From a virus (taxonomy: Duplodnaviria > Caudoviricetes), in the IMG/VR virus record IMGVR_UViG_3300046011_009473, positions 1 through 51,261 of that record: a DNA stretch of 51,261 nt. One strand, given 5' to 3'. Below are positions 1 to 51,261 of the stretch, in pieces. The first letter of the stretch is position 1, and each line of letters opens with the position of its first letter. The notes under the pieces were generated by a model that had not been told where the DNA came from, searched no databases, and saw nothing but the letters and a program-made list of their open reading frames with translations. The position numbers and the translations under genes are program-made.

Positions 1-606
1 ATAATATTTTGGAAAATTAATATCGATTGCTTCAAGTTCTTCAATAGTTGTACAAGTATTTATCTCCACTTCTTTATCGTTCGCGTAAGCAACGTATGAC
101 GTGCCGCGATCTGCAAGATGAGAAGAAATATTTTGTGCAACCGCTTGATCTAAAATAACGTAACCCTCGCGTCTATTTTGACCTTCGATAATTGTGCAGC
201 TATATTTTATAATGCTGCCCAATGATGCGCCAAAGATAATCGTGTTAGGCTCGGTTAATTGAATGCCAGTAGCTTCAACACTAAATTCAAAATAAACTTT
301 GTTTTCTTCGATTTCAGGCTTATCCCATTCGTAAGCTTTGCAAGCGGCGTAAGGTTTTCCCAAAGCTACGTTTCGATTGGCTTTTAATTGGGTTATTTTA
401 GTTGTTTTGGCTTGCTCTAACAAAACACTAGTAGGCGTTACATATTCTTGATAAACTCCGTCAATAACACACATTTGCTTTGAGCTGTCTTGTGCGTCAT
501 CTTCAATTTCAATAAATGGTTCAGGGATAGAAGCATAATTGATTGAATCAGGATAATAACCTTTTACTAAAGTTGTTTCTGTATCGTAATGTACTTTTAT
601 TGTCAT
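1..606 (-). CDS. Tail fibre assembly chaperone (Tfa/DUF4376-like); runs off the window start; absent from the ORF track
   Basis: Hand translation from ATG at 606: MTIKVHYDTETTLVKGYYPDSINYASIPEPFIEIE...AKTTKITQLKANRN...EINTCTTIEELEAIDINFPKY, no stop in window. Lies directly after the tail fibre. Confidence 0.8.
   Translation of the reverse strand, partial: MTIKVHYDTETTLVKGYYPDSINYASIPEPFIEIEDDAQDSSKQMCVIDGVYQEYVTPTSVLLEQAKTTKITQLKANRNVALGKPYAACKAYEWDKPEIEENKVYFEFSVEATGIQLTEPNTIIFGASLGSIIKYSCTIIEGQNRREGYVILDQAVAQNISSHLADRGTSYVAYANDKEVEINTCTTIEELEAIDINFPKYY
2..413. repeat. 412-bp direct repeat, copy 1 (copy 2 at 40436..40847)
   Basis: Manual alignment at offset 40434 gives 12 mismatches, all between 121 and 316; 2..120 and 317..413 are identical. 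Confidence 0.97.
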
Positions 607-624
607 TTTTTGTAGTGAGTTTAA

Positions 625-1719
625 TTAATATCCGATTGCAAGCCAAGCAGCTCCTGTATTCCCAGCGTTTCCCAAAGATCCATTATTTATTCTTAATACG
701 GAATTTGAGACTTTTGTTGTTCCAAGCGCATTGCCATCACCAGAATAAGCCGCTGCTGCTGGGCAACAAATTGCGATTAAAAAAGCTGTTGGAAAGGTGA
801 CGGGTAACGTAATATCTACGCTGCCACCAGCAGGGACAGCAGACGTGTAATTTCCAAGTTGCACAATCAATTTTTCAAAAATTCCATTACGTAATACTGG
901 AATATAAATCGCTCCCGGATTAGCCAGAGTTGAATTTGAAAATAGTGAAGCTATTGCCGCTGCTGTGGCTGCTCTTGTAGTATCAGTTGCAGCGGCTAAT
1001 TCTGCATTTGTTAATAACTCAACAAGACCAGCTAAAGAAGTAGATGCACTTTGCGAACCTACTACTGGGATATTCCCTGAAGAGTTTCCGACAACTCTTG
1101 CGGCTAAATCCGTAAGAGTGGCATTTAAAGCTTGCACACCTAAAAGGGTACGCATTGCCGCAGCAGTTGCTGTATTTACTAACTCCAGCCCAAGGGCGCT
1201 AAAAGCCGCCGCAGAAATATCCATTAAATTTCTCACTTCTAAATTATCTCCTGCGGCATTAACAATAACGGCTTTGCCTGCGTTTGCTAAATTGACGGGT
1301 ATTTCTAACTCCGTAAGTTGAGAACTTTTTGGTAAAAGAATTGAACGTGCAATATTCTCTTTGAGTTGAAGAGCCAAAAGCGTGAGTTTATCTAAAGCTT
1401 GTTCAAATGATTTGCCAGAAAATTGAGACGTACCTTGGTTTTGAATAGATGTGTTTTGCTCAAAATCCATATTTCGTAAAAGCGAAATCCCAAACCCCGC
1501 AGTTACCGCGTTGACCAGCGTGATATGTCCCAAACCAGTATCCGCATCGAGGCTGACAGCATAGTCTGTAGTAAGTGTTAAAACTTCTTCGACTCCGTTG
1601 AGATTCAAAACGATGACTTGGAGGTCTTGCTCATCGAGAATTTTAAAGGTGAAAGCATACTCTACGGCAGAGCCGTTAGAGACGTAATCATTTCTTGAAT
1701 TTTCATTTGTTACAGTCAT
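625..1719 (-). CDS. Tail fibre protein with T7 gp17-like N-terminal anchor
   Basis: N-terminus YVSNGSAVEYAFTFKILDEQDLQV...LTTDYAVS...FEQALDKLTLL. C-terminal VQLG...ITLPVTFPTA...WLAIGY tip. Followed by a chaperone. Confidence 0.88.
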   Translation of the reverse strand: MTVTNENSRNDYVSNGSAVEYAFTFKILDEQDLQVIVLNLNGVEEVLTLTTDYAVSLDADTGLGHITLVNAVTAGFGISLLRNMDFEQNTSIQNQGTSQFSGKSFEQALDKLTLLALQLKENIARSILLPKSSQLTELEIPVNLANAGKAVIVNAAGDNLEVRNLMDISAAAFSALGLELVNTATAAAMRTLLGVQALNATLTDLAARVVGNSSGNIPVVGSQSASTSLAGLVELLTNAELAAATDTTRAATAAAIASLFSNSTLANPGAIYIPVLRNGIFEKLIVQLGNYTSAVPAGGSVDITLPVTFPTAFLIAICCPAAAAYSGDGNALGTTKVSNSVLRINNGSLGNAGNTGAAWLAIGY

Positions 1720-1752
1720 GTTTTTAAAGAAAAATTTTATGATTCCTAAAAA

Positions 1753-4700
1753 TTACTCACTTTTTTCTGAATCGTCAAGCAGTGAAAATAGCCCGCGTAA
1801 ATAAAAAAGATTATTGTATGGCAACATTTTAATCGCCTTACGCTGGTCTGATTCTGTGTAATCACCATCACCTTTTATTTTACGAACCGTCGACGCCCCT
1901 AGATCTCCAAGGTCTTTAACCATGCCGATAGATGGGCCACCAGCACGACTGATTACGGCACTGCCGGGTTGGCGACTTGGCTCTCGGACTTCCAAAGCAT
2001 TGCCGATCCCAACGCCCATTAAGTCGGCATAACCATTCACTTCCATAATAATTGGCAAAAGTCCTGAGCGATCTACCCCTTCGTAAAGCCAAACATTTGG
2101 GTCGTCAGAAATCTCTTCGCCTTTAGTTATTTTCTGAAGATAAGATACAAGCATCCCCATTGTAACCATAGAAACTATGCCTTGCAATACTGCGGCGTCA
2201 GCTTGTTGCAGCCCGCGAATTAAAATCTGTTGGTTTGCCGCAAGTAAAAATGATTTGAATTGCAGAAAAGTTTTACCGATTTCAGTGTGTATTAAAGTCG
2301 GCACTTCCCCAATACCCCTAGTTATAATCGAACTATCAATGTCTAAGTTTAAAGCGTTGGACATAGCATCTACTGCGTCGCGACTTGTCCATTTTTCAAG
2401 GTTAAGGATGGTCAGCCCATTTATTTTAGTAGAATGATCTTGTAATTCCCCCACAATCTGTCTGACATTTTTTTCGTCGATCCCTAATAAAGCTAAATAG
2501 GCTCTACTTTTTTTTGTAATTGGGCTTTTACTTAAATCAACATCTTTTAACCCCTGCCCTAATTCAAAGTATTGATCTTCATATAATTTTGCAAGCTTGA
2601 CTACTTCTTCAGAAATTCTTTGCTGCGATATTACCGAAGCTATTTTTTTAGTCGCGTCTGTCCACACATTTAGTAAATTTAATTTACTCATGGTATCTAC
2701 TAAAGAAATCGACAGATTTTCCAATTTAGATTTAGAAGAATATGGGTTGCCAAAATCGCTCCAGCTGCTTGCTCTTGAGTGTAAAATTGCCTCAGAAGCT
2801 TGCCCTATGAAAGCCGTGTCTTTTGAAGCTAATTTAAACCCTTTCAAGTTGGTAATCAAAGGCTTTAACCCAGTGTTTAAAAATCTGCCAAGCCCGTGCC
2901 TAAAAATTAAATGAACTGGGTCTATTAAAGACGCTTGGACTACTGAACCCATTTTTTGGACATACGCCATATTGCGTGAAGTTCTTGCGACAGTCGGCCA
3001 AAAAGAATCTGGTCTATCCACGCGTCCGTAATTCCCCCGCACAATGTTTTTTAAATCCATGAGTGTTTGTTTGACTTCGCGTTCTTGCTTATCTAAACGC
3101 AAACGATCTTTTTCAGTTGGCGATTTTGCGCGCAAAACGTCATATTCATCTGAAATTTCGGCTTGGACTTTTTCTAAATTTAAATCTCCAAACCTTTTTG
3201 AAAGCTCTATGTCAGTGCCTAAAATTCTAGTGTAATCACGAGCAAGTTTTTCTACGTTTTGAACCGTCCAAGGTTTTAAATCAGAATGTTTAATAAAATT
3301 TAAAGTGCGCTCTTTTGCGGGGCCTCTGACTCCAATTTTCATATCATAAGGCATTATCACCCCTTGATGTTCTATGTTGCGGAGTTTTCTTACAAGTTCG
3401 TTAGTGATTTCTTCGGCATATGTTATCGGGTCATCTCCAAGAACAGCGTCAAATTTAATTCGGCGTTCTGAAATTTTGCCGTCAATTTCAGCTAATCTTT
3501 TTTTCAAAACTGAAATTTCTTTTTTTAGCAAAATATCTTTAAAAGATTTGCCGCCGATCTGAGTTTCGCGCAGCGTTTTAGCGTCTTTAATTTTACCAAT
3601 GTCAATACCGAAATCGCCGACTTGATTTAAAAATTCTTTTGCTTGTTGGATTTTATCCACATCATCTAAATCTTTTGCTGTGTAGCGAATATCCACGCCG
3701 TCGAGTTCATCTTCTAAAGCCGCTAAAAAATCCATAGTTTTTGGTGGCGCGTCGTACTCGGGAAAATACCCTTCGCGCCAAGCGTGGTCAATGATAGTCT
3801 TCATATCTGAATTAACTTTTTCGCCGTTAATGTCAGAAATTTTTTCTTTTGCAGTAACGCCATTTGGTTTTCTATTTCGCGCAGAAAAAAGAGCATTAAC
3901 CCTGCCGGATTTATCAAAAATTCCTCCGCGCGAACGGATAAAATCAGTCAGATTTTTTGGCTTAGCTTCTTCTCGGATCGTTTTTGCTGCAGCTTTATAT
4001 GAGTCTAAAATTCTAACTAGGTCCTCATCTTTTAAAGGAGTGTCGCCAGCGGCTTGCGAAAATAAAGTCTCTGATCTTCTCTCGGCTTTACCTTTAGCTT
4101 TTGCCGCAAGTTCGTTTTGATCTTTTATATCTCCAAGTTCTTTTTCTAAAATTTTTATTTGGTTAAAAGTTGCTTGAGATTTTGCAGTTAAAGACGCTTG
4201 CCGATCAGCGTGATCTTTTTGGATTTTCGGTATCAAATTTTCTTCAACTTGTTTTGCTATAAACTTGCGAAACTCTGGCTCTTGTGCAATTATCTTATTT
4301 CGGTCATACTGGATCATCAAGTAGCTGGTGGCATTTTCGATCGAAACATCTTCGTCAAAAATTCCAGCCTCAATCCCTTTTTTTCTAATTGGTTCAAAAA
4401 CATTTTTACGATAAGATTTAGCAGTGGCTTCCACTTCCGGTATCTCATGAACGTCGCCGCTGATTAAAGCACCATAAACCTTAGAGTTAAATTCATCATG
4501 GCGCAGCATAGTTGCTTTGATATTGAATGGAGCGGTGAATTTATTTTTGCCTTGCTGTTCTAAAAGACCGTCGCTGAATTTTTTATAATTTGTCCGACCC
4601 TCTTTTATGGCGCGAGCCAAACCCGCGTCGTAAAGCTTCAACGCGTTTTCGGTAGAAATAGCGTTAGCGATGCCGCCTTCAATATTCTTATTGGTGAACA

Positions 4701-5775
4701 TATTATTTTTAACCAAGCCCTGCATGGCGCGTTTGCCAAGCACTCCATCAGTGTTTAAGATTTCCTGAATCGGGCTTAGTTTCCTAGAGAAAAATGCAAC
4801 TGCTCCAGCAATCTTACCTTTACCTGCATAAAGTGCTTCGTCTTGGGCAGAAGTTCTTTGACTACGTGGGATCGGAGACCGCATCGCCCCAACGCTGCCT
4901 TGCATAAACTCCCCGTCTCTCTCGCTTTGTAGTAAATCCCCTTTTTCGTTGAAACCAAAAACGGGTCCTTCGTCTTGAATATTTTTTTGAGTTTCTAAAG
5001 CCAATTTATCAAATTTTTCTTTAGAAAGTAAGCTTGCAGCCCCACCGAGAATGCCCGATAGAACTGTACCCGCAGCGATATTTACTGTAGACTCTTTGGC
5101 AGTTCTTGTAATCTGATCGGCTTGAAGGGCTGCTTCAGAAACACTTGTCGAAAGAAAACCAGCGGCTGCGGTTTTACCCGCACCTGCGAAAAATTTACCA
5201 GCTTTCACGGCTCTATAGGCTTGTCCTCCGATTGGTAGAAAGTTGACTGGATCTAGCGGTAAAGTTAAAACCCCAGCCACTAAACTAGCTGCTATGGAAG
5301 ATGAAGCCAGCGTGTCCCGCACTGCATTTTCTCTATCAATCTTACGCTTAAGTCGAATGGTGTCTTCAGGTCCATTGGCATCTAAAAAGTACTCCCAATG
5401 CTGTTCATATTCAGTGCCTTTAATCTCAGGGTATGCGTTGTAATTTGGGTTCTCTTTTTCCACTAAATACTCGCCGTTAAGCAATTTTGCCGCGTAGTTT
5501 GCCACTGGTGTATCTAGTAAAGCTGCGCCAAGAGTTTCGATAAACGGAATTTTTTCAGGCGCTGGTGGGTTAGCTCTTTCGGTCAACATTTTTTGAGTGT
5601 TGACAATTCTGTTATATACTTTTTCCGAATCCCCAAATAGTGCCTTTTGCAACACGACTCTTGACGGTGTTTGGGAGTTTGGTGTTAAGTCACCACTCAA
5701 AAAATTATCGTTATCTTGCGAGGTTTCTAAATTATCTACTTTTACTGAATCAAGTTCTTGAAAATTTTTAGTCAT
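1753..5775 (-). CDS. Large internal virion/ejection protein (gp16-like position)
   Basis: 1340 aa, helical; last of three core-protein genes before the tail fibre; C-terminal FLQFKSF...GVDRSG...LPYNNLFY pattern typical of podovirus ejection proteins. Confidence 0.75.
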   Translation of the reverse strand: MTKNFQELDSVKVDNLETSQDNDNFLSGDLTPNSQTPSRVVLQKALFGDSEKVYNRIVNTQKMLTERANPPAPEKIPFIETLGAALLDTPVANYAAKLLNGEYLVEKENPNYNAYPEIKGTEYEQHWEYFLDANGPEDTIRLKRKIDRENAVRDTLASSSIAASLVAGVLTLPLDPVNFLPIGGQAYRAVKAGKFFAGAGKTAAAGFLSTSVSEAALQADQITRTAKESTVNIAAGTVLSGILGGAASLLSKEKFDKLALETQKNIQDEGPVFGFNEKGDLLQSERDGEFMQGSVGAMRSPIPRSQRTSAQDEALYAGKGKIAGAVAFFSRKLSPIQEILNTDGVLGKRAMQGLVKNNMFTNKNIEGGIANAISTENALKLYDAGLARAIKEGRTNYKKFSDGLLEQQGKNKFTAPFNIKATMLRHDEFNSKVYGALISGDVHEIPEVEATAKSYRKNVFEPIRKKGIEAGIFDEDVSIENATSYLMIQYDRNKIIAQEPEFRKFIAKQVEENLIPKIQKDHADRQASLTAKSQATFNQIKILEKELGDIKDQNELAAKAKGKAERRSETLFSQAAGDTPLKDEDLVRILDSYKAAAKTIREEAKPKNLTDFIRSRGGIFDKSGRVNALFSARNRKPNGVTAKEKISDINGEKVNSDMKTIIDHAWREGYFPEYDAPPKTMDFLAALEDELDGVDIRYTAKDLDDVDKIQQAKEFLNQVGDFGIDIGKIKDAKTLRETQIGGKSFKDILLKKEISVLKKRLAEIDGKISERRIKFDAVLGDDPITYAEEITNELVRKLRNIEHQGVIMPYDMKIGVRGPAKERTLNFIKHSDLKPWTVQNVEKLARDYTRILGTDIELSKRFGDLNLEKVQAEISDEYDVLRAKSPTEKDRLRLDKQEREVKQTLMDLKNIVRGNYGRVDRPDSFWPTVARTSRNMAYVQKMGSVVQASLIDPVHLIFRHGLGRFLNTGLKPLITNLKGFKLASKDTAFIGQASEAILHSRASSWSDFGNPYSSKSKLENLSISLVDTMSKLNLLNVWTDATKKIASVISQQRISEEVVKLAKLYEDQYFELGQGLKDVDLSKSPITKKSRAYLALLGIDEKNVRQIVGELQDHSTKINGLTILNLEKWTSRDAVDAMSNALNLDIDSSIITRGIGEVPTLIHTEIGKTFLQFKSFLLAANQQILIRGLQQADAAVLQGIVSMVTMGMLVSYLQKITKGEEISDDPNVWLYEGVDRSGLLPIIMEVNGYADLMGVGIGNALEVREPSRQPGSAVISRAGGPSIGMVKDLGDLGASTVRKIKGDGDYTESDQRKAIKMLPYNNLFYLRGLFSLLDDSEKSE

Positions 5776-7898
5776 TATTTAAAAGCCTCCCCGCCGATTA
5801 AACTCGCTGCTCGAACTTTGCTAGGAGAAAGTTTTAACTTAGCTTCTTCTCTTTGCTTTGCTTTTTGATAAAGTCCTTCAGCATAAACTTCTGGGGTTAC
5901 ACTTAAAGCTTTCCTTGCTGAATAAGACTTTGCATATTCTTCAGTCTTTGTGAAATCTGGTGTAAAGCGAAGGGGTTGATTGTCCTTACCTAAAATCACT
6001 TCTTTGAGACCAAATTCATCTACTGATCGAGAAATTAAATAGCTTGGGAAACCTGTGGAAACTGAATCTGGGTCAACTACTAATTCAATTTGAGAATTAA
6101 TTTCTTCGGGGGTTTTACCTGCAAAAAAATTAGGACGCTCAAGTTTGTCAGCAATAAATACGCCTTCACCGAGAGCCGATGTTTTCACACCACTCTTAAA
6201 TCTTTGCCCTTCAAATTTAGAAACCCGTTTTGCGTATCTTGCAGCGTCTGCTTCGGTTTCAAAAACCCCTAGATTCTGCCCAGTTTTTTGATAGTACCGA
6301 ATAGCTTCTGCGTTGGTCATGCGTTTACCATCTTGGATAGTTGGAATCAAAACTATGTTGCCGTCTTGTTCAATTGAAATGCTCTTTAAAGGCGAAATAG
6401 TTCCGTCTTCATTTTTTAGCGGAATTCTTTTTGACAAGTCAATGTTACCGCGTTCGATTAAGCCTAAAGGCTGAGATTCAATATCAGGTTTACCTGAAAG
6501 AGTATCAAGTAATTGGGATTTAATCCATTTGGTTGAAGATCCATATGGGTACATGGCTTCTGGAGCATATTTTTGCAGTTTAGGTTTTCCTCCGATGTCT
6601 GTCATTTTCCATTGCGATTTTATGACTGATGCGGCATGCGCCGTAGCGTCTTCGTAGCTCGCCCCCGTATTCATGTAGAACTCTTTGGTCAAATACTCGT
6701 ATTGACCAATAAGAGCGTCAGGAACTTCAGCGGACTTGCGACTCCAAGGTATGTCGGAGATTTCATTTTTTAAATTTTCGATACTCTTTTCGCGCAATTG
6801 TCTAGTGTTGTCCATTTGAAAAGTCTGCTCTCGTCTAGTACGTTCTAAATCTTTATTTTCTTTCAAATTCTGTTCTGAAAAAAGTACAGCTTGTTCTGGC
6901 GATATTCCAGCCTCAATGCTTCGGTTAATGCTTAACGCCTGCACTTGGACAGTTTGTGGGAAAGCTGAGATTGCACGCGGGTTCTTCATAATTAATTGAG
7001 AAACTATTTCAGCCGCTTTAACTTTTTGTTGCACATTCCCCGCAAATAAATTCCCAGAGACTCCTGATACTAATTGGGCTGGTACAATGCCAGTCCGCGC
7101 AGAAAGCTCAATAGCTTGGGCTTGTAGATTTGGGTCGTTAGATTTAATCATGCGACTAAACGCTCCATTCACTAATGCTTTATCTTTAGCGTTGTTTGGA
7201 TCCGCGAAAGCTGAACCATCAAGATAAGCATTTAATGCCATTCTTTGGGCGGTTTCAGCATCTCTTGCCGCGCTAATCCTTTTAAGTTTATCTTGGTAAC
7301 TGTCAATAAAGTTGTAGTCTATGTAGCGAGAAGCTAACCCAGTTTTTAAAGTGGATTCAATCTCTTTTTGGAGTTGCCCGATTTTAGCCGAGTTGTAAGT
7401 TTTTCCTAACTCCTCTCCGATTTTATCTAGTTTAGTTGTGATAACATGTTGACCGTACTCAGCTTCTTTCGTTAATTGGTAACGGTTAAATTTATCTTTA
7501 AGCTGAACGGCTTGCGTGTTGGCGCTACGCATAGCTAAGTCTTTTACCACTGGGTCTTGCTCATTTGCCAATAGCTCTTCAATTTTTTTCTGACGCGCAA
7601 CTTGTAACTTATCTGACATGCCTTGAAATGCACTCGGTGTCGAAGGCATTTGCTGCGCTTGCAGTTCAAAATCATTATCAATGCCTTGAATCTGTGTTGA
7701 GTAATCCATGGCTTTTGCAGATTGCAAAGCTTGAGTCCTGCGGGTTTCAAAAGCCATTCGCTCTGCTGAAACTTGCATTCCGACTTGACCTAACTCGGAA
7801 ATGGCGTTGCCGATCGCAGTAGGGTTGATTGGGGCTACCGATGTCGGGGTTGCTTGAGGTGCTACTCTTGCCCCCGGTGAAAGTGGAATTGCTACCAT
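5775..7898 (-). CDS. Internal virion/ejection protein (gp15-like position)
   Basis: 707 aa, Ala/Gln-rich helical N-terminus, translationally coupled to both neighbours, syntenic position. Confidence 0.7.
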   Translation of the reverse strand: MVAIPLSPGARVAPQATPTSVAPINPTAIGNAISELGQVGMQVSAERMAFETRRTQALQSAKAMDYSTQIQGIDNDFELQAQQMPSTPSAFQGMSDKLQVARQKKIEELLANEQDPVVKDLAMRSANTQAVQLKDKFNRYQLTKEAEYGQHVITTKLDKIGEELGKTYNSAKIGQLQKEIESTLKTGLASRYIDYNFIDSYQDKLKRISAARDAETAQRMALNAYLDGSAFADPNNAKDKALVNGAFSRMIKSNDPNLQAQAIELSARTGIVPAQLVSGVSGNLFAGNVQQKVKAAEIVSQLIMKNPRAISAFPQTVQVQALSINRSIEAGISPEQAVLFSEQNLKENKDLERTRREQTFQMDNTRQLREKSIENLKNEISDIPWSRKSAEVPDALIGQYEYLTKEFYMNTGASYEDATAHAASVIKSQWKMTDIGGKPKLQKYAPEAMYPYGSSTKWIKSQLLDTLSGKPDIESQPLGLIERGNIDLSKRIPLKNEDGTISPLKSISIEQDGNIVLIPTIQDGKRMTNAEAIRYYQKTGQNLGVFETEADAARYAKRVSKFEGQRFKSGVKTSALGEGVFIADKLERPNFFAGKTPEEINSQIELVVDPDSVSTGFPSYLISRSVDEFGLKEVILGKDNQPLRFTPDFTKTEEYAKSYSARKALSVTPEVYAEGLYQKAKQREEAKLKLSPSKVRAASLIGGEAFK

Positions 7899-8383
7899 TA
7901 TTGACCCCCCGAATTTGCGCCTAAGACAGTTCTAAAAGTAGGGTTTTGTGACTGTTTATATGACCCGTAAGCTTTACCCGCAGATCCTACCGCGCCAATA
8001 ATGCTTGAAGTAAGTGCATTGCGACCCGCTTTTTTAGTTTCTTTTGCTGCGGAACGCAATTGAGAAACTTTTTGAGCAGTATTACTACGAATATTCGCTA
8101 TTTCTGTTTCTTTATCCCGGATAGTTTGGTCAAGAATTAGCAAAGGTGAGCCTTCTAATTCGCGACCAGAAGCTGCAAAACTTAATTTTTGCTCACCTAA
8201 AAGAGTGTCAAAATCTCGCGCAGTTTGCATTTCTTGAAACGCTCCTGCGGCTTGTTCAGCGTCGGCTTGGTTGTCATAAATGCCAGCTTGTTTCTTTGCT
8301 GTTTTGTTTGCCCCGATGCCTGAATAAATCCCCCCGCCAACTGACATCGCTGCGGAAGCTATCATTACTGTTTCAACGCCCAT
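7898..8383 (-). CDS. Small internal virion protein (gp14-like)
   Basis: Gly/Ala-rich hydrophobic termini (AAMSVGGGIYSGIGA), central AASGRELEGSPL motif, synteny. Confidence 0.75.
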   Translation of the reverse strand: MGVETVMIASAAMSVGGGIYSGIGANKTAKKQAGIYDNQADAEQAAGAFQEMQTARDFDTLLGEQKLSFAASGRELEGSPLLILDQTIRDKETEIANIRSNTAQKVSQLRSAAKETKKAGRNALTSSIIGAVGSAGKAYGSYKQSQNPTFRTVLGANSGGQ

Positions 8384-8387
8384 ATCT

Positions 8388-8825
8388 TTAATTATCGTAA
8401 AATTTTGCGTAAAAAAACAAATCGGTTTTATCCGCTTTAACTTGTTTCAAAATTGATTCTTTTTTAAAGCCTAAAAACTCAATCCATTTAACAAATTCAG
8501 GCTCGATCGTAGTTTGAATCCGGTGCAGTTTAAAATCCTTTGCGTGTTTTTCAAGCAAATGTTTTATCGTTTTGCAAGTGAATATTTTATGTGTGTCACA
8601 ATATATGCTTGGCACTACCCATACATGCCCGACTCCCGCATTAACTCGCTTTAACCCACAACTAAAAATAACTCTATCGTCGATCAAACACGTAACGCCC
8701 TTCTCGCCGCTGTCTTCATAGATAAAAATTTCGTTTTTTAGCTCCGCCAAACTCGAATATTTAATTTTATGGTTAATTAAATCCACGTGGTCGATGGCGA
8801 AAGGGATTATTTTTACGTTAAGCAT
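8388..8825 (-). CDS. GNAT-fold acetyltransferase-like virion assembly protein (T7 gp13 position)
   Basis: GVGHVWV...LHRIQTTI...KWIEFLGFKKE pattern; lies between the nozzle and core genes. Confidence 0.7.
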   Translation of the reverse strand: MLNVKIIPFAIDHVDLINHKIKYSSLAELKNEIFIYEDSGEKGVTCLIDDRVIFSCGLKRVNAGVGHVWVVPSIYCDTHKIFTCKTIKHLLEKHAKDFKLHRIQTTIEPEFVKWIEFLGFKKESILKQVKADKTDLFFYAKFYDN

Positions 8826-11310
8826 TTACTTCAATGTTAGTGGTTAGTGTCTTGATGTGCATAGGTTGAGGTTCGTTTTGCACAATGTCAAAAACTGGTA
8901 ATCTATCGGAGTCACCGCTTATGTTTAGTTGTTTAAACCCGCTAAAAAGTGGCACGCTTTTATTAATCGCGTCGTATTGAGACCGCATTAACACATCTCC
9001 TGCTAAAGCCTTTCTTTCACCTACTTCAATTGAGCCTCCGCGAGTTTCATAAAATAGCGCGTAACCCAGCCCTATTTTTTTCATTTTATTGTGCGCCGAA
9101 TTTACGCCAGATGGAGCTACAAAACCTGTATCAACCACCATGGGGCGAATTCTAGAAATAAAGTTTAAGCCTACGTGGACTACTACCCCAGCTAAAGACC
9201 CTTCGGCAAAAGTTACGGCTCCCCCTTCGACATTCACGGCTGGTAAAGTCGCGCCATCTGCAAAAACATCGACGGTCTCACCTTCAAGATGGTCTAAGCC
9301 TGTAACTGTAAGAACTGCTACCCCCCAAGTGTTTGCAGATAAAGAAATAGCTGAAAAATCTTCAATAATTTTTATTGTTACCTGTGTTGCGCTAGTGTAC
9401 GCAACAATCTCCGCGCGACCTTGAAGCCCGCCTAACTCGTGAATAAAGTTACCCACATCATTTGCGGCAAAAACTGAGGCCCCCGCAATTGCAGTCACGC
9501 TCAATCCAGTTATCGCGGATAGCGTTAATGCAGTAGTTTTTGTGCCGTTGTAGGTCAGCCCTGAATCAACGTAGAAACATTCGGCGTCAGTGTTACTTAG
9601 CGTCAAATCGATTGTTTCAATAAATCTTTTTATTGCGCCGTTGACATTTCGTTTTACCGCTAAATATATTGTATCGACGGAATCTAGTGTGGGTAAAACA
9701 GTTAAGCTTTCAAATTTTCCGTTAGTGATTTGGCGGCTCCAAGCGAAAACTTGCTGTTCTTCCTCGTACGTTAAGGAAGCCAACTGCCCATCAATTCGAT
9801 CAGCCAATAGCATTGAGACTGGGTTCTGCAAATATTCCATCTGACTAACCCCACTCCCAGTTATTTGCCTTGACCTTATTGTGGCGTTGCTTGCGCTGTA
9901 TTTATCTTGAGCTACGCTGAACCCTAAAGAGCGAATTTTGGTTAAACCTCGTTCAACATAAAATGGGGACTCCCCAACAAACGTGGGCTGAAGCGACGAA
10001 CTGCCAAAACGGCTTTGAGGTTTAATATCCGCATCTTTATTTGAAATCGCAGATCCTGTTGTAGAAGATTTTATTCTAAAGATAGTGTTAGCAGATCCCG
10101 CAAAAAGTACTTGGTCAGAAATTAGCCATTCAATCCCATCTTGGTTGCCTGTGTTTGCCGTAATATCAAAAGCCGCAGTAACGTCAATAGGAGATGTCGC
10201 AAAATTTTCAAAGTCTCCGTTGCTAGTGCTTAGCCAAATTTTATTTGGTTCTGAAGTTGTGCCAGCTAAAACTAAACGAGCTTCGTGCATGGTAATTGCT
10301 TTTGGGAATCCCCGAACGGAGCTAAAACTGCCTTCGTTCCAGTATTGAGTATCTGAATTGTGTAACGCGGCTGGTACAGCTTCAAACATGACAATAGCTG
10401 TCACCTGTGTTGAGCTTGTGAAAGCCGTCACTTTTACATAGGCTACGTGAGACGCCGCAGAATCGGATGCAAGTTTCCAATAAGACCCAACATGCCCCGA
10501 TTGAAACGGTGTGTGTCCTCCCGTCGCTGTCATTGTAACGCTGCCGCCTTCTGAAAAAGTGCCGCTTATTTTTAGTTTATCCGTACTGACAATGTTTTGA
10601 GCCATGAACGGGCCTTTAATAAACTCAACGTCTGCGATGTCCCAAGATAGATTGCTTAGGCGTACTAATTTTTGAGGCCAGTGAGCGCCATCTACAAGAT
10701 AGATAACGTCATTCTTTTGCGCTTTTTTTAAGCTAAAAAGATTCGCTTCTGAATACGGCGTGGTGATCTGATAAACTCGCTGCGCTGTGCCGCCAGAAAT
10801 ATAAGCCCCATAAGACGTAGTGTTCACGCCTGAAAGTTGAAAGGTGTTTGTAGTAGCCCCAGCAACTGTAACTTCTTTACCGTTTAATTCGGTCATGCCA
10901 AGAATAGCGCCAAGATCGAGTACGTCTCCGTTAGAGTACCCGTGGGCGGCTAAAGTTACTACGCCCGGATTAGCTTTAGATATCCCAGTAATATTTTTTG
11001 CGGACTCCACAAGCCGAGATTTATTGGTGAAAAATCGTAATGTATTGTTTGCAAATTCTAAAGCGTAGGTTTGCTCGGTGTTATATTGAAACGGCATTAA
11101 TCGCGATTTAGTTGAATCGCTAAATGCTGGCGCGACTAAGCGCGAACCTTTGCGCCTAAAAGCCCCGCCTTCTGGTAATATGATAAAATTTTCTGCAAGT
11201 TTTACGCCTGAGAAAAGCGGTGGGTAATCGACTCTACCATCAATAAAATCGCTGAGTTCTCCCGCAGTGAAATTTGTCTGTAACGTTGAAGTTGCAATTG
11301 TTTTAGACAT
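8818..11310 (-). CDS. Tail tubular protein B (nozzle)
   Basis: 830 aa; QTNFTAGELS...GGAFRRKG, RLMPFQY...YALEF, FAWSRQ, VDSG, GLDHLEG motifs. Confidence 0.88.
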   Translation of the reverse strand: MSKTIATSTLQTNFTAGELSDFIDGRVDYPPLFSGVKLAENFIILPEGGAFRRKGSRLVAPAFSDSTKSRLMPFQYNTEQTYALEFANNTLRFFTNKSRLVESAKNITGISKANPGVVTLAAHGYSNGDVLDLGAILGMTELNGKEVTVAGATTNTFQLSGVNTTSYGAYISGGTAQRVYQITTPYSEANLFSLKKAQKNDVIYLVDGAHWPQKLVRLSNLSWDIADVEFIKGPFMAQNIVSTDKLKISGTFSEGGSVTMTATGGHTPFQSGHVGSYWKLASDSAASHVAYVKVTAFTSSTQVTAIVMFEAVPAALHNSDTQYWNEGSFSSVRGFPKAITMHEARLVLAGTTSEPNKIWLSTSNGDFENFATSPIDVTAAFDITANTGNQDGIEWLISDQVLFAGSANTIFRIKSSTTGSAISNKDADIKPQSRFGSSSLQPTFVGESPFYVERGLTKIRSLGFSVAQDKYSASNATIRSRQITGSGVSQMEYLQNPVSMLLADRIDGQLASLTYEEEQQVFAWSRQITNGKFESLTVLPTLDSVDTIYLAVKRNVNGAIKRFIETIDLTLSNTDAECFYVDSGLTYNGTKTTALTLSAITGLSVTAIAGASVFAANDVGNFIHELGGLQGRAEIVAYTSATQVTIKIIEDFSAISLSANTWGVAVLTVTGLDHLEGETVDVFADGATLPAVNVEGGAVTFAEGSLAGVVVHVGLNFISRIRPMVVDTGFVAPSGVNSAHNKMKKIGLGYALFYETRGGSIEVGERKALAGDVLMRSQYDAINKSVPLFSGFKQLNISGDSDRLPVFDIVQNEPQPMHIKTLTTNIEVNA

Positions 11311-11908
11311 AATTTCCTAAGAATCCTGTTGAGCCATTGTTGCGGGCGGCTTCCCATTGGCTATCGTCTTGGTAGGTTTGTTGTTTTTCTTGGGAATCGT
11401 TAGTCTGCGCGTCTATTCTTAACTTTTCATATTTTGCCAAAAAACCATCGGCTAAACCTTGGTTTCCAGTTATCTTATATCCTCGAACGGCTGCTAGTTT
11501 TAAAGCAAACGTTTCAACAAAAGTAGCGTCAAATTGATTAGGGTCTGTAACTTTACCGACATACCGAATGCGTACTGCTGAAAGGTTAGTGTAAAGATAA
11601 CCAGCTTCCAAACTATACGTGGCTCTTGTGTCAGTAACGATATTTAAAAACCGTAACATTTCTGGGTTGGTCGGTAAAACATACCTATACGAAAAATCCG
11701 CGGCGATGTACGAACCGTCAGCGTTTAAGTCTTTTCTAAAAATGGCAAATTTCCAATCAAAATCTCGCAAAACTTCTTTTAAAGTCTGGTCATAAGCTTC
11801 TCGAATAGCCGAGCTTTTGACGCTTTGATCGGAATCCAAATCGATTATGGGGTCTTGTCCAAGATGGCCTAAAGCTTTATTTGCGATATCTGTTTTAGAA
11901 ACTGCCAT
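11303..11908 (-). CDS. Tail tubular protein A (head-tail adaptor)
   Basis: IANKALGHLGQ...VLRDFDWKFA...YRYVLP...FDATFVETFALKLA. Confidence 0.85.
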   Translation of the reverse strand: MAVSKTDIANKALGHLGQDPIIDLDSDQSVKSSAIREAYDQTLKEVLRDFDWKFAIFRKDLNADGSYIAADFSYRYVLPTNPEMLRFLNIVTDTRATYSLEAGYLYTNLSAVRIRYVGKVTDPNQFDATFVETFALKLAAVRGYKITGNQGLADGFLAKYEKLRIDAQTNDSQEKQQTYQDDSQWEAARNNGSTGFLGNYV

Positions 11909-11924
11909 AATGGATTATTTATTG

Positions 11925-11969
11925 AAATTTAAAACTGGTTCGGCGATATGAGGATTACAACCGAACCAG
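11925..11969 (-). terminator. Probable intrinsic terminator after the capsid/decoration genes
   Basis: 9-bp stem CTGGTTCGG/CCGAACCAG (11935..11969) followed by TTTTAAATTT on the minus strand; second hairpin TACCTG/CAGGTA at 11973..11993. Confidence 0.6.
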
Positions 11970-12000
11970 CCCTACCTGTTTTTTACGCAGGTATTCTGTC

Positions 12001-12495
12001 TTACTTCATAGCGTAAAGGATTTCGATAACTACGTCCCCATCGGCAGTGCCGATAGTGTTGCCAGTTAAAACGATGTCCAAATTGTGAGCTGGGTCAGCG
12101 GCTAAACCTGCAATTTCCCAAAGTTCTTTGTAACGATTTTCGATAGCTACTGCCGCGAAACCGTCAAGAACCTTAGAAGCTGTTGCTAGAGTCTGACCGT
12201 CCATCAAACAGTCAGCGTCAATAACTGCGCCGCCTTTGTTTGTTGGATAAGCCACACCTAGATCATAGTCTGTGCCACCAGTGATAGCGTCACATAAAAC
12301 TTTGATGTCTTTGATAACCGCGTTAGAAGGTAGTCTTGCCATGCGGAAATTATTAGTGTCCGCGTCAGCTGCTAAAATCCCAACGTGAGCGCGAACATGT
12401 TTAATGTCAGCGCCGTTGTTATTAGACGATGGTAGTACTGGTGGAACTGAATCCAAGCCTGTGATATTAATACTATCTGATCTTACAAATGCCAT
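12001..12495 (-). CDS. Probable capsid decoration/minor virion protein
   Basis: Beta-rich 164 aa immediately after the major capsid gene; RMARLPSNAVI motif. Confidence 0.6.
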   Translation of the reverse strand: MAFVRSDSINITGLDSVPPVLPSSNNNGADIKHVRAHVGILAADADTNNFRMARLPSNAVIKDIKVLCDAITGGTDYDLGVAYPTNKGGAVIDADCLMDGQTLATASKVLDGFAAVAIENRYKELWEIAGLAADPAHNLDIVLTGNTIGTADGDVVIEILYAMK

Positions 12496-12525
12496 ATAGA
12501 TTTCTCCAAAAAAATAAGTTAAAGA

Positions 12526-13395
12526 TTATGATTCAGTACAAGCAATTTCTACAACTTCTTTGTCTTCGATACGAGTAGCACCCATGTCGATTTCAATGTA
12601 TCCGACAGAAGCGAAAGATTTACCTGCGTCTTTACCAACTTCGGTTCTCATATCTTTATTGATAGCGATACCTAAAGCGTTTTGAGTGTAGACGTAGCAC
12701 AATCTTTCTGAAGACGCGTTAGTTAAAAGTTTTTGCGATCTGATAAATTTGAAACCTAAGAAAGTGTCAATTTTACCTTCTGCCAAAGCTTTAACAGTAT
12801 TGTAATCCGCGTTTTTAATTTCAGTTGTATTGAAAAGATTGGTCAACTGTTTTGAAGAAAGAACAATGTGTCTCGCGATTTCTTCATCTACATCCGCGCC
12901 ATCGAGAATTTCTTTAGCTGATAGTAATTTAGTTAAAGTCATGCCAGTTGCAGAGGCTACAATTTTCTGAGCTGATGGTAGTGCAACTACAGTTGTACCG
13001 TCTTTACCTTCGTAAGCCGAACCGCCAAGTGCGCTGATGATGATTTCATCTTTTTTACGCATGGTCGCATATTTTAACATATCCATATAGTTTGGCTGTA
13101 AAGATACTAATGCTCTATCTTGATCGTAATCGTCGATCGGAACGCCTTGGTGAAATCTAGTTGGGACAACTTTACGTTTAGAATGTTGAGGATCGACAAG
13201 TGGAGTCGGAGAAAATCTTTGAGTTTTTTCTTGAAGTTCTACAGAACCTAATTTGTTGAAATAGAATTCTTCAGCTGAAACACCAACTTTTCGTTGAACG
13301 GTTCCGTCTAAGCGTGAATTTTTTTGCTGAATTGCGTGGATAATATCGTCAGAAAACTGCTTAATATGTACCTGATTTTGTGCGTCGATAGACAT
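12526..13395 (-). CDS. Major capsid protein
   Basis: QFSDDI...QQKNSRL, RKKDEII, DYNTVKALAEGKIDTFLGFKFIRS, MGATRIEDKEVVEI; follows the scaffold gene. Confidence 0.88.
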   Translation of the reverse strand: MSIDAQNQVHIKQFSDDIIHAIQQKNSRLDGTVQRKVGVSAEEFYFNKLGSVELQEKTQRFSPTPLVDPQHSKRKVVPTRFHQGVPIDDYDQDRALVSLQPNYMDMLKYATMRKKDEIIISALGGSAYEGKDGTTVVALPSAQKIVASATGMTLTKLLSAKEILDGADVDEEIARHIVLSSKQLTNLFNTTEIKNADYNTVKALAEGKIDTFLGFKFIRSQKLLTNASSERLCYVYTQNALGIAINKDMRTEVGKDAGKSFASVGYIEIDMGATRIEDKEVVEIACTES

Positions 13396-13587
13396 ATATT
13401 TAATACCTTAAAAAATTTTAAAAAATAACAAAAAATAATAGAGAAATTTTAATGTAATCGCATTCGATTATATTAGATATTTTTCGATTTTCTCATCGCT
13501 ACCCTTCTAATTTTTTATGGACTGATACCAGCTACCCACGCAATTAGCGGACAATTCTAAATCAAATTAATAATTCTTGCGAAACAA

Positions 13588-14415
13588 CTACTCTTTCCCG
13601 TCTGCTGCCAAATAAAGGTTTGCCATGTCAGCTCTCGCTGCTTGGTCGCCTTTATGGTAAGGATGTTCTGGGTTGTTTCTAATTTCGCGGATTTTTGCAG
13701 TAGCTTGTTCTGGTGTCAAGTTATTTTTTTCACTGCCTTGTTTTTGCAAAGACGTTTCTCCAATTTTGCTGTAAATGCTAGACATCATCTTAGTAATGCT
13801 GGTCTTAATACCCACAGGCAAATTTGAAACTTCTTTTTTTAACTCTGGTGTGGCAAAAAGTTCAAAAGCTTTGTGTGCGTTTGTGATATTTTCGTCAAAA
13901 TTAGCACCCCATTCTTTTTTTAAAGAATCTTCGGCGCTTTTTAATTCGGTAGCCTCAGCCGCTTTTCCGGCTTCAGCTAGTTCGCTTTCCGCGCCTAAAA
14001 ATTCATTTATCAATTCTTGAAATTGGGCTGGCGGAATTTGAAGAGCGGCTGCTTTTGCAGAAACTCTATCAAAAATTTCTGGTGTGACAGCAGGCTTACC
14101 TTCTTCTGCATTGTATTTGTAAGCATCAGCTTCATAAACCGTTTTAGCTTCTTCTCCGATAATCGGGGTAGCTTTTGACCCAAGCATTTTTTCTAAGTGC
14201 AAATGGCTTTTTACTAAATCATCGACGCTTTTATAATTTTGAAGGGATTTATTTGCACGATATTCTTCGGCTAATGCTTCGCGCCAATTTGAACCCGCGC
14301 CGTTAGGGCTTTGCGGCGATTCATTATTGACGGTGCTTCCCGAGTTTTTGCTAATATTTTCTGGTGCGGCAGCTACTGCTGGCACGCCGCCGCCATTTTC
14401 AATTTCTGTACTCAT
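13588..14415 (-). CDS. Capsid scaffolding protein
   Basis: WREAL...YKSVDDLVKSHLHLEKMLG, LKKEWGANFD, HPYH; lies between portal and capsid. Confidence 0.8.
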   Translation of the reverse strand: MSTEIENGGGVPAVAAAPENISKNSGSTVNNESPQSPNGAGSNWREALAEEYRANKSLQNYKSVDDLVKSHLHLEKMLGSKATPIIGEEAKTVYEADAYKYNAEEGKPAVTPEIFDRVSAKAAALQIPPAQFQELINEFLGAESELAEAGKAAEATELKSAEDSLKKEWGANFDENITNAHKAFELFATPELKKEVSNLPVGIKTSITKMMSSIYSKIGETSLQKQGSEKNNLTPEQATAKIREIRNNPEHPYHKGDQAARADMANLYLAADGKE

Positions 14416-14435
14416 ATTCTTTAATGTTTTTGTTG

Positions 14436-14732
14436 TTAATTAAGCGGATCATTTTCTTCTTCATCGACTGAAGTTTGAAATTGATCTGAATCGGCGGCTT
14501 TGTTTTTATGAGTAATTACAATCTCATGGTCAACTAACCGCTGAATTTCTAAATAGGTATCGCGCTTTGCAGCTTTAAACGCCATGATAAGCGGGTCGGT
14601 GTCAAAAGAGTTTAAATCTTTACCGCAAAGTTCACCAATGAATTGCAAAACTTTTTTGCCGTCTGGTGTACCAAAAACTTCTTTAAATGCAATTAACTGT
14701 TCTTTTCTATTTTTGAAAATTGGTTTTGTCAT
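14436..14732 (-). CDS. Small conserved portal-adjacent protein (Bbp19-like)
   Basis: FKEVFGTPDGKKVL...DPLIMAF pattern and position. Confidence 0.65.
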   Translation of the reverse strand: MTKPIFKNRKEQLIAFKEVFGTPDGKKVLQFIGELCGKDLNSFDTDPLIMAFKAAKRDTYLEIQRLVDHEIVITHKNKAADSDQFQTSVDEEENDPLN

Positions 14733-16405
14733 TATTGCCCAAGCCCCGCTTTTTTAGCTGTTGAAGCCCCTTCTACAAAAGCCGCTGCATCTTCTTTAGC
14801 TTGAGCCGTTTCTTGAGCCTGTAATTTTTCTTTGCGAATTTGTGCGACTCTTTCGTCGTCATTGATTAGCTTGGGATCAAGACCCAAAATTCTAAATTTT
14901 TTACGTACTACTTGGTCAATGTCAATCAAATCCGCTGCTTGTGGATAAACTCCGATAACAGCCATAACGTCGGCTAACCAAGTGTTTATTGACGATAGCT
15001 CTGCTTGTTGCTGCGCTTGAGTTACTGGACTCTGATATGTTATTCTAAGCGCTGGCCCAGCTTTTAGTTCGTCTGGCATTTCTGGAAAAACCGCGTCAGA
15101 TAAAAGCTCAAACGTGTTATTACCTTCAGCATCTGTTGAAATGATATTAAAAGATTTTCTAAAAAGAATATCAAAAGTTCTTGATAGCATTGACTCCAAG
15201 CCTTCTGACAAAAGACGACCAAGCATCGGCGCCATAATTCTTAATTTTTGCATCTCGATTAACTGAACCTGTCCAAGTGTGGCGCGCGGGTCTGCTAAAG
15301 TTTTAGTTCTATCCAAAAAGAAAGTGCGCTGAATATTTGCTTCTTTTCTTTGAATCATTTCAAGCGTCACTGGAATATTTCCAACAGTCTGAATTGGCTC
15401 AATACCTTTACCACCCGTAATCGGATTTACTTTAAGCATATTAAGCGCACCGGCTGAAAGATTAATTCTCCCAAGCACCATGTCATGAACCACTTGCAAA
15501 GGCGGCTTTAGATATTTTTCGGTTGCTCGCATTACGTCGCGAGACATTTGGTTCAATTGCAACACGTCTGGTAACGCAATCATGCCTTGAGACCGACCGT
15601 AGACCTCGCCTTCTGTAACTTCCCAACGTCCTACTGCGATTGGTGGAGTGTACGCCCCGCCTTCTTGAATGATTACTTTATGTTTGCAATCGACAAAAAT
15701 ACTGGCAATTGGCAAATTTTCTGGTGTAAGTTTTTCTTTGTCCCGATCTTTTCTTGGGAACGTGTGCCACTCAAAATCAAATTCTTCAAACGGTTTTTTT
15801 TCGGCGCTTTCTCTAATTTTTTCTGATAGCGCGTCGCCCCATTTTTCGACTGCTGCGCGGGCTGTCATCTTAAAAGTAAGAATGACCATATCTATCAAGC
15901 CAAACTCGTTTTCAGCCACGTAAAGATTCTTTACGTTACGTGCCATATAAACTAAATCTGAATCTTTTGCTGCGTCAGTTTGAAGCCCTGCTGCACCAAA
16001 AACTACTTGGTCTAAATACCATTCTTGAAGAGCCTCTGTGAGACGGGCTTTTGGGTGATACATCTTAGAAAACATAATGTCACGGGCTTCTGAAAGCCAT
16101 TTAGAAACATTAGTTTTCGCGTTCAAATCCGGGTCAACTGTTTCGATTCCGAACCATTTCGACGTTGGATTCGTAAGAATACCATGCAATAAAATCGAAA
16201 GTTCTTGCGCGTCTGCGATTGGCGAACTTTCAAACACCTTCGCCATCTGATTTTGACCTTTTGATTTTGTCTCAATGATGTCAGATTTTCTTGGCAAAAG
16301 ATAAGACGCGCATTGCTGCCACAATGTTTCAAAATTGCTTCGATTAGCTTTTATTTGCTGCGTACGTCCTAAAAGATCCGCGGCTGTTAGTGGTCTTTGT
16401 GCCAT
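14732..16405 (-). CDS. Portal (head-tail connector)
   Basis: 557 aa; RSNFETLWQ...YLLP, LTNPTSKWF, RWEVTEGEVYGRSQGMIALPD. Confidence 0.93.
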   Translation of the reverse strand: MAQRPLTAADLLGRTQQIKANRSNFETLWQQCASYLLPRKSDIIETKSKGQNQMAKVFESSPIADAQELSILLHGILTNPTSKWFGIETVDPDLNAKTNVSKWLSEARDIMFSKMYHPKARLTEALQEWYLDQVVFGAAGLQTDAAKDSDLVYMARNVKNLYVAENEFGLIDMVILTFKMTARAAVEKWGDALSEKIRESAEKKPFEEFDFEWHTFPRKDRDKEKLTPENLPIASIFVDCKHKVIIQEGGAYTPPIAVGRWEVTEGEVYGRSQGMIALPDVLQLNQMSRDVMRATEKYLKPPLQVVHDMVLGRINLSAGALNMLKVNPITGGKGIEPIQTVGNIPVTLEMIQRKEANIQRTFFLDRTKTLADPRATLGQVQLIEMQKLRIMAPMLGRLLSEGLESMLSRTFDILFRKSFNIISTDAEGNNTFELLSDAVFPEMPDELKAGPALRITYQSPVTQAQQQAELSSINTWLADVMAVIGVYPQAADLIDIDQVVRKKFRILGLDPKLINDDERVAQIRKEKLQAQETAQAKEDAAAFVEGASTAKKAGLGQ

Positions 16406-16407
16406 GG

Positions 16408-16782
16408 TTAAGCTCCAAGAATTGATCGTTGAGTACCCGCAGCTGCTGTTGTAGAAGATCCAATTAATGACTTATTAAACAAATTAGAATCGGTGCTTCC
16501 GCCAAAAACTGTTTTTTTTCTAGCTCTTTCTTTCTGAGCGCGTACTGATTCTTCTGCAATTAATTTGTCTGCATTTGCTTGTGCAACCGATGCCGCTGCA
16601 TCTTTCTGCGCCCCTGCTACCTGACGGGCTGCACTTTGTTGGGCTTCTTTTCCTAATTGCTTAACGCCTTCGTACCCTGTGTACGTCGAGGTCAGGAAAA
16701 GTTTTTCTGGGTTATCTTTAACAGCTCTTACTGTACCTTCTAACACATCGCTGATTGGTCTAAGTGGATTTGATTTGCCCAT
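16408..16782 (-). CDS. Hypothetical protein, probably virion-associated
   Basis: Ala/Gln-rich, ends ILGA, lies between terL and portal. Confidence 0.6.
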   Translation of the reverse strand: MGKSNPLRPISDVLEGTVRAVKDNPEKLFLTSTYTGYEGVKQLGKEAQQSAARQVAGAQKDAAASVAQANADKLIAEESVRAQKERARKKTVFGGSTDSNLFNKSLIGSSTTAAAGTQRSILGA

Positions 16783-16802
16783 AGTTTTAAAAAAATTTTA
16801 AA

Positions 16803-18119
16803 TTAATCAAAGTAATCCGCAGTTAATTGAAGCGGCTGTAAATTGTCAAGTTGAGTTTTCATTCGAGAAAAATGCACAGCTAAATACCTTGCAGCATCTG
16901 CGGCATGTGATGCCCAGTTATGCACTGGTTTTGCCCCCCTATCGTTTTTCTTTTCATCAAATTTCGATGCGTAAGCTTCCAAAGCCGCGATCAAATCTTT
17001 ACAACTTTCTTCATCAATCACTAATCTTGGAAACAACGCCCTTAAAGCATTAATGCCGTCTTGCACTGGGATTTTTGCTACGATGTCAAAGTTAATTCCG
17101 AGTTTTTTAGCCGTTTCATATGTTGACTCACCAGTGGCAAAAACGCCATTTGCTAAATCGTGCGGCCCGTTATGACTCGAATACATATATGGTTTTGCTT
17201 TACACACGCGGGCGTAGTGTTCCATCCCTTTTTTACTGTTCTGATAGTAATCGATGACTCGCACTTCAGACCCAAACTTTGGCACTTGCGTAAAAATTAT
17301 TGAAGTAGTGTCTGAATACCCAATATCCCAAATTGTTTGCACTGGCAAATTTGGATCATGCGGTACCCTACAAATTCTGCCCTCTTTTCTAGCAGCTGCA
17401 AGTTGTTCGCCGTAATAAGCTTCGTCAACTGGGGCTTCAAAAGAGCAGTAATATTCTTGCTCGAATAGAGCTAAAGACTTGCCTTCAGATATGTGCCGCG
17501 TTTTTAGCTCTTGCAAATCTTCTTCAGTAAAAACTTGCCCTTTAGTGTCATTTGCGGTGAGCAATGACGCATGCCACTTCGGGTTTGTTTTCGCCATTTC
17601 ATAAAGCCTGTACGCGTGGTTTTTCCCCTTTGGCGTAAAGTTCACGAGTAAAAACCCTTTGGTCGCTAGCAACATTGGCTCTATTAAGTCAATAAGTGAT
17701 GGTCGCTGTTCTGCATACTCTGACACAATTGCGCCTTTAATCCCTGCGCCGCGAAGTGCGTCCGGGTCGTCGCCTCCAATAATTTGATAGACCGACCCAT
17801 TGACCAGTTTAATTTTCATTTCTTGGTCATTTTTAGACGTAATTAGCTGTTGTGGTATGTGATCTAAATATTTGCGACCGTCCACTGTGGATTCGTCCCA
17901 AATTGCTTTCTTTCCCTGCTTGTATGTGGGGAAAATGTGCCAATAAGTGCCCGGTTTTTCTACGGCTTCCGAAATAAGCCAATTTAAATCGAAAAGGTCT
18001 TTTCCCGTGCGTCGATGCCACACCTGAACAACTCGTTTTATGCCTGCTTCAAGCGCTGCCCATGTCGGCATCTGATAATTTCTCGGTTTCCAATTGTACG
18101 GAATGGTAATTTTAGGCAT
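16803..18119 (-). CDS. terL: Terminase large subunit
   Basis: PRNYQ, Walker A WHRRTGKD, Walker B variant IVSEYA, FTPKG, FEQEYYC, nuclease WDIG, HAADAARY. Confidence 0.95.
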   Translation of the reverse strand: MPKITIPYNWKPRNYQMPTWAALEAGIKRVVQVWHRRTGKDLFDLNWLISEAVEKPGTYWHIFPTYKQGKKAIWDESTVDGRKYLDHIPQQLITSKNDQEMKIKLVNGSVYQIIGGDDPDALRGAGIKGAIVSEYAEQRPSLIDLIEPMLLATKGFLLVNFTPKGKNHAYRLYEMAKTNPKWHASLLTANDTKGQVFTEEDLQELKTRHISEGKSLALFEQEYYCSFEAPVDEAYYGEQLAAARKEGRICRVPHDPNLPVQTIWDIGYSDTTSIIFTQVPKFGSEVRVIDYYQNSKKGMEHYARVCKAKPYMYSSHNGPHDLANGVFATGESTYETAKKLGINFDIVAKIPVQDGINALRALFPRLVIDEESCKDLIAALEAYASKFDEKKNDRGAKPVHNWASHAADAARYLAVHFSRMKTQLDNLQPLQLTADYFD

Positions 18120-18708
18120 TTTCTATCTCACCTTTAATTGTATGGGCATTAATCGGGTCGGTGAACATTTGTCGTGTAACTGAAAATGTGAGTTCTCCGG
18201 ATAATTCCTGTTTTTCTCTCCAATCAAAATCGTTTTTAAGCACCAGCGCCACGCCACCCGTATTTGGGCGACCATCAATTAATCGGCTTGATAAATATGA
18301 TTCAATTCTGGTTTTTGCCGCTGAAATTATTGGACCGTACACGGGTTTTTCTTCCCAAGCGTTTAACATTTTACGGCTCATATTAAGGTGTAAGGCTAAA
18401 CTAGCTGTTGAAGGCTCTATTCGTTTATTGGGATCCGCGTGTTCTACTTCTTGAAAATATAAATCAATTTTTTCTACTAACTCGACTGGATTAGCAAATT
18501 CTGGCTGGTTAAAATTTGAGCTTAATTTTTGATTGAGCGGGTCAAATTTTTTGTAATTAGTTCGCACTGGCGTAGGTTCTCGTTTAAGTAGATTTGCTAA
18601 AATATTGTTAGCTTTTTCTACAACTTGCTGAGAAGGTTTTAAGGGTTCGTTTTCTAAAAGCTCAAAAGAATCCAAAGGCGTTAATAAATCGTCGTCTAAA
18701 TATAACAT
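18112..18708 (-). CDS. terS: Terminase small subunit (P22 gp3-like)
   Basis: ELVEKIDLYF...STASLALHLNMSR...IISAAKTRIE...LKNDFDWREKQE; overlaps the terL start. Confidence 0.78.
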   Translation of the reverse strand: MLYLDDDLLTPLDSFELLENEPLKPSQQVVEKANNILANLLKREPTPVRTNYKKFDPLNQKLSSNFNQPEFANPVELVEKIDLYFQEVEHADPNKRIEPSTASLALHLNMSRKMLNAWEEKPVYGPIISAAKTRIESYLSSRLIDGRPNTGGVALVLKNDFDWREKQELSGELTFSVTRQMFTDPINAHTIKGEIENA

Positions 18709-18744
18709 AGGTTAAAGTTTTATGATTTTTTTTAAAATTTTTTG

Positions 18745-18773
18745 AATTTTCTTTAAAAAAAAAAATTTGTCAA
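18745..18773 (-). promoter_or_regulatory. Candidate sigma70-type promoter for the late operon
   Basis: Minus strand TTGACA (18773..18768), 17 nt, AAAATT; lies upstream of terS. Confidence 0.45.
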
Positions 18774-18886
18774 TCAATAACTGTGTACAGATTATAGCCG
18801 TTGTGGCGGGTACACTGTTGGAACGTTTGCGCGCGCACGCGGCGGCGCCCGAATTTACGCCCCCCACCCCCTTTTTCAGCCGTTGC

Positions 18887-18999
18887 GGAGCCTACAGCCT
18901 AGCGGTTTCACGAACCCTACACCCCCTAAGCGGCAAACGCTGCGTTATTGGGGAGCCTACAGACTAGCGGATTCACGAACCTTACGCCCCCTAAGGGGC
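18887..18999. repeat. Two 48-bp direct repeats (18887..18934, 18952..18999)
   Basis: GGAGCCTACAG(C/A)CTAGCGG(T/A)TTCACGAACC(C/T)TAC(A/G)CCCCCTAAG(C/G)GGC; 5 mismatches. Confidence 0.95.
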
Positions 19000-19006
19000 T
19001 GCTAAA

Positions 19007-19036
19007 GTGTAATGCGTGTAATGCGTGTAATGCGTG
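19007..19036. repeat. Tandem 9-mer (GTGTAATGC)x3 plus GTG, iteron-like
   Basis: Read directly; related copy GTGTAATACGTG at 19165..19176. Confidence 0.95.
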
Positions 19037-19468
19037 CCAGTTTTTAGCACGCCTTACGCCTTTGGAGCTTAGAGCGCGTAAGCGGCAGGGGCGGTGATAA
19101 CTATTATCACAAAAAAGCGACTCGATACAGTCCGCGCCTTTGCGGTTGTAGGCGCGGGGGGGAAGTGTAATACGTGTCTTAGCAGTTTCAAAAACTTTTA
19201 AATTTACACTATATATGTATACCTTTACTAGGACTCTTGGTGAAGTAGTAATAAACAACTAACATATGCTTTTATCAGGATTAACTTTATAAAATACATT
19301 AAATGCATTACAGACCTAGCACTTGATACAGTTAAAGCTTGTGAAAGCTGTTGTATTTCCTGATTTTAGCTGCTAGTGAACTCATTACAAAATCGAACCA
19401 TAACGGCAGCAAAAGTTTTAAGAATTTTAAAAAACTTTTAATAAACTGAAAAATAAATAAAAAAAGTG

Positions 19469-19497
19469 TTGACATGTTAAAATCAGTACACAATACT
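19469..19497 (+). promoter_or_regulatory. Early sigma70-type promoter
   Basis: TTGACA, 17 nt, AATACT, with an upstream A-tract (UP-element-like); precedes the first plus-strand gene. Confidence 0.65.
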
Positions 19498-19564
19498 GTT
19501 TTCACGATTAATTATTGTTACTAATCTTTAAAAAACTTTTAATAACTAAAAAACAGGGGTAAAA

Positions 19565-19822
19565 ATGATAAAAGAAATCAACACAATGCTGAAATTTAAA
19601 AAACTAAATTCAACTTTTGATTTAGGGCTTGAGATTTTAGAATTAAAAATCAAAAAAAGTGAACTCTATTTGGGCGGGGCTTATCATATAATAACCAAAG
19701 CGCAACCTAACGGCGGGTTTGAGATTTTATATTCTTTTGAAAATTTAGACCAGCTGCTTTTATTTTTAGAGCGGCAAATTGCAAAATTTAGAAAATCAAT
19801 ATTAGAAGAGTATTACTGGTGA
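19565..19822 (+). CDS. Hypothetical early protein
   Basis: 85-aa ORF preceded by AAAAACAGGGGTAAAA. Confidence 0.7.
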   Translation: MIKEINTMLKFKKLNSTFDLGLEILELKIKKSELYLGGAYHIITKAQPNGGFEILYSFENLDQLLLFLERQIAKFRKSILEEYYW

Positions 19823-19857
19823 TCTTCAATTTTTAAAACTTTTAACAATTAAATCAA

Positions 19858-20010
19858 ATACAAATTAAACCAGTAAAAACTCTTGAGTGTAGCCAAGTTT
19901 TAAAACTGATGGATGAAGACTACAAATACCAAGAAGCGCTACAAATAATTCTTTTTATCACAAACCGCGAAAAAAAAGAATTAGAAGAGGAGTTAGGCTA
20001 TTATATTTAA
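19858..20010 (+). CDS. Small hypothetical early protein; start uncertain (ATA at 19858 or ATG at 19909)
   Basis: Hand translation (I)QIKPVKTLECSQVLKLMDEDYKYQEALQIILFITNREKKELEEELGYYI*; fills the intergenic gap. Confidence 0.45.
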   Translation: MQIKPVKTLECSQVLKLMDEDYKYQEALQIILFITNREKKELEEELGYYI

Positions 20011-20094
20011 GAGCCTTGCTAATACCCCCGCCACCGCGCGGGGTTACAATGAAGGGCTTTTCTCTTCAAATAATAACAAAAAAAACTTTAAAAT

Positions 20095-20658
20095 ATGTCA
20101 AAATATCAAATTCTAGCTAATGATTTTCTTATTAGAACAGGCGTCACCTTCGAGGCTAAATTTCTTAAAAATGATTTTCACTTTGCCAGTGATAAAACCA
20201 CGCGGGACATTTACGAAATAACGCTTGCGCGCGGCAGCCGCAAGATGATTTTTAATTTTGGGCAATCATTAAACAGCAGCGGTGACTGGCTGATACGTGT
20301 CGACAAAGCGACGAAAAGAGTTTTTAAGTTACCACTTGAGAATTTTATAAACGCGGAAGAGCTTCACCTTTCGGATACACACTGCATAGCCAAGTTAAAC
20401 AGAGCACAAATCAACTTGCACGGCGAGCGGCGCTATTTTGATAGAATTGAGAGAAGAAGCGCCCCAACGGCTTACGCGGTGCTGGCGTGTTTGACAAAAC
20501 ACAGCGCCGGAACTATAGAAAATTTTTGCAGTGATTTTGGATATGATATTGACAGCAAGTCCGCGGAGCAAATCTATTTGGCTTGTGAAAAAGAGTTTGA
20601 AGAGGTGCAAAAACTTTGGACAGACGCGGAAATTGAAGAGCTTAGGGAAATTAATTAA
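20095..20658 (+). CDS. Hypothetical early protein
   Basis: 187 aa; RDIYEITL...FNFGQS and PTAYAVLACL...FCSDFGYDIDS pattern recalled from phage early genes. Confidence 0.8.
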   Translation: MSKYQILANDFLIRTGVTFEAKFLKNDFHFASDKTTRDIYEITLARGSRKMIFNFGQSLNSSGDWLIRVDKATKRVFKLPLENFINAEELHLSDTHCIAKLNRAQINLHGERRYFDRIERRSAPTAYAVLACLTKHSAGTIENFCSDFGYDIDSKSAEQIYLACEKEFEEVQKLWTDAEIEELREIN

Positions 20659-20696
20659 TTTTTAAACTTAAAAAACAACAAAAACAGGGGTAAAAA

Positions 20697-20972
20697 ATGA
20701 AAATCTTAAGGAATACACTAAAAAGACATTTTGAAGAAAAAAAACGGTTTAACCGCGTTTTAGATCAAAATTTTGACGATTTAAACCCGCCGGATAGAAA
20801 CTGGATATTTACCGCGGGGTTAGTTCTATTAATTGCTTACGGGGCTTGCCTTTTGGCAATCGCTTTCGCTTTGGACTCACAAGCCAGCAAGTTTGACAAG
20901 AAACTAGAGCAATTAGAGCAATTAGAGCAGCAAGAATTTTATAAAATAATTAAAAGCAATTACAAAATTTAA
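20697..20972 (+). CDS. Hypothetical single-pass membrane protein
   Basis: Hydrophobic WIFTAGLVLLIAYGACLLAIAFAL; LEQ x3 tandem; same leader as the gene at 19565. Confidence 0.7.
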   Translation: MKILRNTLKRHFEEKKRFNRVLDQNFDDLNPPDRNWIFTAGLVLLIAYGACLLAIAFALDSQASKFDKKLEQLEQLEQQEFYKIIKSNYKI

Positions 20973-20988
20973 AATAGGAACGGTAAAA

Positions 20989-21588
20989 ATGAAAAATAAA
21001 ATACTTAAAAACACGTTGGCCGCCCTAAAACAACAATATGAAGCTAAGCTATTGGAGGCGGCTGAAACTTTTGAAAACGGCACACTTTTAAAATTGGAAA
21101 TTGAGATTGACGAATTCCCAAGCAACCCGCGAGATGATACCAACCTTGGAACGATAATTTGCACCCACAAACGCTATAATTTAGGCGATCAATTGCCGTT
21201 TTCAATTAAAGATTGCGAAAGTTGGGAGGGGGCGCGCGAAAAAATAAAAAGCCAGCACGCGGGAAAAGAGCTGCTGATTTTGCCCGTATACATGATGGAT
21301 CATGGCGGGCTAAGCCTTTCAACAAAACCTTTTGATTGCCCTTGGGACAGCGGGCAAATAGGTTTTATTTATGCTAAAAAAGGCGAGGAGGGTTTGACAG
21401 ATCAAGAATTGCAAAATTCATTAGAAAGTGAAATTAAGAGTTACTCAAAATATATTGAAGGGGAAGTGTACGAATGGCGAATAATTAATACAATTTCAGG
21501 CGAATGTTTGGACAGTTGCGGGGGTTTTTTAAGGCATAGTGAAGCGCAAAAAGACGGGGAAGCCGCCTTAAAATCATTTATTGATTAA
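20989..21588 (+). CDS. Hypothetical early protein (WDSGQ-motif family)
   Basis: NPRDDTNLGTIIC.HKRYNLGD, LPVYMMDHGGLSLST, PWDSGQIGFIY, DSCGGF. Confidence 0.8.
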   Translation: MKNKILKNTLAALKQQYEAKLLEAAETFENGTLLKLEIEIDEFPSNPRDDTNLGTIICTHKRYNLGDQLPFSIKDCESWEGAREKIKSQHAGKELLILPVYMMDHGGLSLSTKPFDCPWDSGQIGFIYAKKGEEGLTDQELQNSLESEIKSYSKYIEGEVYEWRIINTISGECLDSCGGFLRHSEAQKDGEAALKSFID

Positions 21589-21676
21589 ACCCGCTCAAAT
21601 AACCGCCAGCAGTGGCGCCGCTGGCGGTTAAAAGAGCTGGTTTAATCAGTTCGTCTCAACTAAAAAACTTTAAAAA
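21582..21676 (+). repeat. Structured intergenic repeat, copy 1 (long hairpin)
   Basis: Outer stem TGATTAAACC/GGTTTAATCA; inner 11-bp stem TAACCGCCAGC/GCTGGCGGTTA; loop AGTGGCGCC. Confidence 0.9.
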
Positions 21677-21688
21677 TAAAAAAATTTT

Positions 21689-22657
21689 ATGTCAATTTAC
21701 ACAAAAAGGAAAACGCACAAGAGCATTCGAGAACTTAGCCACGCTTGGGCGTACGCGAACCAAGGCGAGGGTGGAACCGCTGCCCATGGCAGTTACCACT
21801 ATACGGGCGGCGAGCTTTTCAGCTATCGAGAATTGATAGCGAAAAAAATCAAGTCAAAAAAAGGCGCTGAAGCTTGCCTTTTTAACGAAGCTAAGTACTC
21901 AAAAACGACGACAAAACACCAAAGCCTCGCCCGAATGGCGTTTAGCGGGGTGGCAATCGTAGGGCTTTGGTGCGGGCACGGCTGCCGTTCTGATGGTTTT
22001 GGAAACCCCTTTACAACCCAAAACATTATTCAAAGTCACCTTTCAAAATTGGAAAGTGAATCTCAAAATTTAGCAAAAGCAAAAAAGGAAAGCACAAGGG
22101 GGGGTTATAAATTGGAAATTGTGTCAATTTCAAATAATTTAAAACGCTTGATTGATTATGATTTAATAAAGAAAGCAGAATTACCGCTTCAGCTAAAAAA
22201 GCTTTTAAAAATTGAAATTAACCCGGCAGGGCTTGAAATTTTAGAGAAAGCGGCGGCCAAAGACTTGAAGAAAAAACTCAAAGCTAAAAAAGCCAAGATC
22301 TTAGCTGAAATTCAAGATTTTAGAACTTTTAAAAAAAGTTGGCTTTCTCAAGATGCAAAAAGTTTCAATAAGAATGGTGACCTCATAAGATACAATTTAA
22401 AAGAAAATACTATAGAAACCAGCCAAGGCATAACCGTGCCAATTTTAGAAGCACTTCTATTGTACAAAGTGTCTAAATCTCATCACGAGAAAAAATTCGC
22501 TGCTAACTATTCAAATAAAATGATGTTGGATGGTAAGTTTAAAGTAGATCAAATTGACGAGAAAGGCAATGCTAAAGTAGGTTGCCATTTTTTTAATTTT
22601 GCAGAAATTGAGCGTTGCTATAAAGAAGAATATCTAAAACTAAAGGGCAGTGATTAA
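21689..22657 (+). CDS. Hypothetical basic early protein
   Basis: 322 aa; LFSY...IA...YSKTTTKHQS and C-terminal IETSQG...KVGCH motifs; flanked by the two hairpin repeats. Confidence 0.8.
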   Translation: MSIYTKRKTHKSIRELSHAWAYANQGEGGTAAHGSYHYTGGELFSYRELIAKKIKSKKGAEACLFNEAKYSKTTTKHQSLARMAFSGVAIVGLWCGHGCRSDGFGNPFTTQNIIQSHLSKLESESQNLAKAKKESTRGGYKLEIVSISNNLKRLIDYDLIKKAELPLQLKKLLKIEINPAGLEILEKAAAKDLKKKLKAKKAKILAEIQDFRTFKKSWLSQDAKSFNKNGDLIRYNLKENTIETSQGITVPILEALLLYKVSKSHHEKKFAANYSNKMMLDGKFKVDQIDEKGNAKVGCHFFNFAEIERCYKEEYLKLKGSD

Positions 22658-22747
22658 ACCATCTTAAATAGCTGCTAGCAGTGGCGCCGCTAGCAGTTAA
22701 AAGAGCTGGTTCAGTCAGTTCATCTTAACGTTAAAAAACTTTAAAAA
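22651..22747 (+). repeat. Structured intergenic repeat, copy 2
   Basis: TGATTAAACC...TAGCTGCTAGC-AGTGGCGCC-GCTAGCAGTTA...GGTTCAGTCA. Confidence 0.9.
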
Positions 22748-22751
22748 AAAT

Positions 22752-22904
22752 ATGGATACTAAAAAAAGGATAAACCAAATTTTAAAAGATCATGGCGCGA
22801 GCCTTGAAAGGCAAATTTCGCAAGGTTACACTCGCGGAATTTTTTTAGGCTTTTTTTGTTGGCGTGCCACTAAAAACGGGCTTGAAATTGAATTATTAAA
22901 TTAA
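22752..22904 (+). CDS. Small hypothetical protein (50 aa, absent from the ORF track)
   Basis: MDTKKRINQILKDHGASLERQISQGYTRGIFLGFFCWRATKNGLEIELLN*; same AAAAACTTTAAAA leader as other early genes. Confidence 0.6.
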   Translation: MDTKKRINQILKDHGASLERQISQGYTRGIFLGFFCWRATKNGLEIELLN

Positions 22905-22925
22905 ACTAAAAAAAAAGGAAATAAA

Positions 22926-23126
22926 ATGAACATGAAAGGGCGAATCTCGCTGGCCAAATACGTTTCAGTGAGGCCAGAAGTTTTAAAAATGGCGGAAAAA
23001 TTGACGGGTGATTTACACGTTAATTTTTCGCAACTCATTACGCGTCTGATTGTAGAGGCGCACTCAAAACGTTATCCACAAATTAAAGACGAAACGCAAG
23101 AAGAAGTTTTAGACCCGCTGGCCTAG
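22926..23126 (+). CDS. Small DNA-binding protein, ribbon-helix-helix-like
   Basis: YVSVRPEVLKMAEKLTGDLHVNFSQLITRLIVEA fits a beta-alpha-alpha pattern. Confidence 0.55.
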   Translation: MNMKGRISLAKYVSVRPEVLKMAEKLTGDLHVNFSQLITRLIVEAHSKRYPQIKDETQEEVLDPLA

Positions 23127-23130
23127 GCGC

Positions 23131-23448
23131 ATGTCTTACGAAACTCAACTTCTATTTTACGCACGGCGAACGCTCGCGGAATTGTACGCGTTCGCCGTGC
23201 AGCATGATAACCAGCCGCTAAAAACCCAACTCGCGGAACTGCTGGCCTTTGCTCCAGAAGATCAATTAAAAGACATTGCCAAGCGTTTAAACTATCAAAA
23301 CAACCCTCAAGAATTTATTTCCAAAAGCCATGAGGCTTGGCGGATAAGTGATTTTAACCCCTCCAAAACTGCCCCCAAAAAATCAGCGAGTAAAAGCCCC
23401 TCAAAAGCCGCCCCAAAATTAACATTCCTCCGGAAAAATTTCAGGTAA
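23131..23448 (+). CDS. Hypothetical protein
   Basis: 105-aa ORF in operon context with a Lys/Ser/Pro-rich tail. Confidence 0.65.
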   Translation: MSYETQLLFYARRTLAELYAFAVQHDNQPLKTQLAELLAFAPEDQLKDIAKRLNYQNNPQEFISKSHEAWRISDFNPSKTAPKKSASKSPSKAAPKLTFLRKNFR

Positions 23449-23462
23449 TTAAAAAAAAGATA

Positions 23463-23492
23463 TTGACTTGATAGAAGCTCGCGTCTCATAAT
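23463..23492 (+). promoter_or_regulatory. Sigma70-type promoter for the HTH/primase genes
   Basis: TTGACT, 18 nt, CATAAT, with an upstream A-tract. Confidence 0.6.
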
Positions 23493-23535
23493 GTTGCATT
23501 CTGTTTTTTCTAAAATCTAAAAACTAAGCCAAACA

Positions 23536-23766
23536 ATGCAAAAAACTAAGTCAAAATACATGGGGCTTTTGGAGGCCTCAAAATACATGGGCAATTTACA
23601 CCCCGTCTATTTGCGCGAACTCGCGCGAACTGGCGGAATCCCAGCCGTTAAATTCTCAACTGCACCAAAAGCACAATGGTATTTTTTGCCAGAAGACATC
23701 GATAGATGGGCAAAAACCAATGGGCAAATCGCGAGACTTAATTCCTTAACTAAAAAATCTAAATAA
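23536..23766 (+). CDS. Helix-turn-helix protein (excisionase/MerR-like)
   Basis: YMGLLEASKYMG...YLRELARTGGIPAVK...WYFLPEDIDRW. Confidence 0.75.
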   Translation: MQKTKSKYMGLLEASKYMGNLHPVYLRELARTGGIPAVKFSTAPKAQWYFLPEDIDRWAKTNGQIARLNSLTKKSK

Positions 23767-25937
23767 TGCAAAACATTAAATTGCTGAAAGTAGCCCAAAA
23801 CTATATAGATTTTGGTTTTACGATAATCCCGCTAAAAGGTAAAATACCGACCCAAAGCAACTGGCAAAAAACCATGTGGCAACCACAACTCGATGAAAGT
23901 TGCAAAAGCTGCGAGTCCCTCGGGTTTTTGATACCCGACGACATCGTGGTGATTGATATCGACAATCACACCGAAGAAAAAAAAGGATGGACAGCTTTAG
24001 ACCATTTGACCAAAGAGTACGACTACGATTTCGTGGCTAATGCTGGGGTTATTGTAGAGACCGCAAACGGCGGGCTGCATCTTTATTATAAAAATTCGCT
24101 TAAAGAAGCTAAAATCATTAACGGATTTGCAGATTTAAAATACGAAGGGCTGGAATTCAAAGGCAAAGGTCGCCAAGTGCTTATCCCAGAATCCACTTTA
24201 CCAAATGGCAACCGATACTATTTTGACATCGTTAGAAACGATTTTAACCAGATTAAAAACTTGCCTGAAAATCTTTTAATGGATATAATCCGCCCCAAAG
24301 GTAATTTAAAAGATGAGCAAATTACCAGTAACGCTACAGACAGCCCGATAGATGTCTCAAGATTTCAAAAATATTTAGCAAACCAACAAATGGTGCGTAG
24401 CGGCAATAGAAATAACACGCTCTACGTGATGTCTGCGCATGCTAAAAATCTAGGATTATCACCAAAAACAATGGCGAAACCCCTTCTTGAATGGAATAAT
24501 AAAAACGTTTTCCCGCCAGTAGAAGCAAAAGAGCTGGCAGAAATTATTACCAACGCTTATCACTATTCGGCAAGCGGTGCTGGCGTCTTAAGCGTCAATT
24601 CAATTTTTAATGAAAACGCAGCCGTTGAAAACGTAGTAAGTCTTTCGCCTAAAGAAGCCAAGGCGCAACTCGCAGAATTAGATGAATTTAAAGATTGGCG
24701 GCAAACGTTAATTATGTCCAATGGCAAGATCTCCCGTGCCAATTTTGGCACAAGAAATACTGAAATTTTTTTGGAAAATTTAGAAGAACTTCGCGGTAAG
24801 CTGGCATTAAACCAGTTCACTTCCGACACGGTGTGGCGCGAGCTGCCAACGTGGATTCATAAGGTAGATATTGAAGCCCGACAACTGACGCCGAACGAGG
24901 TCGTAATCACTGACGACGACGTAATCCGGATTCGCGATATTCTAAATAATTACGGATTTGACCCTAGCGGCGGGCAGATTATTGAAGCTGCGAGAAATGT
25001 TTCTTTGAAGCGACCATTTCACCCAGTAAAAGAGATATTGGAGTCACTGCCTAAATGGGATGGGAAAAATAGATTAGAAAGATTTTTTCCCGATTTGTGT
25101 GGTACACAAGACTCAATCTACACGCGCGAAGTTGGCAAAAAAATTTTTGTGGCTGTAGTTTCAAGAATATATAAACCCGGATGTAAATTTGACTATCTAC
25201 CGATTTTTGTAGGCGAACAAGGCATTGGTAAGTCCACTTTAATTAAGCTGATGGCTTTAAAACCTGCTTGGTTTTCAGACTCGTTGGGCGATATTGAAAA
25301 TAAAGATGTGATATTGCAAATGCGATCAAAATTGATTATTGAGAATGGCGAACTCACAATGTTCAACAAAAAAGAAATCAATAGTCAAAAAGCTTTCTTG
25401 TCCCGTTCTACAGATAGGGCAAGACTGCCGTATGACCGCTTGCCGCGTGATTTGCCGCGTCAGTGCCTTATAATCTCGTCAACAAATGAAAGTAAATTTT
25501 TAGTAGATGAAACTGGAGCGCGCAGGATGTGGCCAATTGAAATGAGGGCGATCAAGCTTAAAGAAGTGGCGAGCCAAATACCGCAGCTGTACGCAGAAGC
25601 TTTAGTTTTGTATGCAAGAGGCGAAGAAATTTTCTTGGATAATGAAGAAGCAGCTCTTCAAGCGGAAACAGAACAAGCCTCGCGGTATAAAAATGACGAG
25701 TGGCAAGATAAAATCGCCGAATGGCTCCACGCGTCTAATTTAGAATTTGTACGCATATCGGATATTTGGGGTAAGTGCTTTGGATTTGACATTCGCTATT
25801 TAGACCCAAAAGCCCAAAAAAGGATTGGCGCTATTTTACGAGTTTTGAAATGGACAGTTTCAAGCCGCAGAGTCGATGGAGTACCAACCCACGGCTACGT
25901 TAGACCAATCTTAACTTTAACTTTAGAAAATTTATGA
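23766..25937 (+). CDS. Bifunctional primase-polymerase with PriCT domain and VirE/VapE-type P-loop helicase
   Basis: IIPLKGKIP, VIDID, TANGGLHLYY, GNRNNTLY, FHPVKE, PKWDG, PGCKFD, GEQGIGKST, DETGARRMWPI. Confidence 0.9.
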   Translation: MQNIKLLKVAQNYIDFGFTIIPLKGKIPTQSNWQKTMWQPQLDESCKSCESLGFLIPDDIVVIDIDNHTEEKKGWTALDHLTKEYDYDFVANAGVIVETANGGLHLYYKNSLKEAKIINGFADLKYEGLEFKGKGRQVLIPESTLPNGNRYYFDIVRNDFNQIKNLPENLLMDIIRPKGNLKDEQITSNATDSPIDVSRFQKYLANQQMVRSGNRNNTLYVMSAHAKNLGLSPKTMAKPLLEWNNKNVFPPVEAKELAEIITNAYHYSASGAGVLSVNSIFNENAAVENVVSLSPKEAKAQLAELDEFKDWRQTLIMSNGKISRANFGTRNTEIFLENLEELRGKLALNQFTSDTVWRELPTWIHKVDIEARQLTPNEVVITDDDVIRIRDILNNYGFDPSGGQIIEAARNVSLKRPFHPVKEILESLPKWDGKNRLERFFPDLCGTQDSIYTREVGKKIFVAVVSRIYKPGCKFDYLPIFVGEQGIGKSTLIKLMALKPAWFSDSLGDIENKDVILQMRSKLIIENGELTMFNKKEINSQKAFLSRSTDRARLPYDRLPRDLPRQCLIISSTNESKFLVDETGARRMWPIEMRAIKLKEVASQIPQLYAEALVLYARGEEIFLDNEEAALQAETEQASRYKNDEWQDKIAEWLHASNLEFVRISDIWGKCFGFDIRYLDPKAQKRIGAILRVLKWTVSSRRVDGVPTHGYVRPILTLTLENL

Positions 25938-26113
25938 AACTTTGTAAGAAAACGCTAGAATTGATTTTGATCTTTATTTTTTGGATGAGCTTTTGTGTCG
26001 CCGTTTGGAAAATCCGAAGTGCGATTGAAGACCGAAAACCTACAGTTAAAGGCTCTCGCCCAATAAGCGAAGACACCATCTACTATTTTGACGGCGCCGA
26101 AGAAAAAATATAA
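25934..26113 (+). CDS. Small membrane protein (59 aa, absent from the ORF track)
   Basis: ATGA overlap with the primase stop; MKLCKKTLELILIFIFWMSFCVAVWKIRSAIEDRKPTVKGSRPISEDTIYYFDGAEEKI*. Confidence 0.65.
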   Translation: MKLCKKTLELILIFIFWMSFCVAVWKIRSAIEDRKPTVKGSRPISEDTIYYFDGAEEKI

Positions 26114-26146
26114 GAGAATTATTTTAAAAAATATTAAAATAAACTA

Positions 26147-26175
26147 TTGACAAATAAAATCAGGTAAATCAATAT
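26147..26175 (+). promoter_or_regulatory. Sigma70-type promoter upstream of the structured non-coding array
   Basis: TTGACA, 17 nt, CAATAT, with an AT-rich upstream tract. Confidence 0.6.
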
Positions 26176-26183
26176 GCTCTACC

Positions 26184-26900
26184 GAAAGACATCTTCAACT
26201 AATGTTTTTCAAAAAGAAGAGGTCACTAACAGACTGAAAATTTTCAATACTTATTTAGAAAAAACAGAAAATGCTTCAGTATGTTAGCCCTCTTCGATAG
26301 AATATTTTTAGAGCAAAATCGGATATATGGCATATATTGAGAACGTCCTCTAGCCAAGGGTCAACAGTAGGGTGAAAACCCCTTACGGTTTTGCTGTAAA
26401 AATATTTTTAGATGGTAGTTTTGCTAAAGGGTTTGCACCTTTTTAACTGACGCAACAGGCAAAATTACTTTCGGAAAATATTTTTCCGCCGCGTATTGGT
26501 TTTTGTAAAGTATTTTCCAATGCGCGGTTTTAACATGTGCCGCCGAAGTCCCTAGAGGGAGCTTTGAAGGTTTGGGAGTGCAATTCTTCTAGGCGGGGAG
26601 TAAATAGCGGTCTTGGGTAGAGTCGCCCTCATGAAGCGATTTGAGTAATTCTCCTCGGCTAGTTCGATTCTAGCAACCGCTACCAAGTCAGCCTGACTAG
26701 AGAATAAGGCGCGAGTCTCGTTAGAGACAAACTTAACGCAAGTTGTACGAAGCCAGAACATTGATTTATTGCGGCGTTTAGCCGTGTTCTGGCTTCGTTT
26801 TAATCTCTTTCCAAGTCAGATTAACCGCAGCCCATTGTAAATTGGGAACAACTTTTTGAAGAGTTTGTTTAGCAAAGAGTTAGTCTGGCGTGGTGAGGTA
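26184..26900 (+). ncRNA. Putative highly structured ncRNA array (about 9 consecutive stem-loop or multibranch elements)
   Basis: No credible ORF. Successive inverted repeats whose imperfections are mostly G-U-compatible on the plus strand; see findings. Confidence 0.65.
26606..26685 (+). tRNA. Atypical tRNA-like element: CAT anticodon, no D-arm, long variable region, encoded CCA
   Basis: Acceptor AGCGGT(C)/(A)ACCGCT-A-CCA; T-arm GCTAG-TTCGATT-CTAGC; anticodon arm TCGC(C)-CTCATGA-(A)GCGA; only 10 nt where the D-arm should be. Confidence 0.6.
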
Positions 26901-26939
26901 TTAATTAAAAAACTATAACACACTGAAAACACAGAAAAC

Positions 26940-28493
26940 ATGGAAATCTTTTTTAACCATACTAGAAACCGATACGAGCTAAGCTGCTCTTTTGAAGAAA
27001 GAGACCAAGCTAAATGTTTGGGCTTTAAGTGGTGCCCCGAATTTAACGTGTGGTTTGCACGCGACTGGTACGCAGCTTGGAAAGCTTATTTAAAAGTTGA
27101 CACGGCACACAGAAAAAAACCGGAATTAGAAAAATTTTCCCGCAATCTTGAGCTTTCTTACTCTACATCTTTTGGGATTTTTGAAAAGAAACATCTTAAG
27201 GACTTTCAAAACGCGGGGGTTGAAGAGCTACTTTGCCGCAAAGGTTTTAATCTTCTGGCTGACGAACAAGGCTTGGGCAAAACAATCCAAGTTTTAGAAT
27301 TTGCAAAATTTGCCATTAAAAACAGCCAAACCCGATTTGTAAAACCAAATAAAGTTCTGGTGATTGCACCATCCTCGCTTAAAATAAATTGGCAACGCGA
27401 AGCTAAAAAATTTGATTCAGAAGATATTTTTAAAATCGAAATATTAAGAGGCACTAAAGCTAAAATAGAAAATCCCGACACAAACTTGGTAATTGTAAAT
27501 TATGACCTTTTAAGCTCGGGCATCGTATTTGACCAGCTCGAGAAATATAATGCAGACTTAGTTTTAGGCGACGAAATCCATTTAACTAAAAGCCCTAACG
27601 CCGCACGGACTAAGCGGACTTTTTCAATTGCAAAAAAGGCTAAAAAATTCATCGCAATTTCGGGTACACCGATTCCAAATCGCCCAATAGAAATCTTCCC
27701 ACTGCTAAAAACTTTTTGCCCAGAAGCCCTTGGGCATTACGCAGATCAACGCCGCTTTGAGTACCATTTCTGCGCTGGGTTCCAAGATAAATGGGGTTTT
27801 AACAATTCCGGTGCATCAAATCTTGAGGAGCTTGGTGAAAGATTACGCGCGACGTGCATGATTCGTCGGCTTAAAAAAGACGTTCTTGGAAATAATAAAA
27901 TGCCACCACAAATTTTAGCTTTTGAAGCGGATGCCACCACTATGGCGTTGACCCTGAAAGAACACGAATTGGCTGCAGAATTTTTGAAAAAAAATAAAGA
28001 GATACCCAACATCGGCGAGATCGCAGAAATTCGACAAGAGCTGGCAATGCGTAAATTACCACTCGCAATTCAGTTTATAAAAGATTTGCTTTTATGTAAT
28101 AATAAAGTGGTAGTTTTTGCACACCATCGCGCAGTTATTGCGGAGCTTTTGTCAAACTTTGCTGAAAATTCAGTAGCTATTATGGGCGGGTTGTCTGAAA
28201 AACAGAAACAAAACGCAGTAGATTGTTTTCAAAACGACCCATCGATTCAAGTTTTCATTGGGCAAATACAGGCTGCGGGTGTGGGGATAACTTTGACCGC
28301 CGCGAGCCAAGTGGTTTTTGTGGAAAGCGCGTGGTCACCCGGAGATATTGACCAATGCGTTGACCGCTGCGATCGTATCGGACAGACTAAATGGGTACAA
28401 GCTAGATTCTTAGTTATTGAAGACAGTTTAGAGGAGCATATGTTGAAAGTTGCTTTCGACAAGGCAAAAAATATTAACAAAATAATGGGGTAA
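26940..28493 (+). CDS. SNF2/HARP-like SF2 helicase
   Basis: LLADEQGLGKT, APSSLKINW, DEIH, SGTP, RRLKKDVL, AAGVGITLT, DRCDRIGQ. Confidence 0.92.
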   Translation: MEIFFNHTRNRYELSCSFEERDQAKCLGFKWCPEFNVWFARDWYAAWKAYLKVDTAHRKKPELEKFSRNLELSYSTSFGIFEKKHLKDFQNAGVEELLCRKGFNLLADEQGLGKTIQVLEFAKFAIKNSQTRFVKPNKVLVIAPSSLKINWQREAKKFDSEDIFKIEILRGTKAKIENPDTNLVIVNYDLLSSGIVFDQLEKYNADLVLGDEIHLTKSPNAARTKRTFSIAKKAKKFIAISGTPIPNRPIEIFPLLKTFCPEALGHYADQRRFEYHFCAGFQDKWGFNNSGASNLEELGERLRATCMIRRLKKDVLGNNKMPPQILAFEADATTMALTLKEHELAAEFLKKNKEIPNIGEIAEIRQELAMRKLPLAIQFIKDLLLCNNKVVVFAHHRAVIAELLSNFAENSVAIMGGLSEKQKQNAVDCFQNDPSIQVFIGQIQAAGVGITLTAASQVVFVESAWSPGDIDQCVDRCDRIGQTKWVQARFLVIEDSLEEHMLKVAFDKAKNINKIMG

Positions 28494-28497
28494 AAGA

Positions 28498-28758
28498 ATG
28501 ATTAGTCAATTTTATAAAGCGTTGAAGTTCCACATTTTACACCTTCGCCTATGCTGGTTGCGTGCAAAATTTGAAAGTAAGAATGGCCATAAGCCATACA
28601 GACTGCATTTGAACGGAGAAGTTTTTGATTTTATGTATATTTACATTTCAACTTATGGATTTTTTGAGAACCTAAACTTTGAATACGTTTATGAAGACGT
28701 ATTTGGCGTACCAAGTTTATCAAGAAGCAACGGAATCAAATTTGCTCGTTATGAGTAA
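28498..28758 (+). CDS. Hypothetical protein
   Basis: 86-aa ORF starting 4 nt after the helicase stop. Confidence 0.55.
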   Translation: MISQFYKALKFHILHLRLCWLRAKFESKNGHKPYRLHLNGEVFDFMYIYISTYGFFENLNFEYVYEDVFGVPSLSRSNGIKFARYE

Positions 28759-28791
28759 TTTGTGTTTTTACTAACTACAATACAAAAAAAA

Positions 28792-29454
28792 ATGATTAAA
28801 AATTCAGTATCGATTTTGGATATAGCTAATTTATCTCAAACCGAAAAACAAAACCATACCATTGGTCTTTTAACTTCAATTGACCTTTCTCTTAAACAAC
28901 TTTTGGTTTGGGCGCCGCTTAGTGTTGGTCGCGCTGCCGTTGATAATCAATACCGTATGGAAATCGGGGAAGATTATGATAAGGATTTTGGTAAAGATCT
29001 AAGAGATCTAAACGCGTCTGCGGTAATGTCAGCAGATGAAGTAGTTCAAGCCGCAGAAAAAATTGCAGCTGCTAAACCAAGATCCCCAAGAAAAGCGGCT
29101 GCACCTGTTGCAGCTATCGCCCCTGTAGCTGCACCAGCAGTTGCACCAGAAGAAACAACTTTGGCTATCGCCCCTGTAACTGCACCAGCAGTTGCACCAG
29201 CAGTTGCACCAGCAGTTGCACCAGCAGTTGCACTGGAGATGACAATCGACCAAGTTAGAAACGCTGCCACTAAGTTCATCGCGGCGATAACTGCTAGAGG
29301 TGAAATTGGCTCCGAGGTTTTTTCAAAACTATTGAAAGCCCAAGGGGTTTCGGTCATTTCAGCTTTAGATAAGTCTAAATACCCAGCATTAGTGGCTGAA
29401 ATGGTAAAAATTGTACCAGCAATTGCGACTGAAGTATTTGACCCGCTTAAATAG
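28792..29454 (+). CDS. Hypothetical replication-module protein with an Ala/Pro linker (ATG at 28792 preferred over GTG at 28762)
   Basis: APAV repeats, then TIDQVRNAA...LLKAQGVSVISALDKSKY, a pattern usually found next to DUF2800 genes. Confidence 0.75.
   Translation: MIKNSVSILDIANLSQTEKQNHTIGLLTSIDLSLKQLLVWAPLSVGRAAVDNQYRMEIGEDYDKDFGKDLRDLNASAVMSADEVVQAAEKIAAAKPRSPRKAAAPVAAIAPVAAPAVAPEETTLAIAPVTAPAVAPAVAPAVAPAVALEMTIDQVRNAATKFIAAITARGEIGSEVFSKLLKAQGVSVISALDKSKYPALVAEMVKIVPAIATEVFDPLK
29181..29233. repeat. 12-bp tandem repeat (TGCACCAGCAGT)x4 encoding APAV
   Basis: Read directly; a ~37-bp block is also duplicated at ~29114 and ~29164. Confidence 0.95.
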
Positions 29455-29463
29455 CAACTTTTT

Positions 29464-29493
29464 TCCAAAGGTGTCGAATTCGACACCTTTGGA
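29464..29493. repeat. Perfect 30-bp palindrome with no loop
   Basis: TCCAAAGGTGTCGAA|TTCGACACCTTTGGA. Confidence 0.97.
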
Positions 29494-29529
29494 TTTAAAA
29501 AAATCCTTTAATCTTAAAAGCTAAAAAAT

Positions 29530-29814
29530 ATGAAAAGTAATCAAAAACTAAAACAAGAAGCCCGCATTGCAAATGCCATAGCAACTAAAGATTATAAAGT
29601 CCTCGGTGGGGTGAATAGTCCGATGTCTGGGTATTTCAAATTCAAGGATGCCTACTTGAACGCTGTAAAGCAGAAGAATATTACGACAGCAAGCATTCGA
29701 GAGGAGTTCGGACGTGAAAAAATTAACCCAAGAAAAATAATAAGGTGCTCAGATTGTGGAGAAAAAGTTCCATCTTTTTTCAGCCGTATTGACCAAAATT
29801 GCCTCGCCCAATAA
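29530..29814 (+). CDS. Hypothetical protein with C-terminal CxxC
   Basis: 94 aa; RCSDCGEK...QNC. Confidence 0.65.
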   Translation: MKSNQKLKQEARIANAIATKDYKVLGGVNSPMSGYFKFKDAYLNAVKQKNITTASIREEFGREKINPRKIIRCSDCGEKVPSFFSRIDQNCLAQ

Positions 29815-29833
29815 TTAACTTAATTAAAAAGCT

Positions 29834-31024
29834 ATGACTGCACACTCAAATCTCGGCGCGTCCTCTGCAAGCAGATGGATGAATTGCCCCGGTAGTAATA
29901 AATTGATCGAACAATTGCCCTTTAAACCCCAATCGGGGCCATACGCCGAACTTGGCTCTGCAGCTCACGCGCTTGCCGAGTACTGCCTGATAAACGACTG
30001 CCTGCCTGATATTTGGGTTGATACTCAAGGACCTGTCAAAGACCAGAATGGCAAAGACGTAATAACTCAGGATGTTTTTATCGATATCAATATGGTGGAA
30101 GCCGTAGCCGTTTATATCGAGTACATTCAAGAAAGGCTAAAGTTTGGCGGCGAACTATTTATCGAAACAAAATTTGATCTGAGCCACCTTCACGAAGGGA
30201 TGTTTGGGACTTCTGACGCGGCGATTTACAACCCAATGCTTGGCGTATTGGAAATTGTAGATTACAAACACGGCCAAGGTGTCGCGGTTTCGCCAGAAAG
30301 AAATAGCCAAGCAATGTTCTATGGTCTTGGCGCACTGCACGCTTTTGACGAAAAATTCCAAATTGATAAAGTCATTTTGACGATTGTGCAACCAAGAGCC
30401 GCTGGCGCACCAGTGAAAACTTGGGAAACAACGCCAGAAGTTTTAAGAGAATTTGGAGACCAGTTAAAGAAAGCCGCGCAAGCTACTTACAGAAAAGGCG
30501 CAAAACTGGCAACAGGCGACTGGTGTAAGTTTTGCCCAGCTCAAGCGTTATGCCCAAAGATTAAAGAAAGATCAATGGAAGTGGCTCAAGCGGTATTCAA
30601 TGACGAAACTAAAATTGTCTTGCCAGATCCCAAACTTTTAAGCTTCGATCAGTTAAAAGAAATTTTAGATTTCTCGGACACATTGACTAATTGGTTAAAA
30701 ACAGCCGAAGGTTTTGCGCTTGAGTTAGCCCAACGTGGTCAAAAAATACCGGGCTACAAACTGGTTCAAAAACGTGCTAACCGCAGATGGAAATTTGAAG
30801 ATGAGGTGATCGCAGAAAAAATTTCAAGAGTATGCACCGGTCAAGATATCTATTCAAAACCAAAATTACTCTCACCAGCTCAAATTGAGAAGCTGAAAAT
30901 TGACAAGAATTTGGTAGCCTCTTTAACCGAGACACCGGATAACGGAACTACTCTTGCGCTTGCAGAAGACCGCAGACCAGAAGTAGCTCCAGTAACTGCA
31001 CAAGATGTCTTTCTTGTGCATTAA
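29834..31024 (+). CDS. DUF2800 PD-(D/E)XK (Cas4-like) nuclease
   Basis: HSNLGASSASRWMNCPGS, GSAAH, FGTSD, IVDYKHG, IVQPR, WCKFCPA...CP, PGYKLV. Confidence 0.88.
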   Translation: MTAHSNLGASSASRWMNCPGSNKLIEQLPFKPQSGPYAELGSAAHALAEYCLINDCLPDIWVDTQGPVKDQNGKDVITQDVFIDINMVEAVAVYIEYIQERLKFGGELFIETKFDLSHLHEGMFGTSDAAIYNPMLGVLEIVDYKHGQGVAVSPERNSQAMFYGLGALHAFDEKFQIDKVILTIVQPRAAGAPVKTWETTPEVLREFGDQLKKAAQATYRKGAKLATGDWCKFCPAQALCPKIKERSMEVAQAVFNDETKIVLPDPKLLSFDQLKEILDFSDTLTNWLKTAEGFALELAQRGQKIPGYKLVQKRANRRWKFEDEVIAEKISRVCTGQDIYSKPKLLSPAQIEKLKIDKNLVASLTETPDNGTTLALAEDRRPEVAPVTAQDVFLVH

Positions 31025-31047
31025 TATTAACCTTAATTTTAAAGCAA

Positions 31048-31413
31048 ATGCACATTAAAATTAACGACCGTGACGTCGCCCCACAAAACGTAGCTGAAGC
31101 CGCTTTGGAGAAAGAAATCCGCTCGATTCATTTTGAATTGAACGAACAGTTTTCTTTTGATAATGCTTTTGAAGCTATGTTTGCTATAGGGTCCGCTTTA
31201 GGTAGGGTCGAAGTGGGCGAGCCTGAAGAGCCTAAGTTATTAAGCCCTGAAGAGTTCACCAAAGCTTTGTCTAAAACAAAAGCAGAAGCCGAAGCAGAAG
31301 CTAAAGCCGAAGAATCTAATCAAATGGATTGGGTGGACTTAGAAAATCTGAGATGCCTTGCAGAAGCAGAAGCCGAAACAGAAACTAAAGCAAAAGCTAA
31401 AAAACATTTTTAA
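31048..31413 (+). CDS. Hypothetical acidic protein
   Basis: 121 aa with AEAEAE tracts. Confidence 0.65.
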   Translation: MHIKINDRDVAPQNVAEAALEKEIRSIHFELNEQFSFDNAFEAMFAIGSALGRVEVGEPEEPKLLSPEEFTKALSKTKAEAEAEAKAEESNQMDWVDLENLRCLAEAEAETETKAKAKKHF

Positions 31414-31441
31414 CATTTTTAACACTTAAAACATAAATAAT

Positions 31442-32014
31442 ATGACACACACTATCACTCCGAGAGGCCGCGTAAGCTTCGCAAACGTATTTAAGCCAAA
31501 ACTTAATGCGTTAAATAACAAAAATGAGTATTCTTTGGATTTACTTTTTCCAAAAACTCAAGACATTTCTTCTATCAAAAATGAAATCCGTAGAGTAATC
31601 GCGGATAAATGGCCTAGTAAAGAAATGAAAGGTTTGAGACTGCCGATCAAAGACGGTGATGGCTTAAAACAAAATGGTAGCGCGTACCCAGCTGAATACC
31701 ACGGACACGTTTTCATCACTTTTAAATCAGAGCTGCAACCCGGATTGGTTGACGCTCAACGCCAGCCGATAATCGACCCGAATGAATTTTATTCAGGTTG
31801 TTTTGCCATTGTGCATTATCGCGCTTCAGCTTACGACCACCAAGCAAACAAAGGCGTTTCGCTTTGGTTGAATAACGTTCAAAAAGTTGCTGAAGGCGAA
31901 GCTTTTGCAACTCGCAAATCAAAAGCTGAAGACGTTTTTGCAGACCAAGGTTCAGAAAATCCAGCTAACTACGCTGCACCTGCGGTTAGTCAATCTTTCA
32001 ACCCTCTTGCATAA
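31442..32014 (+). CDS. DUF2815 single-stranded DNA-binding protein (T7 gp2.5-like fold)
   Basis: GRVSFANVFKP, YSLDLLFPK, PIKDGD, FYSGC, NKGVSLWLNNVQK. Confidence 0.87.
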   Translation: MTHTITPRGRVSFANVFKPKLNALNNKNEYSLDLLFPKTQDISSIKNEIRRVIADKWPSKEMKGLRLPIKDGDGLKQNGSAYPAEYHGHVFITFKSELQPGLVDAQRQPIIDPNEFYSGCFAIVHYRASAYDHQANKGVSLWLNNVQKVAEGEAFATRKSKAEDVFADQGSENPANYAAPAVSQSFNPLA

Positions 32015-34005
32015 TGACAGTTCACATTGACTTTGAAACAAGATCATTGGTGAGTCTGAAAGACGTAGGTGCTTGGGTGTATTCAGAACACCCAAGCACT
32101 GAAATCCTTTGCATGAAATATGCAATTGACAAAGGCCCAATAAAACTATGGCTACCCCTTCAACCTTTCCCACAATTTTTAGCAGATGAAATCGAATTTG
32201 GAAACATCTTTGAAGCCCACAACGCCTTCTTCGAAAAGGCAATCTGGCAAAACATCGGTCAACCTCGGCACGGCTTTCCAATGGTTCCGGCTACACAGTG
32301 GCAATGCACAGCTGCAAGAGCTGCGTACTTCGCGCTTCCACGCGCTCTTGGAAACTGCGGTCGCGCACTTGGACTCTCTACCACCAAGGACGACCTTGGG
32401 AAAAAAGTAATGATGCAGCTCGCTAAACCAAACCCTAAGACGGGTAAGTTTCTAGACGAGCTGGATAATTTAGAAAAATATTTACAGCTTTACCAATATT
32501 GCGAAACCGACGTTGCGTCGGAACGCGCAATCTCTGAAGCACTACCGCAGCTACCAGCTTTTGAAAAGAAAGTTTGGCTGTTAGATCAATTAATAAATTC
32601 TCGCGGCATTCCGATTGATCGCGAAGCGGTTACTGCAGCACTAAAAATCTTAGACGAATACCAAAGCCGCTTGAAGAACGAAGTTTTAGAAATTACTGAA
32701 GGTGAGATAAAAACTATTGGTCAGCGGAATAAAGTTATGGAATGGTGTGCCGCAAGAGGCGAAACTTTACTTGGTTATGACAAAGCTCAAATCGCAACTG
32801 CTATTTCAAAAGTAAAAAACCCGAAAGTAAAAAGACTTCTTGAGATCAGACAAGCCTTGGGTAAAACCAGCACTGCAAAGTACGAAGCCATGAAAAATTC
32901 ATGTGGTAAAGACGGTCGTATTCGCGATGTGCTTATGTACCATGGGGCAGCTACGGGACGTTGGGCTGGCAAACTTGTCCAGTTCCAAAATCTTCCAAAA
33001 GGAAATATCAAAGACATGACCACCGCCGTGGCGGCAATTAAATCTGGCGATGCTGATTTAATTGAGATGCTTTATGGCAATGTCATGGGTTTCATGTCTT
33101 CAGCGATTCGGGGTATGGTCAGCGCGAGTGAAGGTAAGCGCTTAATCGCTGCGGATTTCGCGGCAATTGAAGCGAGAGTTTTAGCTTGGTTAAGTGGTTG
33201 TGAATTAATGTTAAAACAATTCCGCGATGGCGCCGATCTTTACGTCGATATGGCTGCGAAAATTTATGGCATCAAACCGGAAGAAGTTACCAGCGATCAG
33301 CGTCAACTTGGTAAAGCTGCTATTCTTGGCGCGGGTTACGGCATGGGTAAAGTAAAGTTCCATGCAACGTGTTTAAGTTGGGGCATTAAGGTCAGTGAAG
33401 ATTTGGCGGCTGCGGCAATTAATACTTACCGAGAAACTTACCGAGAAGTGACAAACTTTTGGCGCGAAATGGAGAAGAAAGCTGTCGAAGCCACTAAATA
33501 CAAAACCCCTTCTAACCGTGTAGGAGCGGGCAAGGTCCATTGGGTTATTGGCAAGGAATTTTTACAATGCCTTTTACCAAGCGGGCGAAGCTTAAATTTT
33601 TACAAACCAGAAGTGGTAAAACATATCTCGCGGTATGCGCACAAGAACGGAGTAGAAGATTTGAAAAATGCTTGGAGTACTTCGGATGTTCTTACTTTTA
33701 TGGGTGAAAAAGCTGGTAAAAGCGGCGGTAAGAGTTGGCAACGTGTTGACACTTACGGTGGCAAACTGGTGGAAAATATCACTCAAGCAGTGGCGCGTGA
33801 TTTGATGGCAGAAGCAATGCTCAGAATTGAAGCCGCAGGATACGAAATCATTTTGTCAGTCCACGATGAATTGATCGCCGAGGTAAGAGAAGATTCGAGC
33901 CATTCGGTAGAACAGTTTGAAAAATTAATGTCCGCTTTACCGTCATGGGCGGCAGGTTGTCCAGTTGAAGCAAAAGGCTGGATTGGTAAAAACTATAAAA
34001 AATAA
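32014..34005 (+). CDS. Family A DNA polymerase with 3'-5' exonuclease
   Basis: Exonuclease IDFET/AHNAFFE/YCETD; TGRW; motif A ADFAAIEARV; motif B RQLGKAAILGAGYG; motif C SVHDE. Confidence 0.95.
   Translation: MTVHIDFETRSLVSLKDVGAWVYSEHPSTEILCMKYAIDKGPIKLWLPLQPFPQFLADEIEFGNIFEAHNAFFEKAIWQNIGQPRHGFPMVPATQWQCTAARAAYFALPRALGNCGRALGLSTTKDDLGKKVMMQLAKPNPKTGKFLDELDNLEKYLQLYQYCETDVASERAISEALPQLPAFEKKVWLLDQLINSRGIPIDREAVTAALKILDEYQSRLKNEVLEITEGEIKTIGQRNKVMEWCAARGETLLGYDKAQIATAISKVKNPKVKRLLEIRQALGKTSTAKYEAMKNSCGKDGRIRDVLMYHGAATGRWAGKLVQFQNLPKGNIKDMTTAVAAIKSGDADLIEMLYGNVMGFMSSAIRGMVSASEGKRLIAADFAAIEARVLAWLSGCELMLKQFRDGADLYVDMAAKIYGIKPEEVTSDQRQLGKAAILGAGYGMGKVKFHATCLSWGIKVSEDLAAAAINTYRETYREVTNFWREMEKKAVEATKYKTPSNRVGAGKVHWVIGKEFLQCLLPSGRSLNFYKPEVVKHISRYAHKNGVEDLKNAWSTSDVLTFMGEKAGKSGGKSWQRVDTYGGKLVENITQAVARDLMAEAMLRIEAAGYEIILSVHDELIAEVREDSSHSVEQFEKLMSALPSWAAGCPVEAKGWIGKNYKK
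33613..33671 (+). repeat. DUF3310-derived 59-bp segment inside the polymerase gene
   Basis: 53/59 identical to 34314..34372. Confidence 0.93.
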
Positions 34006-34016
34006 AAGGAGATATT

Positions 34017-34421
34017 ATGAAATTTGAAAATCTTAAAAAAGGTCAAAAAATTATTGCCCCAAGTGTCGGCGCGGATCCTCTTTTGGTTAAAAAAGTTAGC
34101 GCTGACAAAGTACATTTAGAAAATATACGACTTAAGCAATCCGTAGAATTGCCCAAAAGTCTTGTGGATGCGGGTCGCCTTCAAGGATATAAAGTTTCAA
34201 ATGGAGATGTCAAAAAATCTAGCACCCCAGAAAATCCACAGCACTACCGCCAAGGTAAAATAGAACCGTGGGATTTTATCACCGACCAAGGTTTGAATTA
34301 TTTCGCTGGAAATGTGGTAAAATACATCTCGCGGTATGCCCAGAAGAACGGCGTAGAAGATTTGAAAAAAGCCAAGACTTACTTGGAAAAACTAATTTTA
34401 ATTGAGGAGGAAAGCAAATAG
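34017..34421 (+). CDS. DUF3310 domain protein (T7 gp1.7/SaV-related) with N-terminal extension
   Basis: NPQHYRQGKIEPWDFI...YFAGNVVKYISRY..KNGVEDLKKAKTYL. Confidence 0.9.
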   Translation: MKFENLKKGQKIIAPSVGADPLLVKKVSADKVHLENIRLKQSVELPKSLVDAGRLQGYKVSNGDVKKSSTPENPQHYRQGKIEPWDFITDQGLNYFAGNVVKYISRYAQKNGVEDLKKAKTYLEKLILIEEESK

Positions 34422-34422
34422 C

Positions 34423-34710
34423 ATGGACTTAGACAATTACCCCACCAGAACACTTTTAGCTTTGAAAAAGAACATACTAATTGGTCCTTTAAAACATGAA
34501 AACGAAAAAGTAATGGTGGGTTTTAAAGCTTACCCTGTTTGGGAAGTAGGTTACGAAAATATCGACCCTAAACTTAAAACTTTAATACCGGTTTTAGGTC
34601 GCACAGAAAACGGTAATCTTGTGCGATTGGGGCATGGAGAGATAAGTTTCTACGTCGAAGAGTTGGTTTGTGATTTACCAAAATTATTTAACAGAATTAA
34701 TAAAGCATAA
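34423..34710 (+). CDS. Hypothetical protein (start moved to ATG at 34423)
   Basis: MDLDNYPTRT...; GAGGAGG at 34404..34410. Confidence 0.7.
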   Translation: MDLDNYPTRTLLALKKNILIGPLKHENEKVMVGFKAYPVWEVGYENIDPKLKTLIPVLGRTENGNLVRLGHGEISFYVEELVCDLPKLFNRINKA

Positions 34711-34786
34711 AAACGGCGTAGAAGACTTGAAAAAAGCCAAGACTTACTTGGAAAAATTAATAACAATTGAGGAGCGTAGTAGATAA
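34706..34786 (+). pseudogene. Orphan copy of the DUF3310 3' end
   Basis: Reads HKNGVEDLKKAKTYLEKLITIEERSR*; 34712..34774 matches 34347..34409 at 58/63. Confidence 0.8.
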
Positions 34787-35043
34787 TGATACAGCCTTTT
34801 AACAGTCCTTTTGATATTTTAACGTCCCTAAAACTTAGTGTTAAACGCATGATGGATAAAAAGTTCCAAAGTGTGTGGTTGGAATATTCTAAAGAGCTTA
34901 CTGAAACTGAGAAAAAAGATCTCGAATTTAAAATTCAAGAAGGTTTTGAGACCCCCTTGGGTTTTGAGTGGTCAGAGCAATTGGCTTCTGGCGATACCTA
35001 CAAATCACATTTTCAGTTAAGAGTGTCAAGATCGCATGTGTAG
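34786..35043 (+). CDS. Hypothetical protein
   Basis: 85-aa ORF; GAGGAG at 34769..34774. Confidence 0.65.
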   Translation: MIQPFNSPFDILTSLKLSVKRMMDKKFQSVWLEYSKELTETEKKDLEFKIQEGFETPLGFEWSEQLASGDTYKSHFQLRVSRSHV

Positions 35044-35056
35044 AGATGAGGATTAA

Positions 35057-35521
35057 ATGAAAACTATTTTAGCCCTCGACCTCGGAACTAAAACCGGATG
35101 GGCGCTTACTGAGTTTAGTAAGATCTCATCTGGTACTGTGGATTTTAAAGCCACAAGATTCCAAAGTGCTGACCGCCGCTTCGTAAATTTCAAAGACTGG
35201 CTGAATAAAACGCGCGATAAAACCCTTCTGGGAAAGATAGACGTAGTTTATTTTGAAGAAGTGAGGCGACATATCGGCGTGGACGCTGCGCATTGTTACG
35301 GTGGATTTAAAGCAATCCTAACAACTTTTTGCCAAGAAAACGAGATATCGTTTCAAGGCATGGCAGTCGGTACGATTAAAAAATATATCACTGGAAGCGG
35401 TGCAGCAAAGAAAGACAAAGTGATTGCCGCTGTGCGCGACCTCGGCTATAACCCAAAAGATGATAACGAAGCTGACGCGATTTCGCTTTTACTTGCCGCA
35501 ATCGCAGGCGCCAAAGATTAA
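35057..35521 (+). CDS. RuvC-like Holliday junction resolvase
   Basis: ILALDLGTKTGWA, VYFEEVRRH, TIKK.ITGSG, DDNEADA. Confidence 0.88.
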   Translation: MKTILALDLGTKTGWALTEFSKISSGTVDFKATRFQSADRRFVNFKDWLNKTRDKTLLGKIDVVYFEEVRRHIGVDAAHCYGGFKAILTTFCQENEISFQGMAVGTIKKYITGSGAAKKDKVIAAVRDLGYNPKDDNEADAISLLLAAIAGAKD

Positions 35522-35808
35522 TGCTTTGGTGAACTGTGGATCTTAAAAGTGAAACCAGCACTTACAAGTGAGGCGACGTTGATCGAAATTTCGGCAAAGT
35601 TAGCCCAAAGCATTTCTTGCATGGAACCTTTCCAAGAGGTTAACTCTTCAATATTTATTAAGGAACTTCCAACAATCGCGGCTCCCTGAACAGTATAGAT
35701 GTCTGAAGCTCCTGCGTTACAGATTATCATGTTATTTTTTGCAGGGTTCAAAGGTATTCTGGTTTGTTGCCCTGTTGAAGATACGGTAATAGTTTCAGTT
35801 TCAATCAT
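35518..35808 (-). CDS. Hypothetical protein, last gene of the late operon
   Basis: 96 aa, beta-rich; stop overlaps the convergent resolvase stop. Confidence 0.65.
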   Translation of the reverse strand: MIETETITVSSTGQQTRIPLNPAKNNMIICNAGASDIYTVQGAAIVGSSLINIEELTSWKGSMQEMLWANFAEISINVASLVSAGFTFKIHSSPKH

Positions 35809-35817
35809 ATTTTGTGT

Positions 35818-38424
35818 TTAAAAAAGACCCGGAATTAAGCTAGTATTTCTTTTTATCGCTTTAATAGAATCACTGTCAAGAGAAGAGATATAAACTTTTT
35901 CTCGCCAAACAATGTCAATACCACCTCCCCCAGAAGTAGGATCTGCCACGGGATAGTTTAAGTCTGAGCAATAAATCCTAACGTTATCCAATTGTCTAAG
36001 GTTTGTTGAGGTGGTATTGTCTAATTTTATAAACACCACGCTAGAATTGATCCTAAGGTTAGCTGCGTCTTCGGCAGTTATGCCGCCAACAAAATCGCGA
36101 ATACCATCAATAGTTGTGAGATTATAGACCCACCACGCGTAAAGCTCAGAGGCTAAAAAATTAGCCGAAATGACTATGTCGATTTGATAGTTTAAATAGT
36201 CGGCTGCAAATTTATTAATCGCTGCACCATTTAGACCGTAGGCGTTATAAACAACATCGTCTTCTTGAGTGTTTAAAATCTGCAAGCCGCTTAAAGTAAC
36301 TACCCCAAAAACTTCAAGAGGCAATTTTGCGTAACCTCCGTTCTGATAGGTCGCAGTTAATTTTATAATTTTATCGGCTGTCCAAGAATAATCATAACTA
36401 AAGCCCGCGGATGAAAGCACCGCATTATAAATTTCTACGCCGTCAGTAACATTATAAAGCCGAACTCGTGAGCCGCTTAAAAGATTTGGCGCAGAAATGT
36501 TTGCAAATTGAAAAGCTTCTACGTTAGAACCTAAAGCGGCTATTGAAGAATTTTGTTTAATGATGGTCACCAAGCCGCTGCCTAAGTTGGTCACTACCCC
36601 CGAAATAGAACAATGATTTAAGGTAATTGTGATTGGTGTATTGGTATTGTAAGTTAAATCCCCATCAATTGTCACGCCTGTTAGGTTAGTTGGCGTTGCC
36701 TGAGATACATTGCCTGTGACTGAAGCTGTAAATGCTGCTGTAGCTGTTGCAGTTGAAGTAGTCACTTTACCGCTAGTTAAATACTCTAAGCCAGTAATTG
36801 TCCATCCACCAATGTTTAAAGTAGTGCCGTCAAAGTCCCAAGTGTCGTCTGACCCGAAGTTGGCGAGGGTGCTGATCCAGTTGCGGTAATACGCCCAAAC
36901 TTCTGCCGCTGTGCGATTTGATGTAAGTGTAATAACGCCACCAGTCGTGCCGCTTGCGACAAGAGAGATTCCTGTCAATGCCGCCGCTTGTGCTTGAGTA
37001 AGCGAAAGGTTTGCAACCGTCAATAACTGAACGTCCTCAACCAATGGCCCGTTGACGCCATCGGATAAGAAACTTCTATTTTGCCAAACGTATTGATCTG
37101 CCGAGATATAACCGTATGCCCGAGCCTTGCAACTCCATTGGTATTTGTTTGAAGTTCCCGGATTTGCGCCAGCCTGACGCCCAATCATTGCAGAAAGCAA
37201 GTAGTTTGAAACTACTCCTGTTGATGTTGTTGTTGCGTTTTTTGTTAGCGACTCTGAAATATTGGCAATGTTGTAATTTGTAGTGCCTGTCGTCTGCGTC
37301 CCCAGCCATTGCACAACCACGCCTGCAAGTTTTGTTGAGCCGCTTTTAAATGTCGGCGTGTGCGAATACATTGTTGCGGCGTAGCGGTTGTCTGTGAACC
37401 AAAAACCAACCCCAGCAGTATAAAGCCCATTCCATATACTTGTTGGAAAACTAGGGTTGTAGTTAAGATAGTTTGTATTTCTTGCTGCACCTGTTACTGC
37501 AAACGAGATTGTGCCTGACTGCTCTGTTCCCCAACGAGCACCATAAAAATTAGCGTTTGTAAGTTCTGATGCACCATCACCAGCGTGTGAAGCCACAGGT
37601 GCAGAATACCCTGTGTATGTTGTAAAACCTGTTTGATATTCACCACTTGTAGTTTCAAAGTTGACATTGCTTGCAGCCGTAAGCGTTCTTGCTAGACCAA
37701 AATAAACTTTTCTTGAAGCTCCATTATTACGAATAGTCATTCCCGCTATGTTAATTACGGCAGGATTGATACCATATGGAAATGTTGGAAAGTCGTTCCG
37801 CTGTGAAGTTTGTTGAATGAAAAGCGGATTAATGCCAGATGGTGAGCGCAATGTAATAAGTGTTCCACCAGTATTTACAAGTAAGCAGTTGCTATCGTTA
37901 TATCCCATACTAGTATTAACCATACATAAAACTTCTGTTCCAACAATAGTTGAACCGCCATTGTTAGCGTTTAATGCAGACTCAGCAATTGGATTGTAAC
38001 GAGATGAACCAGCAAACTCAAATGTATTAAAATCATCCCATCGAACCCACGCACCTTGTGCCACATCAACACGAACATTGGTTAATTGGTTATATCTATT
38101 TCTCTGAAACCCTGCCGTAGCATCTGCCGTTTGAACTGCTAGAACACCAGCAGCAAAAGAGTTGGGCGAGCCTTGTGTGCCCCCCGTGGCTGTCAGAATC
38201 TTGGTCGAACAAGTGATAGCAGTTAATGCCACTGTTTGGCTTACGGTTACTTGCCACGAAAGTCCTGAACCAAAGGATATAACAGTATTAGCTGCAACAC
38301 CTGTGCCTGTTACTATTTGTCCAGCCGCAACCGTTCCAGTTGGAGCAGAAGCAAACGTCAGTGTTGAACCACTAATAGAAGCCGCGCCTGTTGCGTTTAC
38401 GGTAGTTGAGTATGCCCAAGCCAT
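35818..38424 (-). CDS. Large Thr/Gly/Ser-rich beta protein, tailspike/adhesin-like
   Basis: 868 aa, low charge, repeated beta-strand pattern; assignment by composition only. Confidence 0.55.
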   Translation of the reverse strand: MAWAYSTTVNATGAASISGSTLTFASAPTGTVAAGQIVTGTGVAANTVISFGSGLSWQVTVSQTVALTAITCSTKILTATGGTQGSPNSFAAGVLAVQTADATAGFQRNRYNQLTNVRVDVAQGAWVRWDDFNTFEFAGSSRYNPIAESALNANNGGSTIVGTEVLCMVNTSMGYNDSNCLLVNTGGTLITLRSPSGINPLFIQQTSQRNDFPTFPYGINPAVINIAGMTIRNNGASRKVYFGLARTLTAASNVNFETTSGEYQTGFTTYTGYSAPVASHAGDGASELTNANFYGARWGTEQSGTISFAVTGAARNTNYLNYNPSFPTSIWNGLYTAGVGFWFTDNRYAATMYSHTPTFKSGSTKLAGVVVQWLGTQTTGTTNYNIANISESLTKNATTTSTGVVSNYLLSAMIGRQAGANPGTSNKYQWSCKARAYGYISADQYVWQNRSFLSDGVNGPLVEDVQLLTVANLSLTQAQAAALTGISLVASGTTGGVITLTSNRTAAEVWAYYRNWISTLANFGSDDTWDFDGTTLNIGGWTITGLEYLTSGKVTTSTATATAAFTASVTGNVSQATPTNLTGVTIDGDLTYNTNTPITITLNHCSISGVVTNLGSGLVTIIKQNSSIAALGSNVEAFQFANISAPNLLSGSRVRLYNVTDGVEIYNAVLSSAGFSYDYSWTADKIIKLTATYQNGGYAKLPLEVFGVVTLSGLQILNTQEDDVVYNAYGLNGAAINKFAADYLNYQIDIVISANFLASELYAWWVYNLTTIDGIRDFVGGITAEDAANLRINSSVVFIKLDNTTSTNLRQLDNVRIYCSDLNYPVADPTSGGGGIDIVWREKVYISSLDSDSIKAIKRNTSLIPGLF

Positions 38425-38696
38425 TAAATTTGCACCTCGTTAATCGAGGTCAATAGGCCTTCACCACTATAGTTAAAAGTTTTGCGCGTACTTACCCCAC
38501 GGAGAGTTGAATCTATCTGAGTTAAATACCCGTCTGCGTAAGTCATGGTCTTTGTAGCACCGTTTGAATTATACGTGATTTGGGCAAGCGTGCCATCTAC
38601 ATTGTACGAAAAAGCGGGGTTAGTTGCTACGCCAAAAAAAACAGCCCTATCAACGCGCTGTTTGTAACCCGCAGATGTTAAAGGCTGACTTAACAT
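38424..38696 (-). CDS. Small protein with YD/RHS-like repeats
   Basis: FSYNVDGTLAQITY, MTYADGYLTQI, FNYSGEGLLTSI. Confidence 0.6.
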   Translation of the reverse strand: MLSQPLTSAGYKQRVDRAVFFGVATNPAFSYNVDGTLAQITYNSNGATKTMTYADGYLTQIDSTLRGVSTRKTFNYSGEGLLTSINEVQI

Positions 38697-38698
38697 TA

Positions 38699-39088
38699 TT
38701 ATTTATTTTTTAATTGAAAGTGGGGTCTGTCTTTAAAAGTTTTCCAATCCCCGCCCCATTCTAACTCAACGCCAAGAGTCTTAGCTTTTGATAAAACAAA
38801 TCCGGCAAACTCGGTATGACCTTTAACATCTTGCCAGTCAATCGGGTATGGTAAAACGTCCACTGCAAGGCTTAAAGGTTGGTCTTTGCTGATCTGGTGC
38901 TTTGATTTTTTTGTGACCCCGTCAATTTTAGAAAATCCACCAGCAAACGCTTTTAGCTGTTCTTCTAAAGTTCTTGCCCCACAAATAATGGTGCAATCTT
39001 TTTCTTTAATGACTTCATTAAAAACTTTTTGAATATCCAAATGGCAAGAAGCTAATCTTGCTTTTGAGGTTTTACTAAAGCTATACAT
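38699..39088 (-). CDS. Endolysin, M15 family L-Ala-D-Glu peptidase (T5-like)
   Basis: GARTLEEQ, SKH...AVD, WGGDW...DRPHFQL. Confidence 0.92.
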   Translation of the reverse strand: MYSFSKTSKARLASCHLDIQKVFNEVIKEKDCTIICGARTLEEQLKAFAGGFSKIDGVTKKSKHQISKDQPLSLAVDVLPYPIDWQDVKGHTEFAGFVLSKAKTLGVELEWGGDWKTFKDRPHFQLKNK

Positions 39089-39354
39089 TGCCCATACTCC
39101 TTTTCGTTGATAGTGTGGAAGTCCAAATATTTGTCTAAGGTCACTCTATGTTTAGGGTTCACCCGCATCTCAGAAAGATTAACAAAATCTGATTTTTCTA
39201 ACCAGAGAGATGAGTATTTCCCCTCACAAAAATAGTCAACTTGAACAGTCTTTACAACGGGTTTGACGCAACCACTCAATGTTATCAGAAGTACTGATAG
39301 TTTTAGAAATTTCTTTGCGTTTAAAAATTTCTTTTTTTGTTTCGAGTATTTCAT
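39052..39354 (-). CDS. o-spanin (Rz1-like lipoprotein), start at ATG 39354
   Basis: Basic N-terminus, hydrophobic core, lipobox LSGC; overlaps the i-spanin in another frame. Confidence 0.75.
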   Translation of the reverse strand: MKYSKQKKKFLNAKKFLKLSVLLITLSGCVKPVVKTVQVDYFCEGKYSSLWLEKSDFVNLSEMRVNPKHRVTLDKYLDFHTINEKEYGQCIALVKPQKQD

Positions 39355-39490
39355 TTTTAATTTCAAGCTGTTGATGTTGATGTTCGATTTCTTTTTTTTG
39401 AGTTTCAATTATTTTTTCTTTTTCTTCGTAGGCGTTAAGCGCTGCTAAAATTAGAATAATAAACAAAATTGGTACTAAGATATACTTCAT
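39236..39490 (-). CDS. i-spanin (Rz-like)
   Basis: N-terminal TM helix, coiled coil, C-terminal CKDC. Confidence 0.72.
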   Translation of the reverse strand: MKYILVPILFIILILAALNAYEEKEKIIETQKKEIEHQHQQLEIKNEILETKKEIFKRKEISKTISTSDNIEWLRQTRCKDCSS

Positions 39491-39711
39491 AAAAAACTAA
39501 ATAAATATTTTGCGCCATCAATGCAATCTTTTAAATTTAATTTTGCCGAAAAAAATAAAAGCGCGCAGCAAATAGAGACCACAAAAACAGTTGACTGAAG
39601 TTTTGACTTAAAAATAAGTTTAATAAACTTCCACCAAAATTTTAACCATTCATGAAATATTTTGTACAATATTTCAGCGTTAGTCGGAGGTCGGTCGCAT
39701 GAATTTTTCAT
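39487..39711 (-). CDS. Small membrane protein, holin/antiholin candidate
   Basis: Hydrophobic TVFVVSICCALLFFSA within the lysis cluster. Confidence 0.5.
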   Translation of the reverse strand: MKNSCDRPPTNAEILYKIFHEWLKFWWKFIKLIFKSKLQSTVFVVSICCALLFFSAKLNLKDCIDGAKYLFSFL

Positions 39712-40048
39712 CGCTTTCTCGGTTAAGTTTTTCTTTGTAAATTTCTTTTAGGGCTTTTAGTTTTTCAACGTCTTCAGTAACGATGGCGTCTTTGCACTCT
39801 ACCAATTCGCTTTGAATATTATGTTTCTCGTTTTTATAGTTAGTATTTTCTACGATTAAAGTGTCAACTTTAGCGCTTAAAACTTTAACGTCTTTTATTA
39901 AATCTTCTACAAACAATAGTCTAAATTTTTGAAACCAAAGCGCCGCCGTTTTGGGCATGAACCAAGCTAAGAATTTGAAAATTAGAATCCCGAGTATCCC
40001 AGCCACCCAAAAAACAATCTCTTTAAGGGAAATAATTTGTTCGTCCAT
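39680..40048 (-). CDS. N-terminal TM plus coiled-coil protein, holin candidate
   Basis: IVFWVAGILGILIFKFLAWF; lysis cluster. Confidence 0.5.
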   Translation of the reverse strand: MDEQIISLKEIVFWVAGILGILIFKFLAWFMPKTAALWFQKFRLLFVEDLIKDVKVLSAKVDTLIVENTNYKNEKHNIQSELVECKDAIVTEDVEKLKALKEIYKEKLNRESDEKFMRPTSD

Positions 40049-40051
40049 ACT

Positions 40052-40432
40052 TTATTTTTTAAAATATTTTTTACCAAAAAGCCTCACTGCATAGTACATG
40101 ATTAAACGGCGGGGCTTCGACACTTTTAAAATTTCTAGGGCTTGCAGAAAAAATTTATCTGCGTCTAATCTCGAAACCCTAATTTGGCATTGCTTAGAAT
40201 ACAAGTAATCATGCACTATCGCAGCTTTATTATACATCCCGATAGGGGGGAAAACTAAGTATAAAATTCTTGGGACTGATAAAAAATCAGTAGTGAAATC
40301 CACCGGTACTACTAGGCTAACAATTTTACCCGTTGTATCTAAATAGTAAAACAAAAATGCTCTTTTTAGAACCCAGAATTTACCCTTGGATTCTACTAAA
40401 AGTTCGTCTTTAAATTTTGTAAAAGATGCCAT
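40052..40432 (-). CDS. DUF1353 family protein
   Basis: VPVDFTTDFLSVPR...AAIVHDYLY...ADKFF...MYYAVRLFG. Confidence 0.88.
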   Translation of the reverse strand: MASFTKFKDELLVESKGKFWVLKRAFLFYYLDTTGKIVSLVVPVDFTTDFLSVPRILYLVFPPIGMYNKAAIVHDYLYSKQCQIRVSRLDADKFFLQALEILKVSKPRRLIMYYAVRLFGKKYFKK

Positions 40433-40434
40433 GA

Positions 40435-40965
40435 TTAATATTTTGGAAAATTAATATCGATTGCTTCAAGTTCTTCAATAGTTGTACAAGTATTTATCTC
40501 CACTTCTTTATCGTTCGCGTAAGCAACGTATGACGTGCCGCGATCTGCAAGATGCGAAGAAATATTTTGTGTAACCGCTTGATCTAAAATAACGTAACCC
40601 TCGCGCCTATTTTGACCTTCGATAATTGTGCAACTGTATTTGATAATGCTGCCAAGTGATGCCCCAAAGATAATCGTGTTAGGCTCGGTTAATTGAACGC
40701 CAGTAGCTTCGACACTAAATTCAAAATAAACTTTGTTTTCTTCGATTTCGGGCTTATCCCATTCGTAAGCTTTGCAAGCGGCGTAAGGTTTTCCCAAAGC
40801 TACGTTTCGATTGGCTTTTAATTGGGTTATTTTAGTTGTTTTGGCTTCTGCCAATTCGTAAGCATCAATTTCTTCTTGGGTTAATTTTTGCCAAGAATCG
40901 AAAAAAGAACCAAAAGATTTTCCTTTGATAATTTCCTTTGTTTCTAAATTTTTTAAATAAATCAT
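40435..40965 (-). CDS. Second tail fibre assembly chaperone: different N-terminus, shared C-terminal ~137 aa
   Basis: From AKTTKITQ onward it differs from the 1..606 protein at only 2 residues. Confidence 0.82.
   Translation of the reverse strand: MIYLKNLETKEIIKGKSFGSFFDSWQKLTQEEIDAYELAEAKTTKITQLKANRNVALGKPYAACKAYEWDKPEIEENKVYFEFSVEATGVQLTEPNTIIFGASLGSIIKYSCTIIEGQNRREGYVILDQAVTQNISSHLADRGTSYVAYANDKEVEINTCTTIEELEAIDINFPKY
40436..40847. repeat. 412-bp direct repeat, copy 2
   Basis: 400/412 identical to 2..413. Confidence 0.97.
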
Positions 40966-40980
40966 TTTTGTAAAAATTAA

Positions 40981-42360
40981 TTATAAAATTCCGTTATCAA
41001 TCCAACCTTGGGTAAGAATTGACACACTTGCCGATGCTGATGCTTCATGAAAAACTTGTGACGAAAGGCTGGTTGGGACAAGAGTATTTCCGCTCCCAGT
41101 AATAATATCAGTTGTACTTCCCGAACTAGCTAAATAAACACCATTCCAACAACTAGAAGAAACTGCTTGGTCGCTTGCGTCTCCTGAAAAAATTCGCAAA
41201 CCGCGAGTGTTACCAGCAGAGGCGAAAATAGTCGCTGATAATATTGCAATTGTTTTTATTCCTAGAGGGGTGGATAAAGTTACTAATGCTAATGTAGTCG
41301 TGCTTGTACCAGAAAAATCAATAACTGGAATCTTTAAGAAAAAATAAGTTCCATTTTGGAAAAATCCTAATATGTTACCACTTCCATCAGTTTTGATGCT
41401 TCCTAATCGTTTAAATTTAGTGTAACCACTTGGTAAAACTGTTGGAGTTGTCGCTCCTGTCGAAAATAAGAAGTCACTAGCTAACGTTGTTGGATTATAA
41501 ATTGCGTAGCAGTGATACCAAGTTGAATTTGCTTTAGTTCCAGTGTCTAACCCACCTTGATTTGTTCCAGCTGCCCAATTTGCATCTAATCTTTTTGTTA
41601 AAGCCGTCGCAACAGCTTGTCCGCTTCCATCTGAAAATTGAAAAACTCCTGAGCTGAAATCTATGTCATTGTTAGCATCGCTTATATTGTTTGAGATTGT
41701 AATTGGAGACAATAACAATGAAGTACCAGCTAAAGAAGTAGTTGCACTTTGAGTTCCGACTAAAGGCACATTACCCGCTGCCGTTCCTATATTTAGCAGA
41801 GACATTCCCCCAGCGCCTGTAAATTGAGGAATTTTATTTGCTGCACCAGTTAATCCAGCTAAAGCGCTTAAATTAGCATTTTGAGCTTGAACATTTGTAC
41901 CAATTTCAAGTCCAAGATTAGTTCGTGATGCTGAGGCGCTTGCTACATCGTTTAGGTTATTGCCAACCAATAAAGGAGTGCCACCAGCACCCGCTTTTTG
42001 GAAGAAATTAAAAGTAATTTCACTTGTTCCAAAAACAATTGGAGCATCAGCGCAAACAACTTCCCAAAGAGTATTTGAATATTGAATACCAGAAGTTGTA
42101 AGAATTAAAGTTCCACTAACCGCGTTTAGTTCGTTATTAAACCATACAGCACGAGTCCATGCACTTGTCGAGACAACATAGACCCCATTTTCTGTTTGGT
42201 CGGTTTGACCATTTACAAGAACATTATCACCTTCTACAACAGCGACACCATTTACAGTTTGCTCTCCCGAAAGTGTAATGTTAACCATAGTGGCTACAAG
42301 CACGGGAGACTTAGCCCCAAGCTCTCCTACTACACCACTTTTTAAATCTGTTGTTGTCAT
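40981..42360 (-). CDS. Second tail fibre protein
   Basis: NITLSGEQTVNGV...VLVNGQTDQTENGVY; NNLNDVASASASRTNLGL; GGLDTG...STWYHCYAI...LPSGYTKFKRLGSIKTD. Confidence 0.85.
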   Translation of the reverse strand: MTTTDLKSGVVGELGAKSPVLVATMVNITLSGEQTVNGVAVVEGDNVLVNGQTDQTENGVYVVSTSAWTRAVWFNNELNAVSGTLILTTSGIQYSNTLWEVVCADAPIVFGTSEITFNFFQKAGAGGTPLLVGNNLNDVASASASRTNLGLEIGTNVQAQNANLSALAGLTGAANKIPQFTGAGGMSLLNIGTAAGNVPLVGTQSATTSLAGTSLLLSPITISNNISDANNDIDFSSGVFQFSDGSGQAVATALTKRLDANWAAGTNQGGLDTGTKANSTWYHCYAIYNPTTLASDFLFSTGATTPTVLPSGYTKFKRLGSIKTDGSGNILGFFQNGTYFFLKIPVIDFSGTSTTTLALVTLSTPLGIKTIAILSATIFASAGNTRGLRIFSGDASDQAVSSSCWNGVYLASSGSTTDIITGSGNTLVPTSLSSQVFHEASASASVSILTQGWIDNGIL

Positions 42361-42372
42361 ATTTTAGGCAAT

Positions 42373-42404
42373 AAAAAAGCCGCCTTCATTTCTGAGTAGC
42401 GGCT
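42373..42404 (-). terminator. Intrinsic terminator between the giant gene and the tail fibre
   Basis: Minus strand AGCCGC, 15 nt, GCGGCT, then a T run. Confidence 0.65.
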
Positions 42405-42464
42405 GATTTTCGGATTAATTTCCAATTATAGAAAAATAGTAAATATTATTTGGATAGATGCAAG

Positions 42465-45400
42465 CTATTTTTTAGCTGGTTTTAAAATAAAATCTACAGG
42501 TGCAGGTTCGTTTCCTTCCCTTTCTTCTTTTAAAGCTTTTAAGAAAATATCAATTTGCGCTCCACCGCCCATTGTAAAGATTGCAGAAGTTTCATTTATC
42601 CCTTGCATAACTTTGATTAAATCAACTTCTTCATCCTCACTTACGGCATTAACAGCCTGTACGCCTAATTTACTTACTCCTCCACCAACTATAGATATAC
42701 CTTTAAACCCAGAAGGATAATAAGATTCACGTCCATAATTTAAACCAGAATAAATTTGGCTTGCTACAGGAATTGGAGAAAGAAGCGATCCAGCAACTAA
42801 ATTTGCATAGTGCAAGGTTTTATCTTCCTCATCATCTTCGCCTCTACCAGAAAGCAAATTAGAAATTCCCTCTCTTAAAAATTCAGTTAAAATTGCATCT
42901 ACAGCAAATAATAAAGCAAAATCAGAAATAAACTTAGCAGTATCTTTTGGTTTTTTGAAATTTGTTTGGCGATAACTTCCAGTAAGCAAATTGAGCTTTA
43001 CGTTAGCATAGTTTCCAAAAATTGTAAAAGCTTTTACAAGAGCTGAATCATCTCTCTGGATTGCTGAAAGAGATTGTTTATAAGAAGAGCCTTGGGTTTC
43101 AATTACTAATCTGTCTGCAAGTTCTACTGCCTTGGCATCGTCACCTTTAAAATCTTTTAATCCTTTATAATAAGCGCCGTACCAAGTTGGCAAATCGGCT
43201 AACATTTGCATTTTGGTTGTAGCTAGGAAAGCAAACTTGGTGATTTCTTTGCGAAGTTTCCCTGATTTTTGCAAGCGGTCAATAACTTCGTAAATATCGC
43301 GAGTCATTGTCTTAGAGCGATCTTCTAAGATTTTAGATTTTGCAAAAGCTAATTTAGCAGCCTTATTAATTGAGACAGGATTACCATTTCCTAAAGCTTT
43401 CCAAACGCCCAAGCCCATATTTTTATAACCAATCTTAACAATTGATTGTAAAAGACCAGTAGGTTGAATTATTGCTGTAGCTAATTTAAAACCCATTGTC
43501 CAAGTTACAGTTATATCTCTTGATAAATTAGCAGCCTTAGCAATAAAACCTTCTTGCGTGATAGTGCGACCATACATATCATAAACCCAAGATTGTAACT
43601 GTTTATATTCAGCAATTCCAATTTTCTTAACTAAATTTGTTTTTAACCTTCTGTTATTTATAATTCTGTAAGCATTCCATGCAGCAGGTTTCATGGCAAT
43701 ATCATTTATAATTTGGGTTAAATGCTTTGAAAGAGGGTTTAAATCTAAAACAATTTTTTTATTTACTTTTTGTTCAGCCCTTTCTTTTGTAAAAGATTTA
43801 TGGAAATTTACTTTGTCAAAACCAGTTCCAAATAAAGTTTGTTTTAAGTCTTCTGCTGTGTCTGATTTAAAGTTTGCTTCTGCCGTGTACGCCAAAGGAT
43901 AATAACCACCTTTTAAAGAAACTTCGTAACCATCTTTTGAAACAACTTTAAGAGGTATTGAACTTTGTTTTTTAGGAGCAATTCCAAAAAGTTTTTTCTC
44001 GGTTGCTTCAATTGCTGACCAATAACTATTAATCAAATCCCAAATATCCTGAACAAACTCTAATTCATTTTTGTTTAAAGAGGAAATAATATCTATAACT
44101 TGAGCATCGGAATAATTAAACCCATCCCTTACGCGAGTTCTGTTAATTTCATTTCCCCAATTCAAAGCAAATGCTAGGACTGCTTTTTTGGAATAACTCT
44201 TGCCAACTGAATCAAAATAAGTTCTTTTATCGGAAATCTTATAGCCGCCAAAATGTTTATTAAAAATAGCATCAAGTTTTTTATAACTCTCATCTGCCAT
44301 TTTATTTTTATTTAATTCGGCATCGTTTAAATCTTTTTCAAAAAGCTGGTAAAATTCCCCAAGATTTTTCTCGCCATCAATCTTAAGAGTAGTCTGGCTA
44401 GTTTTAATCAAAGAAGAAGCATAAGAATTAAAAGCTTTAACCAGTTTTTCTTTTTCGGTTGGATCTTCTATTTCAGGTTTATCTTTTTTGATGTTAGTGT
44501 TTGCTTGCTCAATAATTCTGTCAACAATCGAATTTAATTCTTGCTTTTTGCCATTAACTTCCAAGATATTTATATTGCGCCCAACAGTAACAAGATTTTG
44601 TATTGCATCGTCAAAGGTTCTGAATTGATCGGTTGTAAGTGATCGAATATTATCTTTATCTTGAAATTCTGCTAATTCAGGAAATTCAACCAATCCCAAA
44701 ACGCCAGAATCAGTTTGCTCTTGCTTCCAAGTTTCCAAATCGGCAACATTAGTTTTTTGATAATCGTTGCCTTTAGGAGCTAAGTTAAAATCTTGAAGAA
44801 GATTAACAGCTTTTAATCTAAAATCCTCATCAATTGTAACTTTGCCAGCTTTAGGTTTTTTCTTAATTCTAGTATAGCTTTTTAAAGCTTTTTGAACTTC
44901 ATTTTTAATTGCAAGGCTTTCTCTAAAAAGATAATGGTTTAAGAGTTGTTTTTTCTTCCATTCAACAGCTTTAGCATAGTCCTTTTGTCCAAGTGCTTTG
45001 CCAGCTTCTCTGGCTGCCTTAACCTCATTTAAATAAAAAGTATTGGTGTCAGTGGCATCTTTGATTTGTTTAGTTGCAATAATTTCTTTGGCTTTTTGTT
45101 TGTAAGCTTCTTTAGTTTCAACAAAAGTTTTAACTTTTCTATTGGCTGCATTTAGCTCGTAAAGAATTTTGTTTGCACGCGCTTCATTTTCAGAAGCATC
45201 AAGAGCTTCGTTTTCAATAGTTCCATCATAAAGCATATCACCATAACGCCTAACCATTTCAGCGTCAGTAGCCTTCTTTAATTCCTCTTTAAAGTTTGAA
45301 ACATTTGCGATTGCATAAAGCATTTGTCCAGCATCATTAAAGCCAAATTCTTCAGCCACCATATCCACGGGAACGCCGTCTTTGGCAAGAATGTCAGCAG

Positions 45401-48400
45401 GAAGGTATTTTAAAAACTCTGTGTCGTAATTGTTTTTAATATCTTCGCGGCTTAGTTTATAACCTGTAGTGCCTTCAACTGGCTCTTCGCCAAGTAATTG
45501 ACCAGTTTTCAAAAAATGAACAAGGCGAAAAGTTTTATCTTGATTCATTTCTGATTCAACTTCTTTCTTTACCGCCGCCCTTTCTTCTTTGTAGAATTTC
45601 TTGTTCTCAATTTCCTTTTGCTTCAAAGCCTTAGTCAAAAGTTTTTCTTTAGCTTTCTCATTGGCAGTGTCATTAAGTTTTTGATAATCCTTCTTTTCAG
45701 CAGCCGTAAGCAATTCTAAAATTTGATCGTCAGAACGAAATATTGGATTGTTTTTTAATGATTCAATTGCTTCATCAGTTGCAAACATTCGATCAAATAC
45801 ATCGCGCACTTCATTAGTGAGCTTTACATTAAGTTCAGAAACGTCTTTGTAGATTCTAATTAGCCAAGCTTTAAATCTTCTAAAAGCATCTCTAAGGGCT
45901 ATTGAAGGGGCTTTTCCTTCGCGTAGGTAAGCCTCAAAGCCACGAGCGAATTTCTCATGCGCTTCTGTGGTAATGTTTCCATCTTTAATTCCTAGCCAGT
46001 TTTCAAGAATTTTCCAATCGTTTTTGATTTGTTCAGAAACATTCGGAACGGCAGCGATGTCTCGGTTGATTTGCAAGAACACATGTCCAAGTTCGTGGAG
46101 AACTGTAGATTTGTTTTTGCCTTCAAATAGGGTGATAATTGGCTTTTGTCCAATGAATTGAGTTTGTCCTCTTGGGTTTGATTCATTTTGGAATAATGGC
46201 AATCCTTGTTTTTGGATTGACTCGCGCATTGCGGGTGTAATTTCTAAACTCCAAACATTGCCAACTTTTTTAATGTTTGAGGTTTCAACCTTGCCGCCGA
46301 ACTTCTTAGCCAGCTTATTTACCATTGTTGGCACAATTTTGTCGTAGAAAGCTTTCATGCCTTCGCCGCCAACTTTTAGATCAACTCCCGATAATTCAAT
46401 CCTTGTTTCTTTACTTTCTATAACTTTCTTAGCTATATCTTTTCCTACAATTCCTTCTAAATCTTCTGGCTTATTTCTTAATTGATCGACAATTGCTTCA
46501 TCATTTTTATATCCAATTAATGATATAGTTCCATCTTCGTTTTTCTTAAAATCTAGCTTATCTAGCTGCTTGCTTAAGTCATATCTCTCAGCCTGTTGCT
46601 CACCAGTTGTCCAAGCTACTTTATCAAAATTATTTTCAACCGCCCAAAGTAAGGCGCGTTTAAAGGCTAGTTCGTTCCAAGTGGTTTTAAAGGGGGCGTC
46701 TGGAACTCTCATGTAAGAGTCGTAACCATCTTTATATCTTTCTAGAAGCTGTTCTGAAGCTTTAGCCTCTATCAAATCTACATAAGATACTTGACCAAAA
46801 GGCTTGTCTATTCCAATCGCCTTTATTTCTTCCTCTATTTTCTTAAGTAATTCTGCGTCTTTATATCCTTTCTTCCTTCCCTCTTGGTGCCAATCGCTTT
46901 GCAATTCTTCCACAAACATAACACGAGCACCGTCTTTGTCAGTGCGTTCGTTAAAACGAATGTGGGCTAAGATGTTTGGTTCGTCGAAGTGAGTAGTGCG
47001 ATAATTAGTTCTATTGTCAGTTGCAGCTCCGGGTGGTAGACCAAGACTGTTTCTTAAACCTCTTAGATTAACATTCCTTCCTAATTCTTTACCATCCTGT
47101 TTTGCAACCCATTCGCCACTTTCTTCATCTTTAAAAAGCTCGGGAAGAGTAGTTGATTTTTCTGGCAAAGTCAGCAACAACTCACGATAATTCTCGCCGC
47201 CTGCTAGGGTGTATTTGGAGAATTTGGTTTCTGCTGGTTTACCTCTTTTTTTCATCCACTCATCTTGGTCTTCGACCCTCCAATCATCAAATTGTTTTCC
47301 ATTATTTTTTTCTTCTAATTGTTTATAAAGGTCTTGTAATTGTTTAGGATAATCACCCTTAACAACCTCCTCAACCTCAATCTTATTCGCTTTCAAATAA
47401 TCAAGAATCTGCTCTTTAGTAACGCTGCCTTTCTGTTCTTTTATCCAGTCCTCAATTCCAGTCCAATCAAGCTCTTCTTGCTTAACGCCTTTTTGAGTTA
47501 GGTTTTTGATTATACCAGCCCATTGTTCGGGTGAGCCTTTGCCTTGAGGTAAATCGGTAATTTGTTTTTCTAAAGAAGAATAAAAGGTTGGGGTGGTTTG
47601 GTAATATGTTTTGACAATATCAATTGCAGCGTCATCAAAAACTACGTAATTATGCTGACCTTCTTTTTTCTTACGACTATTTCTATCAAAATATTTTATG
47701 CCATTTATTCCATTGGCATGAAGAAACTTAGAAGCTCCTTCATCGCTACGAAAATAATCTTTAAGACTACTTGGAAGCCCGTCATCTTCAGCGATTTTTT
47801 TGAGAAGTTGATAAAGCTCATTTCCGCTTAATTCATAAATATCATCCGCATTCCAATCGCCAAGATAATCTATCATATCTTCTTGAGGAATCTGATCAAA
47901 TGCTTTTTTTACGGCTTCTTGTATGTTAGGCGGCTGCTTACTCAACATATTGTCCCAATCCAACATCGTATCAGCTTCAGGGATATTTACTTCGTAAAGT
48001 TGCCCTTCTTTTGCCCTTTGATATATCTCCACAATTCCTAAATCGTGATTCAGGTTTGATATTTCGTTTTCCAACTTCTCTAAATCAGCTTTTAATTCTT
48101 TTTTTTCTTTTGAAAAAAATCCAATTTTAGAAAGATCGTTTTTTATATTTGATTTTTCAGAAGTTTTTTCGTCCAGTTTCTTTTTTAGGATTTTAATAAC
48201 TTCGGGAGCTGCATCTTTTAAATCTTTTCCAGTTCTATACTTTAAAGATATTTCAGGTGTTAGTAAAAAAATTCCTTTACTAAGGTCGACTGATAATTTT
48301 TTTCTATACCATTCTGCAATTTCCTTGTCACCAGCAAAATAAAGCCCCCATCCATAAGCCTGCGCCCCTTCTCCACCTCCAATATTGTCTAACGTAAATT

Positions 48401-51260
48401 TATCAAATTTATGAGGAGTTCCATGAAAAGCAGATTGATAAAAAATATTCGGATTATTTGGGTCGAAAGTGCCTTTGTTTTCTACGGATTTGATTTGATT
48501 GGGGAACCAAGCAATATAAACATCGCCTTCACCTTCTTGGAAATCTTTTACTTTAATGCCATCAAAACCAAGAGTATCACGGATAGCTTGAGGAACTGTG
48601 GTTTTGTCACCAACAACATTTGATAATTCGGAAATCTGGTCAACTGCTGTCTCATTGCCATCTACAATGGATTGAGCTACTTCTTTAATTGCTTGAGCTT
48701 TCGATAAAGAATATGTATCAACAAAATTTGATAAGAATGAATCTTTGTAGTCGGCAATCTCGCCACTAAATCTTTCAATCTCAATATCAACCATCTTGCT
48801 AAGAACGGATGATATTTGTTTTGCATTAAAAGATTTTTGTTTGCTATCTAATGGCTTCTGCATTGATGCGTAAGCTTCTATTAGTGAGCCACCATCCCTT
48901 TGATAGCCTTTTGCAATATCTTTGTTATCTGTTAAATAAAAACCATAACCTTCCGCTGTTGCAGTTTGCCCAATCTTCTTAATATCAAATGTGTCAAATT
49001 TAGCATTAGAGCCATGATAAACCACCAGAGGCTTACCATTCTTATCAACTACTTTTGAATCTCCGAACCATTTCTTGAAGGCTGGAGTTTCAGTTTGAGG
49101 CTGGGTTTGATAATAAGCTTGCCCTTCGAGTTCAAGAATTTTGTTTTTTATAAAAGGCTCAATCTTTTTAAATTTATCCAAAACAGCTTTTTCTTTAGCT
49201 CGAGATTTTATAGTTAAATCTTTTTTGCGGTCTTTAGCCACTTCTTTTGCTTTAGTTTTCGCTTGCTCTTTTTCTTGTTCGGTTAATTGCTCAAGCTCCT
49301 TATCAACTAAATCTTTAAAGATTTTATCTTTTTGTTCTGATTGGTTTTTATATTCTTCAGACTCAAAAATTTCATTTTCTCTTTTGTTAATTTGTTTTAA
49401 ATCCTGCGTGTCTTGTTCGGTTAATTGATAGGTTAATTTTTTGTTTATTTTTTTACGCTGTTCAGCAAGCTTAATAAGCTCATTGTTTAATTCTGATTTA
49501 TCTAAATCTTGATACTCCTCTGAATTAAAGGCTTTTTGTTCAGCAATTTGTCGTTCTTGAATCTTAACTTGATTTTCTAAATCAACATCAACTTTGGCTT
49601 TAACAGGAATTACAATATCTCTAAAGTCATCGCTTGCATAAAACTTTACGCCTTCTTCTTTTAATTCTTGATATTGCTCTAAACCAATCGAACGACTTCC
49701 ACCTTCATAAGAGCCATCTACATTTGTTTGAGCTTTTTTGCCCGCTGGATGGTCAGAAACTCTAATATTTGCGCCGTTAAATTCGCCATAAAAAGAGCCG
49801 TAGCGTCCTTGTTGTTCTAATTTAATTTCTTGAGTTTGATTAAAAGTCCGCCCCTCAAACTCCTTAATAGCCTTCTTAATCTCTTCGTTGCTTGCATTAA
49901 TATCAATTCCAGCTCTGTCTAGCTCTTCTAAGAATGATACAACTTGCTCTTGTTCTGCGTTTGGAGCTTGAGAAATATCTTCTCCACCAATCTCTTTTGC
50001 AAGTAAGTCTAAAAAATTTTGACGATCAACATATTCACCCTCTGTTTTGATTGTCGCATTAGGAAATTTTGCTTGTAGCTCGCTTGCTACGAAATTGTCA
50101 ACATCACCAAGACCACCTTGTTTTTTAAATAATCCCACCATTGTTTTAGGATTAATTCCTAGCGCAGCTAATTCGCCAGCAAGATTGGATCCTAATTGAA
50201 CACCGCCTTTTTCCTTAAGCATCTTAATAAGAGGCTTGCCAGCTTTAGGGGTTTTGATTGGTTTGCGGGCTTTGTCTAGGAATAAATCTAGGTCTTCAAT
50301 TTTATTAACAGCTTTAAATGGCTTTTCTTTGTAAAGCGCATTTTTTGCTTCAAGACTTCCTAGGTAATTATTTAAAGCTTTTTCGGCTTCTTTGTTTCCT
50401 ACTCTTGAGGAAAGAGTGTCGTAGAAAGATTGAGTCGTTGTAATTATATCTTTAGCATCGCGATAAGGCATTCCTAAATTAAGGATTTGCTTTTCAATGT
50501 TTTTCTTTACTGCATCTTGTTCTGTAAATGATTTTCTTTGCTGCTCTTCATAATAAACACTCGGTACAGTATTTTGCAGAAAAGCATCTTGAGCTTCCAG
50601 TTCAGAAAAGCTTTCAGGGCTTAGTTTCATAAAGTCTTGCAAACCAGCAGCTTCAGGAATGGTAGCTAATGCAACAGCCATGTCATTGCCTTTTAAAACA
50701 ATGTTGCCGCCAGTATCAAGAGCTTCTTGTATTTGAGTTTGAATTTCAGGAAGTGCGGCATTAATTACCTCTATTTCTTGAGGAGTTTTGCTCTGAAAAT
50801 ATGTTTGAACTTGATCGGCAGAAAGATAAACAGATTGTTCGCCAAGTGTTTCAGCAGTAGCTTCTTTAAAAGCTTCAGGGCTTCTTTGCAAAATTTTACT
50901 TTGTTTTGCTTTCTCAATAACATCTTCAATTATTTTTTTATCTTCAGCATTTTGTTGTCTTTTTTCAGCAATGCTTGCAGCATAATTTGCAGCCCCCCCA
51001 ACAGTTGCAAAACCAGCGCCACCAATTGAACCAGCAACAAAACTTTGTTTTACACGATTAGAAACCTCTTTGCTGCCTAAATATTGCAAGATTGATTCAG
51101 GAGTTACCTTATCTTTTTCAGTGCCAAAAGATTTAAATTTTCCTTCTGAAACATATTTTGCAGCTTCACCTAAAATAACATTGGAATATTCTTGCGCTGC
51201 TTCTGTAGTTCCTTCAGCCAACATTGTGCTTGCAATGTTTTTAAGATATTCGCGACCAAT
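42465..51260 (-). CDS. Giant polyvalent ejection protein (>2930 aa, 5'-truncated): two ADP-ribosyltransferase-like domains, an ELQSDW domain, a HExxH metallopeptidase-like domain and a helical C-terminus
   Basis: Frame stays open from 51224 to the window end (IGREYLKNIASTM). Motifs PLVVYHG...GFYLT, AFHG...GWGLYFA, FVEELQSDWHQ, STVLHELGH...HEKFARGFEAYLREGKAPS. Confidence 0.85.
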   Translation of the reverse strand: MGREYLKNIASTMLAEGTTEAAQEYSNVILGEAAKYVSEGKFKSFGTEKDKVTPESILQYLGSKEVSNRVKQSFVAGSIGGAGFATVGGAANYAASIAEKRQQNAEDKKIIEDVIEKAKQSKILQRSPEAFKEATAETLGEQSVYLSADQVQTYFQSKTPQEIEVINAALPEIQTQIQEALDTGGNIVLKGNDMAVALATIPEAAGLQDFMKLSPESFSELEAQDAFLQNTVPSVYYEEQQRKSFTEQDAVKKNIEKQILNLGMPYRDAKDIITTTQSFYDTLSSRVGNKEAEKALNNYLGSLEAKNALYKEKPFKAVNKIEDLDLFLDKARKPIKTPKAGKPLIKMLKEKGGVQLGSNLAGELAALGINPKTMVGLFKKQGGLGDVDNFVASELQAKFPNATIKTEGEYVDRQNFLDLLAKEIGGEDISQAPNAEQEQVVSFLEELDRAGIDINASNEEIKKAIKEFEGRTFNQTQEIKLEQQGRYGSFYGEFNGANIRVSDHPAGKKAQTNVDGSYEGGSRSIGLEQYQELKEEGVKFYASDDFRDIVIPVKAKVDVDLENQVKIQERQIAEQKAFNSEEYQDLDKSELNNELIKLAEQRKKINKKLTYQLTEQDTQDLKQINKRENEIFESEEYKNQSEQKDKIFKDLVDKELEQLTEQEKEQAKTKAKEVAKDRKKDLTIKSRAKEKAVLDKFKKIEPFIKNKILELEGQAYYQTQPQTETPAFKKWFGDSKVVDKNGKPLVVYHGSNAKFDTFDIKKIGQTATAEGYGFYLTDNKDIAKGYQRDGGSLIEAYASMQKPLDSKQKSFNAKQISSVLSKMVDIEIERFSGEIADYKDSFLSNFVDTYSLSKAQAIKEVAQSIVDGNETAVDQISELSNVVGDKTTVPQAIRDTLGFDGIKVKDFQEGEGDVYIAWFPNQIKSVENKGTFDPNNPNIFYQSAFHGTPHKFDKFTLDNIGGGEGAQAYGWGLYFAGDKEIAEWYRKKLSVDLSKGIFLLTPEISLKYRTGKDLKDAAPEVIKILKKKLDEKTSEKSNIKNDLSKIGFFSKEKKELKADLEKLENEISNLNHDLGIVEIYQRAKEGQLYEVNIPEADTMLDWDNMLSKQPPNIQEAVKKAFDQIPQEDMIDYLGDWNADDIYELSGNELYQLLKKIAEDDGLPSSLKDYFRSDEGASKFLHANGINGIKYFDRNSRKKKEGQHNYVVFDDAAIDIVKTYYQTTPTFYSSLEKQITDLPQGKGSPEQWAGIIKNLTQKGVKQEELDWTGIEDWIKEQKGSVTKEQILDYLKANKIEVEEVVKGDYPKQLQDLYKQLEEKNNGKQFDDWRVEDQDEWMKKRGKPAETKFSKYTLAGGENYRELLLTLPEKSTTLPELFKDEESGEWVAKQDGKELGRNVNLRGLRNSLGLPPGAATDNRTNYRTTHFDEPNILAHIRFNERTDKDGARVMFVEELQSDWHQEGRKKGYKDAELLKKIEEEIKAIGIDKPFGQVSYVDLIEAKASEQLLERYKDGYDSYMRVPDAPFKTTWNELAFKRALLWAVENNFDKVAWTTGEQQAERYDLSKQLDKLDFKKNEDGTISLIGYKNDEAIVDQLRNKPEDLEGIVGKDIAKKVIESKETRIELSGVDLKVGGEGMKAFYDKIVPTMVNKLAKKFGGKVETSNIKKVGNVWSLEITPAMRESIQKQGLPLFQNESNPRGQTQFIGQKPIITLFEGKNKSTVLHELGHVFLQINRDIAAVPNVSEQIKNDWKILENWLGIKDGNITTEAHEKFARGFEAYLREGKAPSIALRDAFRRFKAWLIRIYKDVSELNVKLTNEVRDVFDRMFATDEAIESLKNNPIFRSDDQILELLTAAEKKDYQKLNDTANEKAKEKLLTKALKQKEIENKKFYKEERAAVKKEVESEMNQDKTFRLVHFLKTGQLLGEEPVEGTTGYKLSREDIKNNYDTEFLKYLPADILAKDGVPVDMVAEEFGFNDAGQMLYAIANVSNFKEELKKATDAEMVRRYGDMLYDGTIENEALDASENEARANKILYELNAANRKVKTFVETKEAYKQKAKEIIATKQIKDATDTNTFYLNEVKAAREAGKALGQKDYAKAVEWKKKQLLNHYLFRESLAIKNEVQKALKSYTRIKKKPKAGKVTIDEDFRLKAVNLLQDFNLAPKGNDYQKTNVADLETWKQEQTDSGVLGLVEFPELAEFQDKDNIRSLTTDQFRTFDDAIQNLVTVGRNINILEVNGKKQELNSIVDRIIEQANTNIKKDKPEIEDPTEKEKLVKAFNSYASSLIKTSQTTLKIDGEKNLGEFYQLFEKDLNDAELNKNKMADESYKKLDAIFNKHFGGYKISDKRTYFDSVGKSYSKKAVLAFALNWGNEINRTRVRDGFNYSDAQVIDIISSLNKNELEFVQDIWDLINSYWSAIEATEKKLFGIAPKKQSSIPLKVVSKDGYEVSLKGGYYPLAYTAEANFKSDTAEDLKQTLFGTGFDKVNFHKSFTKERAEQKVNKKIVLDLNPLSKHLTQIINDIAMKPAAWNAYRIINNRRLKTNLVKKIGIAEYKQLQSWVYDMYGRTITQEGFIAKAANLSRDITVTWTMGFKLATAIIQPTGLLQSIVKIGYKNMGLGVWKALGNGNPVSINKAAKLAFAKSKILEDRSKTMTRDIYEVIDRLQKSGKLRKEITKFAFLATTKMQMLADLPTWYGAYYKGLKDFKGDDAKAVELADRLVIETQGSSYKQSLSAIQRDDSALVKAFTIFGNYANVKLNLLTGSYRQTNFKKPKDTAKFISDFALLFAVDAILTEFLREGISNLLSGRGEDDEEDKTLHYANLVAGSLLSPIPVASQIYSGLNYGRESYYPSGFKGISIVGGGVSKLGVQAVNAVSEDEEVDLIKVMQGINETSAIFTMGGGAQIDIFLKALKEEREGNEPAPVDFILKPAKK

Positions 51261-51261
51261 A

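Follow-up and report, generated by a model that had tools for sequence, protein, structure and literature searches.

A gene-free 0.8 kb between the primase and helicase genes of a podovirus-like phage is most likely a string of folded RNAs. The window analyzed here is the complete genome of this phage (51,261 nt; IMG/VR record IMGVR_UViG_3300046011_009473), and the gap at 26114-26939 is the largest ORF-poor gap in it, beginning 177 nt past the primase stop codon, with the SNF2 helicase gene as the first gene after it (Table 1). The tract is read here as an RNA island transcribed by the host, made up of an antisense RNA that regulates the primase operon, of RNA cassettes that can be exchanged, and of a conserved leader ahead of SNF2; this reading is slightly favored by the evidence. 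The evidence consists of structure, strand bias, covariation, conserved complementarity, and the polymorphism and exchange of cassettes.

Folding and strand bias

Region 26170-26900 folded on the + strand at -245 kcal/mol (z = -7.59), a stability that none of 20 shuffles reached, and on the - strand at -206.6 kcal/mol (z = -6.60). An earlier note, made from the letters of the same DNA, had described ten stacked structured elements behind a promoter. All ten were recovered at or near the same coordinates in a span-limited + strand fold, and the region as a whole folded far better than shuffled sequence. Local modules follow one another along the fold, and no conserved long-range pairing was seen. 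In a comparison with 200 shuffles per element on each strand, seven of the ten elements were more stable than their shuffles on the + strand; the small hairpins, the tRNA-like element, and the CCGCC/GGCGG element were not distinct by energy alone. Five of the seven significant modules folded clearly better on the + than on the - strand, and M2 and M11 were equally stable on both. In a genome-internal control (150-nt windows, GC-regressed, ~1,023 windows), 8 of the 25 most stable + strand windows started within 26151-26751, as did 3 of the 25 most stable on the - strand. Single non-Watson-Crick positions with Watson-Crick flanks (n = 25) comprised 14 G.T, 4 A.C, and 7 others, in agreement with the earlier remark that mismatches were mostly G-U compatible on the plus strand. 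A + strand array of structured RNAs behind a conserved promoter-like site is supported; the antisense relationship of M2 to the primase-operon leader and the cassette zone in the middle of the array were absent from the note.

Table 1. Features of the primase-SNF2 region of the window, with folding z-scores on the two strands
Feature	Position	Strand	z (+)	z (-)	Remarks
HTH_17-primase operon promoter-like site, TTGACT-18-CATAAT	23463-23492	+			Consensus scan, 10/12
Target site of M2 loop	23499-23514	+			6-7 nt past -10 box; predicted 5' end of operon mRNA
HTH_17 ORF	23536-23766	+			Pfam HTH_17, 27.4 bits vs cutoff of 27
Primase gene	23766-25937	+			Prim-Pol and VapE-like domains
Island promoter-like site	26147-26175	+			-35 TTGACA 26147-26152, 17-nt spacer, -10 CAATAT 26170-26175; read from sequence
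M1, 9-bp hairpin	26184-26210	+	-2.8	-0.9	Predicted transcript 5' end
M2, long bulged hairpin	26216-26295	+	-5.0	-5.6	
M3, multibranch cassette	26299-26408	+	-4.6	-3.4	Closed by 21-nt inverted repeat
M4, multibranch cassette	26411-26472	+	-2.9	-0.6	Between AT-rich palindromic separators
M5 palindrome GGAAAATATTTTTCC and M6 hairpin	26473-26528	+	-4.9 (26488-26528)	-4.0 (26488-26528)	M6 of 11-12 bp, then UUUU; terminator-like
154-nt insert	26532-26685	+			Hairpins 26539-26600 and tRNA-like element 26605-26685; absent from L002
CCGCC/GGCGG element	26539-26600		-1.05	-1.7	
Module common to G001	26591-26686	+			Leader GGCGGGGAGTAAA and tRNA-like element; 96 nt, 95.8% identity
tRNA-like element	26605-26685	+	-1.6	-1.6	ACCA end
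Small hairpins	26715-26728, 26730-26744	+	-0.8 (26686-26746)	-0.9 (26686-26746)	
M11, perfect 14-bp stem with inner hairpin	26747-26798	+	-7.1	-8.3	Inverted repeat, then UUUU; terminator-like
M12, three-way junction	26800-26904	+	-3.6	-1.2	11-bp outer stem, GUAAAU-loop hairpin
SNF2-family helicase gene	26940-28493	+			Pfam SNF2-rel_dom and Helicase_C

Relatives, coding potential, and RNA families

No phage relatives were found in GenBank by blastn. Searches of IMG/VR with the SNF2 and primase genes and with the SNF2 of L004 returned only the sister genome L002 (primase DNA 99.5% identical) and its equivalent L003, L004, and the distant L005 to L007, with SNF2 homologues at 27 to 32% identity. 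L002 and L003 were identical over 8,257 nt and were counted as one lineage. With only three independent lineages covering the locus, and only two covering the tRNA-like element, covariation statistics are thin. Metagenome matches were the same contig, an end fragment (L012; 32 residues, 88%) that stops short of the tract, and distant ones at 25 to 27%. The tract was present in all three lineages, at 0.5 to 0.8 kb.

Under table 11, no ORF of at least 80 aa was found in the gap (longest, 69 aa), and the four small ORFs tested in it had no PHROG match. With TGA read as W or TAG as Q, open frames of 129 and 90 to 98 aa appear; coding through them was rejected because table 11 suits the remainder of the genome and because the indels in the tract relative to L002, of 1, 100, and 154 nt, break these frames.

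No Rfam family reached its gathering score in the whole window, and no known Rfam family accounts for the tract, a check that the earlier note had proposed. At an E value of ≤10 over 25900-27000, the matches beyond tRNA-Sec were only microRNA and long noncoding RNA noise; no element except 26605-26682 matched a tRNA-clan family at this value, and GOLLD and ROOL matched neither the tract at an E value of ≤10 nor the island of G001, an unrelated phage. L005 and L006 had no Rfam match at an E value of ≤0.1, and L005 to L007 had no match to model R1. ARAGORN at its default setting called no tRNA gene in the window or in L002 to L007 and no tmRNA in the window; at an 80% threshold it called 26315-26394, 26606-26685, and L004 3750-3833. 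The last of these (L004:3751-3829) passes the Rfam tRNA threshold (44 versus 29 bits), with a noncanonical anticodon arm. An iteron array (at least three direct repeats) was absent from the tract, where direct repeat families had only two copies, and Tandem Repeats Finder (TRF) found no tandem repeat inside 26114-26919.

Conserved ends and a cassette zone

The promoter-like site placed ahead of the array by the earlier note is present, with a perfect -35 box that is conserved in L002 and L004. The -10 box is weak (3 of 6 consensus matches), for which reason the promoter scan omits the window site; its L004 counterpart (TTGACA-17-TAGGAT, 10/12) was listed. M1 was 92.6% identical in L002 and was not recognizable in L004. 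The arms of M2 were 40% identical and its apical part 88% identical between the window and L002, beside primase DNA of 99.5% identity, and a long stem with the same A-rich loop folded in all three lineages. In the window, the M2 arm and loop also resemble the start region of SNF2; this likeness was missing in L002 and is unexplained or due to chance.

The central part of the array forms a cassette zone. Identity to L002 falls from 99.5% to 92% at the tract; two units, of 100 nt and 154 nt, are missing from L002, and its stems are rebuilt. The 100-nt unit is M3, bounded by the direct repeat AATATTTTTAGA (26301-26312 and 26401-26412); its 21-nt pattern had no second copy in IMG/VR. M3 overlies the "cloverleaf" of the earlier note (26301-26406), which was a multibranch structure closed by an inverted repeat and resembled a tRNA only in a relaxed ARAGORN call, with no Rfam support. 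The M4 slot of L002 held a cassette of 55% identity with the same flanks and a stem of its own. Relative to L002, M6 had two pairs changed on both sides and one pair changed on one side. The blastn break to L002 at the 154-nt insert lay between 26531 and 26686. Three to four copies of the AT-rich palindrome AAAATATTTTT occurred in each of the three lineages, dispersed 75 to 120 nt apart with cassettes in between.

Beyond the insert, 26686-26812 was 97% identical to L002. By a definition of intrinsic terminators as a GC-rich stem with a loop of 3 to 8 nt and at least five U directly after the stem, M6 and M11 did not qualify, with loops of 17 and 24 nt and U runs of 4. The terminator scan, which omits M6 because of its 17-nt loop, missed the full stems and reported just the inner sub-hairpins at 26367-26386 and 26780-26794. 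The M11 loop is complementary to the island -10 region, but this pairing was missing in L002 and was rejected. M12 precedes SNF2 in all three lineages; among its 24 pairs, 95.8% of cells were paired and 5 pairs were changed on both sides, a number reached by 1 of 500 shuffles, and slid controls gave 0 to 1.

A tRNA-like element exchanged between unrelated phages

The element at 26605-26685 is tRNA-Met derived but noncanonical. It has a 7-bp acceptor stem (AGCGGUC/AACCGCU, with one C.A mismatch at the last pair), followed by the discriminator A and CCA, and a 5-bp T stem with a UUCRANY-type loop (GCUAG-UUCGAUU-CUAGC), a T arm identical to that of a genuine tRNA-Met in phage L019. Model R1 also matched this tRNA-Met (35.4 bits). 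A connector of 8 to 9 nt stands in place of the D arm, and the anticodon position is occupied by a 6-bp stem with a 9-nt loop, CCUCAUGAA, rather than a 7-nt loop; the loop contains the 6-nt palindrome UCAUGA. Rfam tRNA-Sec scored 27 bits on 26605-26682, below its threshold of 47, and the tRNA-type fold was not that of minimum energy (-21.3 versus -24.2).

The 96-nt module shared with G001 differed at four positions, which make up two compensatory double changes in the variable-arm hairpin, the only part of the tRNA-like element with covariation support. Otherwise, G001 matched the window only in three ORF-level matches and three other short DNA patches. Among relatives of G001, the tRNA-like slot was empty in L026 and held a different cassette in L027. 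Genes for an AAA_15/AAA_21 ATPase and a transposase are found close to the island in G001.

Several candidate matches and folds were set aside. The relaxed ARAGORN fold of 26606-26685, with a 3-bp D stem, was rejected because the G001 changes break it. In prokaryote genomes, a 25-mer of the element had zero matches, and 19 matches to an 18-mer did not extend beyond 20 nt and were attributed to chance, as was a match in GC-rich coding DNA of L020. The L027 cassette had a T-arm-like hairpin by eye, with no Rfam match and no relaxed ARAGORN call, and was not accepted as a second tRNA-like element.

Complementarity between M2 and the primase-operon leader

The apical loop of M2 (26254-26269) is a perfect 16-nt complement of 23499-23514, with 16 of 16 nt paired in both the window and L002. 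In L004, the pairing consists of 10 bp, a bulge, and 5 to 6 bp, with three positions changed on both sides; one of the two L004 sites carries a 1- to 2-nt insertion. The complementarity is retained across 60 to 70% protein divergence, and M2 shows the extended loop-leader complementarity, conserved in relatives, that is expected of an antisense regulator of a phage or plasmid replication operon.

Among 6,375 + strand windows, the target had the best duplex energy (-18.3), with the next + strand site at -17.7 and a - strand site at -18.9; it was top ranked and no outlier, because A-rich loops meet many U-rich partners. A 16-nt match was reached by 4 of 2,000 shuffled loops and 10 of 2,000 random genomic 35-mers. 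The homologous target site in L004 ranked 2 of 1,162, and its cognate duplex (-17.2) was stronger than that of the L004 loop on the window leader (-10.4). The window loop also paired well with the L004 leader (-16.8), so that specificity is one-way only. No antisense RNA family was found in Rfam at the gathering score, and nothing relevant was found at an E value of ≤10. From its complementarity, M2 is read as a putative antisense regulator of the replication-initiator operon, whether repressing or stabilizing.

Proposed function and comparison with known systems

Host RNA polymerase would transcribe the island rightward from 26147-26175, and the transcript would fold as independent modules and might be processed. 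In the conserved head, M1 would form the predicted 5' end, and the M2 stem would be free to vary as its A-rich apical loop pairs with the first 16 nt of the predicted HTH_17-primase mRNA, encoded 2.7 kb upstream, by a logic that may resemble that of the P4 CI RNA, the P1 c4 RNA, and plasmid copy-control RNAs. In the variable middle, slots bounded by the palindromes AAAATATTTTT would hold exchangeable structured-RNA cassettes, one of them the noncanonical tRNA-Met derivative, which appears to move between unrelated phages and would most likely engage, as a handle or mimic, host enzymes that sense tRNA shape, for example RNase P, tRNA-directed nucleases, or the CCA-adding enzyme. The conserved tail would consist of the terminator-like M11 and the junction M12 ahead of the genes from SNF2 to the polymerase.

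A broader reading is offered tentatively, as a possibility: that the locus is an undescribed RNA cassette island, in which unrelated phages swap cassettes of structured RNA, tRNA-derived mimics among them, at defined slots, and which is anchored to an antisense RNA setting the level of the primase operon. AT-rich palindromes would mark the slots in this lineage, and a GGCGGGG hairpin would do so in the G001 lineage. If true, such an island would be an RNA counterpart of protein accessory or anti-defense hot spots, and protein-only screens for phage counter-defense would miss an RNA layer. RNA genes of uncultivated phages are almost unannotated. The locus offers a candidate for antisense control of the replication-initiator operon in a phage, its target being identified; evidence that folded-RNA modules pass between unrelated phages as protein accessory genes do; and a conserved noncanonical tRNA-Met derivative whose partner enzyme can be searched for.

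Antisense RNAs of phages and plasmids are the closest parallels to M2. They include the P4 CI RNA, which is processed by RNase P, and the P1/P7 c4 antisense RNAs; Rfam contains a C4 model. In P4, according to PMC4825925, a small stem-loop RNA from an untranslated transcript pairs with the operon leader and so controls the replication (primase-helicase) genes. The M2 hairpin loop is similarly complementary to the leader of an HTH-primase operon. However, the target here is a single site, not two, at the very 5' end of the mRNA and 2.7 kb upstream of the regulator; a relevant match to Rfam is absent at an E value of ≤10, and lysogeny genes were not seen in the phage. In CopA/CopT of R1 and RNA I/RNA II of ColE1, the loop of a stable hairpin base-pairs with the leader of the mRNA for the replication initiator, and the two partners are transcribed from opposite strands. 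M2 resembles these copy-control RNAs in that stems vary and loop and target covary, but here one strand carries both partners, with 2.7 kb between them, and the M2 loop has 21 nt rather than 5 to 7 nt.

The T4 tRNA region includes two small stable RNAs of unknown function. Like phage tRNA clusters, the tract combines a tRNA-shaped RNA with other small structured RNAs, predicted to be cotranscribed, in an early region, and its content differs between relatives; unlike them, it contains no tRNA called by ARAGORN at default, and most of its modules are not tRNA-like. The tRNA-like domain of tmRNA and the YrlA-type tRNA mimics combine an acceptor stem and a T arm with a short substitute for the D loop. 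The tRNA-like element likewise has a replaced D arm and an encoded CCA end, but it is 81 nt long, its anticodon position holds a stem-loop and its variable arm is a short hairpin, ARAGORN gives no tmRNA, and the only Rfam match is the weak one to tRNA-Sec. Noncanonical anticodon arms do occur among phage tRNAs, as noted in PMC12445682.

Alternative explanations

The main rival is a DNA-level element, in which the tract is the replication origin and/or the operator region of the HTH_17-primase module, the AT-rich palindromes serving as unwinding or binding sites and the 16-nt inverted pair as two operators of the HTH protein. This is judged unlikely, although the position of the tract suits it: the tract directly follows a Prim-Pol/VapE primase-helicase gene preceded by an HTH_17 gene. 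The layout resembles the alpA-pri/rep-ori module of P4-like satellites, phage-inducible chromosomal islands (PICIs), and SaPIs, and origins lie beside primase-helicase genes in SaPI/PICI pri-rep-ori, P4 ori/crr, and the Streptococcus phage Sfi21-type ori. As at such origins, a repeat- and hairpin-rich noncoding tract follows a VapE/D5-type primase-helicase gene with a small HTH gene upstream; the recurrence of the palindrome AAAATATTTTT in all lineages and the equal stability of M2 and M11 on both strands also fit DNA-level action. Unlike them, the tract has no iterons and no tandem repeat, its palindromes are unclustered and interspersed with cassettes, and its structure is biased to the + strand, as in five of seven significant modules and in the 14 G.T to 4 A.C mismatches. 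Furthermore, the T-loop and CCA features of the tRNA-derived modules have meaning only at the RNA level. Two identical inverted sites, one of them on the promoter, would suit an autoregulator, but the second lies exactly in the loop of a hairpin with a covarying stem, and the 1- to 2-nt insertion at one L004 site would be tolerated better as a bulge in a duplex than in a protein site.

The earlier note suggested that the entire array encodes a precursor of decoys, in the form of tRNA mimics absorbing anticodon nucleases or other RNA-sensing defenses; this is now considered quite improbable. Only one of the ten elements is tRNA derived. The variable middle does resemble an accessory hot spot, the tRNA-like cassette passes between unrelated phages and varies in both lineages, and the G001 island has ATPase and transposase genes nearby. 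Phage tRNAs are documented in PMC12445682 as acting against tRNA-cutting defenses, and the same paper reports that changes in anticodon-stem length confer resistance to P2 OLD. However, the tRNA-like element has no D stem and its 9-nt loop does not reproduce the anticodon loops that known anticodon nucleases are reported to recognize, so a decoy role for those nucleases gains no support; the conserved head and tail can plausibly be explained otherwise, as an antisense pair and a leader, and no defense partner is known.

A single large ornate RNA of ~0.7 kb, of the GOLLD/ROOL kind, with conserved ends, a variable linker, and perhaps a multimeric state, is highly improbable. GOLLD and ROOL are described in 10.1101/2024.12.08.627333 as phage noncoding RNAs that lie close to tRNAs or surround them and whose variable part may include a tRNA. 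The tract is similar in its size of 0.5 to 0.8 kb, its phage origin, its conserved ends, and its variable middle with an embedded tRNA-like element, and the UCAUGA loop palindrome and palindromic separators could make kissing or duplex contacts. It differs in that neither model matches it even at an E value of ≤10, there is no sign of a single global fold, and whole modules are gained or lost between near-identical genomes.

Nonfunctional debris of a recombination junction, made of decayed tRNA genes and hairpins from illegitimate recombination, is scarcely credible as an explanation: the tract does sit where identity to L002 drops, several elements fail to beat shuffles, and ARAGORN finds no tRNA at default, but M2 loop-target complementarity persists across diverged lineages and the tract is kept in all three of them, and a decayed ordinary tRNA cluster, the alternative named in the earlier note, is ruled out by helices maintained through compensatory changes and by a tRNA-like module that is 96% identical, with compensatory changes of its own, in an unrelated phage.

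Structure of the tract

The window is a complete virus record (51,261 bp; IMG/VR) with genes laid out as two arms. Structural genes, including a T7-type portal, terminase, and a giant ORF, occupied the minus-strand arm, and early and replication genes occupied the plus-strand arm (about 19.5 to 35.5 kb). Neither a phage RNA polymerase nor a tRNA-handling enzyme was recognized. The portal was only ~31% identical to Pelagibacter podophage portals. The giant ORF (2,919 aa; 42465-51224, minus strand) made up 17% of the genome. Most gene starts were preceded by A-rich sequence without a clear Shine-Dalgarno motif, and promoters were sigma-70-like in appearance; these features may help to narrow down the host.

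Features of the plus-strand arm, the tRNA-like element, and the G001 structured region
Feature	Position	Remarks
HTH_17 protein	23536-23766	plus arm
Prim-Pol/VapE primase-helicase	23766-25937	plus arm
59-aa ORF	25934-26113	plus arm; hydrophobic by eye
Structured tract (gap)	26114-26939	between 59-aa ORF and SNF2
SNF2	26940-28493	plus arm
DUF2800/PD-(D/E)XK nuclease	past SNF2	plus arm
gp2.5-like single-strand-binding protein	past nuclease	plus arm
DNA polymerase A	past gp2.5-like protein	plus arm
Nucleotide kinase	past DNA polymerase A	plus arm
RuvC-like resolvase	past nucleotide kinase	plus arm
Acceptor stem, 7 bp	within 26605-26685	AGCGGUC/AACCGCU, one C·A mismatch
3' end	within 26605-26685	discriminator A and encoded CCA
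T arm, canonical	within 26605-26685	GCUAG-UUCGAUU-CUAGC
D-arm position	within 26605-26685	8-nt connector instead, with U8 and GG
6-bp stem and 9-nt loop CCUCAUGAA	within 26605-26685	loop includes CAU and palindrome UCAUGA
Variable-arm hairpin, short	within 26605-26685	
G001 structured region	L021:985-2135 (G001:C1 about 23224-24374)	plus biased; G-rich, GAAA-type loops

The gap between the 59-aa ORF and SNF2 contained no ORFs of ≥80 aa and folded to −245 kcal/mol on the plus strand (z = −7.59) and −206.6 kcal/mol on the minus strand (z = −6.60). An earlier note had placed ten structured RNA elements here; all ten were confirmed at their coordinates in the plus-strand fold, and the observation is real, the tract being more structured than was visible from sequence alone. 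Compared with 200 plus-strand shuffles, seven of the ten were more stable (z ≤ −2.8). The CCGCC/GGCGG and tRNA-like elements did not beat their shuffles, and neither did the small hairpins. On the minus strand, only near-perfect palindromes kept their strength (shuffle z scores). Relative to ~1,023 GC-regressed windows of 150 nt from the phage's own DNA, the tract held 8 of the 25 most stable plus-strand windows versus 3 of 25 on the minus strand. The G-U bias proposed for the helices also held in a count designed to favor neither strand (single mismatches: G·T, 14; A·C, 4; other, 7). No tRNA was found in the window by ARAGORN, and nothing in it matched Rfam at curated thresholds.

On balance, the tract is probably an RNA island, in which a conserved antisense head (M1-M2) would be followed by a middle zone of exchangeable folded RNAs (cassettes) and, just ahead of SNF2, by a conserved tail (M11-M12). 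We infer that the island is transcribed, processed, and functional.

Variation among relatives

Three independent lineages carried the locus in the collections searched: the window, the near relative L002 (identical to L003 over 8,257 nt and counted with it as one lineage), and the distant relative L004 (protein identity to the window, 70% for primase and 63% for SNF2). A gap of 0.5 to 0.8 kb was retained in all three, and the relatives' gaps also folded well (L002, z = −9.7; L004, z = −3.7). Nucleotide identity between the window and L002 was 99.5% in the primase gene, 99.4% in the small ORF, and 92% in the SNF2 gene; along the gap it was 55% in the promoter zone, 93% in M1, 40% in the M2 arms, 88% in the apical part of M2, 55% in M4, 84% in M5-M6, 95% in 26686-26892, and 68% in the SNF2 5' untranslated region. 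L002 was without a 100-nt unit (M3), at both ends of which the 12-nt direct repeat AATATTTTTAGA was found, and without a 154-nt unit (26532-26685) containing the tRNA-like element. The middle of the tract is therefore a hypervariable cassette zone within an otherwise collinear genome. The AT-rich palindromes bracketing cassettes could be RNase E/RNase III sites, recombination joints, or both.

Pairing persisted through sequence change in the shared helices. In M12, a three-way junction (24 pairs; 95.8% of cells paired), five pairs had changed on both sides, a number reached by 1 of 500 shuffles (slid controls, 0 to 1). Relative to L002, M6 had two pairs altered on both sides and a third altered on one side, and the M11 inner hairpin showed one double change. 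Both debris and a single large GOLLD-like RNA are very improbable readings of the tract. Downstream of the L004 SNF2 region, a long near-perfect palindromic hairpin (L004:8184-8265) scored 48 to 54 bits on both strands against several miRNA-precursor models, all below threshold.

Complementarity of M2 to the primase operon leader

Over 16 nt, the M2 apical loop (26254-26269) matched the reverse complement of 23499-23514 without a mismatch. A promoter-like site (TTGACT-18-CATAAT; 10/12) precedes the HTH_17-primase operon, and 23499-23514 starts 6 to 7 nt past its −10 box, a position from which it is predicted to form the first 16 nt of the operon mRNA. A 16-nt match arose in 4 of 2,000 shuffled loops and 10 of 2,000 random genomic 35-mers. 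The duplex energy of this site with the loop (−18.3) was the best among 6,375 plus-strand windows, with close competitors at −17.7 (plus strand) and −18.9 (minus strand). Both complementary sites were unchanged in L002 despite a rebuilt M2 stem; the loop is conserved and the stem free to vary because the loop is complementary to the leader. The L004 loop (AGUUGAAUAAAAACAGAA) and homologous leader (CUUCUGUUUUUUCAACU) formed 10 bp, a bulge, and 5 to 6 bp (−17.2 kcal/mol), with three positions altered on both sides; this leader site ranked second among 1,162 windows of L004. Placed on the leader of the window, the L004 loop reached only −10.4.

The complementary pair fits two readings, either an antisense RNA that would act on the replication-initiator operon through its leader or two DNA operators for the HTH protein. 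An origin and/or operators is an unlikely account of the tract. The RNA reading is preferred because the hairpin whose loop contains the site covaries, the copy in L004 has an insertion, and the whole tract is strand biased. The CI RNA of P4 has been described as antisense on a leader and as governing P4's replication genes (PMC4825925), and in mode of working the island head is closest to P4 CI, P1 c4, and plasmid copy-control RNAs. The M2 5' arm and loop (26227-26240 and 26258-26271) also resembled the SNF2 start region (26916-26938) in two collinear 14-nt matches (93%), so one M2 arm could also pair with the SNF2 leader; the similarity was not kept in L002.

The tRNA-like element and its distribution

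The tRNA-like element scored 27 bits against Rfam tRNA-Sec, under the 47-bit threshold, and its tRNA-type fold lay 2.9 kcal/mol above the minimum-energy fold. The 6-nt palindrome in its 9-nt loop (26629-26634) could let two copies kiss or may be due to chance. A 96-nt module (26591-26686) was 95.8% identical to a copy in G001, an unrelated 37.7-kb phage (34% G+C); the four differences paired up as two compensatory double changes (GAG/CUC in the window, AGG/CCU in G001), both in the variable-arm hairpin, and they broke a relaxed alternative fold from ARAGORN. A covariance model of the element, searched against 188 kb of loci, recovered its two copies (114.5 bits) and, at locus L019, a true phage tRNA-Met(CAU) (35.4 bits; E = 4e-7), with no further matches. 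The element is therefore a derivative of a phage tRNA-Met. By the patterns tried, it was absent from 185,579 prokaryotes (one genome per species). A pure decoy array, in line with the tRNA mimics or decoys suggested earlier, is improbable. The L004 tRNA passed Rfam (44 versus 29 bits), with an AT-rich palindrome on each side and an anticodon loop of 16 nt versus the 9 expected by the model.

Beyond the module, what G001 had in common with the window was limited to three matches at the ORF level and three short stretches of DNA (window 387-637, 20004-20084, and 20920-20950; 79 to 97% identity). Both phages seem to sample a common gene pool and hence, perhaps, a common host group. The G001 module sits midway in a 1.15-kb ORF-free structured region, strongly plus biased (−353.8 versus −278.4 kcal/mol), possibly a large phage RNA of a kind not yet described; against Rfam it gave a weak tRNA-Sec match (20.9 bits) and otherwise miRNA/lncRNA noise. 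Nearby genes included T5orf172, an IS1595-type transposase, and an AAA_15/AAA_21 ATPase. Directly past a CCCCGC...GCGGGG hairpin, the slot was empty in one G001 relative (L026) and held a different 134-nt cassette in another (L027).

Known systems and other structured elements

The island would combine known kinds in a new way, a phage antisense regulator and a tRNA-derived small-RNA cluster; its middle is reminiscent of phage tRNA clusters that also carry other stable RNAs, and it belongs to no Rfam family. In IMG/VR, large surveys have reported unnamed candidates for structured RNAs that number in the thousands, some of them tRNA-like (PMC10690425), and this locus may already be among those candidates, without interpretation. 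No description of such an island was found in the literature searched with the terms used, and within the same limits the exchange of cassettes by unrelated phages is undescribed.

An intergenic element was repeated in the plus arm (21588-21689, 22657-22752, and 29440-29500), running from a conserved box (CCCGCTnAAATA) through a GC-rich palindromic hairpin and an A-rich run to the next gene. In the scan of 150-nt windows, these spots belonged to the most stable group for both strands, and the two full copies differed by compensatory stem changes. The element could be a terminator-plus-promoter or regulator-binding unit.
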